Assembly (NCBI GenBank): GCA_035703635.1
Contig: DASSXV010000023.1
Location: 34,298 to 98,297, forward strand
DNA: 64,000 nucleotides
Source: Trueperaceae bacterium
GTDB lineage: Bacteria; Deinococcota; Deinococci; Deinococcales; Trueperaceae
Direction of reading: 5' to 3'
This document shows, in pieces, positions 1-64,000 of this stretch. The notes beneath the pieces were generated by a model, which saw only the letters and a list, made by a program, of their open reading frames with translations, did not search any database and was not told where the DNA came from. The stretch's first letter is position 1, and each line of letters opens with the position of its first letter. The position numbers and the translations under genes are program-made.

Positions 1-2
1 CG

Positions 3-563
3 CTAGCGGGCTATGGGCTGACCAAGCTGCGTTTCCGCGGCAGCAACATCGTTTTCCTCCTCATCCTCTCGACCCTGATGATCCCTTTCGAGACGGTCAT
101 GATTCCGCTCTACGTGGTCGTCACCGGCATGGGGCTGCAGAACTCGTACGCGGGCCTCATAGTTCCGTTCCTCCTCAGCGCCTTCGGGGTCTTCCTCATG
201 CGCCAGTCGCTGCTCACGTTCCCTGACGAGCTGATCGACGCCTCGCGCATCGACGGCGCTTCAGAGTTGGGCATCTTCTTCCGCATCGTCATGCCGAACA
301 TGCTGCCCGTCATGGCCGTCCTCGCCGTGCTTACTTTCGAGCAGCAGTGGGACAACCTCATCTGGCCACTGCTCGTCGTGCAGACGCCTGCGCTCAAGAC
401 CATGCCGCTGTACGTCGTGCTGTTCATGGAGGAGAAGACGACCAACGAGGGCGCGATGGTGGCCGTGGCCGCGTTGGCGAGCCTGCCCATGCTCGTGATC
501 TTCTTCAGCCTCGCCAAGTTCTTCCTAAAGGGCGCTAATGTGTTCTCGGCTGGCAAGGAGTGA
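3..563 (+). CDS. Carbohydrate ABC transporter permease (MalG/UgpE-type), 5'-truncated by window edge
   Basis: Frame open from nt 3 (LAGYGLTKLRFRG...LMIPFE); EAA loop ELIDASRIDGAS; W..LIWPLLV motif. Confidence 0.93.
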   Translation, partial: LAGYGLTKLRFRGSNIVFLLILSTLMIPFETVMIPLYVVVTGMGLQNSYAGLIVPFLLSAFGVFLMRQSLLTFPDELIDASRIDGASELGIFFRIVMPNMLPVMAVLAVLTFEQQWDNLIWPLLVVQTPALKTMPLYVVLFMEEKTTNEGAMVAVAALASLPMLVIFFSLAKFFLKGANVFSAGKE

Positions 564-600
564 CGGCGTCTAGCTGCCGGGGCCGCCGCGAAAGGTCTAC

Positions 601-1191
601 ATGAAACTGTTCATCTTCGACATGGGCGGCGTGATGGTCGACGGCTTCGACGTGGTGCCCGCACTAGCTTCCGACCTCGACATCACCCCAGACGTCTTGC
701 GGGCGGAGCTCGACGCCGCCGGAATGACGCCCTTGCACGACGGCGCCATCACGCCGCTAGAGTTCTGGCAGCGCTACGAAGTGCTTACGGGTAGGAGCGT
801 CGCCGGTGAACCGTGGCGCGACTACTTCAAGCCCGTCAGGCGGCCGGCCATGTACGCCCTCGTCAGGCAGTTGCAGGACGCAGGCTACCGCGTGGTGGCG
901 GGGACGAACACCATCGACCCCCACTACGCCATGCACGAAGCCAACGGCGACTACGCCGTGTTCGACCACGTCTACGCCTCGAACCTGATGGGCGTCTCCA
1001 AACCGGAGGCGGAGTTCTGGCGCCACATACTCGGCGCCGAAAGGGTCGCCGCCTCCGACGCGCTGTTCGTCGACGACCTAGCCGTCAACGTGGCCGGTGC
1101 CGCCGCGCTAGGGATAACGGCCGTGCAGTACGAGACGGCGGAACAAGTCAGCGGCGCCGTGTTGGCCACGCTCCCCGTGCCTAGCGCCTAA
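601..1191 (+). CDS. HAD-superfamily sugar phosphatase (YihX-like)
   Basis: IFDMGGV motif I, GTNT motif II, SKPE motif III, FVDD...NV motif IV. Confidence 0.88.
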   Translation: MKLFIFDMGGVMVDGFDVVPALASDLDITPDVLRAELDAAGMTPLHDGAITPLEFWQRYEVLTGRSVAGEPWRDYFKPVRRPAMYALVRQLQDAGYRVVAGTNTIDPHYAMHEANGDYAVFDHVYASNLMGVSKPEAEFWRHILGAERVAASDALFVDDLAVNVAGAAALGITAVQYETAEQVSGAVLATLPVPSA

Positions 1192-1248
1192 GAGTTGCCT
1201 TGGCCCAAGTCATGGTGCGGCTTGGCGGGGCGTGGGTAGGGTGCGGGC

Positions 1249-1734
1249 ATGAGCCAAGCATCACCTGACCAGGCCGCAGCCGCGCCTACTACCGTTACTC
1301 CGGACGAGGCCGTCGCGCGCCTCAACAAGCTCTTCGATTCTGCCCTGAGGGCGCTCGGCGACGCCGATCAGCAGGACGCAGCATGTGAGCTAGCCGCTCA
1401 AGGCTGGACTCTACTGCGCCATTCGTGGCCGCGCGAGGGTGAGCGCCTCAACGGCGTCCTTCACTACCTGACGCGCACGGTCAGGCAAGCGCCTGCGAGG
1501 GCGGCCGCGGACGACACGCTGCTCGAAGTTCGCCACCTCATTCCGGCGGAGCGCCACCGTGTCATCTTCGAGACCTACTTCGCGCTGGCGTCTGGCAGCG
1601 CCTTCGTGCTCGTGAACGACCACGATCCGAAGCCGCTCTACTACCAGTTCGCTGCCGAGCACCCTAGTGAGTTCACGTGGGAACCTCTCGAGGAGGGCCC
1701 CGAAGTGTGGCGCGTGAGGATCGCCAAGGTTTAG
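1249..1734 (+). CDS. DUF2249-domain protein with N-terminal helical domain
   Basis: C-terminal LEVRHLIPAERH..IF....L..G..FVLVNDHDPKPLYYQF...EGPEVWRVRI matches DUF2249. Confidence 0.8.
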   Translation: MSQASPDQAAAAPTTVTPDEAVARLNKLFDSALRALGDADQQDAACELAAQGWTLLRHSWPREGERLNGVLHYLTRTVRQAPARAAADDTLLEVRHLIPAERHRVIFETYFALASGSAFVLVNDHDPKPLYYQFAAEHPSEFTWEPLEEGPEVWRVRIAKV

Positions 1735-1795
1735 GCGCCACACGCGCCTCCTGCGCCTTGCAGGCCGGGCGTGGCCGGGGGAGTAGGCTGGCAGG

Positions 1796-3130
1796 ATGCT
1801 CGCCCCCGACTCGTCGACCGTTGAACCTGAAGCACAGAAGGCCGCGGCAGCGCAGCCGCTAAGCACCGCAGGGAGCGCACATGCGCTTGCCGACCCGCTC
1901 GTCCGCGCGCGCTTCGCGCGGCGCATCACGGGCGCGTTGTTCGTCAGCCAGAGCCTAGGGTCGGCGGGCTCCATCGCCGCCGCGACGGTCGCCGCGATCG
2001 TCGGCGCCGAGCTCTCTGGCCGCGACTCGCTCGCTGGCTTGCCAGCCGCCGTCGTGCAGATCGGCGTGGCGGTCGGCGCTTACTTCTGGAGTCGCCTCTC
2101 CGACCGCATGGGGCGGCGCGGGGCGCTCACCGCGGCGCTCGTGACGGGCGCGGCTGGGGCGACGCTCTCCTTGTTCGGGGTGGCTAGCGGGAACTTCGCG
2201 CTAGTGTTGGTAGCGCTGTTCATCACCGGTTCTGGCAACTCCGCCGTGCAGTTGGGCCGCTTCGTGGCGGCGGAAGTCAACCCGCGCGCCCGCCGCGCCC
2301 GCGCCCTCTCGACCGTCGTGCTAGGCGGCACCGTCGGCAGCGTGCTGGGCCCTGCATTGGTCGGGCCGACAGGCAGACTCGTAACCTCTTGGGGTTGGAG
2401 CGAGATCGCTGGGCCGTACCTCGCGACCGGCGCTGGCTACCTGCTGACGGCCGTACTCCTGTTCCTCGCGCTGAGGCCGGAGCCACGCCTCCTCGGCGAA
2501 GTCATCGCCCTCGAGGAGGCCGGCACGCGCCCGCTCACGCAGACGAGGACCTTGCGTGAACTCCTGAACGACGCGGCAGTGCGGACCGCGATCAGCAGCG
2601 TGGTGCTCGCGCATATGGTGATGGTCGGCCTCATGCAGATGACGTCGCTGCACATGCACCAGATCGACCACACCCTCGTCAACATCTCGATCGTCTTCTC
2701 GAGCCATACCTTCGGCATGTACGCGTTCTCGACGCTGTCTGGATGGATGAGCGACAAGTGGGGCAGGCGGCCAGTGCTTGGCGTAGGGGCCGTGATACTG
2801 CTGGCGTCCTGCCTGCTGGCTCCCATGTCGCCTGGGCTCGTGCCCGTCGCGTTCGCGCTCTTCTTGCTCGGGTTGGGGTGGAACTTCTGCTACGTCGCCG
2901 GCTCCGCGCTGCTTACCGACGCGCTCACCCCGGCCGAGAAGGGGCGCATGCAGGGCTTCAACGACCTGCTCGTCGGCGGTGCAGCGGCCAGCGCGACGAT
3001 CATCGGCGGCCTCATCATGGCGCGTGCCGGTTACCTCGCTATGGGCTTGGCGGGAGCGGCCGTTACCCTCGCACTGATCGTCGTGGTCGTGCGCTTGCCG
3101 CGCCCAGCGGTTGGCTTGGCGGCAGACTGA
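1796..3130 (+). CDS. MFS transporter
   Basis: ~12 hydrophobic segments; motif A twice (RLSDRMGRR, WMSDKWGRR). Confidence 0.92.
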   Translation: MLAPDSSTVEPEAQKAAAAQPLSTAGSAHALADPLVRARFARRITGALFVSQSLGSAGSIAAATVAAIVGAELSGRDSLAGLPAAVVQIGVAVGAYFWSRLSDRMGRRGALTAALVTGAAGATLSLFGVASGNFALVLVALFITGSGNSAVQLGRFVAAEVNPRARRARALSTVVLGGTVGSVLGPALVGPTGRLVTSWGWSEIAGPYLATGAGYLLTAVLLFLALRPEPRLLGEVIALEEAGTRPLTQTRTLRELLNDAAVRTAISSVVLAHMVMVGLMQMTSLHMHQIDHTLVNISIVFSSHTFGMYAFSTLSGWMSDKWGRRPVLGVGAVILLASCLLAPMSPGLVPVAFALFLLGLGWNFCYVAGSALLTDALTPAEKGRMQGFNDLLVGGAAASATIIGGLIMARAGYLAMGLAGAAVTLALIVVVVRLPRPAVGLAAD

Positions 3131-3131
3131 C

Positions 3132-4388
3132 ATGCAGGCTGGCGGCGCCCACGTCTTCGACGCCGTGATCGTCGGCGGTGGGGTGGCAGGCTCCGCCGTA
3201 GCGTGCCGCTTGGCGAGCGCGGGCGCCAGCGTGCTGGTGCTGGAGCGCGAGCACCAGTTCGTCGATCGCGTTCGCGGAGACGCCATGTACCCGTGGGGCG
3301 TTGCCGAGGTCGTCAGGCTCGGCTTGGAAGCAGGGCCGCTGGCGGCGGCCAGCCACCTGCTGCCCTACTGGCAGACCCACGTCGCTGGCCTGCCGGAGAG
3401 CGCGGCGCGTGACCTGACCGCTAACGGGGGCCTTGGGGCGAGGGCGTTCTTCCACCCCGAGCTGCAGAGCGCGTTACTTAGCGCCGCCGAGCAGGCCGGG
3501 GCGCAGGTGGTGCGCGGCGCCGCCGTTACCGGCTTCAGCCGCGCGCCGGGGCCGCAAAGGTTGCACCTTGTCGAGGCGCGCGCCAACGGTGCGCCAAGCG
3601 ATCACCTCGCGAGGTTAGTGATCGGCGCAGACGGCCGCTCGTCGCGGGCGCGCGCGTGGGGCGCTTTCTCGGTCAACGCCGACCCGGAGAAACTGATGTT
3701 CGCAGGCGTGCTGCTGGCGGGGGCGAGAGTGAGCTTCACTAAACACGAGAGCGACACGGCTCACGTGTTCTTCGCGCCTAGCACGGGGCTGCTCGCCATG
3801 GTCCTCCCCTTGGATGGGCGCAGGACGCGGGCCTACGTCGGTTATCACCTTGCCAGAGGCAGGCGGCGCTTGAGCGGCGCAGCTGCGTTCCCGGAGTTCA
3901 GGCGACTCAGCGAGGAAGCCGGCGTGCCGCCCGACTGGTACGACGGCGCAGAGGTGGCTGGCCCGCTAGCGCAGTTCTCTGGAGCGGACACGTGGGTCGA
4001 CGAGCCGTACTCGAGGGGCGTGGCGCTGGTTGGCGACGCGGCGGCGGCGAGCGACCCGAGCTTCGGGTGCGGCGTGGCGCTGGCACTGCGCGGCGCCAGG
4101 CAACTGACCGACGAGCTGCTGCGCGTAGGGTCTTTCGAGCAGGGTGCCCTCGACGAGGCGGGCGTGGCCTACGCCGAGCAGGCAAGCGCTGACTTCCTCG
4201 CGCTGCAAAGGCAGATCTCGTGGTTAGCTGACGTGTACAGGGAGCCCGGCACGGCAGCCGACGCCATGCGCGCAGGACTGTGGCCGCTGTACGCGCGCGA
4301 GCCGAGCCGCGTGCCGGACGTAGTGCTCCTCGGGCCAGACGGTCCAAGTGACGAGACAGCCAAGCGCCGCTTCCTGGGGTTGGATTGA
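3132..4388 (+). CDS. FAD-dependent monooxygenase/oxidoreductase (UbiH/PHBH-like fold)
   Basis: GGGVAG dinucleotide motif, IGADG..S motif, LVGDAA..SDPSFGCG motif; ATG at 3132 just after the MFS stop. Confidence 0.85.
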   Translation: MQAGGAHVFDAVIVGGGVAGSAVACRLASAGASVLVLEREHQFVDRVRGDAMYPWGVAEVVRLGLEAGPLAAASHLLPYWQTHVAGLPESAARDLTANGGLGARAFFHPELQSALLSAAEQAGAQVVRGAAVTGFSRAPGPQRLHLVEARANGAPSDHLARLVIGADGRSSRARAWGAFSVNADPEKLMFAGVLLAGARVSFTKHESDTAHVFFAPSTGLLAMVLPLDGRRTRAYVGYHLARGRRRLSGAAAFPEFRRLSEEAGVPPDWYDGAEVAGPLAQFSGADTWVDEPYSRGVALVGDAAAASDPSFGCGVALALRGARQLTDELLRVGSFEQGALDEAGVAYAEQASADFLALQRQISWLADVYREPGTAADAMRAGLWPLYAREPSRVPDVVLLGPDGPSDETAKRRFLGLD

Positions 4389-4444
4389 GGGCACGTCAAG
4401 GTGGACGCGGCGGGCCGCGCGCACCGCGAAGGAGGTAAGCGAAC

Positions 4445-5113
4445 ATGGCACCTGACTTAGGTTGGTTACACCGTTACGTTCCGGCTGGTGCCGACGCCGA
4501 GGCTGCGGGCGCAGCGGCGGCCAGCGAGCCGCTTCCTGGGGACGTGACGCTACTCCTACTGCACGGCACGGGAGGCGACGAGAACTCGCTCATGGGCGTA
4601 GGCAGGCTGGTTGCGCCGACCGCGAACCTACTGAGCGTGCGCGGCCGCTCCCTCGACGAGGGCTCTCCGCGCTTCTTCCGGCGCTTCAGCGCGACTAGCT
4701 ACGACCAGGAGAACCTCATCTTCGAGGCGCGCGCGCTTGGCGCTTTCGCGCGTAGCGCTGCGGACACCTACGGCATCGACCCCCGCAGGCTCGTCGCGGT
4801 TGGTTACTCCAACGGCGCCAACATCGCGCTCGCGACCTTGGCGTACGACCCCGCCGCGTTCGCTGGCGCCGTGCTGCTCCGGGCGGTCATGGCCCTCGAG
4901 GATCCACCTGCGGTGGCCCTGAGCGGTAAGCCCATCTTGCTGCTCACAGGCGAACGCGATCCGTACGCGCCGCACGCTCGCGACGTGGCGCCCTACCTCA
5001 AGCGCTCGGGCGCCCGGCTAGAGGAGATCAAGGTGGCGGCGGGCCACGAACTGGTTGAGGAGGACGTTAGACGAGTCAGTGATTGGCTCGCGACGTTCGC
5101 ACGCGAACGCTAG
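4445..5113 (+). CDS. Alpha/beta hydrolase, phospholipase/carboxylesterase (MhqD-like)
   Basis: LLHGTGGDE, GYSNGA nucleophile elbow, G.RDPY, AGHEL; SD GGAGG upstream. Confidence 0.88.
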   Translation: MAPDLGWLHRYVPAGADAEAAGAAAASEPLPGDVTLLLLHGTGGDENSLMGVGRLVAPTANLLSVRGRSLDEGSPRFFRRFSATSYDQENLIFEARALGAFARSAADTYGIDPRRLVAVGYSNGANIALATLAYDPAAFAGAVLLRAVMALEDPPAVALSGKPILLLTGERDPYAPHARDVAPYLKRSGARLEEIKVAAGHELVEEDVRRVSDWLATFARER

Positions 5114-5184
5114 TTGGGACTCCGTGGAACGGCGGACCGGGCAACAACGCACCGGTCCGCCGCCGCGGCCGTAACGTGCAGGCG

Positions 5185-5427
5185 CTAACGCCTGATGGCG
5201 CGCAGGATCACGAGCAGGATGACGGCGCCAACGATCGCGACCAGGAGACTGTAGAAGTTGAACCCGGTCACGCCAGCACTGCCGAACTGGTTGAACAGCC
5301 AACCGCCAAGGAAGGCGCCGATGATGCCAACGATGATGTTGGTGAGGAGGCCGCCGCCACCCCCGGTAAGGGCTCCAGCGACCCACCCGGCCAACGCTCC
5401 CAGGACGATCCACAACAGGATGCTCAT
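5185..5427 (-). CDS. GlsB/YeaQ/YmgE transglycosylase-associated small membrane protein
   Basis: WIVLGALAGWVA...NIIVGIIGAFLGG...SLLVAIVGAVILL pattern. Confidence 0.92.
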   Translation of the reverse strand: MSILLWIVLGALAGWVAGALTGGGGGLLTNIIVGIIGAFLGGWLFNQFGSAGVTGFNFYSLLVAIVGAVILLVILRAIRR

Positions 5428-5541
5428 GACGAAGCTCCCTTCCTGAAGCGCCCGGAGTAGCTACTCGGGCGTGAAGCAACGCTAGCACTGGGAATCGAGC
5501 ATTCGTGGTGCACCTGCCGAGTTGGCCGTCTCAGAACCGTG

Positions 5542-6396
5542 TCAGCGTTGGCGCGGGTCGAGCAGGTCGCGTAGCCCGTCGCCTAGGAAGTTGAAGGCGA
5601 GCACCACGAAGATGATGGCCAAGCCGGGCAGGGCAGCTACCCACCAGCCATCGAGGAGGTAGGCCCTGCCGCTCGCGATGATCGCCCCCCACGAGGTGGC
5701 TGGTGGAGGGACGCCAAGGCCGAGGAAAGAGAGGGCTGACTCGATCAGCAGTAGCTGCGAGAGCTGGAAGGTCGTGAACACGATCATGGACGAGACCGTG
5801 TTGGGCGCGATGTGGCGCAAGATGAGGCCCGCGTCCGGTGTGCCGAGCGCACGAGACGCCGCCACGAAATCTAGGTCGCGCAACCCGAGCACCGCAGCGC
5901 GCATCAGGCGCGCGTAAGCTGGCCATACCGCGAGGGCGAGAGTGCCGACCAGCACCCACAGGCCCTGCCCGAGCAGGCCGACCACCGCGATCATTAGGAG
6001 CATGGTCGGGAAGGCCAACTGCACGTCGATCAGGCGCGAGATGACCTCGTCTACCCAGCCGCGGTAGAAGCCAGCGAGCAACCCGAGCGCCGAACCGAGC
6101 ACGGCGGCTGCGACCGCTGATAGGAGCACGGTGACGAACGTGGCTCTGGCGCCGCGCATGACGCGCGCCAGCACGTCCCGACCTAGGTTGTCCGTGCCGA
6201 GGAGGTGCTCGGGAGTGCCGCCACTCACCCACGTTGGGGGCTGGAGCCTGGCGCGGAGGTTCTGCCGTGTGGGGTCGTGAGGCAACACCTGGTTCGGTAG
6301 CACGGCCGTGACCGCGAAGGCGATGAGAATCAGGATCGAGAAGAAGTTCTTGGGATCGACCAAGAACCTGCGGAGGCGCCGCGGCCGCTCAGCCAT
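5542..6396 (-). CDS. Peptide/nickel ABC permease, DppC/OppC-type
   Basis: HLLGTDNLGRD, FVAASRALG, RHIAPN, LSFLGLG, FNFLGDGLRDLLDPR; start ATG 6396 overlaps upstream stop. Confidence 0.95.
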   Translation of the reverse strand: MAERPRRLRRFLVDPKNFFSILILIAFAVTAVLPNQVLPHDPTRQNLRARLQPPTWVSGGTPEHLLGTDNLGRDVLARVMRGARATFVTVLLSAVAAAVLGSALGLLAGFYRGWVDEVISRLIDVQLAFPTMLLMIAVVGLLGQGLWVLVGTLALAVWPAYARLMRAAVLGLRDLDFVAASRALGTPDAGLILRHIAPNTVSSMIVFTTFQLSQLLLIESALSFLGLGVPPPATSWGAIIASGRAYLLDGWWVAALPGLAIIFVVLAFNFLGDGLRDLLDPRQR

Positions 6397-7312
6397 AGTT
6401 GATCCTCGGGTCGATGAACACGTACGCAAGGTCGACGAGTAGGTTGACCGCGACGAAGATGGTGGCGCTAAGGATGACCACCGTTTGAACGACTGGAAAG
6501 TCGCGCGCGTAGATCGCGTCTATCGCTAGGCGGCCGATGCCGGGCCAGGTGAACACCGTCTCGGCCACCACGGCCCCGCTGAACAGGCCGCCGACCTGCA
6601 ATCCTATGAGCGTGATGATGGGGATGAGGGCCGCACGCATGACGTGCTTGAGCAAGATGCGGCGCTCCGGGAGGCCTTTGGCCCTGGCTGTGCGCACGAA
6701 GTCGAGGTGCATGGTCTCGAGGAACGAGGAGCGCGTCATGCGCGCGGTGAGCGCCACATAGTAGCTGGCGAGCACGGCCGTCGGCATGATGAGCTGCTGC
6801 CACGTGCCGCGGCCTCCCGTTGGGAGCAGGCCGAGCTGCAGGGAGAGAAACAGCATGAGCATGAGGCCGAGATAGAAGCCGGGCACGGCCTGGCCGAATA
6901 GGGCGCCCCACATGATGAGGGTGTCGAGGAGTTTCCCATGCTGGGCAGCTGCCAGCACGCCTAACCCGATGCCGAACACGACCGTGAGCAGCACTGCGCC
7001 GATGACTAGTTCGACCGTGGCGGGCAGGCGGTCTAGGTACATCCGGAGGGCCGGCTCGCCGTAACGCAGCGAGGTGCCGAACTTGCCTTGCGCCGTCTCC
7101 ACTAGGAAACGCCCGTACTGCACTACGAGCGGTGCGTCGAGGCCCAGCTCTACCCTCAACGCTTCGCGCGCTTCGATGGGCGTGCCTATCGGCATCAGTT
7201 GGTCGATCGGGTCGCCAGAGATGCGTGCAAGGAAGAACGTTGCCGTGGCAACACCGAGCAGTATCAGCACGGTGTTGCCAAGGCGACGGATCAGGTAAGA
7301 ACCTAGCTGCAC
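6389..7312 (-). CDS. Peptide/nickel ABC permease, DppB/OppB-type
   Basis: LGLDAPLVVQY, FVRTARAKGL, ETVFTWPGIG, DPRI. Confidence 0.95.
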   Translation of the reverse strand: MQLGSYLIRRLGNTVLILLGVATATFFLARISGDPIDQLMPIGTPIEAREALRVELGLDAPLVVQYGRFLVETAQGKFGTSLRYGEPALRMYLDRLPATVELVIGAVLLTVVFGIGLGVLAAAQHGKLLDTLIMWGALFGQAVPGFYLGLMLMLFLSLQLGLLPTGGRGTWQQLIMPTAVLASYYVALTARMTRSSFLETMHLDFVRTARAKGLPERRILLKHVMRAALIPIITLIGLQVGGLFSGAVVAETVFTWPGIGRLAIDAIYARDFPVVQTVVILSATIFVAVNLLVDLAYVFIDPRINYG

Positions 7313-7346
7313 GGTCGTCGATCCCGTACTGAGGGGCGTGATCCGC

Positions 7347-8831
7347 TCAGTCTAGGGTTACCTTCTCGAGGAAGAGGAGGTTATCGGGGCTCGGCGCGAA
7401 GCCGCTAACGCGGTCGGAGACGCCGTAGACTTCCTCGAGGGAGAAGAGGAAGAGCGCGACGGGGTCATCGCAGGCGATGGCGGCTGCCTCGTTGAGGAGG
7501 CTAAGGCGCTTGGCTGGGTCGATGGCGCGTGACGCCTCATGCACTACCTCGTCGAAGGCCGGGTTGCGGTAGTAGGAGTACGGGGCGTCTTGCAGGAAGA
7601 TGTTGTGGCCATAGGTCGTGTCAGGCGCGGTGGCGATGCCCAAGGTGGCCACGTTGCGCAGCTCGAACGCGCTCAGTTGCCTCAAGAACTCGCCGCCTTC
7701 TAGGACGATGTGGTTCGCGGTGATGCCAACGTCTTGCAGCATGGCCGCGATGGCCTCTGACAACTCAGCGTCGCCCGAAGACGTGCGGTACTTCAGGTCG
7801 ACGGTCAGGCCGTTAGGGAAGCCAGCCTCAGCGAGGAGGGCGCGGGCCTTGGCCGGGTCGAACGGGTAGGGCCTGAGGTCGGGGTTGTAACCGAAGAACT
7901 GCGGCGTGCCCAACTGGCAGTTGGAGAGCGTGCCGTGACCGTAGTAGAGGGCGTCAAGGAGAGCCTCTTTGTCGACGGCGTAGTTGATGGCCTGGCGGAC
8001 GCGCGGGTCAGCGATGGGGCTGTCAGGGAGGCCGTCGAGCAGGGCGAGCTTAGCGGTGAAGCCCGTCACGGAGTCAACGTGGACATTCGCGGCGTTCTCG
8101 ACGCGGTCGTACTGAGAGGCGGGCACGTTGGTCGCGATGTCGATCTCGCCAGCGAGCAGCGCAGCGATACGCGAGGTGTCCTCGGGGATCGGGCGGAACT
8201 CGAGCTTCTCGACGGCGGGCGCGCCGCCCCAGTACGCGTCGTTCCTGACGAGCGTGATGCTCTGACCGGCGATGCGCGAGTCGAACTTGAAGGCGCCAGT
8301 GCCGATCGGGTGCGCAGCGAACCCGTCTGGGCCGACTTGCTGGTAGTAGGCGGGCGGCACGACGTGGCCGTTGAGGGCGAGCGACAGCACGAGAAGCGGG
8401 AACGGCTCCTTCGTGTGGATCCTGACCGTATGGTCGTCGAGGACGTCGACGGTCGCCACGGCACCGAGGGCGACCACTTGGGTTGGTTCGACGGCCAGGG
8501 TCTCGAGAGAGAACTTCACTGCGGCGGCGTCCATGGGTTCGCCGTTCGTGAAGGAGATGCCTTCCTTGAGGCTCACATCGACGGTGAGGTCATCAACGCG
8601 CGTCCAACCGGAGGCCAGATGCGGGACCGGTTCGCCGGTCTGGCCGTCCAAGCGGAAGAGGCTCTCGACGATCTGCGTCGCAGTTCGTAGGTTGGCGGCC
8701 GAAGTGGTGCGGATGGGGTTCATCTGCGCCACGTCCTGGTAGATGCCGATGACCAACGTATTGCCGGCAGCCAGAGCGAAGCTGGTAAGCAGGGTAAGCA
8801 CGGCGAGGGTGAACTTGATGACGGCTTTCAT
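7347..8831 (-). CDS. Family-5 ABC substrate-binding protein
   Basis: Signal peptide MKAVIKF...ALA after SD GGAGG; PHLASGW, F.NGEPMDAAAVKFS, PIGTGAF, DPRVRQAINYAVD. Confidence 0.93.
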   Translation of the reverse strand: MKAVIKFTLAVLTLLTSFALAAGNTLVIGIYQDVAQMNPIRTTSAANLRTATQIVESLFRLDGQTGEPVPHLASGWTRVDDLTVDVSLKEGISFTNGEPMDAAAVKFSLETLAVEPTQVVALGAVATVDVLDDHTVRIHTKEPFPLLVLSLALNGHVVPPAYYQQVGPDGFAAHPIGTGAFKFDSRIAGQSITLVRNDAYWGGAPAVEKLEFRPIPEDTSRIAALLAGEIDIATNVPASQYDRVENAANVHVDSVTGFTAKLALLDGLPDSPIADPRVRQAINYAVDKEALLDALYYGHGTLSNCQLGTPQFFGYNPDLRPYPFDPAKARALLAEAGFPNGLTVDLKYRTSSGDAELSEAIAAMLQDVGITANHIVLEGGEFLRQLSAFELRNVATLGIATAPDTTYGHNIFLQDAPYSYYRNPAFDEVVHEASRAIDPAKRLSLLNEAAAIACDDPVALFLFSLEEVYGVSDRVSGFAPSPDNLLFLEKVTLD

Positions 8832-8917
8832 GCGACTACCTCCTGGGGTGGGTAGGTGGCCAAAGCGCGCTGCGGCGCCAAGGGCGAGAGGGTGACGCAC
8901 ATGTTGGCGGCGCGCCG

Positions 8918-9745
8918 TCACAGGCGAGCGAGGTCCACTTCGGCGGCCATGTACGCGAAACAGTGGCGGTTGCCGCGCTCGACGATCTCTGAGAGGAGCG
9001 CGCGCGCCTCCGCATGCTGGCCGCCGTAGAGGTACCAGTTGGCCACTCCGTAGCCCTGCGTGGCGAAAGCTAGCGGGTCCTCGGAGTGGCGTGCCAGCAG
9101 GTCGCTCGGCGAGAGGGTGCCGCGGTACATGCGGAGCCGTTGGAGGTAGAAGTCCTCACCGGGGTTCACGGACACGGACTCGGTGTCGAAGGCCGCGATG
9201 GCTGCTTCCGCCTCTTCTCGCTTGCCGAGGCGCCGCAGGCACATGTAGCTCCAGTCGGCGTTCGCGACCTTCATGTCGTCGTCAATGCTCAGCGAGTCGC
9301 CGCGCCGGAAGTTGGCTAGCGCCTCCGCGAAGTTCCCTTGCAGGTAGTGGGCGATGGCGAGGTGGTAGTAGATGCTCACTTGAAGGGTGCTCTTGTAAGA
9401 GCCCTTGGTAGCGGCGATCGTCTCCGGAGTCACCGGGAGCTGCTGTGACGGAACGTCGGCTTCGCCGCCGAGTATCAGCGCGAATATGTCCGCCTCGGTT
9501 TCAGGCTGGAAGAACTCGTGGACGTCCGGTTGACCCGACGTCAGTTGCGCGGCGCGCTCGAGGTCCGAGACGGCCTGAGGGAAGTTGCGCAGGGTGATGT
9601 GACGGTGGCCGCGGTGGCGCAGGAGCCGCGGCTCGTCTGGGTTGCGCTCGAGCCCGGTCGTGAACAGGGCGACGGCCTCGGCTGGCTTGCCCAAGTAGTT
9701 CTTCAGCCGGCCAGCTAGTATGTAGCGATCTGCGTCGGTGAGCAA
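8918..9745 (-). CDS. TPR-repeat protein (paralog of 9858-10682)
   Basis: Helical TPR patterns; start placed at TTG 9745 (GGAGG 5 nt upstream) so MLTDADRY aligns with the paralog's MITEPQRY. Confidence 0.8.
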   Translation of the reverse strand: MLTDADRYILAGRLKNYLGKPAEAVALFTTGLERNPDEPRLLRHRGHRHITLRNFPQAVSDLERAAQLTSGQPDVHEFFQPETEADIFALILGGEADVPSQQLPVTPETIAATKGSYKSTLQVSIYYHLAIAHYLQGNFAEALANFRRGDSLSIDDDMKVANADWSYMCLRRLGKREEAEAAIAAFDTESVSVNPGEDFYLQRLRMYRGTLSPSDLLARHSEDPLAFATQGYGVANWYLYGGQHAEARALLSEIVERGNRHCFAYMAAEVDLARL

Positions 9746-9857
9746 ACGATCCTCCGAGTGACGAGCTTCCAAAGCGTTGAGTTCAGTGCTTGCCTACCCG
9801 CACAGCATCAGGGGGAGGCGCTGGTCAATAGGGCTTCATCACTTGCAGTTGGAGGGG

Positions 9858-10682
9858 TCAAGCACCCATCCGCGCCAAGTCGACTTCGGCTGCGATGGTG
9901 CCGAACGCAGCGCGGTGCCCGACGGCGAGGATGCGCTCGAACACGGCGCGAGCCTCATCGTGCCTGCCGTTGTAGTAGTACCAGTTGCCAACGCCGTAAC
10001 CCTGGGTGGCGAGGGTCTTCTTGTCGCCGTCCGTTGGTGAGAGCACGGTCTCCGGACTCGTCACGCCCTTGTACATCTCCATGCGGCGGTAGTAGGACGG
10101 CTCGTTGATGTGCATGGCGAGGTCCGTTGCGGCGAGCAGCTCGGCGGCTTCGTCGTGGCGTCCAGCGCGCCGCAAGCTCATGTAGAGCCAGTCGGTGGTG
10201 GCCACCGTCATGTCGTCGTCGACGCACAGCTCGAGGGTCTTGCGGTACTTGTCTGCGGCCTCGTCGTACTCGCCGCGCAGGTAATGAGCAAGACCGTAGT
10301 GGTACCAGGCGCTCGACTGCAGCGTGCCCTTGTAGACGTCGCGTAGGCGTTCGAGGTTCGCGGCGTTGATCGCGGTCGTCTCAGCGAGGAGCTCGCTTTC
10401 TTGGCCGAGCATCAGGCGCTCGACTTCTGGCATCAGTTCGGCCTGGTAGTACTCGATCTCGTCTGGTTGGCCGGCGAGCAGCGCTACTGAGGTCCGGAAG
10501 TCGTCGACGGCGCCAGCGAAGTCGCGGATGGACACCTTGAAGTGGCCCCGGTGGCGGTAAAGCAGGCCGGAGTCCGGGTGGCGGGCGATACCGTCACTTA
10601 GGACGCGAACGGCGTCTGGGTGGCGATCCTGGTACGAGTACACCTTGGCGACGAGCATGTAGCGCTGTGGTTCGGTGATCAT
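9858..10682 (-). CDS. TPR-repeat protein
   Basis: LYRHRGH, WYHYGLAHYLRGEY, DDDM.VA..DWLYM.LRR.G, ATQGYGVGNWY; ATGA overlap with GntR stop. Confidence 0.82.
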   Translation of the reverse strand: MITEPQRYMLVAKVYSYQDRHPDAVRVLSDGIARHPDSGLLYRHRGHFKVSIRDFAGAVDDFRTSVALLAGQPDEIEYYQAELMPEVERLMLGQESELLAETTAINAANLERLRDVYKGTLQSSAWYHYGLAHYLRGEYDEAADKYRKTLELCVDDDMTVATTDWLYMSLRRAGRHDEAAELLAATDLAMHINEPSYYRRMEMYKGVTSPETVLSPTDGDKKTLATQGYGVGNWYYYNGRHDEARAVFERILAVGHRAAFGTIAAEVDLARMGA

Positions 10683-11686
10683 GGGTTCTGGTCTCCTTGA
10701 GCAGGGGCGCCGAGGCGCGAGTGGTCGAGCATGGCGCTGAGCTGGTGTGCCGCTTCGTCGCTGAGGCTGAACTCCAGCTCCAGCCTCTTGTCGAGCGGCA
10801 CGGCGTGCTCGTCGAGTAGCGCGGTGACGCCGAACGTGTAGATGTGCGTGGACTCCGCCTCGCGCGCGAACTGCTCGTGACTTGATTGCTCGGTTAGCAC
10901 GGGGAGTTCGCGCACCGCAAGCGGGCTGTACTGCGCGAGAAGGGTGAGGGCGCTGCCCACGTTGCGGGCTTCCGTGACGAGGACGTGCCGCGCTCGCGGG
11001 GCAAGCGCCTTGAGCTTCCGCTTGGCGGCCTCGGTCAGTTGCGCTGTCAGGCCGATGATGTCGCTGCGAATGGCGTGGCGCCTTAGGGCAGCATCGACGC
11101 GGGGCACCATGCCGCCGAACGTGATCGTGAAGTAGGCGGCGCGGTATGCATCGAGCGTGGCGGGGTCGCCTGCCTCGAGGAGGTCGATCGCCGTGGCGTG
11201 GACCGCTGGCACGACGCTGCTCGGCAACTGCTGCTTGACGAGACCGAGGTACTTCTCGGACGCCGCCATGGTCGGCATGACCAATACGAGCGGCACATGC
11301 CGAAGCTGCCTTTGCAAGTTGGTCGAGAGTTGTTGCCTGATGGTGGTGGCGTCGAAACCGAGCGCGTACGCGCGGGTGATGAGCCCCTCGAGCGCCTCGG
11401 TGAGGAGCGCCTGGCGCAGATCGGTGCGCGTCGACTCGGTCGCCAGTCGCGCCACGAACGTGCCCTTGCCGCGCTGTCCTTCCACTAGACCGTCGTGTTG
11501 CAGCGTGCGATATGCGAGCGCGACCGTGCCTGAGTTGATGCCCAACTGGGCGGCAAGGTCACGCACGGGCGGCAACTGAGCTCCCGCTACCAGTTCGCGG
11601 CCGGTGATCAAGTAACGGATCTGATGCACCAGTTGGAGGTAGATCGGAATGTGCTCGTCGTCGGTTAGTAGGAGCGGCAATGGCAT
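10679..11686 (-). CDS. GntR-family regulator (YtrA-like wHTH) with long C-terminal domain
   Basis: PIYLQLVHQIRYLI..GAQLPPVRDLAAQLGINSGTVALAY..L..DGLV...RGKGTFV. Confidence 0.9.
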   Translation of the reverse strand: MPLPLLLTDDEHIPIYLQLVHQIRYLITGRELVAGAQLPPVRDLAAQLGINSGTVALAYRTLQHDGLVEGQRGKGTFVARLATESTRTDLRQALLTEALEGLITRAYALGFDATTIRQQLSTNLQRQLRHVPLVLVMPTMAASEKYLGLVKQQLPSSVVPAVHATAIDLLEAGDPATLDAYRAAYFTITFGGMVPRVDAALRRHAIRSDIIGLTAQLTEAAKRKLKALAPRARHVLVTEARNVGSALTLLAQYSPLAVRELPVLTEQSSHEQFAREAESTHIYTFGVTALLDEHAVPLDKRLELEFSLSDEAAHQLSAMLDHSRLGAPAQGDQNP

Positions 11687-11725
11687 GTTCTAGCCCTAAT
11701 GCGGGTCGTGGGCCCGCTGCGAGGG

Positions 11726-11935
11726 TCAGTGTGGAAGCTTGATGCCCTGTTCGGCGGCGCGCTGCGTGAACGTCTTGCCGCCCTTGCCCCATACGTCCAT
11801 CTCGAGTTCGTAGAGGATGACTTGCGTGCCTTCCGATTGGGCGCCGTTGGCGACCATGACTTCCGTGATGCCCTTGATTATCGCGTCGCGCTGCTCTTGC
11901 GAGCGGCGGCCGAGTTCTACTCTGACGATGGCCAT
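11726..11935 (-). CDS. 4-oxalocrotonate tautomerase-family protein lacking Pro1
   Basis: 69 aa; beta-alpha-beta pattern IVRVELGRRSQEQR..II..IT.....TQVILYE....WGKGG; SD AGGAG; starts ATG GCC. Confidence 0.8.
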   Translation of the reverse strand: MAIVRVELGRRSQEQRDAIIKGITEVMVANGAQSEGTQVILYELEMDVWGKGGKTFTQRAAEQGIKLPH

Positions 11936-12044
11936 TGGGTTCTCCTACTATGTGCACCCGTGAGGGTGACGTGGGGTGGCTCTATCTGGGTGTGCGCGGT
12001 CTGGTTTGTCGGAGGCGGCACCCACCGCGACCGTTTGTATCGAT

Positions 12045-12054
12045 GTACTGGTAC
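12045..12054. promoter_or_regulatory. Candidate GntR operator 1 (GTACTGGTAC)
   Basis: GTAC-N2-GTAC palindrome, identical copy at 12251-12260. Confidence 0.45.
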
Positions 12055-12213
12055 GCAGACGATACTCGTGAGCGTGGTCGCCGTCAACCCAGCTGGCGTT
12101 CGAGGAGTCATGCAAGAGGGACTGCGTCGGATCCAGAACCGAGAAAGCCCGTCCACCACGCTACGAGAATGTTCGTCGTCGACTACGTTCCGCCAACGTG
12201 AGACGGACGTGAA

Positions 12214-12260
12214 TTGACAACCAGCTACCGTTGGCCGCATGATGCTCGGCGTACTGGTAC
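12214..12260 (+). promoter_or_regulatory. Sigma70-type promoter (TTGACA-N18-CATGAT) followed by candidate GntR operator 2
   Basis: Perfect TTGACA at 12214-12219, CATGAT at 12238-12243, GTACTGGTAC at 12251-12260. Confidence 0.55.
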
Positions 12261-12361
12261 ACCCACATGCAATACGGCTTCAGGGGCGGGTGCTTCAGAC
12301 ACCTAGCCACCAGCACGGCTAACCCCGCACCCACGGGGCGAGAACACCGAAAGGACTAGGC

Positions 12362-13939
12362 ATGCGTAGAGCTTTGACTCGATTCGTCACCCTGTTGCTC
12401 GTCGTCGCCCTCGTTGGCGCCGCCAGCGCTCAGGAGCAGGCCACGAAACGCGGTGGCGTCGTCCAGATCCCGCTGGCTACTCAACCTGCGACCTTCAACC
12501 CGATCCTGCCATCCGAGCTGGCCGCCGCCATCATCAACTGGACGATGTTCTCGCCCCTAACGGCCGTCAACCCGTGGACGAACACCCTCGAGCCGTACCT
12601 CGCAGAGGCCTTCGAAGCCAACGATGACCTCACCGTCTGGACCTTCCACCTCCGGTCGGGCGTGAAGTGGCACGACGGCGCCCCCTTCACCGCCGAGGAC
12701 GTCAAGTTCACCTTCGACCGCGCGCGAGACCCAGACGAGGGCGCAACGAACGCTGCCGACTTCGCCAAGGTCGTGGCCGTCGATGTCATCGACCCGCTCA
12801 CCGTCAACGTGACTCTCGCCGCACCTGACGCCTTCTTCGCAGCGCGCCTGGCGCTCGGCGGGAACGAGATCATCCCGCAGCACATCCTCGGCGGTTACGA
12901 CCTCCTCGCCGACGCAGTCGACTTCAACAGCAAGACCCCCATCGGCACCGGCCCGTTCAAGATGGTCCGCGCTGTCCCCGGCTCCTTCTTCGAACTCACC
13001 CGCAACGAGGACTTCTTCCTCGGCGAACCGAACCTCGATGGCCTCGTCTTCCGCGTCGTGCCTGACGGCAACACCCGCGTCACGCAGCTGCTTACCGGCC
13101 AACTCGACTGGGTCGATATCGAGCCGCCGCAACTCCCAGCCGTAAGCAAGGTCAAGCACGTCCAGATCACGACCTTCGATAGCCTTGGCTACCAGATCTT
13201 CGCCTGGAACTTCAAGAACCCCCTCTTCCAGGACACCCGCGTGCTCGAGGCCATGATGTACGCCGTCGACCGCCGCAGCATGATCGCCACCGTCTCTCCT
13301 GGCCTCGGCTACGTCGACGACGTCTACATCCCGCACAGCATCGACTGGGTACCGCGGCCAGACGTTCAGTTCCGCGAGTACGATCCCGAGCATGCGCTAG
13401 CGCTCATGACGGAAGCCGGTTGGACGAAGAACGCGCAGGGCATCCTCGAGAAGGACGGCGTCGAGTTCGCCTTCTCCATCCTCGTTGACCGCGGCGACGT
13501 GCAACGCGAGCAGATGGGCCTGATCCTGCAGCAGTACTTCCAGGACCTCGGCATGCGCGTCGAGTACGTGCTAGCAGAACGCGGGGGCCGCTGGCTCGAA
13601 GAGACAACGGCGCGCACCTTCGACACGCGCCTCGCCGCCTTCCCCATGCCGAACATCGACTGGGCGCAGCGCCTCTACACGACCAATGGCCCGTACAACG
13701 CCCAGTCGTACTCCAACGCGGAAGTCGACGCCCTGTTCACCCAGGTCCTCGGCACCATCGACCAGTCCAAGCAGGCCGCGCTCCTCGAGCAGATCGGCGA
13801 GCAGCTCTATAACGACCCGCCCAACATGATCCTGCTCTTCCGCGAGCGCATGACCGCCTCCAACGCCAACATCGGCAACATCCCGCCGAACAACATCAAG
13901 GACGCAATGCCGTACTCCTACCTCCTGTTCCGCCGCTGA
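12362..13939 (+). CDS. Family-5 ABC substrate-binding protein
   Basis: Signal peptide; PYLAE, FHLRSGVKWHDGAPFTAEDVKFTF, PIGTGPF. Confidence 0.95.
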   Translation: MRRALTRFVTLLLVVALVGAASAQEQATKRGGVVQIPLATQPATFNPILPSELAAAIINWTMFSPLTAVNPWTNTLEPYLAEAFEANDDLTVWTFHLRSGVKWHDGAPFTAEDVKFTFDRARDPDEGATNAADFAKVVAVDVIDPLTVNVTLAAPDAFFAARLALGGNEIIPQHILGGYDLLADAVDFNSKTPIGTGPFKMVRAVPGSFFELTRNEDFFLGEPNLDGLVFRVVPDGNTRVTQLLTGQLDWVDIEPPQLPAVSKVKHVQITTFDSLGYQIFAWNFKNPLFQDTRVLEAMMYAVDRRSMIATVSPGLGYVDDVYIPHSIDWVPRPDVQFREYDPEHALALMTEAGWTKNAQGILEKDGVEFAFSILVDRGDVQREQMGLILQQYFQDLGMRVEYVLAERGGRWLEETTARTFDTRLAAFPMPNIDWAQRLYTTNGPYNAQSYSNAEVDALFTQVLGTIDQSKQAALLEQIGEQLYNDPPNMILLFRERMTASNANIGNIPPNNIKDAMPYSYLLFRR

Positions 13940-13951
13940 GGTAGCGACGCT

Positions 13952-13985
13952 CGGGTTGGCCCGGCCACTGGCTTGGGCCAACCCG
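13952..13985 (+). terminator. Strong intercistronic stem-loop after SBP gene (mRNA stabiliser or attenuator)
   Basis: CGGGTTGGCCC...GGGCCAACCCG 11-bp inverted repeat, no U tract. Confidence 0.55.
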
Positions 13986-14049
13986 CCCCCAACGGCTCGC
14001 CGGCTCCCACGGGAGCGCTGCTCACGCGATAGGCAGGACCCGAGAAGGC

Positions 14050-14997
14050 ATGGTCGAATATCTAGCGAAACAACTCGTGGCCAGCGTGCTCGTCCTCTTT
14101 CTCGTCATGACGGCCACGTTCTTTCTAGTGAAGTTGGCGCCCGGCCAGCTGAGTATCTTGGCTGACCCGACCATGGACCCGGGGGTCGTGGCGAGCGTGG
14201 AACGGCGCTTCGGCCTCGACCGCCCACCCGCCGAACAGTACGTGCGCTGGATCGGGCGCATGAGTCAAGGCGACCTTGGCACCAGCCTCGTGTACGGCCG
14301 CCCTGTCCTGCAGATGATCACGGAGCGACTGCCAGCGACCCTGCTCCTTGGCCTCGCTGCGCTCGTCATCACGGTTCTCATCGGAATCCCGGCCGGCATC
14401 ATCGCGGCGCGCTGGCCGAACTCGCCCGTCGATCAGGTCCTCAGCTTCATCGGCATCGTTGGCCTCGCAACGCCCAACTTCTGGTTAGGCATCCTGTTGA
14501 TCATCTTCTTCTCGGTGACGCTCGGTTGGCTGCCCGGCTCTGGCATGCAGACCATCGGGCAGCCGTTCTCGCTCCTCGACAGGGCGAGCTACCTGATACT
14601 GCCCGCCGTCGTCCTCGCCACCTCGACCACCGCGGAGATAATGCGCTACACGCGCTCGAGTTGGCTCGAGGTCATGAACCTCGACTTCGTGAGGACGGCG
14701 CGCAGCAAAGGCCTAGCCGAGCCCCGCGTGCACCTCAAGCACGTGTTCAAGAACGCCTTCATCCCGGTGCTCACGATCCTCGGGCTCATGCTGCCGCGCC
14801 TAGTGGGCGGCTCCGCGATCGTCGAGTCGCTCTTCAGTTGGCCGGGCATCGGCTCGATGGCCGTCAACTCCGCCGTGAGCCGCGACGCCACCGTGATATT
14901 GGGAACGACGCTGTTCGTGTCGGCCGGTGTGATCGTGAGTAACCTCGTCATCGACGTGCTCTACGGCATCGTCGACCCCCGGATCAGGTACGACTGA
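14050..14997 (+). CDS. Peptide ABC permease, DppB-type
   Basis: FGLDRP..QY, GDLGTS, FVRTARSKGL, ESLFSWPGIG, DPRIRY. Confidence 0.95.
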   Translation: MVEYLAKQLVASVLVLFLVMTATFFLVKLAPGQLSILADPTMDPGVVASVERRFGLDRPPAEQYVRWIGRMSQGDLGTSLVYGRPVLQMITERLPATLLLGLAALVITVLIGIPAGIIAARWPNSPVDQVLSFIGIVGLATPNFWLGILLIIFFSVTLGWLPGSGMQTIGQPFSLLDRASYLILPAVVLATSTTAEIMRYTRSSWLEVMNLDFVRTARSKGLAEPRVHLKHVFKNAFIPVLTILGLMLPRLVGGSAIVESLFSWPGIGSMAVNSAVSRDATVILGTTLFVSAGVIVSNLVIDVLYGIVDPRIRYD

Positions 14998-15872
14998 TGA
15001 CCACTGCCGTCACCCGCAAGCGCCGCACCGTTTGGCAGGTCTTCTTCGCAAGCCTCGGGCGCAACAAGCTCGCCCTCTTCGGAGGGATCTGGTTGGTGCT
15101 CCTCTGTGGGGTGCTCGTCTTCGAGCCGATCCTGCCCCTGCCGTCCCCTACTCGCATCGACATCTCCAACACTTTCGCCGGTCCGAGCGCGGCCCACCTG
15201 CTCGGGACGGACGAGAACGGGCGCGACGTCCTCGCGCGCCTCATCGACGGCGGCCGCGTGTCCATCCTGGTTGGGCTCGTTGCCGCGCTCCTCACCATGC
15301 TGATCGGCGGCACCCTAGGGGTGGTAGCTGGTTACGCGGGCGGCTCTGTCGACCGCGTCATCATGCGCGTCACGGACGGCGTTCTCTCCATCCCGGTCTT
15401 CTTCTTGCTCCTCGCCGTCGTTGCGCTGTTCGGGTCGAGCATCACCGTGCTCGTGCTCGCCTTGTCGTTCACGCGCTGGATGGGCCCAGCGCGTCTGATC
15501 AGGGGTGAGATCCTCCGCGTCAAGGAGCTCGAGTACGCTACCGCCGTCAAGGGGTTGGGGGCCGGGCACTTGCGCATCATGTTCCGTCACCTGCTGCCCC
15601 AGGCCATGCCGTCTCTCATCGTTGCAACCTCCATCGGCGTCGGCAACGTCATGCTCGTCGAGGCGGGGTTGAGCTTCCTCGGCCTCGGTATCCTGCCGCC
15701 CACCGCATCGTGGGGCAACATGCTCACCGCCAGTCAGTTCTACATGTGGTCGGCGCCGCAACTCGCCGTTTACCCGGGGCTGATGATCCTGCTCACCGTT
15801 CTCGCCTTCAACGCAGTAGGCGACGTCATTCGCGACACCCTGGACCCTCGGCGCCGCGCCGGAGGGGATTAA
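14997..15872 (+). CDS. Peptide ABC permease, DppC-type
   Basis: HLLGTDENGRD, RHLLP, LSFLGLG, FNAVGDVIRDTLDPR. Confidence 0.95.
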   Translation: MTTAVTRKRRTVWQVFFASLGRNKLALFGGIWLVLLCGVLVFEPILPLPSPTRIDISNTFAGPSAAHLLGTDENGRDVLARLIDGGRVSILVGLVAALLTMLIGGTLGVVAGYAGGSVDRVIMRVTDGVLSIPVFFLLLAVVALFGSSITVLVLALSFTRWMGPARLIRGEILRVKELEYATAVKGLGAGHLRIMFRHLLPQAMPSLIVATSIGVGNVMLVEAGLSFLGLGILPPTASWGNMLTASQFYMWSAPQLAVYPGLMILLTVLAFNAVGDVIRDTLDPRRRAGGD

Positions 15873-15880
15873 GGAGACCA

Positions 15881-16858
15881 GTGCCCCACACCAACCAGCC
15901 TCCCTTCGAGGTGCTCATCAGCCACTTGTACGAGAAGCGGCACGTCGAGCGCCTCATCGCCGACTTCCCGGACGTGAACTTCACGCAGTTGCCAGCCGCC
16001 GCGCCGTGGCCGGAGGTCGTCGGCCGGGCTAACGCGATGCTCTTCGCTGGGCTCAAGAAGCCAGAACTAAGCGCCCTCTTGCGCAGTGCCCCGCAACTAA
16101 AGTGGCTGCACACCGGCTCGGCCGGCTTCGATTGGGTGATGGTCCCAGAAGTCGAGGAGCAGGGCATCGTCGTCACGCGCTCGCTCGACGTCATGAGCAT
16201 CCCGATGGCCGAGTTCGTCCTCGCCGCCATGCTGCAGCACGCCAAGAACCTACCCGCGTTGGCCGCCGCCCAGGCGCGCCGCGAGTGGACGCTGCCCCTC
16301 CACCAGGAACTGCGCGGCAAGGAGGTCCTGGTGGTCGGCGCTGGCAGCATCGGCACGCGCGTTGCCGGTCTCTGCCGGGCGTTCGGCATGCGCGTAGTCG
16401 GCGTCAACCGCAGCGGTGGCACCAACATGGCCTTCGACGAGCTGCACACGGCCAACGCGCTCGACGACCTCCTGCCGACCGCCGATTACGTGGTGCTGAC
16501 GGCGCCGGGCACGAGTGAGACGCACGGCCTGCTCGACGAGCGGCGCTTCGGCCTCATGAAGCGGGGAGCGTACCTCGTCAACGTGGCGCGCGGAGCGCTG
16601 GTCGTGGAAGCGGCCCTGCTCGCCGCGCTCGCGTCAGGGCACTTGGCTGGCGCCTGCCTAGACGCCTACGCCGTCGAGCCCCTCCCGGCAGACAGCCCAC
16701 TGTGGAGCGCAGAGAACTTGTTCATCAGCCCCCACACCTCGTACCGCACGCCAGAGATCAGGGGCCGCGTGTTCGACGAGTTCGCAGCCAACCTACGCTC
16801 CCGCCTCGCGGGCGAGCCGTTGGCCGGCCTCATGCGCAACCCGGCCTTGGGTTACTGA
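15881..16858 (+). CDS. D-2-hydroxyacid dehydrogenase
   Basis: GTG after AAGGAG; SAGFD, GAGSIG, NVARG, D....EPLP, SPH catalytic Arg/Glu/His. Confidence 0.92.
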   Translation: MPHTNQPPFEVLISHLYEKRHVERLIADFPDVNFTQLPAAAPWPEVVGRANAMLFAGLKKPELSALLRSAPQLKWLHTGSAGFDWVMVPEVEEQGIVVTRSLDVMSIPMAEFVLAAMLQHAKNLPALAAAQARREWTLPLHQELRGKEVLVVGAGSIGTRVAGLCRAFGMRVVGVNRSGGTNMAFDELHTANALDDLLPTADYVVLTAPGTSETHGLLDERRFGLMKRGAYLVNVARGALVVEAALLAALASGHLAGACLDAYAVEPLPADSPLWSAENLFISPHTSYRTPEIRGRVFDEFAANLRSRLAGEPLAGLMRNPALGY

Positions 16859-16861
16859 GCG

Positions 16862-17749
16862 TTACTTGCTCTGCGAGAGGGCGAAGCCGCGCATGAACTG
16901 CTCCTGCAGGAGCATGAACACCAGCAGCGGCGGCAGGATGGTCAGGAGGGCCCCCGCCATCACGTAACCCCACTGGACCCCCTCGCCAGTGCCAATGATC
17001 AGGTTCAGTCCGACCTGCACGACCTGCAGCTCCTCGCGGCGGATGATGACCCTCGGCCACAGGTACTGGTCCCACACGTACACGAACTGGATGACCGCCA
17101 ACGCCCCGATGGTGTTGGCGCTCATCGGCACGAGTATCCGCGTCAGGAAGCGCAGCGGCCCGGCGCCGTCCATCCTGGCCGCGTCCGCGAGTTCCCTCGG
17201 AATCGACATGAAGTGCTGACGGAACAGGAAGATGCCTGTGGCCGACGCAAGGAACGGGATGGTGAGGGCGAGGAAGCTGTTCGACCAACCGAACCCGTGA
17301 GGTAGCGGTTTGAGGAGGACCGTTGCCGGGTTCTGGAACCACGCCCAGAAGGCAGCCCACGATGCGGGCGGCCGTTGCGCGATGAGGTCGAAGAGCGGCA
17401 CGATCAGCACTTCGGTAGGCAGCATGAGGGTAAGCAAAATGAGGATGAAAACTACGGATTTACCGCGGAAATCGAAGTAGACGAGGGCTAGGCCCGCCAG
17501 CAGCGCCGTGACCGTCTTGCCTAGGGTGACGACGAAGGCGATGAACAGCGAGTTGCGGATGAACATGCCCAACTGCGCCTTCACCCACACGGCCTCGACG
17601 TTCGTGAGCAACTCTCGCCCTGGCAGCAGGCTGGGGGTGAGGACGGCCGCGTTCGACTGCGTAGCCTTGATCGCGGCGAACAACACGGGCGCCATGACGA
17701 ACAGGCAGGCCAAAGCGAGGAGCAGGTGAGTCAGCCAGCGCTTCGGCAC
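16862..17749 (-). CDS. Carbohydrate ABC permease, UgpE-like
   Basis: LTLMLPTEV, FLFRQHF, ELADAARMDGAG, WDQYLWP. Confidence 0.92.
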   Translation of the reverse strand: MPKRWLTHLLLALACLFVMAPVLFAAIKATQSNAAVLTPSLLPGRELLTNVEAVWVKAQLGMFIRNSLFIAFVVTLGKTVTALLAGLALVYFDFRGKSVVFILILLTLMLPTEVLIVPLFDLIAQRPPASWAAFWAWFQNPATVLLKPLPHGFGWSNSFLALTIPFLASATGIFLFRQHFMSIPRELADAARMDGAGPLRFLTRILVPMSANTIGALAVIQFVYVWDQYLWPRVIIRREELQVVQVGLNLIIGTGEGVQWGYVMAGALLTILPPLLVFMLLQEQFMRGFALSQSK

Positions 17750-18679
17750 TCAAGCACCCCCGTAGTACACGCGCCTGCTGCCGAAACGGAACTGCATTAC
17801 CGTCACCAACGCCACCAATGCCAGCAAGACCACGCTTTCTGCCGCTGCGAAGCCTAGGTTGGCCGCGCCGCCGAAGCCGTCCTGATAGATCTTGTAGATG
17901 AGCGTGCTCGTCACGCCGGCCTGGTCGAAAGGCGGCGAACCGACAGGGCCGCCGGCCGTGAGGATGTCGATGAGGCCGAAGGTGTCGAAGAAGGCGTAAA
18001 CCAAGTTGGTGAAGACGAGGAAGAACGTCATGGGCGAGAGGAGAGGCAGGGTGACGGCGAAGAAGCGCTGAACGGCCGTCGCGCCGTCGATCTGCGCGGC
18101 CTCGCCGAGTTCGGCTGGCACGTTCTGCAGGGCCGCAAGGTAGAAGACGATGTTGTAACCGAGGTTCTTCCAGATAGCCGCCATGCTGACTACCGCGAAC
18201 GCTAGTTGCGGCGTGTCGAGCCAGCGCGGCTTGATGCCGAACGAGGCGTTGAGCAGTTGGTTGATGACCCCAACTTCAGGGTTGAACATGAACAGGAAGA
18301 TAGTGCCGGCCACCGCAGGGGAGAGCGCGAACGGCCAGATGAGCAAGAGGCGATAGATGCGCGAACCGCGTACGGGCTGGTTTGCGAGAACGGCTAGTGC
18401 CAAGCTGACGCTGAGGCCGACGAGCACCACCACGCCGCTGAAGAGGACCGTCTGCAGCAGGACCTGGCGAAAGCCGGGCGCCAGCACGCCCGTGAAGATG
18501 TTGCGGAAGTTCTCGATGCCGATGTACTTCTGTGTGCCGAGGAACAAGTTGCTGCGGTAAAGGCTCAGTACGAACGACTGGATCACGGGGAAGTAGAGGA
18601 AGAGTAAGAGGATGAGGATGGTCGGCAGTAGCAGCAGCCACGGCAGCGAGCGGCTTCTGAAGACTGGGCTACCTCTCAT
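17750..18679 (-). CDS. Carbohydrate ABC permease, UgpA-like
   Basis: LIWPFALSPAVAG, WKNLGYNIVFYLAALQ, EAAQIDGA, PLLSPMTFFL. Confidence 0.92.
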   Translation of the reverse strand: MRGSPVFRSRSLPWLLLLPTILILLLFLYFPVIQSFVLSLYRSNLFLGTQKYIGIENFRNIFTGVLAPGFRQVLLQTVLFSGVVVLVGLSVSLALAVLANQPVRGSRIYRLLLIWPFALSPAVAGTIFLFMFNPEVGVINQLLNASFGIKPRWLDTPQLAFAVVSMAAIWKNLGYNIVFYLAALQNVPAELGEAAQIDGATAVQRFFAVTLPLLSPMTFFLVFTNLVYAFFDTFGLIDILTAGGPVGSPPFDQAGVTSTLIYKIYQDGFGGAANLGFAAAESVVLLALVALVTVMQFRFGSRRVYYGGA

Positions 18680-18742
18680 GCGCTCCCCTTAGCGACTCAC
18701 TAGCGCCGCGGCTAGGTGGTTCTCGTCGCCGCGGCTAGCGGC

Positions 18743-18775
18743 TGGGGTCGCCGCGTGTTGCGTGCGGCGACCCCA
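18743..18775 (-). terminator. Intercistronic stem-loop after SBP gene
   Basis: TGGGGTCGCCGC...GCGGCGACCCCA 12-bp inverted repeat. Confidence 0.55.
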
Positions 18776-18802
18776 ATGAATCAGACGGTGATGACGTGCG
18801 GT

Positions 18803-20104
18803 TTAGAAGTTGGCGTTGTACTCGGCGAGGGCCGCGTCGGCTAAGCGCTTGGCTTCTTCCAATGCGGACTCAACGGTGGCGCCAGCGAGGACCTTCTGAA
18901 CGGCCTGCTCGACGATGGTGCGGGTGGCCTGGAAGGTGCCCATGAGCGCGCCTGCGGTAGCCGAGTTGGGGATGGTGTCAAGGAGCTGGTCGAAGGCCGT
19001 GCTGGCGTTCGGGAACTCGGTGAACCAGCCCTCGTCACGCAGGAGTTGCACGCTGCTGATGCGCACCGGGTAGTAGCCGGTTGCCTTGTGCCACGACACC
19101 ATGTTCTCTGCGTTCGTCATGTACAGGACGAAGTCGCGAGCAACGAGGAGCTCTTCCATCGGGTGGTCGCGGACGATCCACACGCTGGCGCCCCCGATCA
19201 CGACGCCGTTGCGGGTTACGCCGTCCTGGATGGGCAGCATGCCAGTAACGAGCTCGAACTTGTCGCCGACCGCGTTGGTGATGTTGACGAGGTCAGCGGT
19301 CGAGGTGATGTGGAACATGACCTTGCCGTTGGTGAAGATGGCGTCCGAGCCGTCCCAGTCCTCGAGCTTGCCCGTGTAGGTGTAGTAGCCCTTGTCGTTC
19401 ATGGCCTTCCACCAGTTGAAGACGTTGGTTACGGCCTCGGACGTGAGTAGGACTTCGGTGGCGCGCCCGGCGCGCCCGTTGTCATTGTTCACGAGCGTTG
19501 CGCCCTGCTCAGCGACCCACTGCTCGACGAACCAACCGTTGAGGCTTACCCCGAAGCACTTGACGTCGGAGGTGAGGACCCCGGCCGCTGCCGCTGCGTC
19601 GCAGGCGGCCAGCATCTCGGAGTAGGTGAGTGGCACCGTCGTCACGCCAGCTGCGTCCATCAGGGTCTTGTTGGCGTAGGTGATGGGGCTGGAGGAGTTG
19701 AAGGGGATGGAGTTCACTTGCCCGTCGATGGTGTAGTAGTTCAGCACCGGGGCGATGTAATCAGACGTGTCGAACTCACCAAGTTCACCGACGGGGATGA
19801 AGATGCCGGAGTCGACGGCGATCTGGCTGCCTACCTCGTAAAGCTGCACGAGGTGCGGAGGGTTACCCTGGCGGGCCGCAAGAACGGCCGCCTGCTGCGT
19901 TTCCGGGTAGCTGCCCTTGCGCTCGCCGACCATCACGTACGGCCGACCGTCCTCGGCGAGTTGAGCGTTGAACTCGGTCATGCGGTCTTGGATCCAACCA
20001 GAGCGGTTGGCGTCCGAGAATGCATACCAGAACTCAATTTGGGTTTGGGCGAGTACGAACGAGAGCGAGGCGAGGGTAACTATGGCGAAAATAACGCGTT
20101 TCAC
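18803..20104 (-). CDS. ABC substrate-binding protein, UgpB-like (glycerol-3-phosphate/sugar)
   Basis: Signal peptide; KGSYPET, PPHLVQLYEVG, SIPFNSSSPI, IGGASVW, WHKATGYYP. Confidence 0.9.
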   Translation of the reverse strand: MKRVIFAIVTLASLSFVLAQTQIEFWYAFSDANRSGWIQDRMTEFNAQLAEDGRPYVMVGERKGSYPETQQAAVLAARQGNPPHLVQLYEVGSQIAVDSGIFIPVGELGEFDTSDYIAPVLNYYTIDGQVNSIPFNSSSPITYANKTLMDAAGVTTVPLTYSEMLAACDAAAAAGVLTSDVKCFGVSLNGWFVEQWVAEQGATLVNNDNGRAGRATEVLLTSEAVTNVFNWWKAMNDKGYYTYTGKLEDWDGSDAIFTNGKVMFHITSTADLVNITNAVGDKFELVTGMLPIQDGVTRNGVVIGGASVWIVRDHPMEELLVARDFVLYMTNAENMVSWHKATGYYPVRISSVQLLRDEGWFTEFPNASTAFDQLLDTIPNSATAGALMGTFQATRTIVEQAVQKVLAGATVESALEEAKRLADAALAEYNANF

Positions 20105-20232
20105 GTCGACCTCCTACATTGTCGAAGGCTAAGCCTCCGCATGGCCTTGAAAAACCCGGTACCTGCACTATACGACCGTCAGGCTCCAAAGTGGCCACGG
20201 GTCAAACGTAGGACGTCGTTGTCAGGCAGAGG

Positions 20233-20670
20233 TCAGCTCCCAGGCGCCTCCCCTTCGTCGGGCGCTGGAACGAAGTTCAACGCGGCCGAGTTGATGCAGT
20301 AGCGCAGCCCTTTCGGCCCCGGCCCGTCGGGGAAGACGTGCCCTAGGTGCGCTCCGCACGTTGCGCACCGCACTTCGATGCGCTGCATGCCGTGCGAGAG
20401 GTCCTCATGAGTCGTGACGTGACCCTGCGCCGCCACCTCTGAGAAGCTCGGCCAGCCGCAGTTCGAGTGAAACTTGTCCGGCGCGTCGAAGAGTTCGGTG
20501 CCGCAGACCACGCAGCGGTAATCGCCTGGTGCGAAGTGATCCCAGAACTCACCCGTGAACGGCGCCTCCGTGCCAGCTTCCTGCGTTACGCGCCACTCCA
20601 GCGGGCTCAAGCGCCCGCGGAGTTCTGCAGGCGTTTCTAGCTTCGTGTCGTGTTCACCGTTCTGTCTCAT
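20233..20670 (-). CDS. msrB: Peptide-methionine (R)-S-oxide reductase
   Basis: GTEAPF, CVVC, KFHSNCGWPSF, CATCGAHLGHVFPDGP, RYCINS. Confidence 0.97.
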   Translation of the reverse strand: MRQNGEHDTKLETPAELRGRLSPLEWRVTQEAGTEAPFTGEFWDHFAPGDYRCVVCGTELFDAPDKFHSNCGWPSFSEVAAQGHVTTHEDLSHGMQRIEVRCATCGAHLGHVFPDGPGPKGLRYCINSAALNFVPAPDEGEAPGS

Positions 20671-20748
20671 GACCGAAGTGTAGGCCCGCGTGCATGGTGG
20701 TCGTAGCGCTTGGGATACCCCTCTGGCCCCAACTACGACGGTGGCAGC

Positions 20749-21495
20749 TCAGGGGTTGAGGACCCCGAAGTGCGCCCCGTTCTCGTCGCTGAACACGGCC
20801 ACGCGCCCCTCCCTAGTGGCTGCCGGCCCGAAGAGCACCGCGCCGCCGCCTGCCTGAACGGCAGCCACGGCTGCGTCGGTGTCGTGAACTTGAAAGTACG
20901 GCGTCCACTCGTCGCGAGCCTGGTAGTCCTGGCGTGGGCTGATCCCGCATGCCGGTTTACCTCCCAGGTTGAGGATGCGCTGCCCACCACTCGTCACTGG
21001 CGCGGCTTCATAGCCGAACAGCCCGCAGTAGAACGCCACTGCCGCCTCGACGTCGGCCACGCTCGCCTCGCACCAGGCGAAGCCGCCGTGCTCCGCGCGC
21101 GCCTCGAAGCCGTGGTTGTGATACGCCTGCCATAGGCCGAACCTAGCCCCACCGGGGGCCTCCGCTAGCGCGATAAGGGCCTGCTGAGGGATCTCGGTTG
21201 GTTCCAAGACGATGATGGCGCCGAGGTCGTTGGCCCTGGCGACAGCCTTACGCACGTCGGCGACCGCGAAGGAGACGGTCCAGCTTGGAGCGGCGTCCGG
21301 GCTCGACAGCGAACCTATGCCCGCCGCGCGCTTCCCCGCCTCGAGGGCAGTGTGATAGTAGCCGAGCTCCGAGGGGGCCACGTTGTACTCCCAACCGAAC
21401 ACGTGCTGGTAGAAGCCGGCGGTCGCTGGCACGTCAGGCGCAGTAACGTCGGCCCACACCGCTTGGCCAATTCGATCAACGATCTTCTCTGGCAT
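20749..21495 (-). CDS. Two-domain VOC/glyoxalase-family protein
   Basis: Duplicated W.D/E...D.....FY..FG and W..YF.V.D...GA.FG modules. Confidence 0.88.
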   Translation of the reverse strand: MPEKIVDRIGQAVWADVTAPDVPATAGFYQHVFGWEYNVAPSELGYYHTALEAGKRAAGIGSLSSPDAAPSWTVSFAVADVRKAVARANDLGAIIVLEPTEIPQQALIALAEAPGGARFGLWQAYHNHGFEARAEHGGFAWCEASVADVEAAVAFYCGLFGYEAAPVTSGGQRILNLGGKPACGISPRQDYQARDEWTPYFQVHDTDAAVAAVQAGGGAVLFGPAATREGRVAVFSDENGAHFGVLNP

Positions 21496-21628
21496 GACTA
21501 TCTCCCCTTAGCTTGCGGCACACTCAAACGTTGGCCGCCTCGCGCACGCGCGAGGCGGCGGTCTCAAGTACATTAGCGCGCCCGCGGCGCTACACTTCTG
21601 CCATGGCCACACTTTGGCGCAGGCGCGA

Positions 21629-22738
21629 GTGAGGCGGCAGGCCCAACTGGTCACGCCAGGCTCTAGCGGCAACCACGGTGGCAACTCGGGCGCCGGGCCC
21701 AGCGGTTGGCGCGGGGTCGTCGCAGGCTTGCCACCACAAGCGTTCGCGCTCGTGATGGCAACGGGCATCGTCGCCATCGCTTGCGACCTAGTCGGAAAGC
21801 GCGGCGTTGCCCTCACGCTGACCTGGCTCAACCTCGTCACTTACGGGGTCATCTGCTTGCTGCTCGCGCTGCGCCTGATGCTTTACCCGCGCCGTGCGCT
21901 GCTGGACTTCGCCGACCATCACGTTGGACCCGGGTATTTCACGTGGGTGGCGGGCACCGCCGTGCTCGGCGGGCAGGTCCTGCTGCTCCTCGGCGATTAC
22001 GGCGTCGCGCGGGTGCTCTGGTGGGTGACGGCGGCGCTCTGGCTTCTAGTCACTTACGGGTTCTTCGCGGCCGTGACGCTCGCGCGGCGCAAGCCGCGCC
22101 TCGATCGCGCCATCAGCGGAGCGTGGTTGCTCGCCGTCGTAGCTACGCAAGCTGTGGCCTTGTTGGCCGCCCAGCTAGCTAACGCTCGCCCGTGGGGCGG
22201 CGACGAGTTCGTGTTCGTCGCGCTCTGCTTGTTCCTCGTCGGCGCCGTGCTCTACCTCCTCGTCATCGGCCTGATCTTCTACCGCTTCACGTTCTTGCCC
22301 CTCGACGCCGCGCAGTTGGCGCCGCCCTACTGGATCAACATGGGCGCGCTCGCCATAACCACGCTGACGGGCGCGACGCTCCTCGCTCACCAGGGTGACG
22401 CCGCCTACCTGAGCGCCCTCACCCCGTTCCTATTAGGTTTCACGCTGCTCTTCTGGGCGTTCGGCAGTTGGTGGGTGCCACTGTTGCTCGTGTTCGGCTC
22501 GTGGCGGCACCTCGTGGCGCGCTACCCGCTCCGTTACGAGACCGAGTACTGGGGTCTCGTCTTCCCGCTCGGAATGTACTCTGTCGCCAGTCACCACCTC
22601 GCCGAGCACCTTGGCGTTGGGCTCGTGGCGTGGCTAGCAGGGCTGTTCGCGTGGCTGGCAGCCGCGGCGTGGACGATAACCTACCTTGCGATGTGGGCGT
22701 CAGGCTTCGGCGCGAGAAGCAGGCGCATGCCACGCTGA
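21629..22738 (+). CDS. TDT/SLAC1 family (tellurite-resistance/C4-dicarboxylate) transporter; start uncertain
   Basis: FALVMATGI, GAWLLAVVATQ, PPYWINMGALAITTL, YWGLVFPLGMY. Confidence 0.88.
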   Translation: MRRQAQLVTPGSSGNHGGNSGAGPSGWRGVVAGLPPQAFALVMATGIVAIACDLVGKRGVALTLTWLNLVTYGVICLLLALRLMLYPRRALLDFADHHVGPGYFTWVAGTAVLGGQVLLLLGDYGVARVLWWVTAALWLLVTYGFFAAVTLARRKPRLDRAISGAWLLAVVATQAVALLAAQLANARPWGGDEFVFVALCLFLVGAVLYLLVIGLIFYRFTFLPLDAAQLAPPYWINMGALAITTLTGATLLAHQGDAAYLSALTPFLLGFTLLFWAFGSWWVPLLLVFGSWRHLVARYPLRYETEYWGLVFPLGMYSVASHHLAEHLGVGLVAWLAGLFAWLAAAAWTITYLAMWASGFGARSRRMPR

Positions 22739-22784
22739 GGGTGCGTGACGGCTACTGGCCGCGAACCCGCCCCTCACTGCGAGG

Positions 22785-24113
22785 ATGAAAGCCATGGCCG
22801 AACTCCTGCACGTCGTCCACTGCGTAGATACTGAGGGGCCGCTCTACGAGTCCCTGGCCGCCACCTTCGAACGGGTGGAGGCCATGACGGGCCAGCGCTT
22901 CGAGCCCACGCGCGCCAACCTCGCCGCGCTGCAGGCGGGACGCATCGACCTCGGCGGGCGAGAAGCCGCCGTCAGCATCGCGCTTGCCCCGCGACTCCTG
23001 GCCTACAACGACGACTGGGGCAAGGTGGACGCCATGCTTGACGAACTCCTCAGCCCCGCTTACCGCCAGCGTTACGCCGACCCGGCAGGCGGGCCGTGGA
23101 CGTACAACTGGTTCTGCGTCGACCACGTTGGCTACACGAGCAACCCACGCAGGCGCGACATGGGTTACCACAACGTCTTCGACCACTATAGAGCGCGCCT
23201 AGCAGGCAGCGACGCGCCAGACGAGATCCACTGGCACGCTCACCCCATGCCGCCCTCCCGCGAAGCCCACCGCAACGCCACTTCCTACCTGCGCTCGCCA
23301 CACATCTTCGAGACGCTCGCAAGGCGCGTCATCGACCGGGGCTACTTCCCTAGTGTCTTCAGGCCCGGCTTCCACGTCGAACGCGCTGACAGCCACTGGT
23401 TGCTCGAGCAGTACGTGCCGTTCGATTACGCCAACCAGGCTGTCCCCACCGCGGGCCTCGAGGAGGAGCAGGCAGACCTGGCGGGCGGGCGCTGGGGTGA
23501 CTGGCGGCGCGCGCCTGACGACTGGTCGCCCTACCACCCGGCGCACGACGACTACCAACGGCCGGGCGCCTGCCGCCGTACCATCTTCCGCTGCCTCAAC
23601 GTGGGTACGCGGCTGCGGTTGCTCGACGAGGTCGAAGTGCGGCGCGCTTTCGCGAGGGCTGCCGCTGGGCACACGACCGCCCTGGCGTTCACTAACCACG
23701 ACTTCCGCGACATGCGCCCTGACGTGAGCCACGTCCACGAGCTGATTCGTCGTGTGGCAAGCGATTACCCTGGCGTCGCCTGGCGGCATTCCGGGGCGCT
23801 CGAGGCAGCGCGCTCCGTCCTCGGCCTCACGTCGCCCGGACCTTTGACCCTGCAGGTCGACGTAGAGCGCAACGCGTCCGCCATGCGCGTTGCGGTGCGC
23901 GCCAGCCACGCGCTGTTCGGACCGCAACCGTTCTTCGCGGTCAAGCTTCACGACAACCGTTACTCGTTCGACAACCTCGACGTGCAAGAACCGTTCCACG
24001 CCTGGAGTTACGTCTTCGACGAGCAGACGTTCAGGCCGGAGGCGGTGGCGGCGTTCGGGTTCGGCGCAACCGACGCGTACGGACAAGCGGTAACCATGTG
24101 CATAGACGGCTAG
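22785..24113 (+). CDS. Hypothetical metal-dependent hydrolase, polysaccharide-deacetylase-like
   Basis: HCVDTEG, EIHWHAH, FRPG and FTNHD motifs resemble NodB/CE4-like barrels; no signal peptide. Confidence 0.55.
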   Translation: MKAMAELLHVVHCVDTEGPLYESLAATFERVEAMTGQRFEPTRANLAALQAGRIDLGGREAAVSIALAPRLLAYNDDWGKVDAMLDELLSPAYRQRYADPAGGPWTYNWFCVDHVGYTSNPRRRDMGYHNVFDHYRARLAGSDAPDEIHWHAHPMPPSREAHRNATSYLRSPHIFETLARRVIDRGYFPSVFRPGFHVERADSHWLLEQYVPFDYANQAVPTAGLEEEQADLAGGRWGDWRRAPDDWSPYHPAHDDYQRPGACRRTIFRCLNVGTRLRLLDEVEVRRAFARAAAGHTTALAFTNHDFRDMRPDVSHVHELIRRVASDYPGVAWRHSGALEAARSVLGLTSPGPLTLQVDVERNASAMRVAVRASHALFGPQPFFAVKLHDNRYSFDNLDVQEPFHAWSYVFDEQTFRPEAVAAFGFGATDAYGQAVTMCIDG

Positions 24114-24122
24114 AGTGGCCCA

Positions 24123-24977
24123 GTGCCAAGTAGCAGCCCCGCCCGCTTCTCGCGTAGGTCGTTCTTGAGAGGCATAGGGTGGGCGGCGGTGGCCGGAGGG
24201 CTGCTCGCGGCAGAATCCGTGCGGGAGGCCTACGCCTTCGAGGTAAGCAGGGAGTTCAGGGCCGTGCGCGGCCTGGTGCAACCCCTCACCGTCTCCTTCC
24301 TTACGGACTTCCACCTTGGCCCGTACCTCCACGAACGCCAGTTGCGCGCGTGGGTCAGCGCTAGCAACGCCCTTGACCCCGACCTGGTCGTGATCGGCGG
24401 CGACCTCGTCGACCGCTTCTACGGCGGCGACTTGAGTGAGCTGGTGACCCAAGTCGGGCGCCTGCAGAGCGAACTTGGCGTGCTGGTGGTGGCGGGCAAC
24501 CACGACCGCACGCGCTACCCAGACTTGGCGCCGCTCGTTGCCGCCGTGCAGGCCGCTGGCGCCACCTTCCTCGTCAACCGAGGCGTGCGGGTGCGCGACG
24601 ACCTGGTGGTTGGCGGCGTCGACGACTTCAGGCGCGGTCGCCCGAACCTGGCGCGCGCTTTCAGGGACGTGGCCGCTGGCGCTGGCGCGCGCGTGCTCGT
24701 GAGCCACAACCCGGACATCATCCCAACGCTCGGGCCGGACACGGCCGCAGGCAGGCCCGTCGACCTCGTGCTGAGCGGCCACACGCACGGCGGTCAGGTG
24801 CGCCTGCCGTTCGTCGGCCCGCTCGTCACATCGTCGGCGTACGGCGCCCGTTACGCGGAGGGTTGGGTCGAGGCGCCGATGCCCGCGTTCGTGTCGCGCG
24901 GCCTCGGCGTGACGCTCGTGCCGTTCCGCTTGGATTGCGCACCGCAGGTCGTTCTCCTCGACCTGGAACCGGCCTGA
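24123..24977 (+). CDS. Calcineurin-like metallophosphoesterase with Tat signal (YkuE-like)
   Basis: SRRSFL twin-arginine; DFH, GDLVD, GNHD, HNP, GHTHGGQ. Confidence 0.92.
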   Translation: MPSSSPARFSRRSFLRGIGWAAVAGGLLAAESVREAYAFEVSREFRAVRGLVQPLTVSFLTDFHLGPYLHERQLRAWVSASNALDPDLVVIGGDLVDRFYGGDLSELVTQVGRLQSELGVLVVAGNHDRTRYPDLAPLVAAVQAAGATFLVNRGVRVRDDLVVGGVDDFRRGRPNLARAFRDVAAGAGARVLVSHNPDIIPTLGPDTAAGRPVDLVLSGHTHGGQVRLPFVGPLVTSSAYGARYAEGWVEAPMPAFVSRGLGVTLVPFRLDCAPQVVLLDLEPA

Positions 24978-24981
24978 ACGA

Positions 24982-26289
24982 TCAGTCGACGAGCTCGAGC
25001 AGCCCGGCCGCCAGGCAGCGTTGGGCCGCGCTGTGCAGATCGGCGAGTGGCAGGCCGCTGCGCTCGTGGACGGCTAGGAGGTCATGGTCGCCGTCCGCGA
25101 AGTTGAGCACCCAGAAGATGGCGTCAGCTGCGCCGACGTTGCTCGCCCCGACCGTAAGGTCGGGGTAGAGGCCGCGGCCGCCGAGCTGCGGCTCCCCGAA
25201 CGGCGCCAGGCTGCGGTAGCGCGCACCACCTTGCTCGAGGGTGAGGCACAGCGCCTCGCATGCATCGATCGAACCCTGCAAGGCGGCGAACGAGATGAAC
25301 GCCTTGTCGTCATCCGAAGTGTGGTACTCGGGGTAGGTGCCGTACATGCTGCGCATGACGCTCCCGACGGGCAGGTCGAAACCGGGCGAGCAGTACTGCC
25401 GCTCGTCTGAGCCCAGCGGCGAGAAGTCGTGCCAGCGCACCTCCCCGAAAGCCGGAAGTGCGGCCACGGCCGCGCGGTCTGCGAGGCTGTCGCCGCGGCG
25501 CGAGCGCTTGTACGTTAGGGCGGCCCTGTCACCAAGGCATGTGAGCACGTACCCGGCGTCTAGCCTCTCGAGCAGGTGCTGACCGCGCATGCTCAGGTAG
25601 ACGATCGCGCCGATCGTTTCCGCCGCGAACACGAACCTGAACCCGAGACGGCGTGTCGGCCACTTGGCGAGGCGCGCGTACAGCCCAGCGGCCACCAGGG
25701 GGCCGGAGAGCTCGTTGTTGGCAAGCGATGGGTGGCACGTGTAGCTGGAGAGCAGCACCTCCCGACCCGACGTGCCGGGCAGCAGGCAGTCAGAGAGGGT
25801 CATGGCGCCGGGGAACGTCTCCGTGTCGACGACTACCTCGTACTCGCCCTCAGGCAACGCGTCGCGCTGGCGCTGGCTGAGGCAGAAGCCCCAGCGTGGG
25901 GCGTAGTAGCTAGTGGCGTACGGCACGGCGTTGGGCCGAGCTGGTAGCGAGTAGAGGTGGGCGTCAAGCTCTGAGCGCGAGAGGCGCCCGCGAAAAGCGA
26001 CGGAGTAGCCGAGCAGGTGCAGGTTGGAGTCGGCGTAGTCGATGACGCGCGTACCGTCGGGGCCGACCACGTAAGCCGCGTTGACGCGCCACTCGAGCGG
26101 CACGGTCCAGTCGTAGGCCGGCGTGCCGCTGGCAACCTCGTAACGCTCGAGCGGCATGGTCTCGGCCAGCACGTCGTGCGTCTCACGCACGCCAGCGCCG
26201 GTCAAGCTGCGCGCTAGGGGCCAGAGGCGGTCGAAGGTCGCTTCCAGCCAGGCGCGCTCCAGCTCTGCGCTAGTGGCGGCACTGCTCAC
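24982..26289 (-). CDS. DUF4910 (DUF2172) aminopeptidase-like protein with C-terminal wHTH
   Basis: RSLTGAGVRET, DWTVPLEW, NLHLLGYS, PYATSYY..WGFC, CHPSLANNELSGP, GSDERQYCSPG, YPEYHTS. Confidence 0.9.
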   Translation of the reverse strand: MSSAATSAELERAWLEATFDRLWPLARSLTGAGVRETHDVLAETMPLERYEVASGTPAYDWTVPLEWRVNAAYVVGPDGTRVIDYADSNLHLLGYSVAFRGRLSRSELDAHLYSLPARPNAVPYATSYYAPRWGFCLSQRQRDALPEGEYEVVVDTETFPGAMTLSDCLLPGTSGREVLLSSYTCHPSLANNELSGPLVAAGLYARLAKWPTRRLGFRFVFAAETIGAIVYLSMRGQHLLERLDAGYVLTCLGDRAALTYKRSRRGDSLADRAAVAALPAFGEVRWHDFSPLGSDERQYCSPGFDLPVGSVMRSMYGTYPEYHTSDDDKAFISFAALQGSIDACEALCLTLEQGGARYRSLAPFGEPQLGGRGLYPDLTVGASNVGAADAIFWVLNFADGDHDLLAVHERSGLPLADLHSAAQRCLAAGLLELVD

Positions 26290-27593
26290 ACGGTTATCTC
26301 GCCGCGCTCGCGCTGGTCGGCGCTGGTCGCCGCTCGCGCTCCGGGCACGAGGTCGAACAGCTCGGCGGCGCCAACTCGCTGACGGTCGGCTTGCGCCCTC
26401 AGTCGTTGCCGTAGCGCCGCGCCTGAGTTGATGTGGTCGAGAGCAACGGCTAGGACGTCGGGCACCGCCGCCGTTAGGTCAGAGGCGTCCGCCTGCGGTT
26501 GCGGTAGGCCGAACTCCTCAGCCAAGCCCTTCAGCTTGTGTGAGTTGGTGCTCAGCGGCACGAACGGCGTTCCCCCGAGCAGTCCGAAGATGGCCGGGTG
26601 CCACCTCCCGCCAACGTACGCCCGCGCGCCGGCCAACAGGTCGACGGCTTGTTGAACTGGGGTCGCCAGCCCGACCAGCGGGAGGCCGTTGTCGGCGGCC
26701 AAACGCCTGAACACGCGCTCGTCTGGCACGTCAGAAGCGGTGAGCAGTACTCCGACTCCGGCCTTCTTCAGCGCCGCTACAAGCGCTGCATACCCGGAGC
26801 TGGCCTGCTGCAAGCTAGCCGTGCGGGAGAGCAGCGCACTACCCCCGACGGCGACGTAGGGCTCGGCAGGGTCGAAGCGTGCGCTGTCTGGCCATACGTC
26901 GAAGTACCCTGGCCGCCTCACGACGTCGAACCAGGTCTCCCCAGTGACGGGGTGGTAGCTGAAGGCGGCGTCTGGCACGGCGAGTCCAGATGGTAGGAAC
27001 GGCGTGCAGGAGACCAGCGAGAGGCGGTCGCGGAACGCGACTAGGTCAAGGCGCGGGTAGATGTGCTCCGCGAGCTCGCGCATGGTCGAGTCGGCGAGGT
27101 CGGCGGTGTGGTTGACGAAACCAACCCACTTCCGGAGCCGCACCTTGGCCACGTACGCGATGAACATGAGGGCCTTGCCGAGGCGTTGCGCGCCGTATAT
27201 GGCCCCCTCGCCGTTGATGACGACTCCGTCCGCTTGGCTGAGGCGCGCAAGCACGCTCTCTAGGATCGCGCCTCCGAGCATGGCGTTGGCGGCGGCGTCC
27301 AGACCAGCGGCGACCTTCGGCACCACGTCTGGCAGGCGCGGCCTCACCTTGTCGAACGCCGACGAAGCAAGGTTCCTGAAGTACGGCCTGCGCGGCGTGT
27401 GCTTGTCCAACCACTCTGCCGTCCGCCGCCAGGAGCGGCGGTCGGCAGGTGTGAAGCCCTGAAGCTCTTCCAGGTAGACGCTCGAGACGATCTCGTGCCC
27501 GGCGCGCTCTAGGCCGTCCTTGAGGGCGCGGCTCGTAGCTCGGCAGCCCCAGTTCGGGTTGTGGCTGGTGTCGTTGACTAGGCATACGCGCAT
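26286..27593 (-). CDS. Polysaccharide pyruvyl transferase-family protein
   Basis: NDTS.N.NWGC, INGEG, FRDRLS, VPDAAF, GGRWH, SHK motifs; start ATG 27593. Confidence 0.75.
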   Translation of the reverse strand: MRVCLVNDTSHNPNWGCRATSRALKDGLERAGHEIVSSVYLEELQGFTPADRRSWRRTAEWLDKHTPRRPYFRNLASSAFDKVRPRLPDVVPKVAAGLDAAANAMLGGAILESVLARLSQADGVVINGEGAIYGAQRLGKALMFIAYVAKVRLRKWVGFVNHTADLADSTMRELAEHIYPRLDLVAFRDRLSLVSCTPFLPSGLAVPDAAFSYHPVTGETWFDVVRRPGYFDVWPDSARFDPAEPYVAVGGSALLSRTASLQQASSGYAALVAALKKAGVGVLLTASDVPDERVFRRLAADNGLPLVGLATPVQQAVDLLAGARAYVGGRWHPAIFGLLGGTPFVPLSTNSHKLKGLAEEFGLPQPQADASDLTAAVPDVLAVALDHINSGAALRQRLRAQADRQRVGAAELFDLVPGARAATSADQRERGEITV

Positions 27594-27603
27594 GGTTGGG
27601 GGG

Positions 27604-28800
27604 CTACCTGGTCGCCTCCGCCACGACTTCGGCCACGATGTTCCCGGCCGCATGCAACGACTCAACTGACAGGGTGGGGTGCACTTGGAACATGAGCGAC
27701 GTGTCGCCAAGCTCGTGCGCGACGGGCAGCGGCCTGGTTGGGCCCGTTGACGACGCACTGAACGCGAGCTCGCGGTAGATCTCGCTGCAGCTGCCGACGA
27801 GGACGGGCACTCCGGCATCGTAGATGGTGGTCTGGATGCGGTCACGCGACCAGCCCGGCTTCAACGCCTCCGGGCGCACGTAAGCGTAGAACTTGTAGTA
27901 CGAGTGGCGCGTGCTTTCCGGCGGCCGCGGCACGCGCAGCGCGCTGAGCGGCTCGAGGTACGAGCGCAGGATGTCGGCGTTACGCCGCCTGGTGGCGACG
28001 GACTCGGCTAGCCGCGCGAGCTGGATGCGCCCGATGGCCGCCTGCATCTCCGTCATGCGCCAGTTCGTGCCGAACGACTCGTGGAGCCAGCGGTACCCGC
28101 TCGGGTGCTTGCGGTTGAACACCGCGTCGTAGCTCTTGCCGTGGTCCTTGAACGCCCACGCCGTCTCCCAGCCGTGCTCCTCGTCAAGGGCAAGCAGCCC
28201 ACCCTCACCGCCCGTGGTCATGATCTTGTCTTGGCAGAAGGAGAAGGCAGACGCGTGCCCGAGGCTGCCGACGGGCTTGCCCTTGTACTCGGCGCCATGA
28301 GCTTGAGCGCAATCCTCTATCACGGCGAGGCCGTGCTCGGCAGCTAGGTCGTTTATCGGGTCCATGTCGGCTGGCCAACCGGCTAGGTGCACGACGATGA
28401 TGGCGCGCGTGCGGGGAGTGATCACCGGCGCGATCGTCTCAGCGGTGATGTTGCCGCTATCAGGGTCGACGTCGGCCAGCACGGGCGTCGCACCGCGCAT
28501 GATGGCGGCGCTGGCGGAAGCGATGAAGGTGCGCGGTGACGTGATCACCTCCGCGCCGGGCCCGATGCCAAGCGCAACCAACGCCAACTCGAGCGCCACC
28601 GAACCGTTCATCACGGCTACGGCGTGGCGCCGTCCGAGTGAGGCCGCGTACTCGCGTTCGAACGAGAACACTTCCTGACCCGTCCACTGGTTGACCTTGC
28701 CAGAGACGAGGACGCGCTGCACCGCAGCGATCTCGCTGTCGTCGTACTGAGGCCAGGGAGACCAAGCCGACTCAAGCACGTGGTGGGTCAACTGCGACAT
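27604..28800 (-). CDS. DegT/DnrJ/EryC1/StrS sugar aminotransferase (PglE/EpsN-like)
   Basis: NGSVALELAL, IEDCAQAHGA, FSFCQDKIMTTGGEGG (PLP lysine), GTNWRMTE. Confidence 0.95.
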   Translation of the reverse strand: MSQLTHHVLESAWSPWPQYDDSEIAAVQRVLVSGKVNQWTGQEVFSFEREYAASLGRRHAVAVMNGSVALELALVALGIGPGAEVITSPRTFIASASAAIMRGATPVLADVDPDSGNITAETIAPVITPRTRAIIVVHLAGWPADMDPINDLAAEHGLAVIEDCAQAHGAEYKGKPVGSLGHASAFSFCQDKIMTTGGEGGLLALDEEHGWETAWAFKDHGKSYDAVFNRKHPSGYRWLHESFGTNWRMTEMQAAIGRIQLARLAESVATRRRNADILRSYLEPLSALRVPRPPESTRHSYYKFYAYVRPEALKPGWSRDRIQTTIYDAGVPVLVGSCSEIYRELAFSASSTGPTRPLPVAHELGDTSLMFQVHPTLSVESLHAAGNIVAEVVAEATR

Positions 28801-28804
28801 ACGC

Positions 28805-29488
28805 TCACTCCTTCTTTGCCTCGTCGGCGGTGATACGCGTAGCCAGCAGGCGTTCGCGCAGGGTCAGTGTCAGTGCGCCCCCGTCGGGCGTGCCGATCAG
28901 GCGCTTGACGCTCGCAACGGCTGTGCGCCAGATGGTGGTCAGTTCGAGCGCAAGCGAGCGGTCCTCCACGTGGACCATCGCGTAGCTCACCTTGGCTGGG
29001 ACGAGGACGTTGAGGTAGAAGTCGTCAGGGTCGGAGGCGCCAACGAGCAGTCCCTCCTCGTCGACGAGTTCGAGGCTAGCCACCGACGTCAGCCCGGGCA
29101 GGACAGTGAGCACGCGCTTCATCTCAGGGGTGTAACCGGCCACTACTTCAGGGACATCTGGGCGCGGACCGACGAGGGCCATCTCGCCTCTCACGACGTT
29201 CCACAACTGCGGCAGTTCGTCCAACTTGGTACGGCGCAGGATGCGACCTACGCGGGTCACGCGGGCGTCGGCGGCCGTGGTTACGCTGCTACCGAGCTTG
29301 TCCGCACCGGTGACCATGGTCCTGAACTTGAAGATCGTGAACGGCCTGCCGAGGTAGCCGGCGCGCACCTGTCGGAAGAACACGGCGCCGCGGCTATCGA
29401 GCCTGATCACGATGGCTACGGCGAGCAAGACTGGCGCCAGGAGCATGAGGGCCACGGCGGCCACGACGAGGTCGAAGGTCGAGCGCAT
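28805..29488 (-). CDS. Initiating monotopic phosphoglycosyltransferase (Bac_transf, PglC-like)
   Basis: [36 protein letters not shown]; start ATG 29488. Confidence 0.92.
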
Positions 29489-30558
29489 CAGAGCCCCTCC
29501 TTCATGGACGGGTGAAGCCGCAGGCCGGGAGCGCCTGACCAGGGTGGAGTGGTGGCCGTGAACGGCAGGCGCCGCAGGAGTAGCGCGGCTGCGCCCAGCA
29601 GCGTGCCAGCGCCGTAGCTCAGGTGGTAAGCGAAGAAGGCGGGCGGCAGTGTCATGACCAGGAGCGCGTCGCGGAAGCGCACGGCCTGCTGCGCGGCAGA
29701 GCACACGGCGAGCAGCGCGTATAGGCCGGCCGTTGCGAGGAGCAGGGTCAGGATGAAGGGAACGAAACTCGCTAGCATGGTCCCTAGCAACAGCGCCGCC
29801 GCGAACAGGCCAGGAATCAGGTGGCGGGGCCGCAACGAGTACGGAGCCAGGTACCAGGTGAAGACGTTCCAGCGGCCCGTGAGGAACGCCTGCCGCAGTA
29901 GTCCGGCGAGGGTTCCCTGGTTGAAGTACTCGGCGGCGATGCTCGGGTCGAGCCAGACCTTGCCCCCTGCCGCACGCAGGCGCGCGTTGAACTCGTAGTC
30001 CTGGTTGCGCACGAGGCGCTCGTCGAACACGCCGTAACGCTCGAAGGTTTCCCGCCGGTAGCAGCCGAAAGGCACGGTGTCTACGTAACCTGCGCGTGCC
30101 CCGGTGCGAAAGCGGGCGTCGCCGACGCCGAACGGGTGCGACGAGAGCGCCGCCACCGTCCGCGCGGCGCCGCCCTGCCCGCGCGGCAGGGTGCGCACCA
30201 AGCCGCCCACGTTGTCGGCGCCGCTCTTCCGCAAGGCGGTGAGGCAGGACGCGAGGTAATCAGGCGGGTAGACGCAATGAACGTCCATGCGCGCAATCAC
30301 CGGCGCATGCGCACGCCGCAGCGCCAGGTTCATGCCGGTAGGCACGATGCGCCGCGAGTTGTCGAGCAGGCTAACGCGCCCGTCGCTCGCTGCCACCGCG
30401 CTGACGGCCTCGCGGGTGCCGTCTTCCGACATGCCGTCCACGACGATCACCTCGAGCTCGATGGCCCCCACGTTCTGAGCGAGGATCGAGTCAAGGCACG
30501 CCCTAATGTGCTTCGCCTCGTTGCGGCAAGGCAGGATGACGGTCACGTCTGGCGTCAT
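29488..30558 (-). CDS. GT2 glycosyltransferase (ExoA-like) with C-terminal TM helices
   Basis: ILPCRNE, VVDGMSEDGT, RMDVH, FDERLVRNQDYEFNARLR. Confidence 0.92.
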   Translation of the reverse strand: MTPDVTVILPCRNEAKHIRACLDSILAQNVGAIELEVIVVDGMSEDGTREAVSAVAASDGRVSLLDNSRRIVPTGMNLALRRAHAPVIARMDVHCVYPPDYLASCLTALRKSGADNVGGLVRTLPRGQGGAARTVAALSSHPFGVGDARFRTGARAGYVDTVPFGCYRRETFERYGVFDERLVRNQDYEFNARLRAAGGKVWLDPSIAAEYFNQGTLAGLLRQAFLTGRWNVFTWYLAPYSLRPRHLIPGLFAAALLLGTMLASFVPFILTLLLATAGLYALLAVCSAAQQAVRFRDALLVMTLPPAFFAYHLSYGAGTLLGAAALLLRRLPFTATTPPWSGAPGLRLHPSMKEGL

Positions 30559-32513
30559 GCCGCCCCCCTTTCACCGAGCGCCAGGGCGGGAGTGAGCGGC
30601 GTGCGCTGCTTGGCGAGCGTCGGGACCGTGACGGGTTCGAGGTGGTCGGCGAAGCGCCGCAGCCACACTTCTAGCGCCAAACGATTGAAGATCTGTCGGT
30701 ACCAGACGCCGCTCTTGCGTTCGCCGAGGTCGGCGTAGCGTGCGTACGTGGCGAGGAACGGCTCGCGGCGCAGGAGGCCGTGGCCGAAGACCATGGCGTC
30801 AGGCGCGAACAGCTCGAGCGTCTGCGGTCGCAAGTCGTGGCGCAGCCACTCGCTCTGCGGCAGCGTGAAGCCCTGCTTGTCGCGCCGCCAGGCGATGGCG
30901 TCAGGCAAATCGGCGGCCAACGCCTTGCGGAAGACGTGCTTCGTCCAACCTTCCCTCAGCTTCAAGGATGGGTCAAGGGGGAGGAGCTTCTCAACGAGGC
31001 GGTAGTCAAGGAACGGTAGCCGCACCTCGCGGCCGTGGGCCATCGACATGCGGTCCTCGTAGTGCGTCAGCTGCGGGACGCTTAGGGACGTGAGGTCGAG
31101 CGCCTGCCGCTCCTGGATGGTCATGTCCTTGCCGAGCCCGACAGGCACGTCGTGCACCGTAGCGAGCGCCGCGCCGAGGTCGGACCCAGCCACGTTCCTA
31201 ACGCCTGGCAGGTAGCGCCGCGCTTCCGCCAAGTTGAACTGCCTCACCAGCGTGCCTTGGCGCATGGCCGCGCCAGCTTGGCGCATGGCGGCGAGCGGAC
31301 GCCGCGCCCGTACGAGCGCCTGCAACTGGAAACCGACGTACTTCTTGTAACCGCAGAGGAGTTCGTCAGCTCCCTGGCCACTAAGGACGACCTTCACGCC
31401 GATCGCGCTGGCGGCCTGCATGAGTAGGTAGTGCGCCACCGACGAGAAACTGCCTACCGGTTCGTCATGGTGCCACGTGACCTTCCCGAGCAGGTCGAAG
31501 GCCTCTTGTGCGCCCAAGTCGACCGAGACCTTGTGAGTCTCGCGCCCGAGGTGGTGCGCCATGACGTCCGCATGCCGCGACTCGTCGAAGCGCGCGTCTG
31601 CACTGACGGCCGATAGCAGGGCGACGTCGACGCCAGGCTGAGCCGCTGCCGCTGCCGCGATGGCGCTCGAGTCGACCCCGCCAGACAAGAGCACACCTAC
31701 CGGCACGTCAGCGCGTAGTCGCAAGCGCACGGCGTCGAAGAACAGCTCGCGGATCTCGGCATGCAGCTGATCGTCTGGCACGCGTTCCGCGCCGCTGTGG
31801 CTCGGCGCCGTCCAGTAGCGCTTGGCCTCGACCTTCAGGTGCTCGGCGCGCAGGTCGATGCTCGCGTAGCACCCCCCGGGCAGGCTCACGATGTCCTGGA
31901 AGAACGTGGCGGGCGACTGGTCGATGAGTGCCTGCTGCAAGTACGCGCCGACGGTCTCGAGGTTGAGGGCGCGGCGCCGCGGGTCCATGGCGAGCAGCGC
32001 CTTGATCTCGGAGGAGAACGCAACGCGGTCGCCGGTGACGTCGAGGTAGAGCGGTTTGATGCCCATGCGGTCGCGGGCCAGCACGAGCCTGCCCTCGCGC
32101 AAGTCGAGCCACGCAAGCGCCCACATGCCGTTGAACGCGTTCAGCGCGCGCTCTACCCCCCAGAGCCGGAGGGCCGTGGCTACTACTTCCGTGTCAGAGT
32201 CGCTGCGGAAGGTTGCGCCCTGCGCCGCGAGGCGCTCACGCAACTCGACATAGTCGAAGACCTCCCCGTTGTAGACGAGCACGTCGTCGTTGGTGGCGCT
32301 AGTCATGGGCTGCGCTGCCCTGTCGCTCAAGTCGATGATGGCCAGCCGCTGATGGCCGAGGCCGACCCACCAGTCTCCAACGCCGTTCACTGCCTGGCCA
32401 GCGCCGTCAGGACCACGGTGCGCTTGCGCGACTTCTGCCACGGCTAGGCGCTCCGCCACGGCGCCGCGAGGCATGACGCGCCGCCCCACGACGATCCCGT
32501 CAATGCCGCACAT
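30555..32513 (-). CDS. asnB: Asparagine-synthase-like glutamine amidotransferase (glycan amidation)
   Basis: MCGI N-terminal nucleophile, HRGPD, YNGE, LLSGGVDSS, SGQGADE, EVRLPFLD. Confidence 0.93.
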   Translation of the reverse strand: MCGIDGIVVGRRVMPRGAVAERLAVAEVAQAHRGPDGAGQAVNGVGDWWVGLGHQRLAIIDLSDRAAQPMTSATNDDVLVYNGEVFDYVELRERLAAQGATFRSDSDTEVVATALRLWGVERALNAFNGMWALAWLDLREGRLVLARDRMGIKPLYLDVTGDRVAFSSEIKALLAMDPRRRALNLETVGAYLQQALIDQSPATFFQDIVSLPGGCYASIDLRAEHLKVEAKRYWTAPSHSGAERVPDDQLHAEIRELFFDAVRLRLRADVPVGVLLSGGVDSSAIAAAAAAQPGVDVALLSAVSADARFDESRHADVMAHHLGRETHKVSVDLGAQEAFDLLGKVTWHHDEPVGSFSSVAHYLLMQAASAIGVKVVLSGQGADELLCGYKKYVGFQLQALVRARRPLAAMRQAGAAMRQGTLVRQFNLAEARRYLPGVRNVAGSDLGAALATVHDVPVGLGKDMTIQERQALDLTSLSVPQLTHYEDRMSMAHGREVRLPFLDYRLVEKLLPLDPSLKLREGWTKHVFRKALAADLPDAIAWRRDKQGFTLPQSEWLRHDLRPQTLELFAPDAMVFGHGLLRREPFLATYARYADLGERKSGVWYRQIFNRLALEVWLRRFADHLEPVTVPTLAKQRTPLTPALALGERGAA

Positions 32514-33885
32514 TGCCTGCTCCTCCAGCATCCAACGCACTGCGCCACGCGCTCACGTAACTGGAGATGGCGCTGTCCAGCGAGTAGTGCTGCAAGGCCC
32601 ACGACTGGCCGCTGCGAGCAGTTGCCTCCCGTAACCGCGGTTGCTGCAGGTAACGCACACAGGCAGCGGCGGCGGCCGTTACGTCGTGGATGGCGACGAC
32701 GCTGCCGTGGTCGTCGTCAGGCACGAGGTCGGCGATGGCGAAGGTGTCGGAGACGACGCAGGCGCAGCCTGCGGCCAGCGCTTCTTTCACCACGTTCGGC
32801 ACTCGCTCGGTCAACGACATGAAGAGGAAGACCTCGGCCTGCGCTAGCGCGGCCGCCACGACCTCCTGTGGTTGGTGTCCTGAGAACGTCACGTTGCGTA
32901 AGCCGAACTCGCGGGCTCGTTGCTCTAGTTCCGGACGCTGGCCACCGTCACCCAGGATCTCGAGGCTTGCGCCTGGCACTTGGCTGGCAACGAGCGCGAA
33001 CGCCTCGAGCACGTCGAGCATGCCCTTCTCGGGGTCGAGGCGGCCGACGCTTACTACCCGGCCAGGCACCCGAGCTGTTGCCTCGGCCTCGAAGAGCTGC
33101 GTCGGGATGCCGTCCGGCACGACGGCGATGTCTTGAGGCAACAGCCCGAACAGCTCTGCTATCTCGGCGACGTTGCTGTCGGAGAGGGTGCGCAGCCACG
33201 TCGCACGCTTGGCGACCTGCGCCGTCAGCCCGTAACGCAGGTCTATGTCGTACGCGCTGAACGACATCGACACGACCGTGCCAGGCAGCGCGCGTTGGAC
33301 GAGCAGCGCCACCATGCTCGGGTAGTGCGCCCAACAGAGGTGCACGACTCGTGGACGGGCGGCGCGGATCTCGCCGAACACCTCGAAGACGCGCGGCAGC
33401 AGCACGATGCTACGCGCGAAGAGCCGCGGTTGACGGCCGACGTGCAAGACCAGTTGCGTAACGAGCGCCAATGCGGCTGCTGGGATACTGAGCGCCACCA
33501 ACGCCCCGCGCCAGGCGGACGCTAGCCGCGCGTGCGTGACGCGCACCTGCTCGAGCCCGCGTTCCGCCATCAAGCGGGCGTCCCATGCATGCGGAGGCCT
33601 GAGTGCATGGACGGCAACGGTGGCCCCGCTGCGTGTCAACGCGGTCACGTCGTGCGAGGTGAAAGTCTCTGATGGCATAGGGAATCCCATGGTCACGTAA
33701 CTAACAGCCAAACCAGTTGCGCTAGTGAGGTCATCACCCGACAAAGTGGCGGTTGGTCGCGGACTCGAAGTTGCGGGCTGCGTCACCTCACCTGCCCTGC
33801 CATGAGACTCTGGAGTCGCCGTCTTTGTCGGTGACGGCTGACGCTCCGCAACGGTTCCTGCGCCTCTTGCGCCCGCGAGGCTCAT
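32500..33885 (-). CDS. GT4 glycosyltransferase
   Basis: FPMPSETF, SVGRLDPEKG, ILGDG, E.VPNVVKEALAAG. Confidence 0.88.
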   Translation of the reverse strand: MSLAGARGAGTVAERQPSPTKTATPESHGRAGEVTQPATSSPRPTATLSGDDLTSATGLAVSYVTMGFPMPSETFTSHDVTALTRSGATVAVHALRPPHAWDARLMAERGLEQVRVTHARLASAWRGALVALSIPAAALALVTQLVLHVGRQPRLFARSIVLLPRVFEVFGEIRAARPRVVHLCWAHYPSMVALLVQRALPGTVVSMSFSAYDIDLRYGLTAQVAKRATWLRTLSDSNVAEIAELFGLLPQDIAVVPDGIPTQLFEAEATARVPGRVVSVGRLDPEKGMLDVLEAFALVASQVPGASLEILGDGGQRPELEQRAREFGLRNVTFSGHQPQEVVAAALAQAEVFLFMSLTERVPNVVKEALAAGCACVVSDTFAIADLVPDDDHGSVVAIHDVTAAAAACVRYLQQPRLREATARSGQSWALQHYSLDSAISSYVSAWRSALDAGGAGNVRH

Positions 33886-35132
33886 GGCTTGGCCCCCGCC
33901 ACTTCGTTGAGGTCGAGGACGCGCCAGCTACGAACGAGCAGCGGGCCGACGTCGCTCGTGAGGAGCGCCAAGATCACCCAAGTCGACTTGTCGTAGGCCG
34001 CGCCCTTCGGCAGCATGGCAAGCACCAGGCAGGCGAAAAGCACGATGCGCGCTAGGCGCGCGGGCGAGGGCGGCAGTAGAAACTGCGAGAGCAAGGTAGC
34101 GAGCAGCACGAGGGTGTAGAGCCCTAGGCCGACGAGTCCGGTGCCGACGGCGACCGAGAGGAAGGCGTTGTGAGGCGCCCAGCCGTTGCCGAGGATCGGC
34201 CTCACGGCAGCCCTGAAGGCGTTGTTGCCGTAACCGACGATGGGTCGAGCGACGAACGCGATCCAGCCGCCCTCCCAGATCTCGGCGCGGCCCGTGAAAT
34301 CAGACGAGGTGAGGTCGCTGCCCAACGTGGAGATGCGCTGCAGGTTGGGAAGCGCCCTGGCGTAAAGGTTCTGCGGCAAGAAGGCGGCCGTTGAGGCGAT
34401 CGCCGCGACAGCCACGATGAGGCCAACGCGCGCGCCCCTCCCTAGGCGGACGGCAGAGACGGGGACCTGCACGAGTGCGAGCAGCGCGATCATCACCCCG
34501 CTGCGCGAGCCCGTAAGGAGGAGCGCGAACGGTGCGAGGCACAGAAAGAGGAAGTTGACGGCGTTGGAGAGCGCGCCGCGCCGCTCGGTGATCAGCCACC
34601 AGGCGATGGCCATGGCGAGGCCAAGCACGGTGGCGACCTCGTTCTGGTTCTCGCCAGCCGAGGCTATGCGGCCGTCTATGCGGATGGTCTCAGGCTCGAA
34701 GAGGAAGACCCACAGGACGTTGATGGCCACCACGCTCGCGCCCAGCACGAACGACTGCAGCAGCGCGTTGCGGGCTCGGTCGCCTTCGCAGAGTTGCCAC
34801 ACGAGCCACACGAGCAGCAAGAGCTGCGCCATGGTGATGAGCCCCTCGCGGCTGGCGTCCGGATCTACCGTCCAGAAGTAGCTGAGGGCCAGCCACGCGG
34901 CGTATGCGGCCGTCAGGGCGAGTGGTACAGATGGCGGCCGCATTCGCAGCCACCGGCCCTCGCTCAAGCTGATGATCCCTAGGCCGGCCGCCGCGAAGCC
35001 AACGAGCCGCGCAACCGAGCCGACGCCCTCGAGGACGATGGCTTCCTCCCAAGGCACGGCGAAGACCATGAGGCACAGCGCGGCCAACGCTAGCTTGGCG
35101 ATGGTGCCGTTCCCTGGCGTGCGGCGCGTCAC
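33882..35132 (-). CDS. O-antigen ligase/polymerase (Wzy_C) family protein
   Basis: Multi-TM; NQNE, LTGSRSG, GR.EIW, PIVGYG, HNAFL; GTG 35132 overlaps upstream stop. Confidence 0.88.
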   Translation of the reverse strand: MTRRTPGNGTIAKLALAALCLMVFAVPWEEAIVLEGVGSVARLVGFAAAGLGIISLSEGRWLRMRPPSVPLALTAAYAAWLALSYFWTVDPDASREGLITMAQLLLLVWLVWQLCEGDRARNALLQSFVLGASVVAINVLWVFLFEPETIRIDGRIASAGENQNEVATVLGLAMAIAWWLITERRGALSNAVNFLFLCLAPFALLLTGSRSGVMIALLALVQVPVSAVRLGRGARVGLIVAVAAIASTAAFLPQNLYARALPNLQRISTLGSDLTSSDFTGRAEIWEGGWIAFVARPIVGYGNNAFRAAVRPILGNGWAPHNAFLSVAVGTGLVGLGLYTLVLLATLLSQFLLPPSPARLARIVLFACLVLAMLPKGAAYDKSTWVILALLTSDVGPLLVRSWRVLDLNEVAGAKP

Positions 35133-36109
35133 GCTTGACCACCTGCCGGGGTGCGGTGCTGCGGTGCCGCGAAGCGCCTCGTGCCCTTGCGCAGTGCGGC
35201 GAGCACGAGGCTGGCGCCGGTGGCTGGGCGGGAGGTGATGGTGGCGAGGAGGTAGTGCAGCGCCGCCCCGTACTGGCCAGCGACGGCGCAATCCTCGAGG
35301 TACGAGAGGCCCCAGCGGGCGCCCATGCGCCGTTGCCAGGTAGCCAACTCGCGTTCGCTGAGGGCCCGCGCCGAGCGTACGTACTCTGCCGGCACGTCGA
35401 CCACGAGGCGGTCGTTGCTTAGCCTTCCCGTGGCCGAAGTGCGGAAGGTGGCGTTGTCGTCGTGCTTGTTCCAGGCGGCCGCAACGACGTCGACGAAGCC
35501 GACGCTGTTGCCTGGCAGGAGTGAAAGGAGGGCGATGGTGTCGCTGCCGACGCAGTCGTACGCGTAGAAGTTCGCGGCCAACGCGCGGTCGCGGCGGTAG
35601 AGCGCCGTGGCGTGCGGGATGCTGACGCTGCCGTCCGCGTAAGCGCGGAGGAGGTCGGTTCCGCTGTTGACGCGCTCCAGGTTGCGGTTGACGCTCGTCT
35701 CCTCGTACGTGCCGGTGCGCGCGGAGAAGTCGTCTGCGCGGGCGAACACGAGCGCCAACTCTGGCCGCTCGCGGTAAAGCTCCATGGCCTCCGCCAGGTA
35801 GTTCGGGTCTAGCAGCCAGTCGTCCCCGTCGAGGTTGAGGGCGACCACGCCAGTGGCGTCGTGGCGGAGCGTCGTGCGGTAGTTGGCCGTGCGGCCGAGG
35901 TTGCGCTCGCGCCGCACGTACCTGAGGCGCGGGTCGGCGAGGTAGTCGCTTACCACGGCGGCCGTCGCGTCTGGCGAGGCGTCGTCTGCCACGATCACCT
36001 CTAGTGGCGCGTAAGTCTGGGCGAGGGCGCTGTCGATGGCGTGCGCCAACAATTCGGCCTGACCGTAGGTTGGGATCATGATGGTGGCTAGCGGGCCGGT
36101 CCCACTCAT
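35129..36109 (-). CDS. GT2 glycosyltransferase
   Basis: IMIPTY, SALAQTY..LEVIVADDASPD, LDGDD. Confidence 0.9.
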   Translation of the reverse strand: MSGTGPLATIMIPTYGQAELLAHAIDSALAQTYAPLEVIVADDASPDATAAVVSDYLADPRLRYVRRERNLGRTANYRTTLRHDATGVVALNLDGDDWLLDPNYLAEAMELYRERPELALVFARADDFSARTGTYEETSVNRNLERVNSGTDLLRAYADGSVSIPHATALYRRDRALAANFYAYDCVGSDTIALLSLLPGNSVGFVDVVAAAWNKHDDNATFRTSATGRLSNDRLVVDVPAEYVRSARALSERELATWQRRMGARWGLSYLEDCAVAGQYGAALHYLLATITSRPATGASLVLAALRKGTRRFAAPQHRTPAGGQA

Positions 36110-37443
36110 GCTCTCACCGCCCCCGGCACCGTTGGGCTGCTAACGCCTGTCAGCGCGGCCTCCACGGCACGGGCGCTGCGCATGGCGGCGCCGCGCGGTT
36201 CGGAGAACATGGCCTGCGTAAGGGGCCTGGCGGCTCTAACGAGGTCAGCGGCGTAGGCGCCGTCGTGTAGCGCGGCGCGCACCATGCTGCCGACGTCCTC
36301 CTTGGCGGAGGCGTGCGGCAACCCTCGTTTGGCCCAATCGACAGGAACGTCATCTGGCAGCACCTGCAGCGCTGGCACGCCGATCGCGGCGGCTTCGAGC
36401 AGCAGGGTGGTCTGCGAACCGAGCACCACTCCCGCGCCGCTGACGAGGTCGTAACTGTCTCCGCTCGTCGCTAGTTGCTCGGCGCGGATGATGCCGTCAG
36501 CCACGAGTTCTTGGTACTTCTCCTTGCCCTCGCTTGGGTGTGGGCGATAGAGCGTTGGCGGCCCGTCGAGCCCACGTAACGCCTCGGCGACCAAGCGCAA
36601 CGCGCGGCGGTCTACGTCTTCCGCGTAGTTGGTGCCGAAGTAGACGGCGCCGCCGCGCTTGCCGTGCGCGCTTCTGTCCACGAGCAGGCCCTCCAAGCGC
36701 GGGTTGCCGACGACCGTGCTCGGCGGTGTCGGGCCCTCGAAGCTGGCGAGTTCGTCGCTGAAGTAGGGTCCCCAAGCCAGCAGCAGCGAGGAGCCCATGA
36801 AGTCGTGCTCCGGCCACGCTCCACTGAACACCCCGTGCTGCATGAGGAGGAGCGGCACGCCGGTTTCTCTGAAGCCTGTAAGCACGCCAGGCTCGAGCTT
36901 CGTGTGGATGGCGACGCCCACCTTGGCGGCGCTGGCCTCCAGGGCGCTAGCGGTTCTGGCGGCGTCGTACGCCTGAGTGCGCAGGACCGTCGTCAGCTCG
37001 AGGCGCCCCTCGTCCGTCAACCCCCAGCGCGCCGCGAAACGCGCCTCGTGACGCTTGAGTTGGCCGTAGTTCCCCTGTGCGCGACGCCACGCAGCGGGGG
37101 CCGCCTGCGGCCAGCCCGTGCTAGGCGTCAGTTGCGTGACGAGGGTGCCGCGCCGCTCTAGCTCCGCCGCCACCGGGCAAAGTAGCGGATAGTAGTCGGC
37201 CCTGTCTGGCACGTGGATCACGAGCACGTCGACCTTGCGCGCTGGCGCAGGCTCGACGACCCTGCGCCACGACTGCCGCGCCGCTCGCGCCACCACCGCG
37301 AAACGTAGGACGGCCGACCCGCCGAACAGGCGTTCGCCGCTAGCGATGCGCCGAAGCAGATAGGCGGAGTCCGCGAACGCAGGCGGGTAATCGGCCTGGA
37401 GTTCAGCGTGGAAAGCCACGAAAGCTGGTACGGCGGCTGGCAA
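36106..37443 (-). CDS. GT-B-fold protein, candidate nonulosonate (sialyl-like) transferase
   Basis: QHG, LAWG, VGNPR, RPHP.E, S.TT.LLEA...GVP motifs of CMP-ulosonate/CDP-glycerol transferase-like proteins; next to neu genes. Confidence 0.55.
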   Translation of the reverse strand: MPAAVPAFVAFHAELQADYPPAFADSAYLLRRIASGERLFGGSAVLRFAVVARAARQSWRRVVEPAPARKVDVLVIHVPDRADYYPLLCPVAAELERRGTLVTQLTPSTGWPQAAPAAWRRAQGNYGQLKRHEARFAARWGLTDEGRLELTTVLRTQAYDAARTASALEASAAKVGVAIHTKLEPGVLTGFRETGVPLLLMQHGVFSGAWPEHDFMGSSLLLAWGPYFSDELASFEGPTPPSTVVGNPRLEGLLVDRSAHGKRGGAVYFGTNYAEDVDRRALRLVAEALRGLDGPPTLYRPHPSEGKEKYQELVADGIIRAEQLATSGDSYDLVSGAGVVLGSQTTLLLEAAAIGVPALQVLPDDVPVDWAKRGLPHASAKEDVGSMVRAALHDGAYAADLVRAARPLTQAMFSEPRGAAMRSARAVEAALTGVSSPTVPGAVRA

Positions 37444-37446
37444 GCT

Positions 37447-38526
37447 TCAGTTCCTTCTGACGTCCTCGAACACGCGCGGGTACAGTTCCCTCGCCTCGAC
37501 CAGGTCGGTCGGCCGCCCGACGTCCTGCCAGTACTCGTGCACGGGGAAGCTCGCCACTTTGCAGCCGCTTCCTAGCAGGGAGGAGATGAGGCTCGTCATG
37601 TCGAAGTACTCGCCTTGCGGCACGTGCTCGATGCAACTCGGCTCCAGGGCGTAGATGCCGGCGTTGATGAAGTAGTGCTGGACGGGCTTCTCGACGAGGT
37701 GCGTGACGTGCTCCTCGGTTAGTTCGACCACTCCGAACGGGACTTGCTGGCTGTAGTCACGCACGGCCATGGTGGCGCAAGCTGCGCTGTAGCTGTGGAA
37801 GTCAAGCATGCGGCGGTAGTCGACGCGCGTGAGCACGTCCGCGTTCATAACGAGCAACGTCTCAGTCGGGCGTTCCTGCAGCAGGCCGATGGCGCCCGCC
37901 GTGCCGAGGCGCCTGTCCTCACGCAAGTAAGTGATCTCTGCTCCCCAACGCGAGCCATCGCCGAAGTGCTCCTCGATCATCTCGGCCTTGTAGTTCACGG
38001 AGATCGCGAAGCGGTAGAAGCCTTGGTGGCAGAAACCCTCGACGATGGTCTCGAGGATGGGGTGAGGGCCGACGTTCAGGAGCGGTTTCGGCGTGTCGCG
38101 CGTTAGTTCGCCGAGGCGCGACCCAAGACCTCCAGCCATGAGCACGACCAGGTTGTGGTTGAGGGTCGCGGGCCGCGGCAACACTACGGCGAGCGCGACG
38201 ACCTTGCCGTCCGCGTTCACCAACGGGATGCGGTAGAGGGTCGTGCGCTGCATGAGAGCGTTGAGTTCGCGCTTGCTTGTCGAGGCGGGCGCGGTGAGGG
38301 GGTTGCTGTTCTGGACGCTCGAGACCGGGTCGTCCAGCTGCGCGCCGCGCAATAGTCCGCGCCTGACGTCGCCGTCGGTGACGATGCCTAGCAGCCGGCC
38401 TGCGGCGTCCACCACCAAGGCAGTCTGCAGCTCGTTACGGTCGATGACCGCGATGGCGTCACGTACAAGGTCCGTCGGGGCGACCGCTAGGCGCCCAATG
38501 TCAGTTACCAACATCGTGCCATCCAC
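37447..38526 (-). CDS. CBS-domain sugar-phosphate nucleotidyltransferase (LegX/PtmE-like)
   Basis: N-terminal CBS pair (GIVTDGDVRRGLL); MAGGLGSRL..LT..TPKPLL; LGTAGA; YWQDVG. Confidence 0.9.
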   Translation of the reverse strand: MDGTMLVTDIGRLAVAPTDLVRDAIAVIDRNELQTALVVDAAGRLLGIVTDGDVRRGLLRGAQLDDPVSSVQNSNPLTAPASTSKRELNALMQRTTLYRIPLVNADGKVVALAVVLPRPATLNHNLVVLMAGGLGSRLGELTRDTPKPLLNVGPHPILETIVEGFCHQGFYRFAISVNYKAEMIEEHFGDGSRWGAEITYLREDRRLGTAGAIGLLQERPTETLLVMNADVLTRVDYRRMLDFHSYSAACATMAVRDYSQQVPFGVVELTEEHVTHLVEKPVQHYFINAGIYALEPSCIEHVPQGEYFDMTSLISSLLGSGCKVASFPVHEYWQDVGRPTDLVEARELYPRVFEDVRRN

Positions 38527-38626
38527 TCTGAGCGCCGGAACATCGATCTCGGGTTGAGCGTTTCCGTGTTGTGACTTTAGGGCCGAACCTGAGTGAGTAG
38601 TACTTCAACCGTCACGTCGCCGTGCC

Positions 38627-39298
38627 TCACGTGCGCCGCGGCGTGATAGTCCTGGCTGGCGACCCGACAACTATGTCGTCGGCCAGCACGTCGCTGAGCA
38701 CGACGGTGCCGGCGCCCACGATCGCTCGTTCACCGACCCGCACCTGCGGGAGGACGACGGCGCCTAGCCCTAGCTGGGCTTCGTCGCCGATCTGGGCGCC
38801 GCCACCGAGGAGCGCGCGTGGCGCGAGGTGGGCGCCTCGCCCGACTACGCAGTCGTGTTCGACCACTGCGCCACTGTTGACGATGGCGTCCTGCATGATG
38901 CGCGCGCCGCTGTTGATGATGGCGCCGACCAGCACTTGGGCGCCGGCGGCGACGGTGGCGGCGGGTGAGACGATCGCGCTTGCGTGCACGACGGTCGCTA
39001 GCTCGTAACCCCGCGCGCGCAGTTCACGAGCGAGCGCGTGGCGCTTGATGTTGGTTCCGAAACCGATGACGGCGACGACCAGGTCGTACGCGGTTGGTGG
39101 GAACGCGCTTAGGCTGGAGTCATCACCGACGATCTCGACGCCAGCTACGAAGCTGCCGCGCGTGGCTGGATCGGCGTCTAGGACGGCCACCACCTCGCGT
39201 TCGCCACGCGAGCGCACGGCGTCGAGCACGACCCGGGCGTGGCCGCCAGCTCCAAGCAGCACGAGCGGACGCGGCGCGGGTGTCGCCGCCACCGTCAT
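38627..39298 (-). CDS. NeuD/PglD-family hexapeptide sugar acetyltransferase
   Basis: GAGGHARVV, VEHDC, left-handed beta-helix repeats, GSPA. Confidence 0.92.
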   Translation of the reverse strand: MTVAATPAPRPLVLLGAGGHARVVLDAVRSRGEREVVAVLDADPATRGSFVAGVEIVGDDSSLSAFPPTAYDLVVAVIGFGTNIKRHALARELRARGYELATVVHASAIVSPAATVAAGAQVLVGAIINSGARIMQDAIVNSGAVVEHDCVVGRGAHLAPRALLGGGAQIGDEAQLGLGAVVLPQVRVGERAIVGAGTVVLSDVLADDIVVGSPARTITPRRT

Positions 39299-39314
39299 GG
39301 CGCAGCGCGCTTAC

Positions 39315-40394
39315 TCATGCCAGGTCGCTCCACTCGAGCTCGTGATCGGCTGGTAAGTCGTCCTTGATGGCGCGGCCGAGTATGGCGGGGTACTTGTCAG
39401 GGTCGATGCCAGTGCCTGGGCGCTTGAAGTCTAGGTCGGCGAGCGTAAGCACCGTGCCGGCAGGCAACGCCCGCCGCAGCACGACGCGGCGCCTGAACTT
39501 CAGGCGTTTCGCCTGCTCGGCTTCGCTCACGCGCCGTTCGCTGCTACCCAAGGACCGCTGCACGAAGCCGAGGTCGTGCGCTAGCGCCGTCAGCTCGGTC
39601 GGGTCTGCCGAAATGGCGTGGTCCCAGCCGGCTAGCTCCTTGTCGAGGGTGAAGTGCTTCTCCACCAGACACGCTCCCAAGGCTACGGCCGCGAAGGCGG
39701 CCGCCGTGCCGAGGGTGTGATCGCTGAAACCCACTGGCACTCCGAAGGCGCCCTCGAGCATGGGGATGTTGCGCAGGTTCACGTCGTCAGGGTCGGGCGG
39801 GTAGATCGAAACGCAGTGCAGAAGTATCACGGGGCCGGAGCCAGCGGCCCTTAGGGTATCGACCGCCGTCCCCACCTCCCCGAGCGTGGCCATGCCGGTG
39901 GAGAGGAGCACGGGTTTGCCGGTGGCGGCCACGCTGCGCAGGAGTACTGGGTGGTTCACGTCCATGGAGGCGATCTTGTACGCGGGCACGTCGAGCTCCG
40001 CGAGCATCTCCACCTCCTCAGGCGCGAACGGAGTGGATAGGAAGTCGATGCCGAGGTCCGCGCACTGGCGCGCGACGGCGCCGTGCATGGCGGGCGTCAT
40101 CTGGTAAGCCTCGACCATCTCCTGAAGGGTGCCGAAGTGCTTCTTCTTGTCCGAGTAACTCGTGTTGCGCTCGTACTCCGCGCGTCCGACGAGGCTCGAG
40201 GAACTCCAGGACTGGAACTTGACAGCGTCCGCTCCCGCGCGGTGGGCTGCCTCGACGAGGCGGTGGCATAGGTCAAGGTCGCCGTTGTGGTTGGACCCGA
40301 CCTCAGCGATCAAGTAGGGTGGCTGGCCCGGCCCAACGAGGCGGTCTGCGATTCTCACGGGAGCCACTCGAGCGGTGTTGCGGACGTCGGTCAC
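39315..40394 (-). CDS. neuB: Nonulosonic acid synthase (NeuB family) with SAF domain
   Basis: AEVGSNHNGD, KFQ, STPF, YKIASMD, LSTGM, LHCVSIYP, GFSDHT, EKHFTLD, KRPGTG. Confidence 0.95.
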   Translation of the reverse strand: MTDVRNTARVAPVRIADRLVGPGQPPYLIAEVGSNHNGDLDLCHRLVEAAHRAGADAVKFQSWSSSSLVGRAEYERNTSYSDKKKHFGTLQEMVEAYQMTPAMHGAVARQCADLGIDFLSTPFAPEEVEMLAELDVPAYKIASMDVNHPVLLRSVAATGKPVLLSTGMATLGEVGTAVDTLRAAGSGPVILLHCVSIYPPDPDDVNLRNIPMLEGAFGVPVGFSDHTLGTAAAFAAVALGACLVEKHFTLDKELAGWDHAISADPTELTALAHDLGFVQRSLGSSERRVSEAEQAKRLKFRRRVVLRRALPAGTVLTLADLDFKRPGTGIDPDKYPAILGRAIKDDLPADHELEWSDLA

Positions 40395-41308
40395 GTTGCT
40401 TCTTGCCTCCTACTATCAAGCCACTCCCACCAGCGGAAGACGCGTGGGTCGGCGTTCAATGCGTTCAGGTAGGCGTTGCGCTCGGCCTCGTCCGCGATCA
40501 CTCGCTCTTGAAACTCCCGCAGGTCGGCGGCCGCGAGTTCGATGAGGGCGCGCAGGCCGGGCGGTAGCGCGCGGCCAGATGGCATGGGGGAGAGCGCTAG
40601 CGCGTAGTGATTCGCCACCAGTGCGGTTGCCTTCAGCAGTTGCGCTTCCGTGAACGGTCGCGTCACGCCAGCGCTGCTTGCGCCGTGGAGCCGATAGCGG
40701 GCGCGGGGGGTCGGGTCGATGGTTAGGTGGGCGCCGCTCGCCAGCGCGCGCACAGCCACGAGCCAGTCGAGCAGGCGCGTGCCTGCCGGTGCGGGGAGGC
40801 AGTCGAGGAGGACCTCGCTGCGGTAGGCGGCGTTGCCGAAACCGACCACGTTGCTGCGGGCGAGGACCGAGGCCCAGTCGTCGATCGGTTCGGTGCCGAA
40901 GCGCCCGCCAGTTGGCGTGCCTGCCTCGTCCGTCAGCTCCAGGGCGCACGCCGCCACCTCGGCTTTCGCGAGTGCGGCGCGGGCGGCGGCCACGCGGGTG
41001 GGGAGGGGCACGTCGTCGGAGTCCATGAGCACGACACCGCTGGTTCCAGGCACAGTGCGCAGCAGGACTTCCTGGCGCAACGCCACGTGGTCCGCGGCGT
41101 GCTCAGCTCGGTGCGTGGCCGTGCGAGCGGCCAGGTCCGGCCCAGCGGCCGTCAGGTACGGGGCTAACTCAGCATCCTCGACGTCGTCGACCGCGACTAT
41201 GAGGTGGAAGTCGCTATCGGTCTGCTCAGCCAAGCCGCTGAGGAAGGCGGGCAGGTACCCCAGCCCTGCGCGGTACGCGGTGGTGAAGACCATCAGCATG
41301 TCAGGCAC
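40391..41308 (-). CDS. Divergent GT-A/GT2-like protein
   Basis: L.EQTD.DF.L, MDSDD (DxD), DW, YRLH motifs. Confidence 0.65.
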   Translation of the reverse strand: MPDMLMVFTTAYRAGLGYLPAFLSGLAEQTDSDFHLIVAVDDVEDAELAPYLTAAGPDLAARTATHRAEHAADHVALRQEVLLRTVPGTSGVVLMDSDDVPLPTRVAAARAALAKAEVAACALELTDEAGTPTGGRFGTEPIDDWASVLARSNVVGFGNAAYRSEVLLDCLPAPAGTRLLDWLVAVRALASGAHLTIDPTPRARYRLHGASSAGVTRPFTEAQLLKATALVANHYALALSPMPSGRALPPGLRALIELAAADLREFQERVIADEAERNAYLNALNADPRVFRWWEWLDSRRQEAT

Positions 41309-42086
41309 GCTGTTGTTGAGGCGGCGCCCGCCTCTGGCCCTGGCGGCCGAACTTGCCGCGGAGGATCACGGCGGCGAGTTGTAGGTCCGCCTCCTCGTCT
41401 ATGTCTATGGCGTGCTCCCACGTGAGAGGCTCGCCGCGTACGCCTGGGCCGTAGAAGGTGCGGGCGGTCTCGAGCGCGGCCGACTTAGCCCACCAGATCG
41501 CCCCGCTCGGGCAGTAGCTGGGCGGCAGGTCTTGGCTGCGGCGCTTCAAGGCTTCCGGGAAGAGCGGCTCGAGCTCGCCGTTGGCCGCCAGCGTCATGGC
41601 CCACCACGCGACCTGGTAGCCGAAGGGCGCAACGGACACTTGGAACGCTGCGTTTGCAGCTGCGAACGCCGCGGCGCTGCTGCGCACGTCGTTGGCGTCG
41701 CGCAGTGGGCAGTTCGGCATGAGTTGCGCTATCACCGGGTAACGCGCGGAGCCGCCCAGCGCCGTCAAAGCGGCTAGCGTCACCTCAGACGCGGGGGTGT
41801 GGTCGTCGGCTAGCGCCGCAGGGCGGCTCAGCACTTCGGCGCCCGCTGCCCTGGCAACCGCTGCGATCTCGTCGTCGTCCGTGCTGACCACTACGCGCTC
41901 GAAGGCGCCGCTGCCTAGCGCAGCGTTCACCGTGTACTCGAGGAGCGGCCGCCCAGCTAGCGGCAGCACGTTCTTGCGCGGCAGGCGCTTCGAGCCGCCG
42001 CGCGCCGGGATGACGGCCAACGCTGCCGGGGCGGCAGCGCCCCCTGCAACTGGTCCTGGTGAGCCATCGTGGCGCGCTTCTGTCAT
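41301..42086 (-). CDS. neuA: CMP-nonulosonate synthetase (acylneuraminate cytidylyltransferase)
   Basis: IPARGGSKRLPRKN, VVSTDD, L.P.CPLR, RSQDLP, IDIDEEAD. Confidence 0.92.
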   Translation of the reverse strand: MTEARHDGSPGPVAGGAAAPAALAVIPARGGSKRLPRKNVLPLAGRPLLEYTVNAALGSGAFERVVVSTDDDEIAAVARAAGAEVLSRPAALADDHTPASEVTLAALTALGGSARYPVIAQLMPNCPLRDANDVRSSAAAFAAANAAFQVSVAPFGYQVAWWAMTLAANGELEPLFPEALKRRSQDLPPSYCPSGAIWWAKSAALETARTFYGPGVRGEPLTWEHAIDIDEEADLQLAAVILRGKFGRQGQRRAPPQQQRA

Positions 42087-43099
42087 GCAGTGGCCGGGCC
42101 AGCCGGTTCCGGCGCCTTCACTGGCACGTTCGCGTAGCGTTGGGCGTACGGGTCGGAGATGAGCCCGAGCTGGATCGCGCGTTTCACCTCGGCGATGCCG
42201 TCCGCTAGCCGCTTGGTGATGGTGAAGCCGAGTTGACTATGGATCTTCTGGAACGTCACGCGGTAGTCGCGCGGGTCGTCGACGCTCTGGACGTAACGAA
42301 CGCGGCCGTCAGGCACTTGCTTCAAGATGGCGTTTACGACGTCTTGCTTGCGGTAGTTCTCCTCGTCGTCACCCACGTTGAAGACCTCCAGGGCAACCTT
42401 CTCGGGCGCGGCAGCGAGCACGAGCAGGGCAGAGCGCGCCAAGTCGGTGACGTGGCAGTACGGGCGCCAGAACTGTTCGCCGAAGACGACGAGCTCGTGG
42501 CCCGTCACGAGGTCGCGCGTGAACTCGTTGACGGTGAGGTCGAAACGCATGCGCGGCGAGGCGCCGTAGACGGTCGCGAAGCGCAAGGCGGTCGGCAGGC
42601 AATCCGACGAGCGGCCACGCGCCATCAGGAAGCGTTCGACGGCGACCTTCGTTTCCGCGTACAGCGAAACGGGGCGCAGTTCCGAGGCCTCGTCCATCAT
42701 GAGGTTCGGGTCAGGCATCTTCCCGTAGTTCGAGCAGGTCGACGCGAACACGAAGCGCTTCACGCCAGCGGCCTCCGCGAGCTCGTAGAGGCGTTGAGTC
42801 GCGAGTAGGTTGACCTCGCGCGCGAGTTCCGGTTCGCGCTTGCAGGCCGGGTCGCCGACGATCGCGGCCAGGTGCACGACGGCAGTGACGCCCTCCAGCG
42901 CTTGCCTCACGACGCTTTCGTGGCGGACGTCACCGCGCACGATGCTCAGGGCGCCGTCGTCGATGAGCGGAAGGAGTGCCTCGCCACCCATGCGCATGTT
43001 GTCCAGCACGCGCACTTCGTGGCCCGCTTCGAGCAACTGCCGCACGAGCACGGAGCCGATGTAGCCAGCCCCGCCCGTAACCAACACAACGTCTTTCAT
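42083..43099 (-). CDS. NAD-dependent nucleotide-sugar epimerase/dehydratase (extended SDR)
   Basis: TGGAGYIGS, HLAAIVGDPAC, ASTCSNYG, YAETK, RFDLTVN. Confidence 0.92.
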   Translation of the reverse strand: MKDVVLVTGGAGYIGSVLVRQLLEAGHEVRVLDNMRMGGEALLPLIDDGALSIVRGDVRHESVVRQALEGVTAVVHLAAIVGDPACKREPELAREVNLLATQRLYELAEAAGVKRFVFASTCSNYGKMPDPNLMMDEASELRPVSLYAETKVAVERFLMARGRSSDCLPTALRFATVYGASPRMRFDLTVNEFTRDLVTGHELVVFGEQFWRPYCHVTDLARSALLVLAAAPEKVALEVFNVGDDEENYRKQDVVNAILKQVPDGRVRYVQSVDDPRDYRVTFQKIHSQLGFTITKRLADGIAEVKRAIQLGLISDPYAQRYANVPVKAPEPAGPATA

Positions 43100-43133
43100 G
43101 CTGCTCTGCCTTTCCCTTCGCTAACCTTGGCGT

Positions 43134-44960
43134 TCATGCCGGCGTTACTGGCACGCTCTGCGCTGCGCCACCCGACTTCCGCGGTTGCGCAAGAGCGCGG
43201 AACTGCGGGCTGGTTGCGATGAGCTCCTGGTAGGAGCCCTTGGCCACGATCCTGCCGCCCTCGATGAGGCAGATGGCGTCGCACGCGCGCACGGTGGAGA
43301 GCCGGTGCGCGACGATGAACACGGTGCGCTTGCCCGCCATGCCCTCTAACGCCTCGAGGAGGGCCTGCTCCGTGAGGCTGTCGAGGGCGCTCGTCGCCTC
43401 GTCGAACACGACCACTGGCGGGTCGTGATAGAGCGCACGCGCTATGCCGATCCGTTGACGTTGCCCACCACTTAGCCGCAACCCGCGCTCGCCGACTTGC
43501 GTCTTGTAGCCATCCGGCAGGCGCGACACGAAGCCGTGCACCTGAGCTACTTGCGCTGCACGCACGATGGCGTCGCTGCTAACGCTCTCCTCTGGCACGC
43601 CGAACGCGATGTTCTCCGCGATGCTGCCGTTGCACAGGAAGACCTGCTGCGGAACGTAGCCAACGCTCGCCTGCCACGGGCGTAGCGTCTCCGGCCCGAG
43701 CGGCGCGCCGTCGATGAGCACGGCGCCAGACGTTGGCGTTAGGAGGCCGAGGATGAGGTCGACGATGGTCGTCTTGCCGGAACCGGTCGTGCCGACGAAG
43801 GCGACCGACGAGTTCTTCGGCACCTCGAGCTTCACGCCCTCGAGGCTAGGCGGAGAGTCAGGGTAGGCGAAGTTCACGTCCTGCAGCACGATGCCGTCGC
43901 GCAGGCCACTCGGCGTTGGGCGGCTCAAGTCAGCGCTCGTGCCCGCCGCGAGGAGGTCGCGTTCTAGCACGTCAAGCGAGGGTAGCGAGAAGCGCAGTTG
44001 GGTGATGGCCTCGAACATCTGTTGCACGGCAGGCATGAGGCGGTAACTCGCGAAGGCGTAAAGGCCGACGAGCGGGAGGACCTTTTCCGTGCCGCTGCCG
44101 CTAGCGAGGAGCTGCAGGACTATGAGGATGACGCCCCCGAAGGCGATGACCTCGAGCCCGTACTTCGGCACGACGTTGATGACCCGTTGCGTGACGGTCA
44201 GGTCGGAGAAGCGGGCGGACGCGCGGCTGAAGCGGTTGAGGAACGTCTCCTCGCGACCGGCCACCTTCACGTCCTTGATGCCCCCGAACGCCTCCGAGAT
44301 CGTCCTGAAGCGCACGGCGTCGATGCTGAGGCGCTCGTCACCCAACCGTTGCAGGGTGCGCCTCACGAAGAGGAACACGATGGCGTAGGCCGAACCGAGC
44401 GCGGCGCTGACGGTCACCGCGAGCGTCGGATCGACGATCACCAACAGCACGAGCACCGAGACCGCCGCGGAGAAGCGCGCCAGCAGTTGCAGTATCGGCG
44501 TTAGGACCTTCGTGACGACCTCCGAGACCTCGATGAGGATGTTCTTGCCCAGCTCGGCGGTGTTGGAGCGCAGGAAGGCGGAGTACGGCCGGTTCAGGTA
44601 CGCCGTCATGAGCCGCGTTTGCCATAGGTGGTTCTGACGCAGCGCGAAGCGGTTGAGGAGATAGGTGACGAAGACGGAGAAGCCGTTGCTGAACACGAGG
44701 ACGAGGAGGGACATGGCCCCGAGGAAGAGGAGGAAGGAGTTCGTGTCCGTGAACCCGAGCCCCCGGTAAACACCTCCGAGGTAGCGGTTCTGCAGCGCGC
44801 CTTCCGGGTTGGCGACGACCGCGAGGAACGGCATGACCGTCGCCACCCCGATCGTCTCCATGACGGCCATCAGGATCATCGCGGGTAACAGCCAGTAGGC
44901 GTTCGTTCGTTGCTTGGCGGGTAGCAGCGCCAGCAGGCGCCTGGCGGTAGCCCAGATCAT
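43134..44960 (-). CDS. ABC transporter fused TMD+NBD, PglK-like lipid-linked glycan flippase
   Basis: N-terminal TMD with external helix segment; GTTGSGKT, LSGGQRQRIGIARALY, FDEATSALD, AHRL. Confidence 0.88.
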   Translation of the reverse strand: MIWATARRLLALLPAKQRTNAYWLLPAMILMAVMETIGVATVMPFLAVVANPEGALQNRYLGGVYRGLGFTDTNSFLLFLGAMSLLVLVFSNGFSVFVTYLLNRFALRQNHLWQTRLMTAYLNRPYSAFLRSNTAELGKNILIEVSEVVTKVLTPILQLLARFSAAVSVLVLLVIVDPTLAVTVSAALGSAYAIVFLFVRRTLQRLGDERLSIDAVRFRTISEAFGGIKDVKVAGREETFLNRFSRASARFSDLTVTQRVINVVPKYGLEVIAFGGVILIVLQLLASGSGTEKVLPLVGLYAFASYRLMPAVQQMFEAITQLRFSLPSLDVLERDLLAAGTSADLSRPTPSGLRDGIVLQDVNFAYPDSPPSLEGVKLEVPKNSSVAFVGTTGSGKTTIVDLILGLLTPTSGAVLIDGAPLGPETLRPWQASVGYVPQQVFLCNGSIAENIAFGVPEESVSSDAIVRAAQVAQVHGFVSRLPDGYKTQVGERGLRLSGGQRQRIGIARALYHDPPVVVFDEATSALDSLTEQALLEALEGMAGKRTVFIVAHRLSTVRACDAICLIEGGRIVAKGSYQELIATSPQFRALAQPRKSGGAAQSVPVTPA

Positions 44961-44964
44961 GCCC

Positions 44965-46215
44965 TCACTGCCCCTCGGCCATGGCGGTCACGAAGAAGGC
45001 GGCGGGTAAGTAGATGCGCCGCGGGGTAACGCCGCGCTCGAGCCGCTGGTAGACGGCGGCGTTCACGTCCGCCACTTTGCCGCTGGCGTCGAACGGCGCG
45101 AGCGAGCCGAAAGCCATGATGGCCCACTGGTCGCGCGTGACGCGCTCGTACCCTGGGTCGTTAGGCGGCAGCGGGGCGGCGGCGAGGTCGGCGAACGGCT
45201 GCTGGCCGCCAACGTCGACCGAGAAGTCAGTTGCGCCGTTGTCTATCACGAAGGTAGTGATGCCGCGCGCCAGCTCCGTGAGGAACGGCAACGAAGTGAA
45301 GGGCTGCATGCCTTCTGCCGCCAACTCGAGGATCGTCTGAACCGTGTAGGCAGCGTAAATGGTCGGCTGGAAGTAGTGAACATATGATTCCTCCCCCTGC
45401 ACGCCTTGGCCCCACACGAACGCCGGGCCGTTGGGCGTCGGGACGGCCAGGAACTCGCTGTTGAGGGCGTCGGCTAGCTTTTGCGCTTCCGTTGCGTAAC
45501 CGGGGTCGCCGGTGAGTAGGTTCATGTAGTGGTAGTAGCGCACCGTCTGCAGGTACGGGTGCATGAGCTCCGTGTAGAGGTAGTCGTAGCCGGTGGTCTT
45601 GGAGCGGGCGCGCCACTTGGGCTCGAAGTCGTTCTGGAGGTAACCAAGCCAGAAGTCCGCGCGTTCGGCGTAATCCACGCCGTTGGGGCTGACCTGGTCG
45701 CGGTTCTCCTGGTAGAGCCACGCCACCGCGGCTATGAGCCCGTGGGTCATGTCCTCGTCCATCGTGTGGTAGTCGTCGCCGTACCACTGCGAGTTGCCTG
45801 GGTCGTGGAGCCACGTCCAGTTGAGGTAGCCGTCGCCGTTAGTGTCTTTCAGGGTGGAGCGCACGACTTGCATGGTGCGATCGATCTCGTCTAGGAGCCC
45901 GAGGTCGCCGGTTATCCTGAAGACCTGCATGACGGTGGAGACGTGGACGTTGACGACCCGCCCGATCTGGTAGAGGTCGCCGCTTGCTGCCGCTTCGAGG
46001 CTGTTCGGGTAGATGTTGGGTGAGCGTAGCGCGGACCAGAAGCGTTCGTACCAGAGCCGCGCATCGGCTGGCAAAGTGGAGAGGTCGAAGGCGGGGTCGG
46101 CGCGGAGACCGCTCTGCATGGCGTTCGCTCCGCCCTCGCAGGCGGGCAGGCTGAGCACGGCCAGCACGGCGAGCGCGCGCCAGACGGCGCGCCACCTAGT
46201 GGTCTCGTGCCTCAT
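44965..46215 (-). CDS. Uncharacterised lipoprotein, predicted helical (alpha/alpha toroid-like) domain
   Basis: Lipobox LPAC; DTNGDG Ca-loop; strong similarity to the C-terminal domain of 47697-49412. Confidence 0.75.
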   Translation of the reverse strand: MRHETTRWRAVWRALAVLAVLSLPACEGGANAMQSGLRADPAFDLSTLPADARLWYERFWSALRSPNIYPNSLEAAASGDLYQIGRVVNVHVSTVMQVFRITGDLGLLDEIDRTMQVVRSTLKDTNGDGYLNWTWLHDPGNSQWYGDDYHTMDEDMTHGLIAAVAWLYQENRDQVSPNGVDYAERADFWLGYLQNDFEPKWRARSKTTGYDYLYTELMHPYLQTVRYYHYMNLLTGDPGYATEAQKLADALNSEFLAVPTPNGPAFVWGQGVQGEESYVHYFQPTIYAAYTVQTILELAAEGMQPFTSLPFLTELARGITTFVIDNGATDFSVDVGGQQPFADLAAAPLPPNDPGYERVTRDQWAIMAFGSLAPFDASGKVADVNAAVYQRLERGVTPRRIYLPAAFFVTAMAEGQ

Positions 46216-47471
46216 CGGTGGGCTCCGTGGCTGTCGAGCGTGTACACGGAGCCGCGGCCAGCTGGCCCGGTGGCTGCGCCAACGAGCAACTGCTGGCCGT
46301 CGGTGGCCAGCGCCACGTAGCGCACCTGTGGCGCCTCGGTCGCGAAGAGGAGTTCGGGTGCGTCCACGTCTTGTCCTTTGGGGTATGGGTAAAGGAGCAC
46401 GCTCACGCTGCCGCCCGCCGCGCTGTTGTCAGTCGCCACCGCTACCGCTACCCCGGTCGAGGTGATGGCCAGGTCGATGCCGAAGCGTTGATCCGCCCCG
46501 CCGACTGGCCCTAGTTGAGTCTGGTAGGTCCAGGTGCCGTTCCTCAGTCGGTAGACGAACACCGGTCCGGAGCGGTAGTCGCCGTAGTCGCCACCCGGAG
46601 CGCTGACAGCCAGGGTGTCGCCGGTGATCACGACCGTACTGCCGAAGTAGTGGGCGTTGGCGCCAGCAGGCGGCGCGATGCGCTGCGCCAGCCGCGCCCC
46701 GTTCGCACCGACCTGGTAGAGGTAGACGGCGCCGCTGCTGTCGGCCCCAGGCTCGTCATGCATGGCGCCGACGGCCAAGACGTCGCCCGCAAGCGCGAGG
46801 CTCGAGCCGAAGAGCGCGCCTGACGTCAGGCCGCTCGGGGCCAACACCGCCGTCTCGTGCCAGGCCCCAGATACTCTGCGGTAGAGGTGCACGGCACCTG
46901 GCCTGCCTGGCTCGCCGCCCGCGTGCTCTGCCGCTATGGCCAAGACGTCGCCTTGGAGGGCGATGTTGCAGCCGAAATGTGAGGCGTTCGCGTCGGTCGG
47001 TCGCAACTCGCCTGTTCTCGTCCACCCGCTAGCTCCGCGTGAGTAGAGTTCGACGACATCGCTGCCCCACGCGCCTATCGCTAGGTCGTTGTCGCTCACG
47101 GCGACGCTGGCGCCGAAGAACGAGTGGTCGCTGGTCGCGTGAGGCGTGAGGATCCCGCCGAGATGCCAGCCAGCCTGATCGCGGTGGTAGACGTACGCGG
47201 CGCCGACGTAGTCGCCGCCTTCCGCAAGCGCGCCGACGACCGCGACGTCACCCGACCACGAGACCGCCGTGCCGTAACGGCCGCCGCCGCTGCCCAACTC
47301 CGACCTCGGCAAGGTGGCGGGCTGCGCGCCCGCCGAGCCGATGGCCAAGAGTGCGCACGCTAGGCCAAGGGCCGCACCTATCCCGCGGCCAGCCCGTGGC
47401 ACCGCGGCACTAGAGCCGGGCCACGGCGCACTAGCGCGTGAGCGGGCGGTGCGGTTGGTTGTGAGGTACAA
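46212..47471 (-). CDS. Secreted FG-GAP repeat (integrin-alpha-like) beta-propeller
   Basis: Signal peptide then ~7 repeats FG.(S)VA.(S)GD.LAVGA....GAVY.Y. Confidence 0.85.
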   Translation of the reverse strand: MYLTTNRTARSRASAPWPGSSAAVPRAGRGIGAALGLACALLAIGSAGAQPATLPRSELGSGGGRYGTAVSWSGDVAVVGALAEGGDYVGAAYVYHRDQAGWHLGGILTPHATSDHSFFGASVAVSDNDLAIGAWGSDVVELYSRGASGWTRTGELRPTDANASHFGCNIALQGDVLAIAAEHAGGEPGRPGAVHLYRRVSGAWHETAVLAPSGLTSGALFGSSLALAGDVLAVGAMHDEPGADSSGAVYLYQVGANGARLAQRIAPPAGANAHYFGSTVVITGDTLAVSAPGGDYGDYRSGPVFVYRLRNGTWTYQTQLGPVGGADQRFGIDLAITSTGVAVAVATDNSAAGGSVSVLLYPYPKGQDVDAPELLFATEAPQVRYVALATDGQQLLVGAATGPAGRGSVYTLDSHGAHR

Positions 47472-47590
47472 GGACCACCCTCCGGACAGGCGAGATCGCG
47501 GCCCTACGCGCTAGCTAACAGCGGCGTTCCACGGTCTTTGTCCGGATGATAGTTGTGCCGCGGCCCCCGCGCGCCGTGGAGGTCACACGG

Positions 47591-47645
47591 CGCCAAAAAA
47601 CCGGGGCGGGCGCCGTCAACGTGGCGCCCGCCCTTCTCTTTGGCG
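47591..47645 (-). terminator. Rho-independent terminator after the riboswitch-controlled lipoprotein gene
   Basis: GGGCGGGCGCC (47604-14)/GGCGCCCGCCC (47623-33) stem, followed on the minus strand by CGGTTTTTT. Confidence 0.75.
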
Positions 47646-47696
47646 TGCAGGTCGCCTGCACGCCGGGACTTTCCTTCAGCCTTACTCGCCTGCCGT

Positions 47697-49412
47697 CTAG
47701 CGACCCTTCACGAGGGCGTCGAGGAAGGCTGCCGCGCTCATGAACACACGCCTGGGAGCGTCCTGGTTGGACTCGTACGTCTGGTTGAGCTGCTTGGCGT
47801 TCGAGGCGATCTTGCCGCTCACGTCGGCCGTTGCTAGGGAGGGGGCGTAAGCGTAGATCACCCACTGCTCACCGGTCTTCGGGCCTTCCGTGTACTTGAG
47901 CGGGTAACCGCCGATGCTGACAGAACCACCGACGGTTGGAGCGAAGGTGTTCGTCCCCGTCATCATGAGGTTCGTCGCGCCGTTCGCGAACAGTTTCAGG
48001 TCGTTGAGGTCAAGCGTTCTGCTGCCGTCAAGCGCCAGGTCCTGCACCGCCTGCGTCACGTACTGGCCGTACACGATCGGCATGAGGTCGGGGTAGGCGT
48101 TACCTTCGCTGACCATGCCCCACGGGTAGACGTACGCCGTCGAGCCGCCCACGGACACTTCCTTGAGGTTGAGCTCGAAGCGTCCAGCGCGGCGCTCCGC
48201 CTCGTTGGTGTACGCGCTGTTGCCCGTGATCTTGCCCATGTACCAGAAGTAGCGCGTGTATTGCACCCAGGTGTGCGTCAAGTAGGAGTTGAGGAAGCCC
48301 ATGCTGGAGGCGCTGACGCGGCTGCGGGAGCGCCACTTGGCCTCGAAGTGGTTCTTGAGGTAGTTCGTCCAGAAGTCGGCGCGCTCGGCGTAATTGATGC
48401 CTGCCGGGCTCTTGAGGTCGCGGTTCGCCTGGTACGCCCACGCCACCGCGGCCACGAAGCCGTGCGTGATGCTCTCGTCCATCTCGTGGCGGTCGTTGCC
48501 GTACCAACTGCCGTTGTTGGGGTCGTGCAGCCAGCGCCAGTTGAGGAAGCCGTCGCCGTTGGTGTCCCTTAGGGTGCCGCGGGCGGCCTGCATGATGCGG
48601 TCCATCTCGTCGAGGAGCGCCAAGTCGCCCGTGTAGCGGAACGCCGTCAGCATGGTCGTCACGTGCACGTTCACGTAGCGGCCGAGTTGGTACAGGTCAC
48701 CAGACGCCGCTGATTGCATGACGTTGGGGTACTGGCTGCTTGACTTCAGGCCAGCCCAGAACCTGTCGTACCAGAGGCGCGCCTCGCTGCCGAGCTGGGT
48801 CCTGACGAAGGCCGGATTGCCGCGCAGGTCGGTGCCGGTCTTGCCCGGGTTCGTTGGCGGCACGGGGTCGGTTGGTGGCGGCGACCCTGGGTCGGTTGGC
48901 GGCTGGGGGTCGGTTGGCGGCTTTGGGTCGGTAGGGGGCTGCGGGACCGGCGCGGACTTGTTCGCCACTGTGAAAGAGGCCTTGAAGTCGTAGCGGCGGA
49001 CGCCACGCCGCGTCGCGACGGTCGTGCGGCTCACGAGGTAGTGCTTGCCGTCCTTCAGCTTGGTGGTGTCGATGCTGACGTTGAACGGCTCGCTCGTGTC
49101 CTTCTTGATCAACGCGGAGCGGCCGGTGCCGTCGAGGTAGAACTCGACGGAAACGACGTAGTCGCGGTGGTTCATCGCCACTTCGATAGTGCCGGAGACG
49201 GTGCTGTCCTTGAGCTGTTTGATCTCTGTCGCGCTGTTGGTTGCGGTGGAGAAGACGATGTCGTCCGTCGTCAACTCGGGTTGTGGCATCGGTTCTTCGG
49301 CTGGCGTCGAACAGGCCGCTAGTACCAGCATCAGGCCGGCTAGCACTGCTAGCAGGCTTCTCGACCGCCTGTGCGGTGCTGACGTGCCTCGTGCGTCGTT
49401 ATTGCTCCTCAC
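47697..49412 (-). CDS. Lipoprotein: Ig-like domain + Pro/Thr linker + helical domain paralogous to 44965-46215
   Basis: GTG 49412 after GAGGAG; lipobox LAAC; V.SVEFYLDG...D...PF...IDTT.L.DG.H Ig-like motif; PPTDP repeats. Confidence 0.8.
   Translation of the reverse strand: MRSNNDARGTSAPHRRSRSLLAVLAGLMLVLAACSTPAEEPMPQPELTTDDIVFSTATNSATEIKQLKDSTVSGTIEVAMNHRDYVVSVEFYLDGTGRSALIKKDTSEPFNVSIDTTKLKDGKHYLVSRTTVATRRGVRRYDFKASFTVANKSAPVPQPPTDPKPPTDPQPPTDPGSPPPTDPVPPTNPGKTGTDLRGNPAFVRTQLGSEARLWYDRFWAGLKSSSQYPNVMQSAASGDLYQLGRYVNVHVTTMLTAFRYTGDLALLDEMDRIMQAARGTLRDTNGDGFLNWRWLHDPNNGSWYGNDRHEMDESITHGFVAAVAWAYQANRDLKSPAGINYAERADFWTNYLKNHFEAKWRSRSRVSASSMGFLNSYLTHTWVQYTRYFWYMGKITGNSAYTNEAERRAGRFELNLKEVSVGGSTAYVYPWGMVSEGNAYPDLMPIVYGQYVTQAVQDLALDGSRTLDLNDLKLFANGATNLMMTGTNTFAPTVGGSVSIGGYPLKYTEGPKTGEQWVIYAYAPSLATADVSGKIASNAKQLNQTYESNQDAPRRVFMSAAAFLDALVKGR
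48845..48950 (-). repeat. Coding ~18-bp tandem repeat (PPTDPx) linker
   Basis: Translation PQPPTDPKPPTDPQPPTDPGSPPPTDPVPPTNP. Confidence 0.85.
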
Positions 49413-49497
49413 GTACTCCTCGCATTCCGGTAGGCACGGGATCGCCACGCCTACCTAAAGAACCCTCTTAGCCTGGGATGTGAGGAAGCAAAAGGAA

Positions 49498-49577
49498 GCC
49501 CTCGGCCGGTTGCGCTACTGGCTCCGCGTACCCCAAGCGCCCACGTTGCGGGGTAGGCATCTACGCCTCTGAGGGTG
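49498..49577 (-). ncRNA. Cyclic di-GMP-II riboswitch (cis-regulatory, 5' UTR of lipoprotein gene)
   Basis: Minus strand reads CCCUC AGAGGC GUAGAUG C CUACCCC GCAACG UGGGCGCUU GGGGUA CGC GGAG CC AGUAGCGCAACCGGCC GAGGG, with P1 CCCUC/GAGGG, P2 GGC/GCC, inner stem UACCCC/GGGGUA and pseudoknot GCGCU/AGCGC; matches the remembered class-II layout. Confidence 0.8.
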
Positions 49578-49828
49578 CGGGCGGCTCTGCCGCCCAGATA
49601 CCCGCCGAGTTGCGTTCTGAACGCTTGGGCCGCTCATTGCGCTGGCAGCTCCCTCGGCTCCATGAAGATAACTGGCCTAGTTGGCGTTTCGTCTTAGTAG
49701 GCGATGAAGTAGATGAGCGTCGCACGCGCTGTCTAGGGGCGCTTAGCGTCTGGCGCGCGGTTAACTGGCTCTCATCAGGGTGGCGCGGGTCGGGCAGTCC
49801 GGGTACGTGCGCGGGAGTCGTTGACCCC

Positions 49829-51385
49829 TCAGGTAGGGGCTCCCGAAGTTCGAGCGTCCTGAGTGACGGGCGCGTCTGGAAGGTCGTAGGTCGCGCTGCG
49901 CGCCATGGCGGCCGGGTCGTCGCGTTTCGCCTGCGTGATGACGAGACCGTAGACGTGGCCACCGACGCGGCGCAGTGCAGCGAGCTCGCCTACGACGAGG
50001 CGCTTGCGGAGGCGGTGAGCTTTGGTCACCAACACCGTGCCAGACACGAGCGGGGCGACGAGGGCGGCGTCTTGCGATGTGCTCCACGGTGCCGACCTCA
50101 CGATCACGACGTCGAACTCCTCGCGCCATCTCGCTAGTTGGCCGGCGAACGCGCGCGTTAGCGCGGTCGGGCCGTGGCTGAGGGGAGTCGTCTCGTACAA
50201 CACGTAGAGAGGCTGAGTTTGGCCGATGGGGACGGGGTTAGCTTGATACTGCTGCTCCGGGTGCTTGAGGTAGTCGCTTAGGTTCGTCGCGTGCCTGCCG
50301 CTGCTGCGGTAGAGGTTCTGGAGGCGCGGGTCCGCCATGTCCGCGTCGACGAGGAGCGTGCGGTAACCGCTGAACGTCAAGGCCTCTGCCAGTGCGGCCG
50401 CAACGGCGACGGCGCCCTCGTTCGCCCCAACGCTAGAAACGTGGATCGCCGCCGGGTAGGCCCCGCCTGCCGTCACGGCGAGGCCGTCCCTAAGCTGGCC
50501 GCCCGCCTCGACTGAGTAGCTCTGCTCGCGCTTGGCGGTTCCGAAGATGGCGAGCAGCGGCAGGCGCGTGGCGCGTAGCGCGTCTTCGGCGCTATAGATG
50601 CGGGGGTCAAGGGTCTCGCGCAAGAAGAGATAGCCGTATACGAGGGCGACTATGAGGAGGGCGGCGAGTGCAGCGTTGAACAGCGGCGTCGGCGCCACGG
50701 TAGTGAGAGGCGGCGCTGCGCTGCGCAGGAGCGTGACACTCCCTGGCGCATCCTGAGCAAGCTTCTCGGCGGCGCTCAGGTCTTCCTGCGTTTGAGCAGC
50801 TACCGTCTGCAGCGCCACGAGGCGGGCGCTGGCCGCTTGGTCCTGGGCGTCTATGCGCTGGAGCTCAGCTGCCGTGCTTGCGGCGCGCTGCTGCAGTACT
50901 GTGATCAGCTCCTTGAGGGCGGCCGCGCTTCGAGCGGCGTCCCACGCCACCAGTTCACCTGTCACCGCGTTGGCAGTCTGCGCAGCGCCAGCGGCCGTGC
51001 CTGCCGTGACGGTCACGTATACGAGCAGCGCCTGCGTGTCAGTGCTGATGGCAGTGCGCTCGCGCAGGCGCTGCACGGCACTAGGGGTGACGGTCACATC
51101 CTGCTCAGCTAGCGCAGCGCCGAGCAGGTCATCCGAGAGAGCGGCGATGCGGTAAGCCGTGACGTGCAGCGCCGGAACCACGACGCTCGGCAGCCCGTAC
51201 TTGCTGCTATCGAACCCGGTTGGCGAGATGGCGACGACCGCCTGCGCCGAGTAGCTCGGCGGCAGGCGGCGCGTGTACGCGTACACGAGAGCAGCCGTTG
51301 CCGCCGCCAGCAGCAGCGCTACGAGCAGGCCGCGTTTGATCAGCGCGATGACGCGGTCGAGGCTCAGCACGATTTGCTCGCTCAA
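49829..51385 (-). CDS. Wzc/Wzz-like polysaccharide co-polymerase with degenerate tyrosine-kinase domain
   Basis: TM, Y.A.A, coiled coil, P..P..N second TM, then LLVDAD kinase-like domain; TTG 51385 after GAGGAG. Confidence 0.85.
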   Translation of the reverse strand: MSEQIVLSLDRVIALIKRGLLVALLLAAATAALVYAYTRRLPPSYSAQAVVAISPTGFDSSKYGLPSVVVPALHVTAYRIAALSDDLLGAALAEQDVTVTPSAVQRLRERTAISTDTQALLVYVTVTAGTAAGAAQTANAVTGELVAWDAARSAAALKELITVLQQRAASTAAELQRIDAQDQAASARLVALQTVAAQTQEDLSAAEKLAQDAPGSVTLLRSAAPPLTTVAPTPLFNAALAALLIVALVYGYLFLRETLDPRIYSAEDALRATRLPLLAIFGTAKREQSYSVEAGGQLRDGLAVTAGGAYPAAIHVSSVGANEGAVAVAAALAEALTFSGYRTLLVDADMADPRLQNLYRSSGRHATNLSDYLKHPEQQYQANPVPIGQTQPLYVLYETTPLSHGPTALTRAFAGQLARWREEFDVVIVRSAPWSTSQDAALVAPLVSGTVLVTKAHRLRKRLVVGELAALRRVGGHVYGLVITQAKRDDPAAMARSATYDLPDAPVTQDARTSGAPT

Positions 51386-51555
51386 CTTGACGACTCCTCG
51401 ACTACAGCAGGCGCCCAACGTGCGGCCCCAGGCTGCGGAACCTGATTATCCGGCGTCACCCCGGCCACTTAGGCGCAAACGTCACGTAGCGGGAGAGGGT
51501 CCGCGGCGATCGTAGCCGCCGGGGCCGCCGCGGCGTGACTTATCATCTCCTGCAG

Positions 51556-53037
51556 ATGCCAACCCCCGCGGACGTGAGACTGCAAGCCCCGGCGCAACGC
51601 CGTGGGGTGGTCATGGGGTTCCTGATGCTGTGCATGGCGTTGGCGGCGATCGAGGGCACGATAGTCGCGACCGCAATGCCGAGCATCGTTGCCAGCGTAG
51701 GCGGGTTCGAGTACTACGCGTGGGTGTTCGCCGCGTTCCTGCTCGCGCAGGCGACCTCGACTCCCCTATACGGCCGGCTCTCCGACCTGCGCGGCCGCAA
51801 GCCTGTGCTGCTTGTCGGCATCGTGGTGTTCATGCTCGGCTCCGTGCTGTGCGGCTTCGCGACGACCATGCCGCTGCTCGTCGCCTTCCGCCTTCTTCAA
51901 GGCTTCGGGGCTGGCGCGATCTACCCGACCGTGTCGACCCTCGTCGGCGACCTCTACGAGGTGAGTGAACGGGGCAGGGCGCAGGGTTATCTCTCGAGCG
52001 TGTGGGGCGTCTCCGCCGTTCTGGGCCCGCTCCTCGGCGGCGCGCTAGTCGAACGGGCGCACTGGGCGTGGGTGTTCTGGTTCAACGTACCGTTCGGGCT
52101 TGCGGCCATCGTTGGGCTGTGGGTCTTCCTCCACGAGTCCGTCGCGCACAGCGACAAGCGCCTCGACCTCGTTAGCGCGGCCCAGATGTTCGTGGCTATC
52201 GGAGCGTTCATGCTGCTCCTCACGCAAGGCCCACAGTGGGACTGGGCGGTGGCGCTGACGCTCGCGGCCGTAGCCGTTGCGGTAGGGGTTGCCTTCGTGC
52301 GCCGCCAGCTGGCAAGCGAGACGCCGCTCCTCGGCATCGACCTGTGGCGCGACAAACTCATCTTGCTCGCCGACGTGGCCACGTTCGCTGGCGGCATGCT
52401 GATGATCGGGCTCATAACGTACTCGCCGACTTACGTGCAGGGCGTCATGGGTTACTCGCCGACCATCGCCGGCCTTGCGCTCACGGCCATGTCAGTAGGG
52501 TGGACGCTGGCCTCGATGGTTGCTGGCCGCCTGATCGTGCCGTGGGGCCCGTCCACGGTGGGGAGGATCGGCGGGGCGGCCGCAGCCTGCGGCGGCTTCC
52601 TCTACCTGCTGCTAACTCCGGGACGCGGCCCGTGGTGGGTGGCGTTCTCGTCGCTGACCGTAGGCGTTGGCCTTGGGGTGATCATGACGACCATGGTCGT
52701 GACGATCCAATCATCCGTGGAATGGGCGCGCCGCGGCGGGGCGACGGCCACCAACATGCTCATGCGCCTCCTTGGCAACTCGCTCGGTGCGGCCGTGCTC
52801 GGCGCCGTCCTTAACATGGCCCTTGCAGGGAGCGCTGGTGAGAACGGGGAGTCGGTCATGAGCCAAGTGCAGGCCCTGCTCGCGCCAGGCGGTGCGCCGA
52901 GCGGCGCGCAGGTGACTACGGGCACGTTGGCGTTGCTCGCAACCAGCCTGCATGCCGTCTACGTCGGGGTCTTCGCGATCGGCCTGCTCACACTCCTACT
53001 TACGTGGCTGTTGCCGCGCGGAAGGCAACTGGCCTGA
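51556..53037 (+). CDS. MFS drug:H+ antiporter (DHA2, 14-TM)
   Basis: EGTIVATAMP, YGRLSDLRGRKP, RLLQGFGAG, WVFWFNVPFG. Confidence 0.92.
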   Translation: MPTPADVRLQAPAQRRGVVMGFLMLCMALAAIEGTIVATAMPSIVASVGGFEYYAWVFAAFLLAQATSTPLYGRLSDLRGRKPVLLVGIVVFMLGSVLCGFATTMPLLVAFRLLQGFGAGAIYPTVSTLVGDLYEVSERGRAQGYLSSVWGVSAVLGPLLGGALVERAHWAWVFWFNVPFGLAAIVGLWVFLHESVAHSDKRLDLVSAAQMFVAIGAFMLLLTQGPQWDWAVALTLAAVAVAVGVAFVRRQLASETPLLGIDLWRDKLILLADVATFAGGMLMIGLITYSPTYVQGVMGYSPTIAGLALTAMSVGWTLASMVAGRLIVPWGPSTVGRIGGAAAACGGFLYLLLTPGRGPWWVAFSSLTVGVGLGVIMTTMVVTIQSSVEWARRGGATATNMLMRLLGNSLGAAVLGAVLNMALAGSAGENGESVMSQVQALLAPGGAPSGAQVTTGTLALLATSLHAVYVGVFAIGLLTLLLTWLLPRGRQLA

Positions 53038-53053
53038 GCGGCGAGGAGGCTGG

Positions 53054-54172
53054 ATGGACAACCAACCGGTGTGGGAACTTGGCGGCTGGCAGGGCCTCGA
53101 CCGACTAGAGGGCGTCAAGCAGGCGGACGTGTGCGTCGTCGGCCTTGGCGGCTCTGGTCTCAGCGCCGTGCTCGAGCTGCGGCGCCTCGGCCACCGGGTA
53201 GTTGGCGTCGACGCTGGCAGCGTCGCGCGCGGCGCGGCCGGGCGCAACGGCGGCTTCATGCTGGCGGGGACGGCGGCGTTCTACCACGACGCCAAGGCGT
53301 CCCTTGGCGCGGAGCGCGCGAGGGCGCTTTACGAGCTCACCCGCGAGGGGTTGACGGCCGAACTGGCCGCAGCGGGTCCGACTGCGCGGCGGGTAGGCTC
53401 CCTGCGCATAGCTGCCGATGCGGCCGAACTTGCCGACTGCGACGCGCAGTACGCGGCCATGCGCGAAGACGGCCTGCCCGTCGAACGCTACATGGGCCCA
53501 GAGGGCGTAGGGTTGCTCTTCCCGGAGGACGCGGTCTTCAACCCCCTCGAGCGCTGCAGGCGCCTAGCGCGCGCCGCCAGCGCGGCCGGCGCGGAGCTCT
53601 TCGAGCGGAGCCCAGTTACCGACCTCAGCGCTAGGCGCGTCGTGACTTCGAACGGAGCCGTCGAATGCGAAGCCGTCGTGGTGGCGGTAGACGGTCGCCT
53701 CACCGCCGTCCTGCCAGAGTTGGCGGGCGAGGTCCGAGACGTACGACTGCAGATGCTGGCGACGGCGCCGACCGACGAGATCCACCTGCCGCGGCCCGTC
53801 TACCGCCGCTACGGTTTCGAGTACTACCAGCAAGACCCCAACGGACGACTAGCGCTAGGCGGCTTCCGTGACGCAGGCGGCGAGGAAGAGTGGACGACCG
53901 ACGACCGGCCGAGCGGGCGCGTGCAAGCCCTCCTCGAAGCGTTCCTCCGTGAAGAGCTTGGCGTGAGTGCCCCCATCACGCACCGCTGGGCGGCGAGCGT
54001 TAGCTACACCGCCGGCGTACTGCCGGTGGCGCGGCGCGTGCGCGCCGGCGTCTGGGCGGTCGGGGCGTACAACGGTACGGGCAACGTGATAGGCGCCCTG
54101 CTCGGTCGCGCCGCGGCGCGCAGAGCGACCGGGCTGGAGTCCTCCGTGTGGGACGCCTTCGGCAACGACTGA
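53054..54172 (+). CDS. FAD-dependent oxidoreductase, DAO/PuuB-like
   Basis: GLGGSG, GAAGRNGG, YNGTG; SD GAGGAGG before ATG 53054. Confidence 0.88.
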   Translation: MDNQPVWELGGWQGLDRLEGVKQADVCVVGLGGSGLSAVLELRRLGHRVVGVDAGSVARGAAGRNGGFMLAGTAAFYHDAKASLGAERARALYELTREGLTAELAAAGPTARRVGSLRIAADAAELADCDAQYAAMREDGLPVERYMGPEGVGLLFPEDAVFNPLERCRRLARAASAAGAELFERSPVTDLSARRVVTSNGAVECEAVVVAVDGRLTAVLPELAGEVRDVRLQMLATAPTDEIHLPRPVYRRYGFEYYQQDPNGRLALGGFRDAGGEEEWTTDDRPSGRVQALLEAFLREELGVSAPITHRWAASVSYTAGVLPVARRVRAGVWAVGAYNGTGNVIGALLGRAAARRATGLESSVWDAFGND

Positions 54173-54207
54173 AGGCGCCAGCAACCCGGACTAGGTCAGG
54201 GCGCGGT

Positions 54208-55005
54208 CTAGTTCGGCCGCGGTGGCAAGCGCGCCCAGATCGGCCAAGCGTCGAGCTCGCGGCCGAGCTCGCGCCAACCGGGTAGCAACTCGCTCATCAG
54301 CGCCTTGAAGCGCGGGCCGTGGTCAGGCACGAAGAGGTGCGCGAGCTCGTGCACCACCACGTACTCGAGGAGCGCAGGCCTGCGGCGCGCGAGCTCGACG
54401 TTCAACCAGATGCGCTCCGCTCGTGGGTTGCAACTACCCCACCTAGTCGACATGCGCTTAACGCCGAAACTGCTCACCTCGCGGCCGAGGCGGGCCTGCC
54501 ACTGCGCGAGCAGCGGTTCGAGGTCGGACTTGAGGGCGCGGCGGTAGTAGGCCTCGAAGGCGCGCGCGATGACGTCATGCGCAACTAGGGCCGGCGTGGT
54601 CAACACGACGTGAGCGCCTGAGAACTCGACCTTCGCGCGCGCCGTTTCACTAGCGGCCGTCACTCTCGTCAGGGCGTGAGCTACTCCGCGGAGGTAATGA
54701 AGCTCGCCGGGCGCGTAATGCACCTCGGTGTGTGCGCTCAGTTGACGGAAGCGGCGTTGGTGTGCGGTTATCCAGTCGGCGCGCTCGCGGACGAGGTGCT
54801 CGAGCTCGTGAGCGCGGGCAGAAGTCGGGACCGTTAGCCTAACGCGGCCGTCTGGCGGGTACACGCGCAAGTTCAGGCGCTTGACGCGCTTCCTGACGAC
54901 CTCGACTTCGAGGCCTGCGATGGTCGTGACGGTGGCGGCCTGGCTTCTCGCGGCGGCGCCGGTTGGTGGAGCGCGCCGTGGCCGCCCGTTGGTTCGCGGA
55001 GGCAT
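54208..55005 (-). CDS. YgjP/DUF45 family zinc metalloprotein
   Basis: RKRVKRLNLRV, M.TRWGSC, YVVVHELAH..H...F. Confidence 0.9.
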   Translation of the reverse strand: MPPRTNGRPRRAPPTGAAARSQAATVTTIAGLEVEVVRKRVKRLNLRVYPPDGRVRLTVPTSARAHELEHLVRERADWITAHQRRFRQLSAHTEVHYAPGELHYLRGVAHALTRVTAASETARAKVEFSGAHVVLTTPALVAHDVIARAFEAYYRRALKSDLEPLLAQWQARLGREVSSFGVKRMSTRWGSCNPRAERIWLNVELARRRPALLEYVVVHELAHLFVPDHGPRFKALMSELLPGWRELGRELDAWPIWARLPPRPN

Positions 55006-55196
55006 GCGGCTACTCTGTCACGGCCTCATGAAGAGCAGCAACGCGGGTGATGAACGAGCGCGCTGCGCAGTAGCGGGGCGCACGTGGAGTGCCGCCACGC
55101 GCTGTAGGCAGTAAACTGCCCACAGTAACTACTAGGGAGGCGCACTTGCAGCAACCTAGATGGTATTTACCGCAGCCGCGACCAAACGCGCTAGTC

Positions 55197-55544
55197 GTGT
55201 CTGCCCGCGTTCTGGTCAAGGCGCTACACAGCGTTGCGGTCCTCGTGTTCGCGGTGGCGGCTTGCTACCTCGTCTACTGTGGCGTGACGGGCGAACGCTC
55301 CGCGCTGATGGTATGGGCGCTCGTCGCAGTAGGGGTGGAGGCCGTCGTTTACGTCGGCTTCGGCCGCAAATGCCCCTTGACGATGCTCGCGCGCTGGTTA
55401 GGCGACAGCGGTGGCCACGACTACTTGTTCGAGTGGCTACTTGGCGCCAAGCGCATCGGTCTCGTGTCGCGCTCGCTTGCCGCGCTAGCTGGCGTCGGCG
55501 TGCTCACGATCATCATCGGCAGCATCATCGCCGCGCTGCGCTAA
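55197..55544 (+). CDS. Small membrane protein (DUF2784-like); start uncertain
   Basis: Three hydrophobic helices, K.LH and CPLT motifs. Confidence 0.6.
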   Translation: MSARVLVKALHSVAVLVFAVAACYLVYCGVTGERSALMVWALVAVGVEAVVYVGFGRKCPLTMLARWLGDSGGHDYLFEWLLGAKRIGLVSRSLAALAGVGVLTIIIGSIIAALR

Positions 55545-55584
55545 GCCACACCACTTACCTTCGACCTCGGCCTCGTCGCGCTCC

Positions 55585-56373
55585 TCAGAGCGAGGTCACG
55601 AGCCCGCCGTCGACCAGGAGGCTCGCCCCCGTCACGTAAGACGCGGCCGGGCTGGCGAGGAAGGCGGCGACGGCGCCGAACTCCTCGACGCGGCCGATGC
55701 GCCCGAGCGGGATGCTCTTCACGGTGCGGGCGCGGACCTCCTCAGCGCTGATCGAATCCCTTTGCGCCGCCTTGGCGTCCAGCTCCCTGATCCTTGGCGT
55801 ATCGATGCGGCCGGGGGAGACGACGTTCACGCGGACGCCTTCGGGCGCGAGGGTAGTGGCTAGGTCCTTGCAGAGCGCCTGCACCGCTGGGCGGTAGGTG
55901 TTCGAGAGGGTGAGGTTGGGGATGGGGCTGCGCACGCTGGAGGAGCCGATGACCACGATGGCGCCGCCACCGGCCGCCCGCATGTGCGGCAGTGCGAGGC
56001 GCACGGAGCGCACGACGCTCATGAGCGTGAGATCGAAGGCTGCCGCCCAGGTGGAGTCGTCCAGGGCGTCGAAGCCGCCAGCTGGCGGCCCGCCAGCGTT
56101 GGCGATCAGCACATCAAGCCCGCCGAGCGCCGTGGCCGCCTGCTCCACCAGCGCCTCGAGTTGCGGTGCGCTCGACACGTCGCAGGCGTAGCCGAGAACT
56201 CTCGCTCCGGTGGCCGCCGCGATCTCGTTAGCGGCAGCCTCCGCGCCCTCCGCGCCGCGCCCGCATAACGCTACGTGCGCGCCTTCGGCCGCTAGTGCAG
56301 TCGCCGTCGCGCGCCCCAAACCGCTCGTGCCCGCCAGTACCAGTGCTCGTTTGCCTGTCAGCCCAAGGTCCAT
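55585..56373 (-). CDS. SDR oxidoreductase
   Basis: MDLGL.GKRALV, G.SGLG, NAGGPP, SPGRIDT, GRIG..EE. Confidence 0.92.
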   Translation of the reverse strand: MDLGLTGKRALVLAGTSGLGRATATALAAEGAHVALCGRGAEGAEAAANEIAAATGARVLGYACDVSSAPQLEALVEQAATALGGLDVLIANAGGPPAGGFDALDDSTWAAAFDLTLMSVVRSVRLALPHMRAAGGGAIVVIGSSSVRSPIPNLTLSNTYRPAVQALCKDLATTLAPEGVRVNVVSPGRIDTPRIRELDAKAAQRDSISAEEVRARTVKSIPLGRIGRVEEFGAVAAFLASPAASYVTGASLLVDGGLVTSL

Positions 56374-56642
56374 GATGGCCTCCTAGTTGCGATGCCGGTA
56401 GCCTAACCCTGGTCGAGGCGGTTGGTGTCCGCGCGAGGCCCGGCCGCAGTGCTTAGCGTGGTGGTGCGGCAGTTGTCCACCACCCTGTGCGGTTGGAACC
56501 CAACTGGTAGCTGAAGTTTTGCCTAGTAGTCCCTTCATTCCGTGGCAGCGGGAGCGTGTACCATGTAATCGAGGCTTTACCGGGGTCGCTCTTACCGTCG
56601 AACTCTGCTTCGCAGGACTTCCCCCGAGAACGGAGACGCTAT

Positions 56643-57056
56643 ATGGCATTGACCGAAGTAGTAGTACTTATTCCCGAAGACCGCGTAGGCGACTTCTACC
56701 GCGTTGTGGGCGCATGGATGGGCGGCGCCAACCTCATCGACGAAGCCGCGGCTCCCCGCGGCCGCCGCCGCGCCGGCGCAGACGGCGCCACTCCTACGCT
56801 GTCGTCAAGCAGCCGCTACGCCCCTCTTCACCGGCACCTCGCAGGGGTCTCCAAGGAACTCAAGTCGTACGAGATGAGCTTCGACGAGATCACGACCGTG
56901 ATGGGCGCCGGCCTACCGCAATCGGCCCAGGACCACCGCGCCTGGTGGGCTAACACGGAGTCGCACTCGCAGGCGCTCGCCTGGATCTCGGCTGGCTGGA
57001 AGGTAGACGGCGTCGACCTCAACCACCGCCTCATCCACTTCACACGCGCGCGCTAG
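56643..57056 (+). CDS. Hypothetical protein with DUF7662-like domain
   Basis: Y.PL..HL...SFDEI....G..LP.SA..HRAWWAN...HSQA.AW..AGWKV..VDL; SD GGAG before ATG 56643. Confidence 0.65.
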   Translation: MALTEVVVLIPEDRVGDFYRVVGAWMGGANLIDEAAAPRGRRRAGADGATPTLSSSSRYAPLHRHLAGVSKELKSYEMSFDEITTVMGAGLPQSAQDHRAWWANTESHSQALAWISAGWKVDGVDLNHRLIHFTRAR

Positions 57057-57144
57057 ATCACCTTCAGCGCTCGTTCCGGCCCGGCGGCCCTTTCTGGGTG
57101 CTGGGCCGGAACCTTTGTGAGCGCGCGCGTGTTTAGATGCGGCC

Positions 57145-58494
57145 ATGAAGAAGCTGCCGAGCGAAGTCGCCGCATACTCACTCGAGGCGCTGCAGCGCCT
57201 TGTCAAGATCCCTTCGGTTTCCGCGGAGGGCCGGGCGTTGCCGGAGGCGGCGGCCGCCGTCGCGGACTTGCTGACCGGTCTAGGGGCCAGCACGGAAGTG
57301 CACGCCACGGCCGGTGCGCCAGTGGTGTTCGCTGAGCATCCGGCTCAGCCCGGCTACCCGACCATCCTCTTCTACAACCACTACGACGTGCAGCCGGCCG
57401 ACCCGCTCGCCGAGTGGCATAGCGATCCGTTCGTGCTTACCCAAGTCGGCGATACGTGGTACGGCCGCGGCGTCTCGGATGACAAGAGCGAGCTCGTTTC
57501 GCGGCTGGCGGCGTTGCGCTGGTACCGCGAGGAACACGGCTCCATCCCGTTCGGCTTCAAGTTCGTAGTGGAGGGCGAGGAGGAGGTAGGCAGCCCGAAC
57601 CTCGCGGCTTACGTGGCTGAGAACGCCGAGCGCTTGCGTGCCGACGGTTGCGTGTGGGAGTTCGGCGGCGTTACCGCCAGCGGCGCCCCGATGACCTACT
57701 TCGGCCTCAAGGGCGTCGTGTGCCTCGAGCTGAACGTCCGCACGGCCGGGCACGACCTGCACTCCTCACTTGGCGCGGTCGTCGAGAACCCCATCTACCG
57801 GTTGGCGCAGGCGTTGACTTCGCTGCGCGACGCGAACGGGCGCGTCCTGATCGACGGCTTCTATGCCGACGTGGCCCCGTTGACGGCAGGAGAGCAGGCG
57901 CTGCTCGCCGCGTTGCCGGACGAGGCGGCCGAACTGGCGTCGGTCTATGGCGTTAGCGGCTACTTGGGAGGCGTGACGGGAAGCGAGTTCCAACGCGTGC
58001 GCCTCATGGAACCGAACATCAACTACAACGGTTTCACTGCCGGCTACTCGGGGCCGGGCTCCAAGACGGTGCTACCGGCGACGGCCAGCGCGAAGCTCGA
58101 CATCAGGCTCGTGCCGCGCCAGGACCCAGCGAAGGTCTTGGCTGGGTTGCGCGCGCACCTTGACCGTTTGGGGTTCACCGACATAGAGCTGACGGAGTTG
58201 GAGATGAGCGAGTTCGCCGCCCGCTCGGACGTCGATCACCCGTTCGTGCAGGCCACCATCTCTGCCTTACGCGAGGTGTACGGCCGCGAGCCGGTCGCTT
58301 ACCCGAACAGCGCCGGCTCCGGCCCGATGCACCCCTTCCTCGAGCACCTTGGCCTCCCGGTCGTCGGCCTCGGTTGCGGCCACCCTGGGTCGCGGGCGCA
58401 TAGCCCTAACGAGAACGTGCGCCTAGCCGACTTCGAACTGGGCGTGGCGTCCGTCAAGCGCCTCTGCGAGGTGTTCGGCGGACTGCCGCGCTGA
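57145..58494 (+). CDS. M20/M25/M40 metallopeptidase (dipeptidase/ArgE-DapE-like)
   Basis: YNHYDVQP, GRGVSDDK, EGEEEVGS, DLHS, HSPNE. Confidence 0.95.
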   Translation: MKKLPSEVAAYSLEALQRLVKIPSVSAEGRALPEAAAAVADLLTGLGASTEVHATAGAPVVFAEHPAQPGYPTILFYNHYDVQPADPLAEWHSDPFVLTQVGDTWYGRGVSDDKSELVSRLAALRWYREEHGSIPFGFKFVVEGEEEVGSPNLAAYVAENAERLRADGCVWEFGGVTASGAPMTYFGLKGVVCLELNVRTAGHDLHSSLGAVVENPIYRLAQALTSLRDANGRVLIDGFYADVAPLTAGEQALLAALPDEAAELASVYGVSGYLGGVTGSEFQRVRLMEPNINYNGFTAGYSGPGSKTVLPATASAKLDIRLVPRQDPAKVLAGLRAHLDRLGFTDIELTELEMSEFAARSDVDHPFVQATISALREVYGREPVAYPNSAGSGPMHPFLEHLGLPVVGLGCGHPGSRAHSPNENVRLADFELGVASVKRLCEVFGGLPR

Positions 58495-58499
58495 CTTGC

Positions 58500-59051
58500 T
58501 TAGACGTACTCCGGCTTCAGGCGTTCGAGGTAGAGCTTGCGGAACTTCGCTACCTTCGGCGCGATGACGGCCGCGCAGTAAGGCTGGCGGGGGTTCTTGG
58601 CGAAGTAATCGTCGTGGTAGGCCTCGGCAGGGTAGAAGGTAGCGAGCGGCTCTAGCTCCGTTACGAGCGGGTCGGCGTAGATGCCGTTGGCCTTCACTTC
58701 AGCCATGACGGCCTCCGCCGTCTGGCGCTGCTCCTCACCCTGGTAGTAGATGGCGGAGCGGTACTGCGTACCGATGTCGTTGCCCTGCCTGTCCTTGGTC
58801 GTCGGGTCGTGAACGGTGAAGAACACGCGCAGGATGTCGGCGTAACTAACGACGGCAGGGTCGAACTCGAGCTTCACTACCTCGGCGTGGCCGGTCCTAC
58901 CCGTACACACCTGCTCGTACGTCGGGTTGGCTACATGCCCGCCCGCGTAACCAGAACTCACCTTGCTAACGCCGTTGAGGCCGTCGAAGACGGCCTCGAG
59001 GCACCAGAAGCAGCCACCAGCTAGGACCGCGGTAGATGTTGTCTCACTCAT
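58500..59051 (-). CDS. msrA: Peptide-methionine (S)-S-oxide reductase
   Basis: GGCFWC, GYAGG, TGHAE, HDPT..DRQGND.GTQYRS, AEAYH. Confidence 0.97.
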   Translation of the reverse strand: MSETTSTAVLAGGCFWCLEAVFDGLNGVSKVSSGYAGGHVANPTYEQVCTGRTGHAEVVKLEFDPAVVSYADILRVFFTVHDPTTKDRQGNDIGTQYRSAIYYQGEEQRQTAEAVMAEVKANGIYADPLVTELEPLATFYPAEAYHDDYFAKNPRQPYCAAVIAPKVAKFRKLYLERLKPEYV

Positions 59052-59077
59052 GGGTTCACTCTAGTCCCGCTTGGGCG

Positions 59078-60643
59078 TTAGGCCCAGTCGCGCAGGAACT
59101 CCACGAAGAGGCGCACGCCGTATCCAGTTGCGCCTGGCGTTAGGTAAGCCTTGCCCTTCGGGCTGTCGACGAGGGCCATGCCCGCCATGTCGAGGTGCGC
59201 CCACGGGTAGTCGGTGAACGCCTGCAGGAAGACGGCGGCCGTGCCGACGCCGCCCTGCGCTCCACCCGTGTTCTTGAGGTCGGCGACTTGCGACTCGATG
59301 GTCGCGCGGTACTCCTCGAAGAGCGGCATGGGCCACACGCGTTCGTTGGTGGCGCCTGCCGCCGTCTCGAGGCGAGCGCGCAACGTCTGGTCGCTAGCGA
59401 ACAGGGACGCCGCCACGCCAGCGCCTAGTGCCGTCACGCTCGCACCCGTGAGGGTGGCGATGTCGACCACGGCGGCGGGCTCGAAGCTCTGCGCGTAAAC
59501 GAGGGCGTCGGCTAGGGCCAAGCGGCCCTCGGCGTCGGTGGAGAGGACCTCGATGCTTAGTCCGTTGCTGGCGATCAGCACGTCTGACGGTCTGAAGGCC
59601 GCGCCGTCCGGCATGTTCTCTACGCATGGGCAGAGGGCAACGACGCGCACGTTGAGGTCGAGTTCGGCAACTGCCTGCATGGCGCCGAGCACGGCGGCGG
59701 CGCCCGCCATGTCCGATTTCATGGGGATCATGCCGTCGCGCGACTTGAGCGAGAGGCCGCCGCTGTCGAAAGTGACGCCCTTGCCGATGAGCACGACGAG
59801 GGGGAGGTCGGTGCGCCCGGCGTTGTGGACTAGTTCGATGAAGCGCGGCTCGTGGGCTGAGCCCTTGGCGACCGCGAGGAAGGCGCCCATCTTGCGCTCC
59901 GCCGCCCAGGCCCTATCGCCGATGGCGACGCCAAGGCCAGTGCGCTCAGCCAACGTGAGGGCGGTCTGGGCGAGGTACTCGGGGGTGGCGTACACGGGCG
60001 GCAAGTTGACGAGGTCGCGTGCCAGCGCAACGCCGCGGGCAACGGCGTGCGCTGCTAGCGCGCCGTCTAGGTGGTTCGCCCTCTGCGTTTCGTCTGGCTC
60101 GACTAGTGTGATCTGCTCGAGGCCCGTGGCCGGAGCCTTGGCCATCTCGCGCCAGCCGCCGTAGCGGTAGCTCGCAAGTAGGGCGCCCTCTAGCGTGGCT
60201 TGAGCAGCCTCGCTAGGCGCCAGGCCGCCAACGCCTGCGCCTGCGCCGTGGATGGCGGTGGCGAGGTTGGTGGCTCCGAGGTCGCGGGCTTTGAGGGCGG
60301 CAGCTGCGGACGCACGCCGCAGCGCTTCTGGCCCGAACGTCGCGCGGTCGCCTAGGCCAGCGACGAGGACGCGCAGCGCCTTGACGCCAGTCGTTGGGTA
60401 GAGCGCGGTGACTTCTCCTAGCTTGCCGCTGATGTCGCCGCTGGCGCTCAGCCTGGCGATGACGCCGCCGAGCGCGGCATCTACTGCTGCAGCGGCGTCG
60501 TCTTGCGGCGAGGTGCCCGAGAAGTGGCCGATGACGATGGCGTCCGCGGCCACGTCGGCGATGTTGGCGGTCACTACTTCGCTGTTCGGCAGCCGGGGGA
60601 GTCCGAGGCGAGGCCCCTCGCGGACGGTTCTATCGCTAGGCAT
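59078..60643 (-). CDS. pepA: Leucyl aminopeptidase (M17)
   Basis: GKGVTFDSGG, MKSDMAG, STDAEGRL.LAD, DIATLTG, WAHLDMAG; SD GGAGG before ATG 60643. Confidence 0.95.
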   Translation of the reverse strand: MPSDRTVREGPRLGLPRLPNSEVVTANIADVAADAIVIGHFSGTSPQDDAAAAVDAALGGVIARLSASGDISGKLGEVTALYPTTGVKALRVLVAGLGDRATFGPEALRRASAAAALKARDLGATNLATAIHGAGAGVGGLAPSEAAQATLEGALLASYRYGGWREMAKAPATGLEQITLVEPDETQRANHLDGALAAHAVARGVALARDLVNLPPVYATPEYLAQTALTLAERTGLGVAIGDRAWAAERKMGAFLAVAKGSAHEPRFIELVHNAGRTDLPLVVLIGKGVTFDSGGLSLKSRDGMIPMKSDMAGAAAVLGAMQAVAELDLNVRVVALCPCVENMPDGAAFRPSDVLIASNGLSIEVLSTDAEGRLALADALVYAQSFEPAAVVDIATLTGASVTALGAGVAASLFASDQTLRARLETAAGATNERVWPMPLFEEYRATIESQVADLKNTGGAQGGVGTAAVFLQAFTDYPWAHLDMAGMALVDSPKGKAYLTPGATGYGVRLFVEFLRDWA

Positions 60644-60727
60644 GTTCCCTCCTGGGTGGCGCGTCGGCGCCGCTGTGGCCATGCTACCGCTGGCGCCGTT
60701 CGTTAAGGATCGACTAGCGCAAGGGGG

Positions 60728-60808
60728 TTTACATAGTCGGGTTGGCCGACTATCATCTCTCAATCGGCACGGCGTATGGCGATGCGAGAACGTCTCACCA
60801 TACGAGAC
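60728..60808 (+). promoter_or_regulatory. Promoter TTTACA-N17-TATCAT with candidate IclR operators
   Basis: -35 at 60728-33, -10 at 60751-56; inverted repeats ATAGTCGG-N5-CCGACTAT (60733-53) and GTCTC-N7-GAGAC (60792-808). Confidence 0.55.
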
Positions 60809-60837
60809 TCAAGGCAGTCACTTGGCCTCCACTGGAG

Positions 60838-61617
60838 ATGACCTTGCCAAACCAGTACGTCATCCAATCAGCTCTGCGCACCCTCCAAGTACTCTTGGCG
60901 TTCGGCAAGCCGCCGCACCGCTACGGCCTAGCCGACCTGCAGCAGGTGACGCCGTTCGAGAAGAACCAGCTCTACCGCTCACTTCGCACCCTCGAAGCTG
61001 GTGGTTTCATCGTCGCAGACAGTAGCGGTCGCTACACCGTCACCCCTATCGCCAACGTCCTCAGCGCGGCCAGCGCCCACGGGCGGCCCCACACGCTCGT
61101 CGAGGTCGCTTCACCGCAACTAGACGCGCTGGCCGACGAGACAGGGGAATCCGTGAACCTCAACGCCCTGGCTGGTGACCAAGCGGTCTGCCTTGACCGC
61201 CGCGAGAGTGCCCACAAGGTGCGCCTCGCTTCGGTGCTCGGCCAAGCTGTGCCGCTGCACGCTGGCGCCGGACCGAAGGCGATGCTCGCGTTCCTCGACG
61301 AGGGCAGGCGCGCGCGCATCCTCGGTAGGCTCGCCTCTTACCCCAGCTACTCCGCGACCACGCTGCGCGACGCTCAACTCCTCGCCGAGGAACTCGAGGC
61401 CACCCGCGAGCGCGGTTACTCGATCAGTGACGAGGACTACGACGAGGGCGCCCGCGGTGTCGGCGCGCCGATCTTCGACGGTAGTGGCCAAGTCGTTGGC
61501 GCCGTCAGCGTCGGAGGCCCATCGTTCCGCGTCGGCCGTGAAGAGCTGACGCGCTTCGCACCGCTCATCGTCCGAGTCGCCAAGACCATCTCGCAGGGCC
61601 TCGGCTACTCAGGGTGA
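60838..61617 (+). CDS. IclR-family transcriptional regulator
   Basis: IQSALRTLQVL HTH; L..ETGESV; PLHAGA..KAMLA; RGYSISDE; GAPI; AVSV.GP. Confidence 0.93.
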   Translation: MTLPNQYVIQSALRTLQVLLAFGKPPHRYGLADLQQVTPFEKNQLYRSLRTLEAGGFIVADSSGRYTVTPIANVLSAASAHGRPHTLVEVASPQLDALADETGESVNLNALAGDQAVCLDRRESAHKVRLASVLGQAVPLHAGAGPKAMLAFLDEGRRARILGRLASYPSYSATTLRDAQLLAEELEATRERGYSISDEDYDEGARGVGAPIFDGSGQVVGAVSVGGPSFRVGREELTRFAPLIVRVAKTISQGLGYSG

Positions 61618-61637
61618 GGAATCTCAAGGAGGACCGC

Positions 61638-63242
61638 ATGCCCCCGATCCGTGTCTTTCGTAAAGCTCGTAGGCTACTCGCAGCTGCACTGCTGCTCGTA
61701 GCCGCCTCGGCCCTAACGGCCAGCGCGCAGGACTACGACCCGAAGGGTTCGTTGACCTTCGCGACCAACGCCGACCCAACCCTCAACCCGTGGAACGCCT
61801 CGGCCGTCATCGAGTCGAACCTCATCAACACGATCCTCTTCGACCAGCTCGTGCGTTACGACCCGACCGACCTGCGCCCAGCCCCAGGCCTCGCCGAGAG
61901 CTGGGAGACCGCGGCCGATGGCCTTAGCTGGACCTTCCACCTGCGCCAGGACGTCACCTGGTCGGACGGCGAGAAGTTCAACGCGGACGACGTCGTCTTC
62001 ACCTTCAACGACGCCATCCTCGTCAAGGAGCTCGGCGCCAACCGCGCCTCGACGTTCACGCCCGTAGACCGGGTCGTCAAGGTCGACGATTACACCGTCG
62101 TCTTCGAGCTCAACAAGCCGTTCTCCTCGCTTCCCTACTACCTCGCCTACTACTCGGGGATGCTGCCGGAGCACGTGCTCAAGGGCGCGGAGAACCCGCT
62201 GACCGTGGCCTCGTTCAACAAGGGCAAGCCCGTCGTCACCGGCCCGTACCGCGTGGACGAGTTCGTGTCTGGCGCCTACGTTCGCCTCGTGCCGAACGAG
62301 AACTACTGGGGACCAAAGCCCAAGCTCGCCTCCATCACTTTCAACATCATTCCCGACGGCAACGCCCAAGTGGCGCAGCTCCTCGCTGGCGGCCTCGACA
62401 TGGTGTCTATCACCAACCCGGCGCTCCTCGCGGGCGTGTCGCGTAACCCCAACCTCGAGGTCATCCGCCAGAGCCAGAACATCTGGTACTTCGTCGCCCT
62501 CAACCTCGACGACCCGCGCTTCCAGGACGTACGCGTGCGCCAGGCGCTCCTCAGCGCCATCGACCGCGAGGCCATGATCGCTGCCATCGTCGAAGGCTAC
62601 GGCGTTGAGGCCACCGGCCCGATCGCCCCGCTCCTCCAGGCCTTCTACGACACCGACGTCGCTCACTGGCCCTACGACCCAGAACTAGCCAAGTCCCTCC
62701 TCGCAGACGCAGGCTGGACGCCAGGCGCGGACGGCATCCTGCAGAAGGACGGCGAGCGCCTCACCATCGACATGCCGACCGGCCAGTTCGGTTACCTCGT
62801 GCCAGCCACGCTGCTCGTCCAGCAGTACTGGGAAGACGTCGGCGTCGAAGTGAAGGTAGACACGATCGAGTGGAACGCCTTCATCCAGAAGGCCGTGGTC
62901 AACCGCGACTACGACGCCATGCTGGCGTGGTGGAGCACCCCGCCCACCCCAGACCAGTCCGGTTACTTCGCCTCGGCAGCCGCCGAGGTCGGCAACAACA
63001 TCCCCAACTACCGCAACCCCGAGCTCGACGCCCTGTGGGAAGAGGGCCGCGCAGCCACCACCCTCGACGACCAGATCGCCATCTACAAGCAGGTGCAGCA
63101 GATCATCGCCGAGGAACTGCCTTACCTCTTCCTCTGGTACCCGGACATGATCGCGGTGCGCAACACGCGCATCGGCGGCATGTACGACATCAATAGCGCA
63201 GCGAACTTCCAGTACTCGTTCAACTGGTTCGTCAAGCCGTAA
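61638..63242 (+). CDS. Family-5 ABC substrate-binding protein
   Basis: SD AGGAGG; signal peptide; PGLAESWE, FHLRQDVTWSDGEKFNADDVVFTF, TGPY. Confidence 0.95.
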   Translation: MPPIRVFRKARRLLAAALLLVAASALTASAQDYDPKGSLTFATNADPTLNPWNASAVIESNLINTILFDQLVRYDPTDLRPAPGLAESWETAADGLSWTFHLRQDVTWSDGEKFNADDVVFTFNDAILVKELGANRASTFTPVDRVVKVDDYTVVFELNKPFSSLPYYLAYYSGMLPEHVLKGAENPLTVASFNKGKPVVTGPYRVDEFVSGAYVRLVPNENYWGPKPKLASITFNIIPDGNAQVAQLLAGGLDMVSITNPALLAGVSRNPNLEVIRQSQNIWYFVALNLDDPRFQDVRVRQALLSAIDREAMIAAIVEGYGVEATGPIAPLLQAFYDTDVAHWPYDPELAKSLLADAGWTPGADGILQKDGERLTIDMPTGQFGYLVPATLLVQQYWEDVGVEVKVDTIEWNAFIQKAVVNRDYDAMLAWWSTPPTPDQSGYFASAAAEVGNNIPNYRNPELDALWEEGRAATTLDDQIAIYKQVQQIIAEELPYLFLWYPDMIAVRNTRIGGMYDINSAANFQYSFNWFVKP

Positions 63243-63259
63243 CCAGCTTAGGAGCCTAG

Positions 63260-64000
63260 GTGACCGCGTACATCCTCCGCAGGATCGGGCTTGGCATCAT
63301 CGTGCTGTGGCTCGTCTCGGTGGTGACGTTCTTCCTCATCAACCTGGCGCCAGGCGGACCGTCCGCTGCCGTTAGCTTCGAACGCACAGCGTCTGAACGC
63401 GAAGCGCTCCTGAAGCTCTACGGCCTAGACGACCCCGTCCTCGTGCGCTACGGCAAGTGGTTGGGCGGGGTAGTGCGCGGTGACCTTGGCGTCAGCTACA
63501 ACCAGGGCCTACCGGTAGCGTTGCTCCTCAAGCAGCGGCTACCGAACACCCTCACCCTCGGCCTCGCGGCGCTCCTGACGGCCACCATCCTCGGCATCCT
63601 GCTCGGGACGCTGGCGGCTGTCTACCGCAACGGTTGGGTTGACCACCTGGTCAGCACCATCACCACCCTCGGCATGTCGATCCCCGGCTTCTGGCTGGGG
63701 ATCGTCGCCATCATCCTGTTCGCGGTCGAGCTGCGCTGGTTGCCCGCCTCCGGCATCGTTAGTTCAGGCCGCTCCGCCGACTTTCTCGACCGCATGAAGC
63801 ACCTCGTCATGCCCGCAGGCGTGCTGGCATTCACCCTTATGCCGAACGTCGTGCGCGTAACGCGCTCCGCGCTGCTCGAGGTCAACCGCGCTGACTACGT
63901 GCGCACCGCTAAGGGTAAGGGCCTGCCACCTAACCGGGTGCTCTTCAAGCACGCCTTCAAGAACGCCCTCGTGCCCGTCCTGGCCGTGCTCGGGCTCGTG
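63260..64000 (+). CDS. Peptide ABC permease DppB-type, 3'-truncated by window edge
   Basis: GTG ACC GCG TAC ATC CTC CGC AGG; YGLDDP..VRY, GDLG.S, DYVRTAKGKGL. Confidence 0.93.
   Translation, partial: MTAYILRRIGLGIIVLWLVSVVTFFLINLAPGGPSAAVSFERTASEREALLKLYGLDDPVLVRYGKWLGGVVRGDLGVSYNQGLPVALLLKQRLPNTLTLGLAALLTATILGILLGTLAAVYRNGWVDHLVSTITTLGMSIPGFWLGIVAIILFAVELRWLPASGIVSSGRSADFLDRMKHLVMPAGVLAFTLMPNVVRVTRSALLEVNRADYVRTAKGKGLPPNRVLFKHAFKNALVPVLAVLGLV

Follow-up and report, generated by a model that had tools for sequence, protein, structure and literature searches.

Class II c-di-GMP riboswitches and the present locus

At the structural level, class II c-di-GMP riboswitches are known from crystal structure 3Q3Z, in which the tail nucleotides A69, A70 and G73 form the ligand pocket (PMC13715770). 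The members studied in C. difficile, for example Cdi-2-4 upstream of pilA1, are described in PMC6366702 as transcriptional ON switches, and PMC12452182 reports that c-di-GMP riboswitches are enriched in the Deinococcota. In the literature searched, which stopped short of the supplementary tables of PMC12452182, no link was found between class II riboswitches of Truepera or other Deinococcota and the lipoprotein family described below.

The locus analysed here lies in a 64-kb window (the whole stretch of DNA examined) from an uncultured bacterium of the Deinococcales/Trueperaceae. Our main reading, to which we give a probability of roughly 80%, is that a class II aptamer occupies the leader of a gene which forms a monocistronic unit and encodes a secreted lipoprotein, that the C-terminal domain of this lipoprotein is probably glycan-active, that the gene stands at the edge of a nonulosonate cluster, and that control would be exerted on translation. 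The element shares with RF01786 the three-way junction of P1, P2 and P3, the loop-tail pseudoknot, the invariant AACCG and the placement in a 5' leader. It differs from the family consensus in that a pseudoknot A-U pair is G-C in the window and in each of the 22 related aptamers set beside it, and from the model in that P1 has 5 canonical pairs in the window instead of 11 and an extra hairpin precedes it. With the C. difficile riboswitches it has in common the aptamer class and a target that lies outside c-di-GMP metabolism, being a surface or secreted protein; unlike them, it has no canonical terminator between aptamer and start codon (consensus scan of 48500-50500), and it would probably work by sequestration of the Shine-Dalgarno (SD) and start codon, as an OFF switch.

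Table 1. Features of the riboswitch, the lipoprotein gene and their surroundings, in window coordinates
Feature	Positions	Strand	Basis or remark
5' hairpin GGGCGGC-AGA-GCCGCCC	49595-49579	minus	sequence; abuts the aptamer; formed in every fold
P1, CCCUC / GAGGG	49575-49571 / 49503-49499	minus	sequence and cmscan
P2, GGC / GCC	49567-49565 / 49522-49520	minus	sequence and cmscan
P3, UACCCC / GGGGUA	within 49559-49526	minus	sequence and cmscan
Aptamer loop UGGGCGCUU	49543-49535	minus	sequence and cmscan
Aptamer tail AGUAGCGCAACCGGCC	49519-49504	minus	sequence and cmscan
Pseudoknot 5' strand GCGCU	49540-49536	minus	alignment columns 40-44; pairs with 49516-49512
Pseudoknot 3' strand AGCGC	49516-49512	minus	alignment columns 64-68; pairs with 49540-49536
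Predicted ligand-pocket motif AACCG	49511-49507	minus	directly after pseudoknot 3' strand; pocket per PMC13715770
CU-rich tract CUUCCUUUUGCUUCCUCAC, candidate anti-SD	49498-49480	minus	MFE fold; directly 3' of P1
UUCCUC	49487-49482	minus	sequence
Candidate competitor AUCCCAGGC	49479-49471	minus	complementary to aptamer GCUUGGGGU, 49538-49530
Candidate competitor GAGGGU	49467-49462	minus	complementary to P1 5' strand ACCCUC, 49576-49571
Inner hairpin GGUAGGCGUGG-CGAUC-CCGUGCCUACC	49455-49429	minus	folds; between anti-SD tract and SD
Shine-Dalgarno GAGGAG	49421-49416	minus	sequence
GUG start codon	49412-49410	minus	coincides in alignment with the L022 homologue's start; lipobox downstream
Lipoprotein gene, 571 aa	49412-47697	minus	ORF and domain searches
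Lipoprotein domains			signal peptide and lipobox; Big_7 Ig, residues 69-126; Pro-rich linker, about 150-190; (alpha/alpha)6-like, about 195-571
Second hairpin	about 47667-47639	minus	after the lipoprotein gene
Intrinsic terminator, 11 G-C pairs and UUUUUU	47633-47595	minus	closes the riboswitch-lipoprotein unit
Upstream neighbour, Wzz-like chain-length determinant with BY-kinase-like domain	49829-51418	minus	TIGR01007, E 4.3e-20, below cut-off
Downstream co-directional glycan cluster, about 22-25 kb	47471-24982	minus	Pfam/NCBIfam matches: FG-GAP protein, PglK-like ABC flippase, epimerase/dehydratase, PseF-like cytidylyltransferase, NeuB, NeuD-like acetyltransferase, CBS-nucleotidyltransferase, GT2, Wzy, GT1, AsnB, GT2, priming Bac_transf, DegT aminotransferase, pyruvyl transferase, DUF4910 protein

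Identity of the aptamer and its ligand

RF01786 (c-di-GMP-II) was matched by cmscan at 49579-49495 of the minus strand with 62.8 bits against a gathering threshold of 53.5 (E 1.2e-11). The match takes in model positions 1-84 of 84 without truncation and is the only one at gathering threshold in the window when both strands are compared with 4227 Rfam families, a single lower-scoring match from the same clan having been dropped in its favour. This bears out the class that the sequence-only reading had assigned to the leader element, and the helices P1, P2 and P3, together with loop, tail and GCGC/GCGC pseudoknot, all fall at the positions that it had named. The window carries GGGCGC and GCGC where the Rfam consensus has GGGCAC and GUGC; because both strands differ from the consensus, the change from A-U to G-C in the pseudoknot is compensated, a point which that reading had made and on which the consensus comparison and the covariation now agree. 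The hairpin that abuts the 5' side of the aptamer, a comparable one being present in the closest relative, L022, might lend stability as a 5' stem or provide a helix for stacking.

The conservation of this architecture was evaluated on 23 related aptamers (22 distinct rows, 592 cells, 27 pairs). With the structure taken from the Rfam line of the cmscan match, so that the statistic leans towards that structure, 88.2% of the 592 cells are paired compared with 78.9% in shuffles, and none of the 500 shuffles reaches the observed value; slid controls give 35-42%. Changes on both sides are found in 18 of the 27 pairs. Helix by helix, 79.2% of cells are paired in P1 (both sides change in 7 of 11 pairs), 97.0% in P2 (2 of 3) and 89.8% in P3 (8 of 8), while the five pairs of the pseudoknot are formed in 100% of cells across the 22 distinct rows. 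At columns 44/64 of the pseudoknot 11 rows have C-G and the other 11 have U-A, and columns 42/66 are G-C, as opposed to the A-U of the Rfam consensus. Every helix of the aptamer is thus backed by covariation. A chance match, or a decayed relic devoid of any regulatory role, is hardly credible in view of the E-value of a full-length match and of the covariation and gene pairing kept across many genomes.

The AACCG motif is unchanged in 23 of the 23 aptamers; its correspondence to A69, A70 and G73 of 3Q3Z follows the motif described in PMC13715770 and not a structural alignment. It is very improbable that the aptamer of the Deinococcota type, in which GCGC/GCGC replaces GCAC/GUGC, has some other cyclic dinucleotide such as 3',3'-cGAMP as its ligand, even though the substitution runs through the clade (23 of 23 aptamers) and minor changes of the c-di-GMP-II scaffold can yield cGAMP binding (PMC13715770), since the change is a compensated pair in the pseudoknot helix, outside a pocket motif that is invariant, and RF01786 scored above the variant model of the same clan. 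The genomic surroundings argue in the same direction, as one homologue of the lipoprotein lies under a class I c-di-GMP aptamer and, at the riboswitch-bearing locus L040, a GGDEF cyclase gene is found immediately upstream. On these grounds the element at 49579-49495 is a class II c-di-GMP riboswitch aptamer of a Deinococcota type with a GCGC/GCGC pseudoknot, as judged by its sequence, and is predicted to bind c-di-GMP.

Candidate expression platform and probable direction of the switch

As first proposed, the aptamer sits in the leader that precedes the lipoprotein gene; the two share a strand, and 83 nt separate the end of the aptamer from the start codon (70-103 nt in related leaders). The consensus scan of 48500-50500 recovered no sigma-70-like promoter; the upstream Wzz-like gene is co-directional, so that transcripts reading through into the lipoprotein gene are possible. 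The sole terminator-like site of that interval is on the plus strand, at 49380-49398.

The minimum-free-energy (MFE) fold of the full leader (-81.9 kcal/mol) combines the aptamer with a helix in which the CU-rich tract pairs with GAGGAG-UAC-GUG-AGGAG, and it contains the pairing of UUCCUC with the SD that had been put forward from the sequence. Related leaders have pyrimidine-rich anti-SD tracts at the same place, and most of them an analogue of the inner hairpin. An alternative fold of -76.4 to -78.6 takes over as the MFE when the prefix stops at 49458 or at 49430, and there both competitors, AUCCCAGGC and GAGGGU, find their partners; the suggestion that a second GAGGGU could compete for the 5' strand of P1 therefore holds for prefixes of nascent length. 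The pairing of AUCCCAGGC is not conserved in L022. Compared with shuffles, the stability of the whole leader is not significant (z -1.04), in a test to which the pseudoknot is invisible.

Judging from these folds, control is most likely exerted at translation, through pairing of the CU tract with the SD and the GUG start. In the mechanism that we propose, binding of c-di-GMP would lock P1 and the pseudoknot and leave the CU tract free to pair with the SD, the GUG codon and the six bases that follow it, so that the ribosome-binding site would be sequestered. With no ligand, a nascent alternative fold would arise in which ACCCUC would pair with GAGGGU, the 3' strand of P3 with AUCCCAGGC, and the 3' strand of P1, GAGGGC, with the CU tract, and the SD would remain accessible. 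The outcome would be a lipoprotein that processes or degrades glycans and is expressed when c-di-GMP is low. We give this OFF direction an even chance.

The opposite polarity, with the same riboswitch and target, would have c-di-GMP raise the expression of a lipoprotein made together with exopolysaccharide. Many exopolysaccharide (EPS) operons co-express a glycanase. The 5' strand of P1, ACCCUC, is itself anti-SD-like and would be locked away by ligand binding; the CU-rich anti-SD tract, in contrast, lies outside and 3' of the aptamer, and formation of P1 frees it rather than sequestering it. Equilibrium folds sequester the SD with or without the aptamer constraint, and therefore an activating step is required under ON and OFF alike. 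In such ensembles SD accessibility in the window does not differ between states, at 0.29 when free, 0.34 under the bound constraint and 0.29 with P1 blocked. Among the 16 leaders, the bound constraint raises accessibility by more than 0.06 in none and shifts it by at most 0.06, too little to be informative, in 13, and it lowers it by at least 0.14 in three (from 0.50 to 0.21 in L011, from 0.31 to 0.12 in L014 and from 0.42 to 0.28 in L015), which argues against an ON switch. Several relatives also show an extended P1 helix followed directly by a U-run, an arrangement that would terminate transcription when the aptamer is folded, and a run of four U lies within 30 nt after 8 of the 24 aptamers, compared with 3.7% of background windows. 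An ON switch is thus unlikely, all four class II riboswitches characterised in C. difficile (PMC6366702) being nevertheless of this kind.

As for the ligand-free branch of the OFF switch, 10 of 15 leaders have anti-SD bases that find a partner, at least in part, in the 3' half of the aptamer while the SD has yet to be transcribed. In the window the result for prefixes varies with the assumed 5' end: prefixes begun 30 nt before the aptamer leave the anti-SD bases with no partner in its 3' half, and in those begun at 49600 these bases pair with GAGGGC.

The lipoprotein

The lipoprotein carries a lipobox, L-A-A-C, at residues 31-34 (residues 20-34 read LLAVLAGLMLVLAAC), recognised by eye, as it was in all 16 homologues preceded by a class II riboswitch and in L016, L020, L039 and L045, L004 being unscored. 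Pfam finds Big_7 only, as one Ig domain, and neither Pfam nor NCBIfam has a family that matches the C-terminal domain. Sequence-profile membership of GH76 (PF03663) or any other named (alpha/alpha)6 carbohydrate-active enzyme (CAZyme) family was found neither in Pfam nor in NCBIfam nor in the PDB; phmmer against PDB sequences returned two chance-level matches (E 0.013 and 0.019), and a PDB profile search returned none.

The predicted structure of the C-terminal domain is of high confidence (pLDDT 97.5, pTM 0.95), and its top-ranking fold matches in the PDB are, with few exceptions, (alpha/alpha)6 carbohydrate-active enzymes, belonging to GH76, GH105, GH8, GH127, GH9 and a polysaccharide lyase, with TM scores of 0.40-0.48, identities of 9-17% and none at E <= 0.001. 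The domain resembles in predicted fold class the GH76 alpha-1,6-mannanases (6shm, 5m77, 4boj), GH105, GH8 (Rex8A, CelA), GH127 and the polysaccharide lyase BACCELL_00875, a likeness confined to the level of the fold. The nearest ESM Atlas clusters are unnamed hypothetical proteins (0.94-0.95), and the named leads, Pec_lyase, GH76, GH127-like and GH47, score 0.84-0.87, below the level that the tool itself rates as reliable. Residues D283, D287, D307, Y341, K359, W360 and R363 are conserved; catalytic residues could not be mapped. The domain is probably a glycan-active enzyme of an (alpha/alpha)6-toroid-like fold, whose activity, because the fold matches are weak, can only be inferred. Of the two roles that had been imagined for the lipoprotein at the outset, glycan remodelling suits it better than attachment, because its C-terminal domain looks like a glycan-active enzyme, and attachment loses ground. 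The glycanases of EPS operons, such as BcsZ and AlgL, may be analogous to this secreted lipoprotein encoded in a glycan locus.

Transcription unit and glycan cluster

A strong intrinsic terminator follows the lipoprotein gene, so that the riboswitch unit is monocistronic, with the lipoprotein as its only gene. Control of the whole downstream cluster through read-through or polarity would agree with the common direction of all genes from 49412 down to 24982, and with the lack of a separate promoter for the next gene in the consensus scan; it is improbable given that the terminator and a second hairpin stand in the 225-nt gap after the gene, and that related loci often have opposite-strand neighbours around the homologue. 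Such flanking is frequent and includes the riboswitch-controlled homologues of L015, L011 and L018; because of it, the conserved unit is taken to be the single gene. The entire cluster was also considered as the regulated unit and was discarded on account of the terminator.

The nonulosonate and glycan context proposed for the locus is confirmed by the genes of the cluster, which include NeuB (PF03102, E 6.8e-82), a NeuD-like protein (NeuD/PglB/VioB family TIGR03570, 201.2 against a cut-off of 160.8), a PseF-like cytidylyltransferase (177.7 against 205.7), glycosyltransferases, Wzy and a flippase. A NeuB-family synthase, a CMP-sugar cytidylyltransferase and accessory enzymes are found together, the combination by which nonulosonic-acid clusters are recognised; the synthase scores 327.7 for NeuB and 282.3 for PseI, each under its own cut-off, so these scores do not fix which nonulosonate is made. 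Pfam has no match for the Wzz-like upstream neighbour. The c-di-GMP metabolic domains GGDEF, EAL and HD-GYP occur in none of the 49 window ORFs scanned.

Conservation of the riboswitch-gene pairing

The same pairing of riboswitch and gene recurs in related genomes. We scanned with Rfam all of 47 related loci, mostly from Trueperaceae MAGs, which yielded 24 class II matches, 23 of them distinct. Of the 23, 21 directly precede a member of the lipoprotein family, a count biased by the choice of loci for containing that family. Among these aptamers, 17 lie upstream of 16 homologues matched by tblastn and four upstream of three more paralogues (blastp E 1e-66, 2e-62 and 4e-48); as to the remaining two, L045 runs off the contig end and L047 is frame-shifted. 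At 6 of the 10 loci examined, the riboswitch-bearing homologue has genes for glycosyltransferases or polysaccharides as neighbours.

The homologue of Desulfuromonas (L004) has instead a class I aptamer (c-di-GMP-I, RF01051), 37 nt upstream. It shares with the window the target protein family and the second messenger, whereas its aptamer fold is unrelated, it belongs to another phylum, and its N-terminal domain is Calx-beta where the window lipoprotein has Big_7.

Significance

The riboswitch alone adds little, as any Rfam-based annotation would find it. The gain lies in its target, an unnamed secreted family beside which almost every c-di-GMP aptamer lies in some 480 kb of related Deinococcota loci, chosen for containing the family. 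The leaders offer in addition a set of natural class II platforms that would act on translation and have received less study than their transcriptional counterparts in clostridia.

A broader proposal, tentative and in its entirety rather doubtful, is that the C-terminal domain is the founding member of a new glycan-active enzyme family (exopolysaccharide depolymerase or processing) that would be the principal riboswitch-mediated c-di-GMP output in Trueperaceae and would have been recruited independently under class I in Desulfuromonas. Its translational OFF switch would differ from C. difficile in polarity and level of control, and low c-di-GMP would trigger remodelling or shedding of the nonulosonate-bearing glycan. 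The glycan-gene context and the predicted glycanase-like toroid fold lead to a testable hypothesis of function, according to which this family would carry out c-di-GMP-regulated processing of the surface glycan.

Identity and structure of the aptamer

The whole window was scanned with Rfam 15 at gathering thresholds, and a single match was retained: a full-length c-di-GMP-II aptamer (RF01786), in favour of which a lower-scoring match of the same clan was dropped. The match spans all 84 positions of the model (1-84) and scores 62.8 bits, above the gathering score of 53.5, with E 1.2e-11. This covariance-model check places a member of a known RNA family in the leader of the lipoprotein gene, as the sequence-only reading had proposed. 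When the sequence was read against the structure line of the model, the three helices, the loop and the tail all lay where that reading had put them. The compensated pseudoknot that it had proposed is also correct, since loop GGGCAC and tail GUGC of the Rfam consensus are replaced in the window by GGGCGC and GCGC. A perfect 7-bp G/C hairpin adjoins the aptamer 5' end; a comparable hairpin occupies the same place at L022, the locus of the closest homologue, and in other relatives the 5' flank instead lengthens P1 by ~9 bp.

Features of the riboswitch-lipoprotein unit and its neighbourhood (window positions, or residues of the lipoprotein where stated)
Feature	Position	Strand	Sequence or remark
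Wzz-like chain-length determinant with BY-kinase-like domain	51418-49829	-	upstream; scores below cut-offs
5'-flanking hairpin	49579-49595	-	7 bp, G/C
c-di-GMP-II aptamer	49579-49495	-	RF01786
P1	49575-49571 + 49503-49499	-	CCCUC + GAGGG; read against model structure line
P2	49567-49565 + 49522-49520	-	GGC + GCC; read against model structure line
P3		-	UACCCC + GGGGUA; read against model structure line
Aptamer loop	49543-49535	-	UGGGCGCUU; read against model structure line
Aptamer tail	49519-49504	-	AGUAGCGCAACCGGCC; read against model structure line
CU-rich tract	49498-49480	-	CUUCCUUUUGCUUCCUCAC; directly 3' of P1
Partner of aptamer GCUUGGGGU	49479-49471	-	AUCCCAGGC
Partner of P1 5' strand	49467-49462	-	GAGGGU
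Inner hairpin	49455-49429	-	
Shine-Dalgarno (SD)	49421-49416	-	GAGGAG
Lipoprotein gene	49412-47697	-	GUG start; 571 aa
Signal peptide with lipobox	residues 31-34		L-A-A-C; from sequence
Big_7 Ig domain, one copy	residues 69-126		Pfam, E 3.2e-8
Proline-rich linker			between Big_7 and C-terminal domain
C-terminal domain			about 375 residues
Stop codon	47699-47697	-	
Second hairpin after stop	47633-47595	-	11 G-C pairs, then UUUUUU
Downstream cluster	47471 to 24982	-	about nineteen co-directional genes
FG-GAP protein; PglK-like ABC flippase			downstream cluster
Epimerase/dehydratase; PseF-like cytidylyltransferase			downstream cluster
NeuB			downstream cluster; PF03102, E 6.8e-82
NeuD-family acetyltransferase			downstream cluster; score above cut-off
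CBS-nucleotidyltransferase			downstream cluster
GT2, Wzy, GT1, AsnB, second GT2			downstream cluster
Priming sugar transferase, DegT aminotransferase, pyruvyl transferase			downstream cluster
Last gene of cluster	24982-26289	-	DUF4910 + DUF2172 + winged-helix HTH_47

Conservation of the structure was assessed in an alignment of the window aptamer with 22 others (L010, identical to L006, and the L012 duplicate were left out); the pairs counted were those of the Rfam structure and of a pseudoknot of five pairs. Of 592 cells, 88.2% are paired, a value attained by none of 500 shuffles, in which 78.9% are paired; when the partners are slid as a control, 35-42% are. Both sides have changed in 18 of the 27 pairs. 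Every row keeps the pseudoknot paired, and the outer pair of that helix covaries cleanly between C-G (11 rows) and U-A (11 rows). The GCGC/GCGC version occurs in all 23 sequences and is therefore a clade-wide form rather than a peculiarity of the window. The tail motif AACCG is likewise invariant. In 3Q3Z, the crystal structure of a class II c-di-GMP riboswitch, A69, A70 and G73 recognise and intercalate the two guanines (PMC13715770), residues with whose spacing that of AACCG agrees in a motif-level comparison.

Pairing of riboswitch and gene in relatives

The protein collection holds 104 relatives of the lipoprotein at E ≤ 1e-3, mostly metagenomic, in which the C-terminal domain is joined to N-terminal modules of several kinds (Big_7, PKD, FN3, ricin, Calx-beta). 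A profile-guided scan of species-representative genomes gave 47 loci, overwhelmingly from Trueperaceae and Deinococcaceae MAGs, all of which (about 477 kb) were scanned with Rfam. This returned one class I match and 24 class II matches; L012 and L028 cover overlapping parts of one contig, which leaves 23 distinct class II aptamers. Seventeen class II aptamers lie 5' of 16 homologues matched by tblastn, 70-103 nt from the start that follows an SD; one of these homologues (L018) is preceded by a tandem pair. Three other lipoprotein genes, which are same-family paralogues (blastp E 1e-66, 2e-62 and 4e-48), have between them four further aptamers in front (L016, a tandem pair in L020, and L039). 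The pairing envisaged for related genomes thus recurs, 21 of the 23 distinct aptamers preceding a family member, an association biased upward by the choice of the 47 loci for containing the family. The other two precede a lipoprotein ORF running off its contig (L045) and a copy matched in more than one frame (L047), and no aptamer was found before other flanking genes in the Rfam scan of the 47 loci. Of the 36 homologue genes whose upstream sequence could be assessed, 17 carry the riboswitch; at the remaining 11 loci the reading frame is open to the contig end.

Short forms (about 400 aa, without the N-terminal Ig-like module) tend to be aptamer-free, and only one of two family paralogues about 6 kb apart on contig JBBDRK010000029.1 (L012 and L028) bears a riboswitch. 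The tandem pairs of complete aptamers, each before a single family member in two Trueperaceae MAGs (L018:5561-5850, about 120 nt apart; L020:9313-9783, about 300 nt), suggest cooperative or two-threshold control. In Desulfuromonas (L004), a class I aptamer (RF01051, 60.8 bits, 5314-5391) lies 37 nt 5' of the homologue, which constitutes convergent recruitment of the family by an unrelated aptamer class; this homologue has a Calx-beta N-terminal domain.

In six of the ten loci examined, the riboswitch-bearing homologue has glycosyltransferase, Wzy or other polysaccharide genes as neighbours. L022 and the window are syntenic, with SDR, YgjP and MFS genes leading up to riboswitch and homologue. 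On an uncultured Truepera contig, a GGDEF diguanylate cyclase gene (L040:269-1312) stands directly 5' of the riboswitch-controlled homologue; the contig also has a RepB-primase-like gene and is thus possibly a plasmid or mobile element.

Expression platform

A consensus scan found no canonical intrinsic terminator between aptamer and start codon. In the MFE fold of the leader, the CU tract pairs with GAGGAG-UAC-GUG-AGGAG. This pairing takes in the SD, with which UUCCUC had been proposed to pair, together with the start codon and the six bases after it, and the resulting helix encloses the inner hairpin. Related leaders repeat this layout of aptamer, pyrimidine-rich anti-SD, inner hairpin and SD, and the SD region is paired with upstream sequence in the MFE of 15 of 16 leaders. 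An alternative fold joins ACCCUC of the P1 5' strand to GAGGGU, GCUUGGGGU to AUCCCAGGC, and GAGGGC of the P1 3' strand to the CU tract. At -76.4 to -78.6 kcal/mol it is less stable than the aptamer fold (-81.9 kcal/mol). For nascent prefixes that extend to 49458 and to 49430, it is the MFE.

These results suggest a kinetic OFF switch. Ligand binding would lock the aptamer, so that the CU tract stays free and captures the SD; with no ligand the CU tract would be occupied and the SD would emerge free. Under a bound-state constraint, SD accessibility falls in L011, L014 and L015, and none of the 16 leaders shows a rise above 0.06. In 10 of 15 leaders the aptamer 3' half pairs with at least some of the anti-SD bases before the SD has been made. 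In several relatives an extended P1 helix leads straight into a U-run, which would terminate transcription once the aptamer had folded; of 24 aptamers, 8 are followed within 30 nt by a U4 run, which occurs in 3.7% of background windows. Other observations count against an OFF switch. Equilibrium SD accessibility in the window leader is the same whether free (0.29) or bound-constrained (0.34), and the AUCCCAGGC pairing is not kept in L022. The prefix result, in which GAGGGU pairs with the P1 5' strand as the sequence-only reading had suggested, shifts with the assumed 5' end. Moreover, the C. difficile class II switches characterised so far are all ON, according to PMC6366702. As the evidence stands both for and against, control at the translational level is given a probability of about 0.65, and the chances that c-di-GMP turns expression OFF are judged to be even; the opposite direction, ON as in C. 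difficile, seems unlikely.

The lipoprotein

The in-frame ORF 3' of the aptamer opens at 49448, and public gene calls differ on the start (49412, 49448 or about 49289). The 583-aa cluster representative (P0003) would begin at GTG 49448, within the leader, and the ESM Atlas record begins at residue 42, losing the signal peptide. We favour GUG 49412, the start that has an SD and aligns with that of the L022 homologue. Two hairpins follow the stop codon and the next gene begins only at 47471, so the riboswitch-lipoprotein unit is most simply monocistronic.

The C-terminal domain matched no Pfam or NCBIfam family, and its membership of a named family was ruled out for want of any sequence or profile family match. 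PDB sequence and profile searches with the lipoprotein found nothing, and its ESM Atlas neighbours are unnamed. AlphaFold2, run with a 56-sequence alignment, gave a pLDDT of 88.6 for the whole protein and 97.5 (pTM 0.95) for residues 195-571 alone, modelling the C-terminal domain as an all-helical toroid. Foldseek against the PDB returned eight matches at E ≤ 1e-3 for the whole model, including GH76, polysaccharide lyase BACCELL_00875, a GH9-like exo-glucosaminidase, an endoglucanase-related protein of Vibrio parahaemolyticus (3h7l) and heparin lyase exoHep. The C-terminal domain alone gave none at that threshold, its best matches being GH76 alpha-1,6-mannanases (E 1.8e-3, TM 0.44-0.47), followed by GH105, GH8, GH127 and GH9. 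Nearly all the matches listed are (alpha/alpha)6 carbohydrate-active enzymes, the likeness being distant. Invariant in the 56 sequences are D283, D287, D307, Y341, A345, F347, W348, K359, W360 and R363. The domain is plausibly a glycan-binding or glycan-cleaving enzyme, predicted to act on the locus's own polysaccharide.

Gene neighbourhood

The claim of a nonulosonate glycan locus around the riboswitch is borne out, and "nonulosonate glycan cluster" is a fair description of the downstream genes, which do not tell the particular nonulosonate apart. GGDEF, EAL and HD-GYP domains were found in none of the 49 window ORFs scanned. The cluster ends with a gene of aminopeptidase-like architecture, and three of its ORFs on the minus strand (44965-46215, 40391-41308 and 36106-37443; 416, 305 and 445 aa) match no Pfam family, the first two no NCBIfam family either. 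Several peptide/oligosaccharide-type ABC uptake systems lie at 5542-20104 and 61614-63242 (SBP_bac_5 x3, SBP_bac_8, six BPD_transp_1 permease genes); these and the GntR and IclR regulators found with them appear unrelated to the riboswitch. The DNA comes from an uncultured bacterium of Deinococcales/Trueperaceae; the best named relatives of the window leucyl aminopeptidase (67-68% identity) are labelled Deinococcales or Trueperaceae.

Significance

The riboswitch call is solid and correct, and unsurprising to a specialist; c-di-GMP riboswitches have already been reported as enriched in Deinococcota (PMC12452182). In those parts of the literature that were searched, neither a published link of these aptamers to the unnamed lipoprotein family and glycan loci nor a report of the family's convergent class I control was found. 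More useful is the regulatory and genomic context that the finding gives to a protein family of unknown function.
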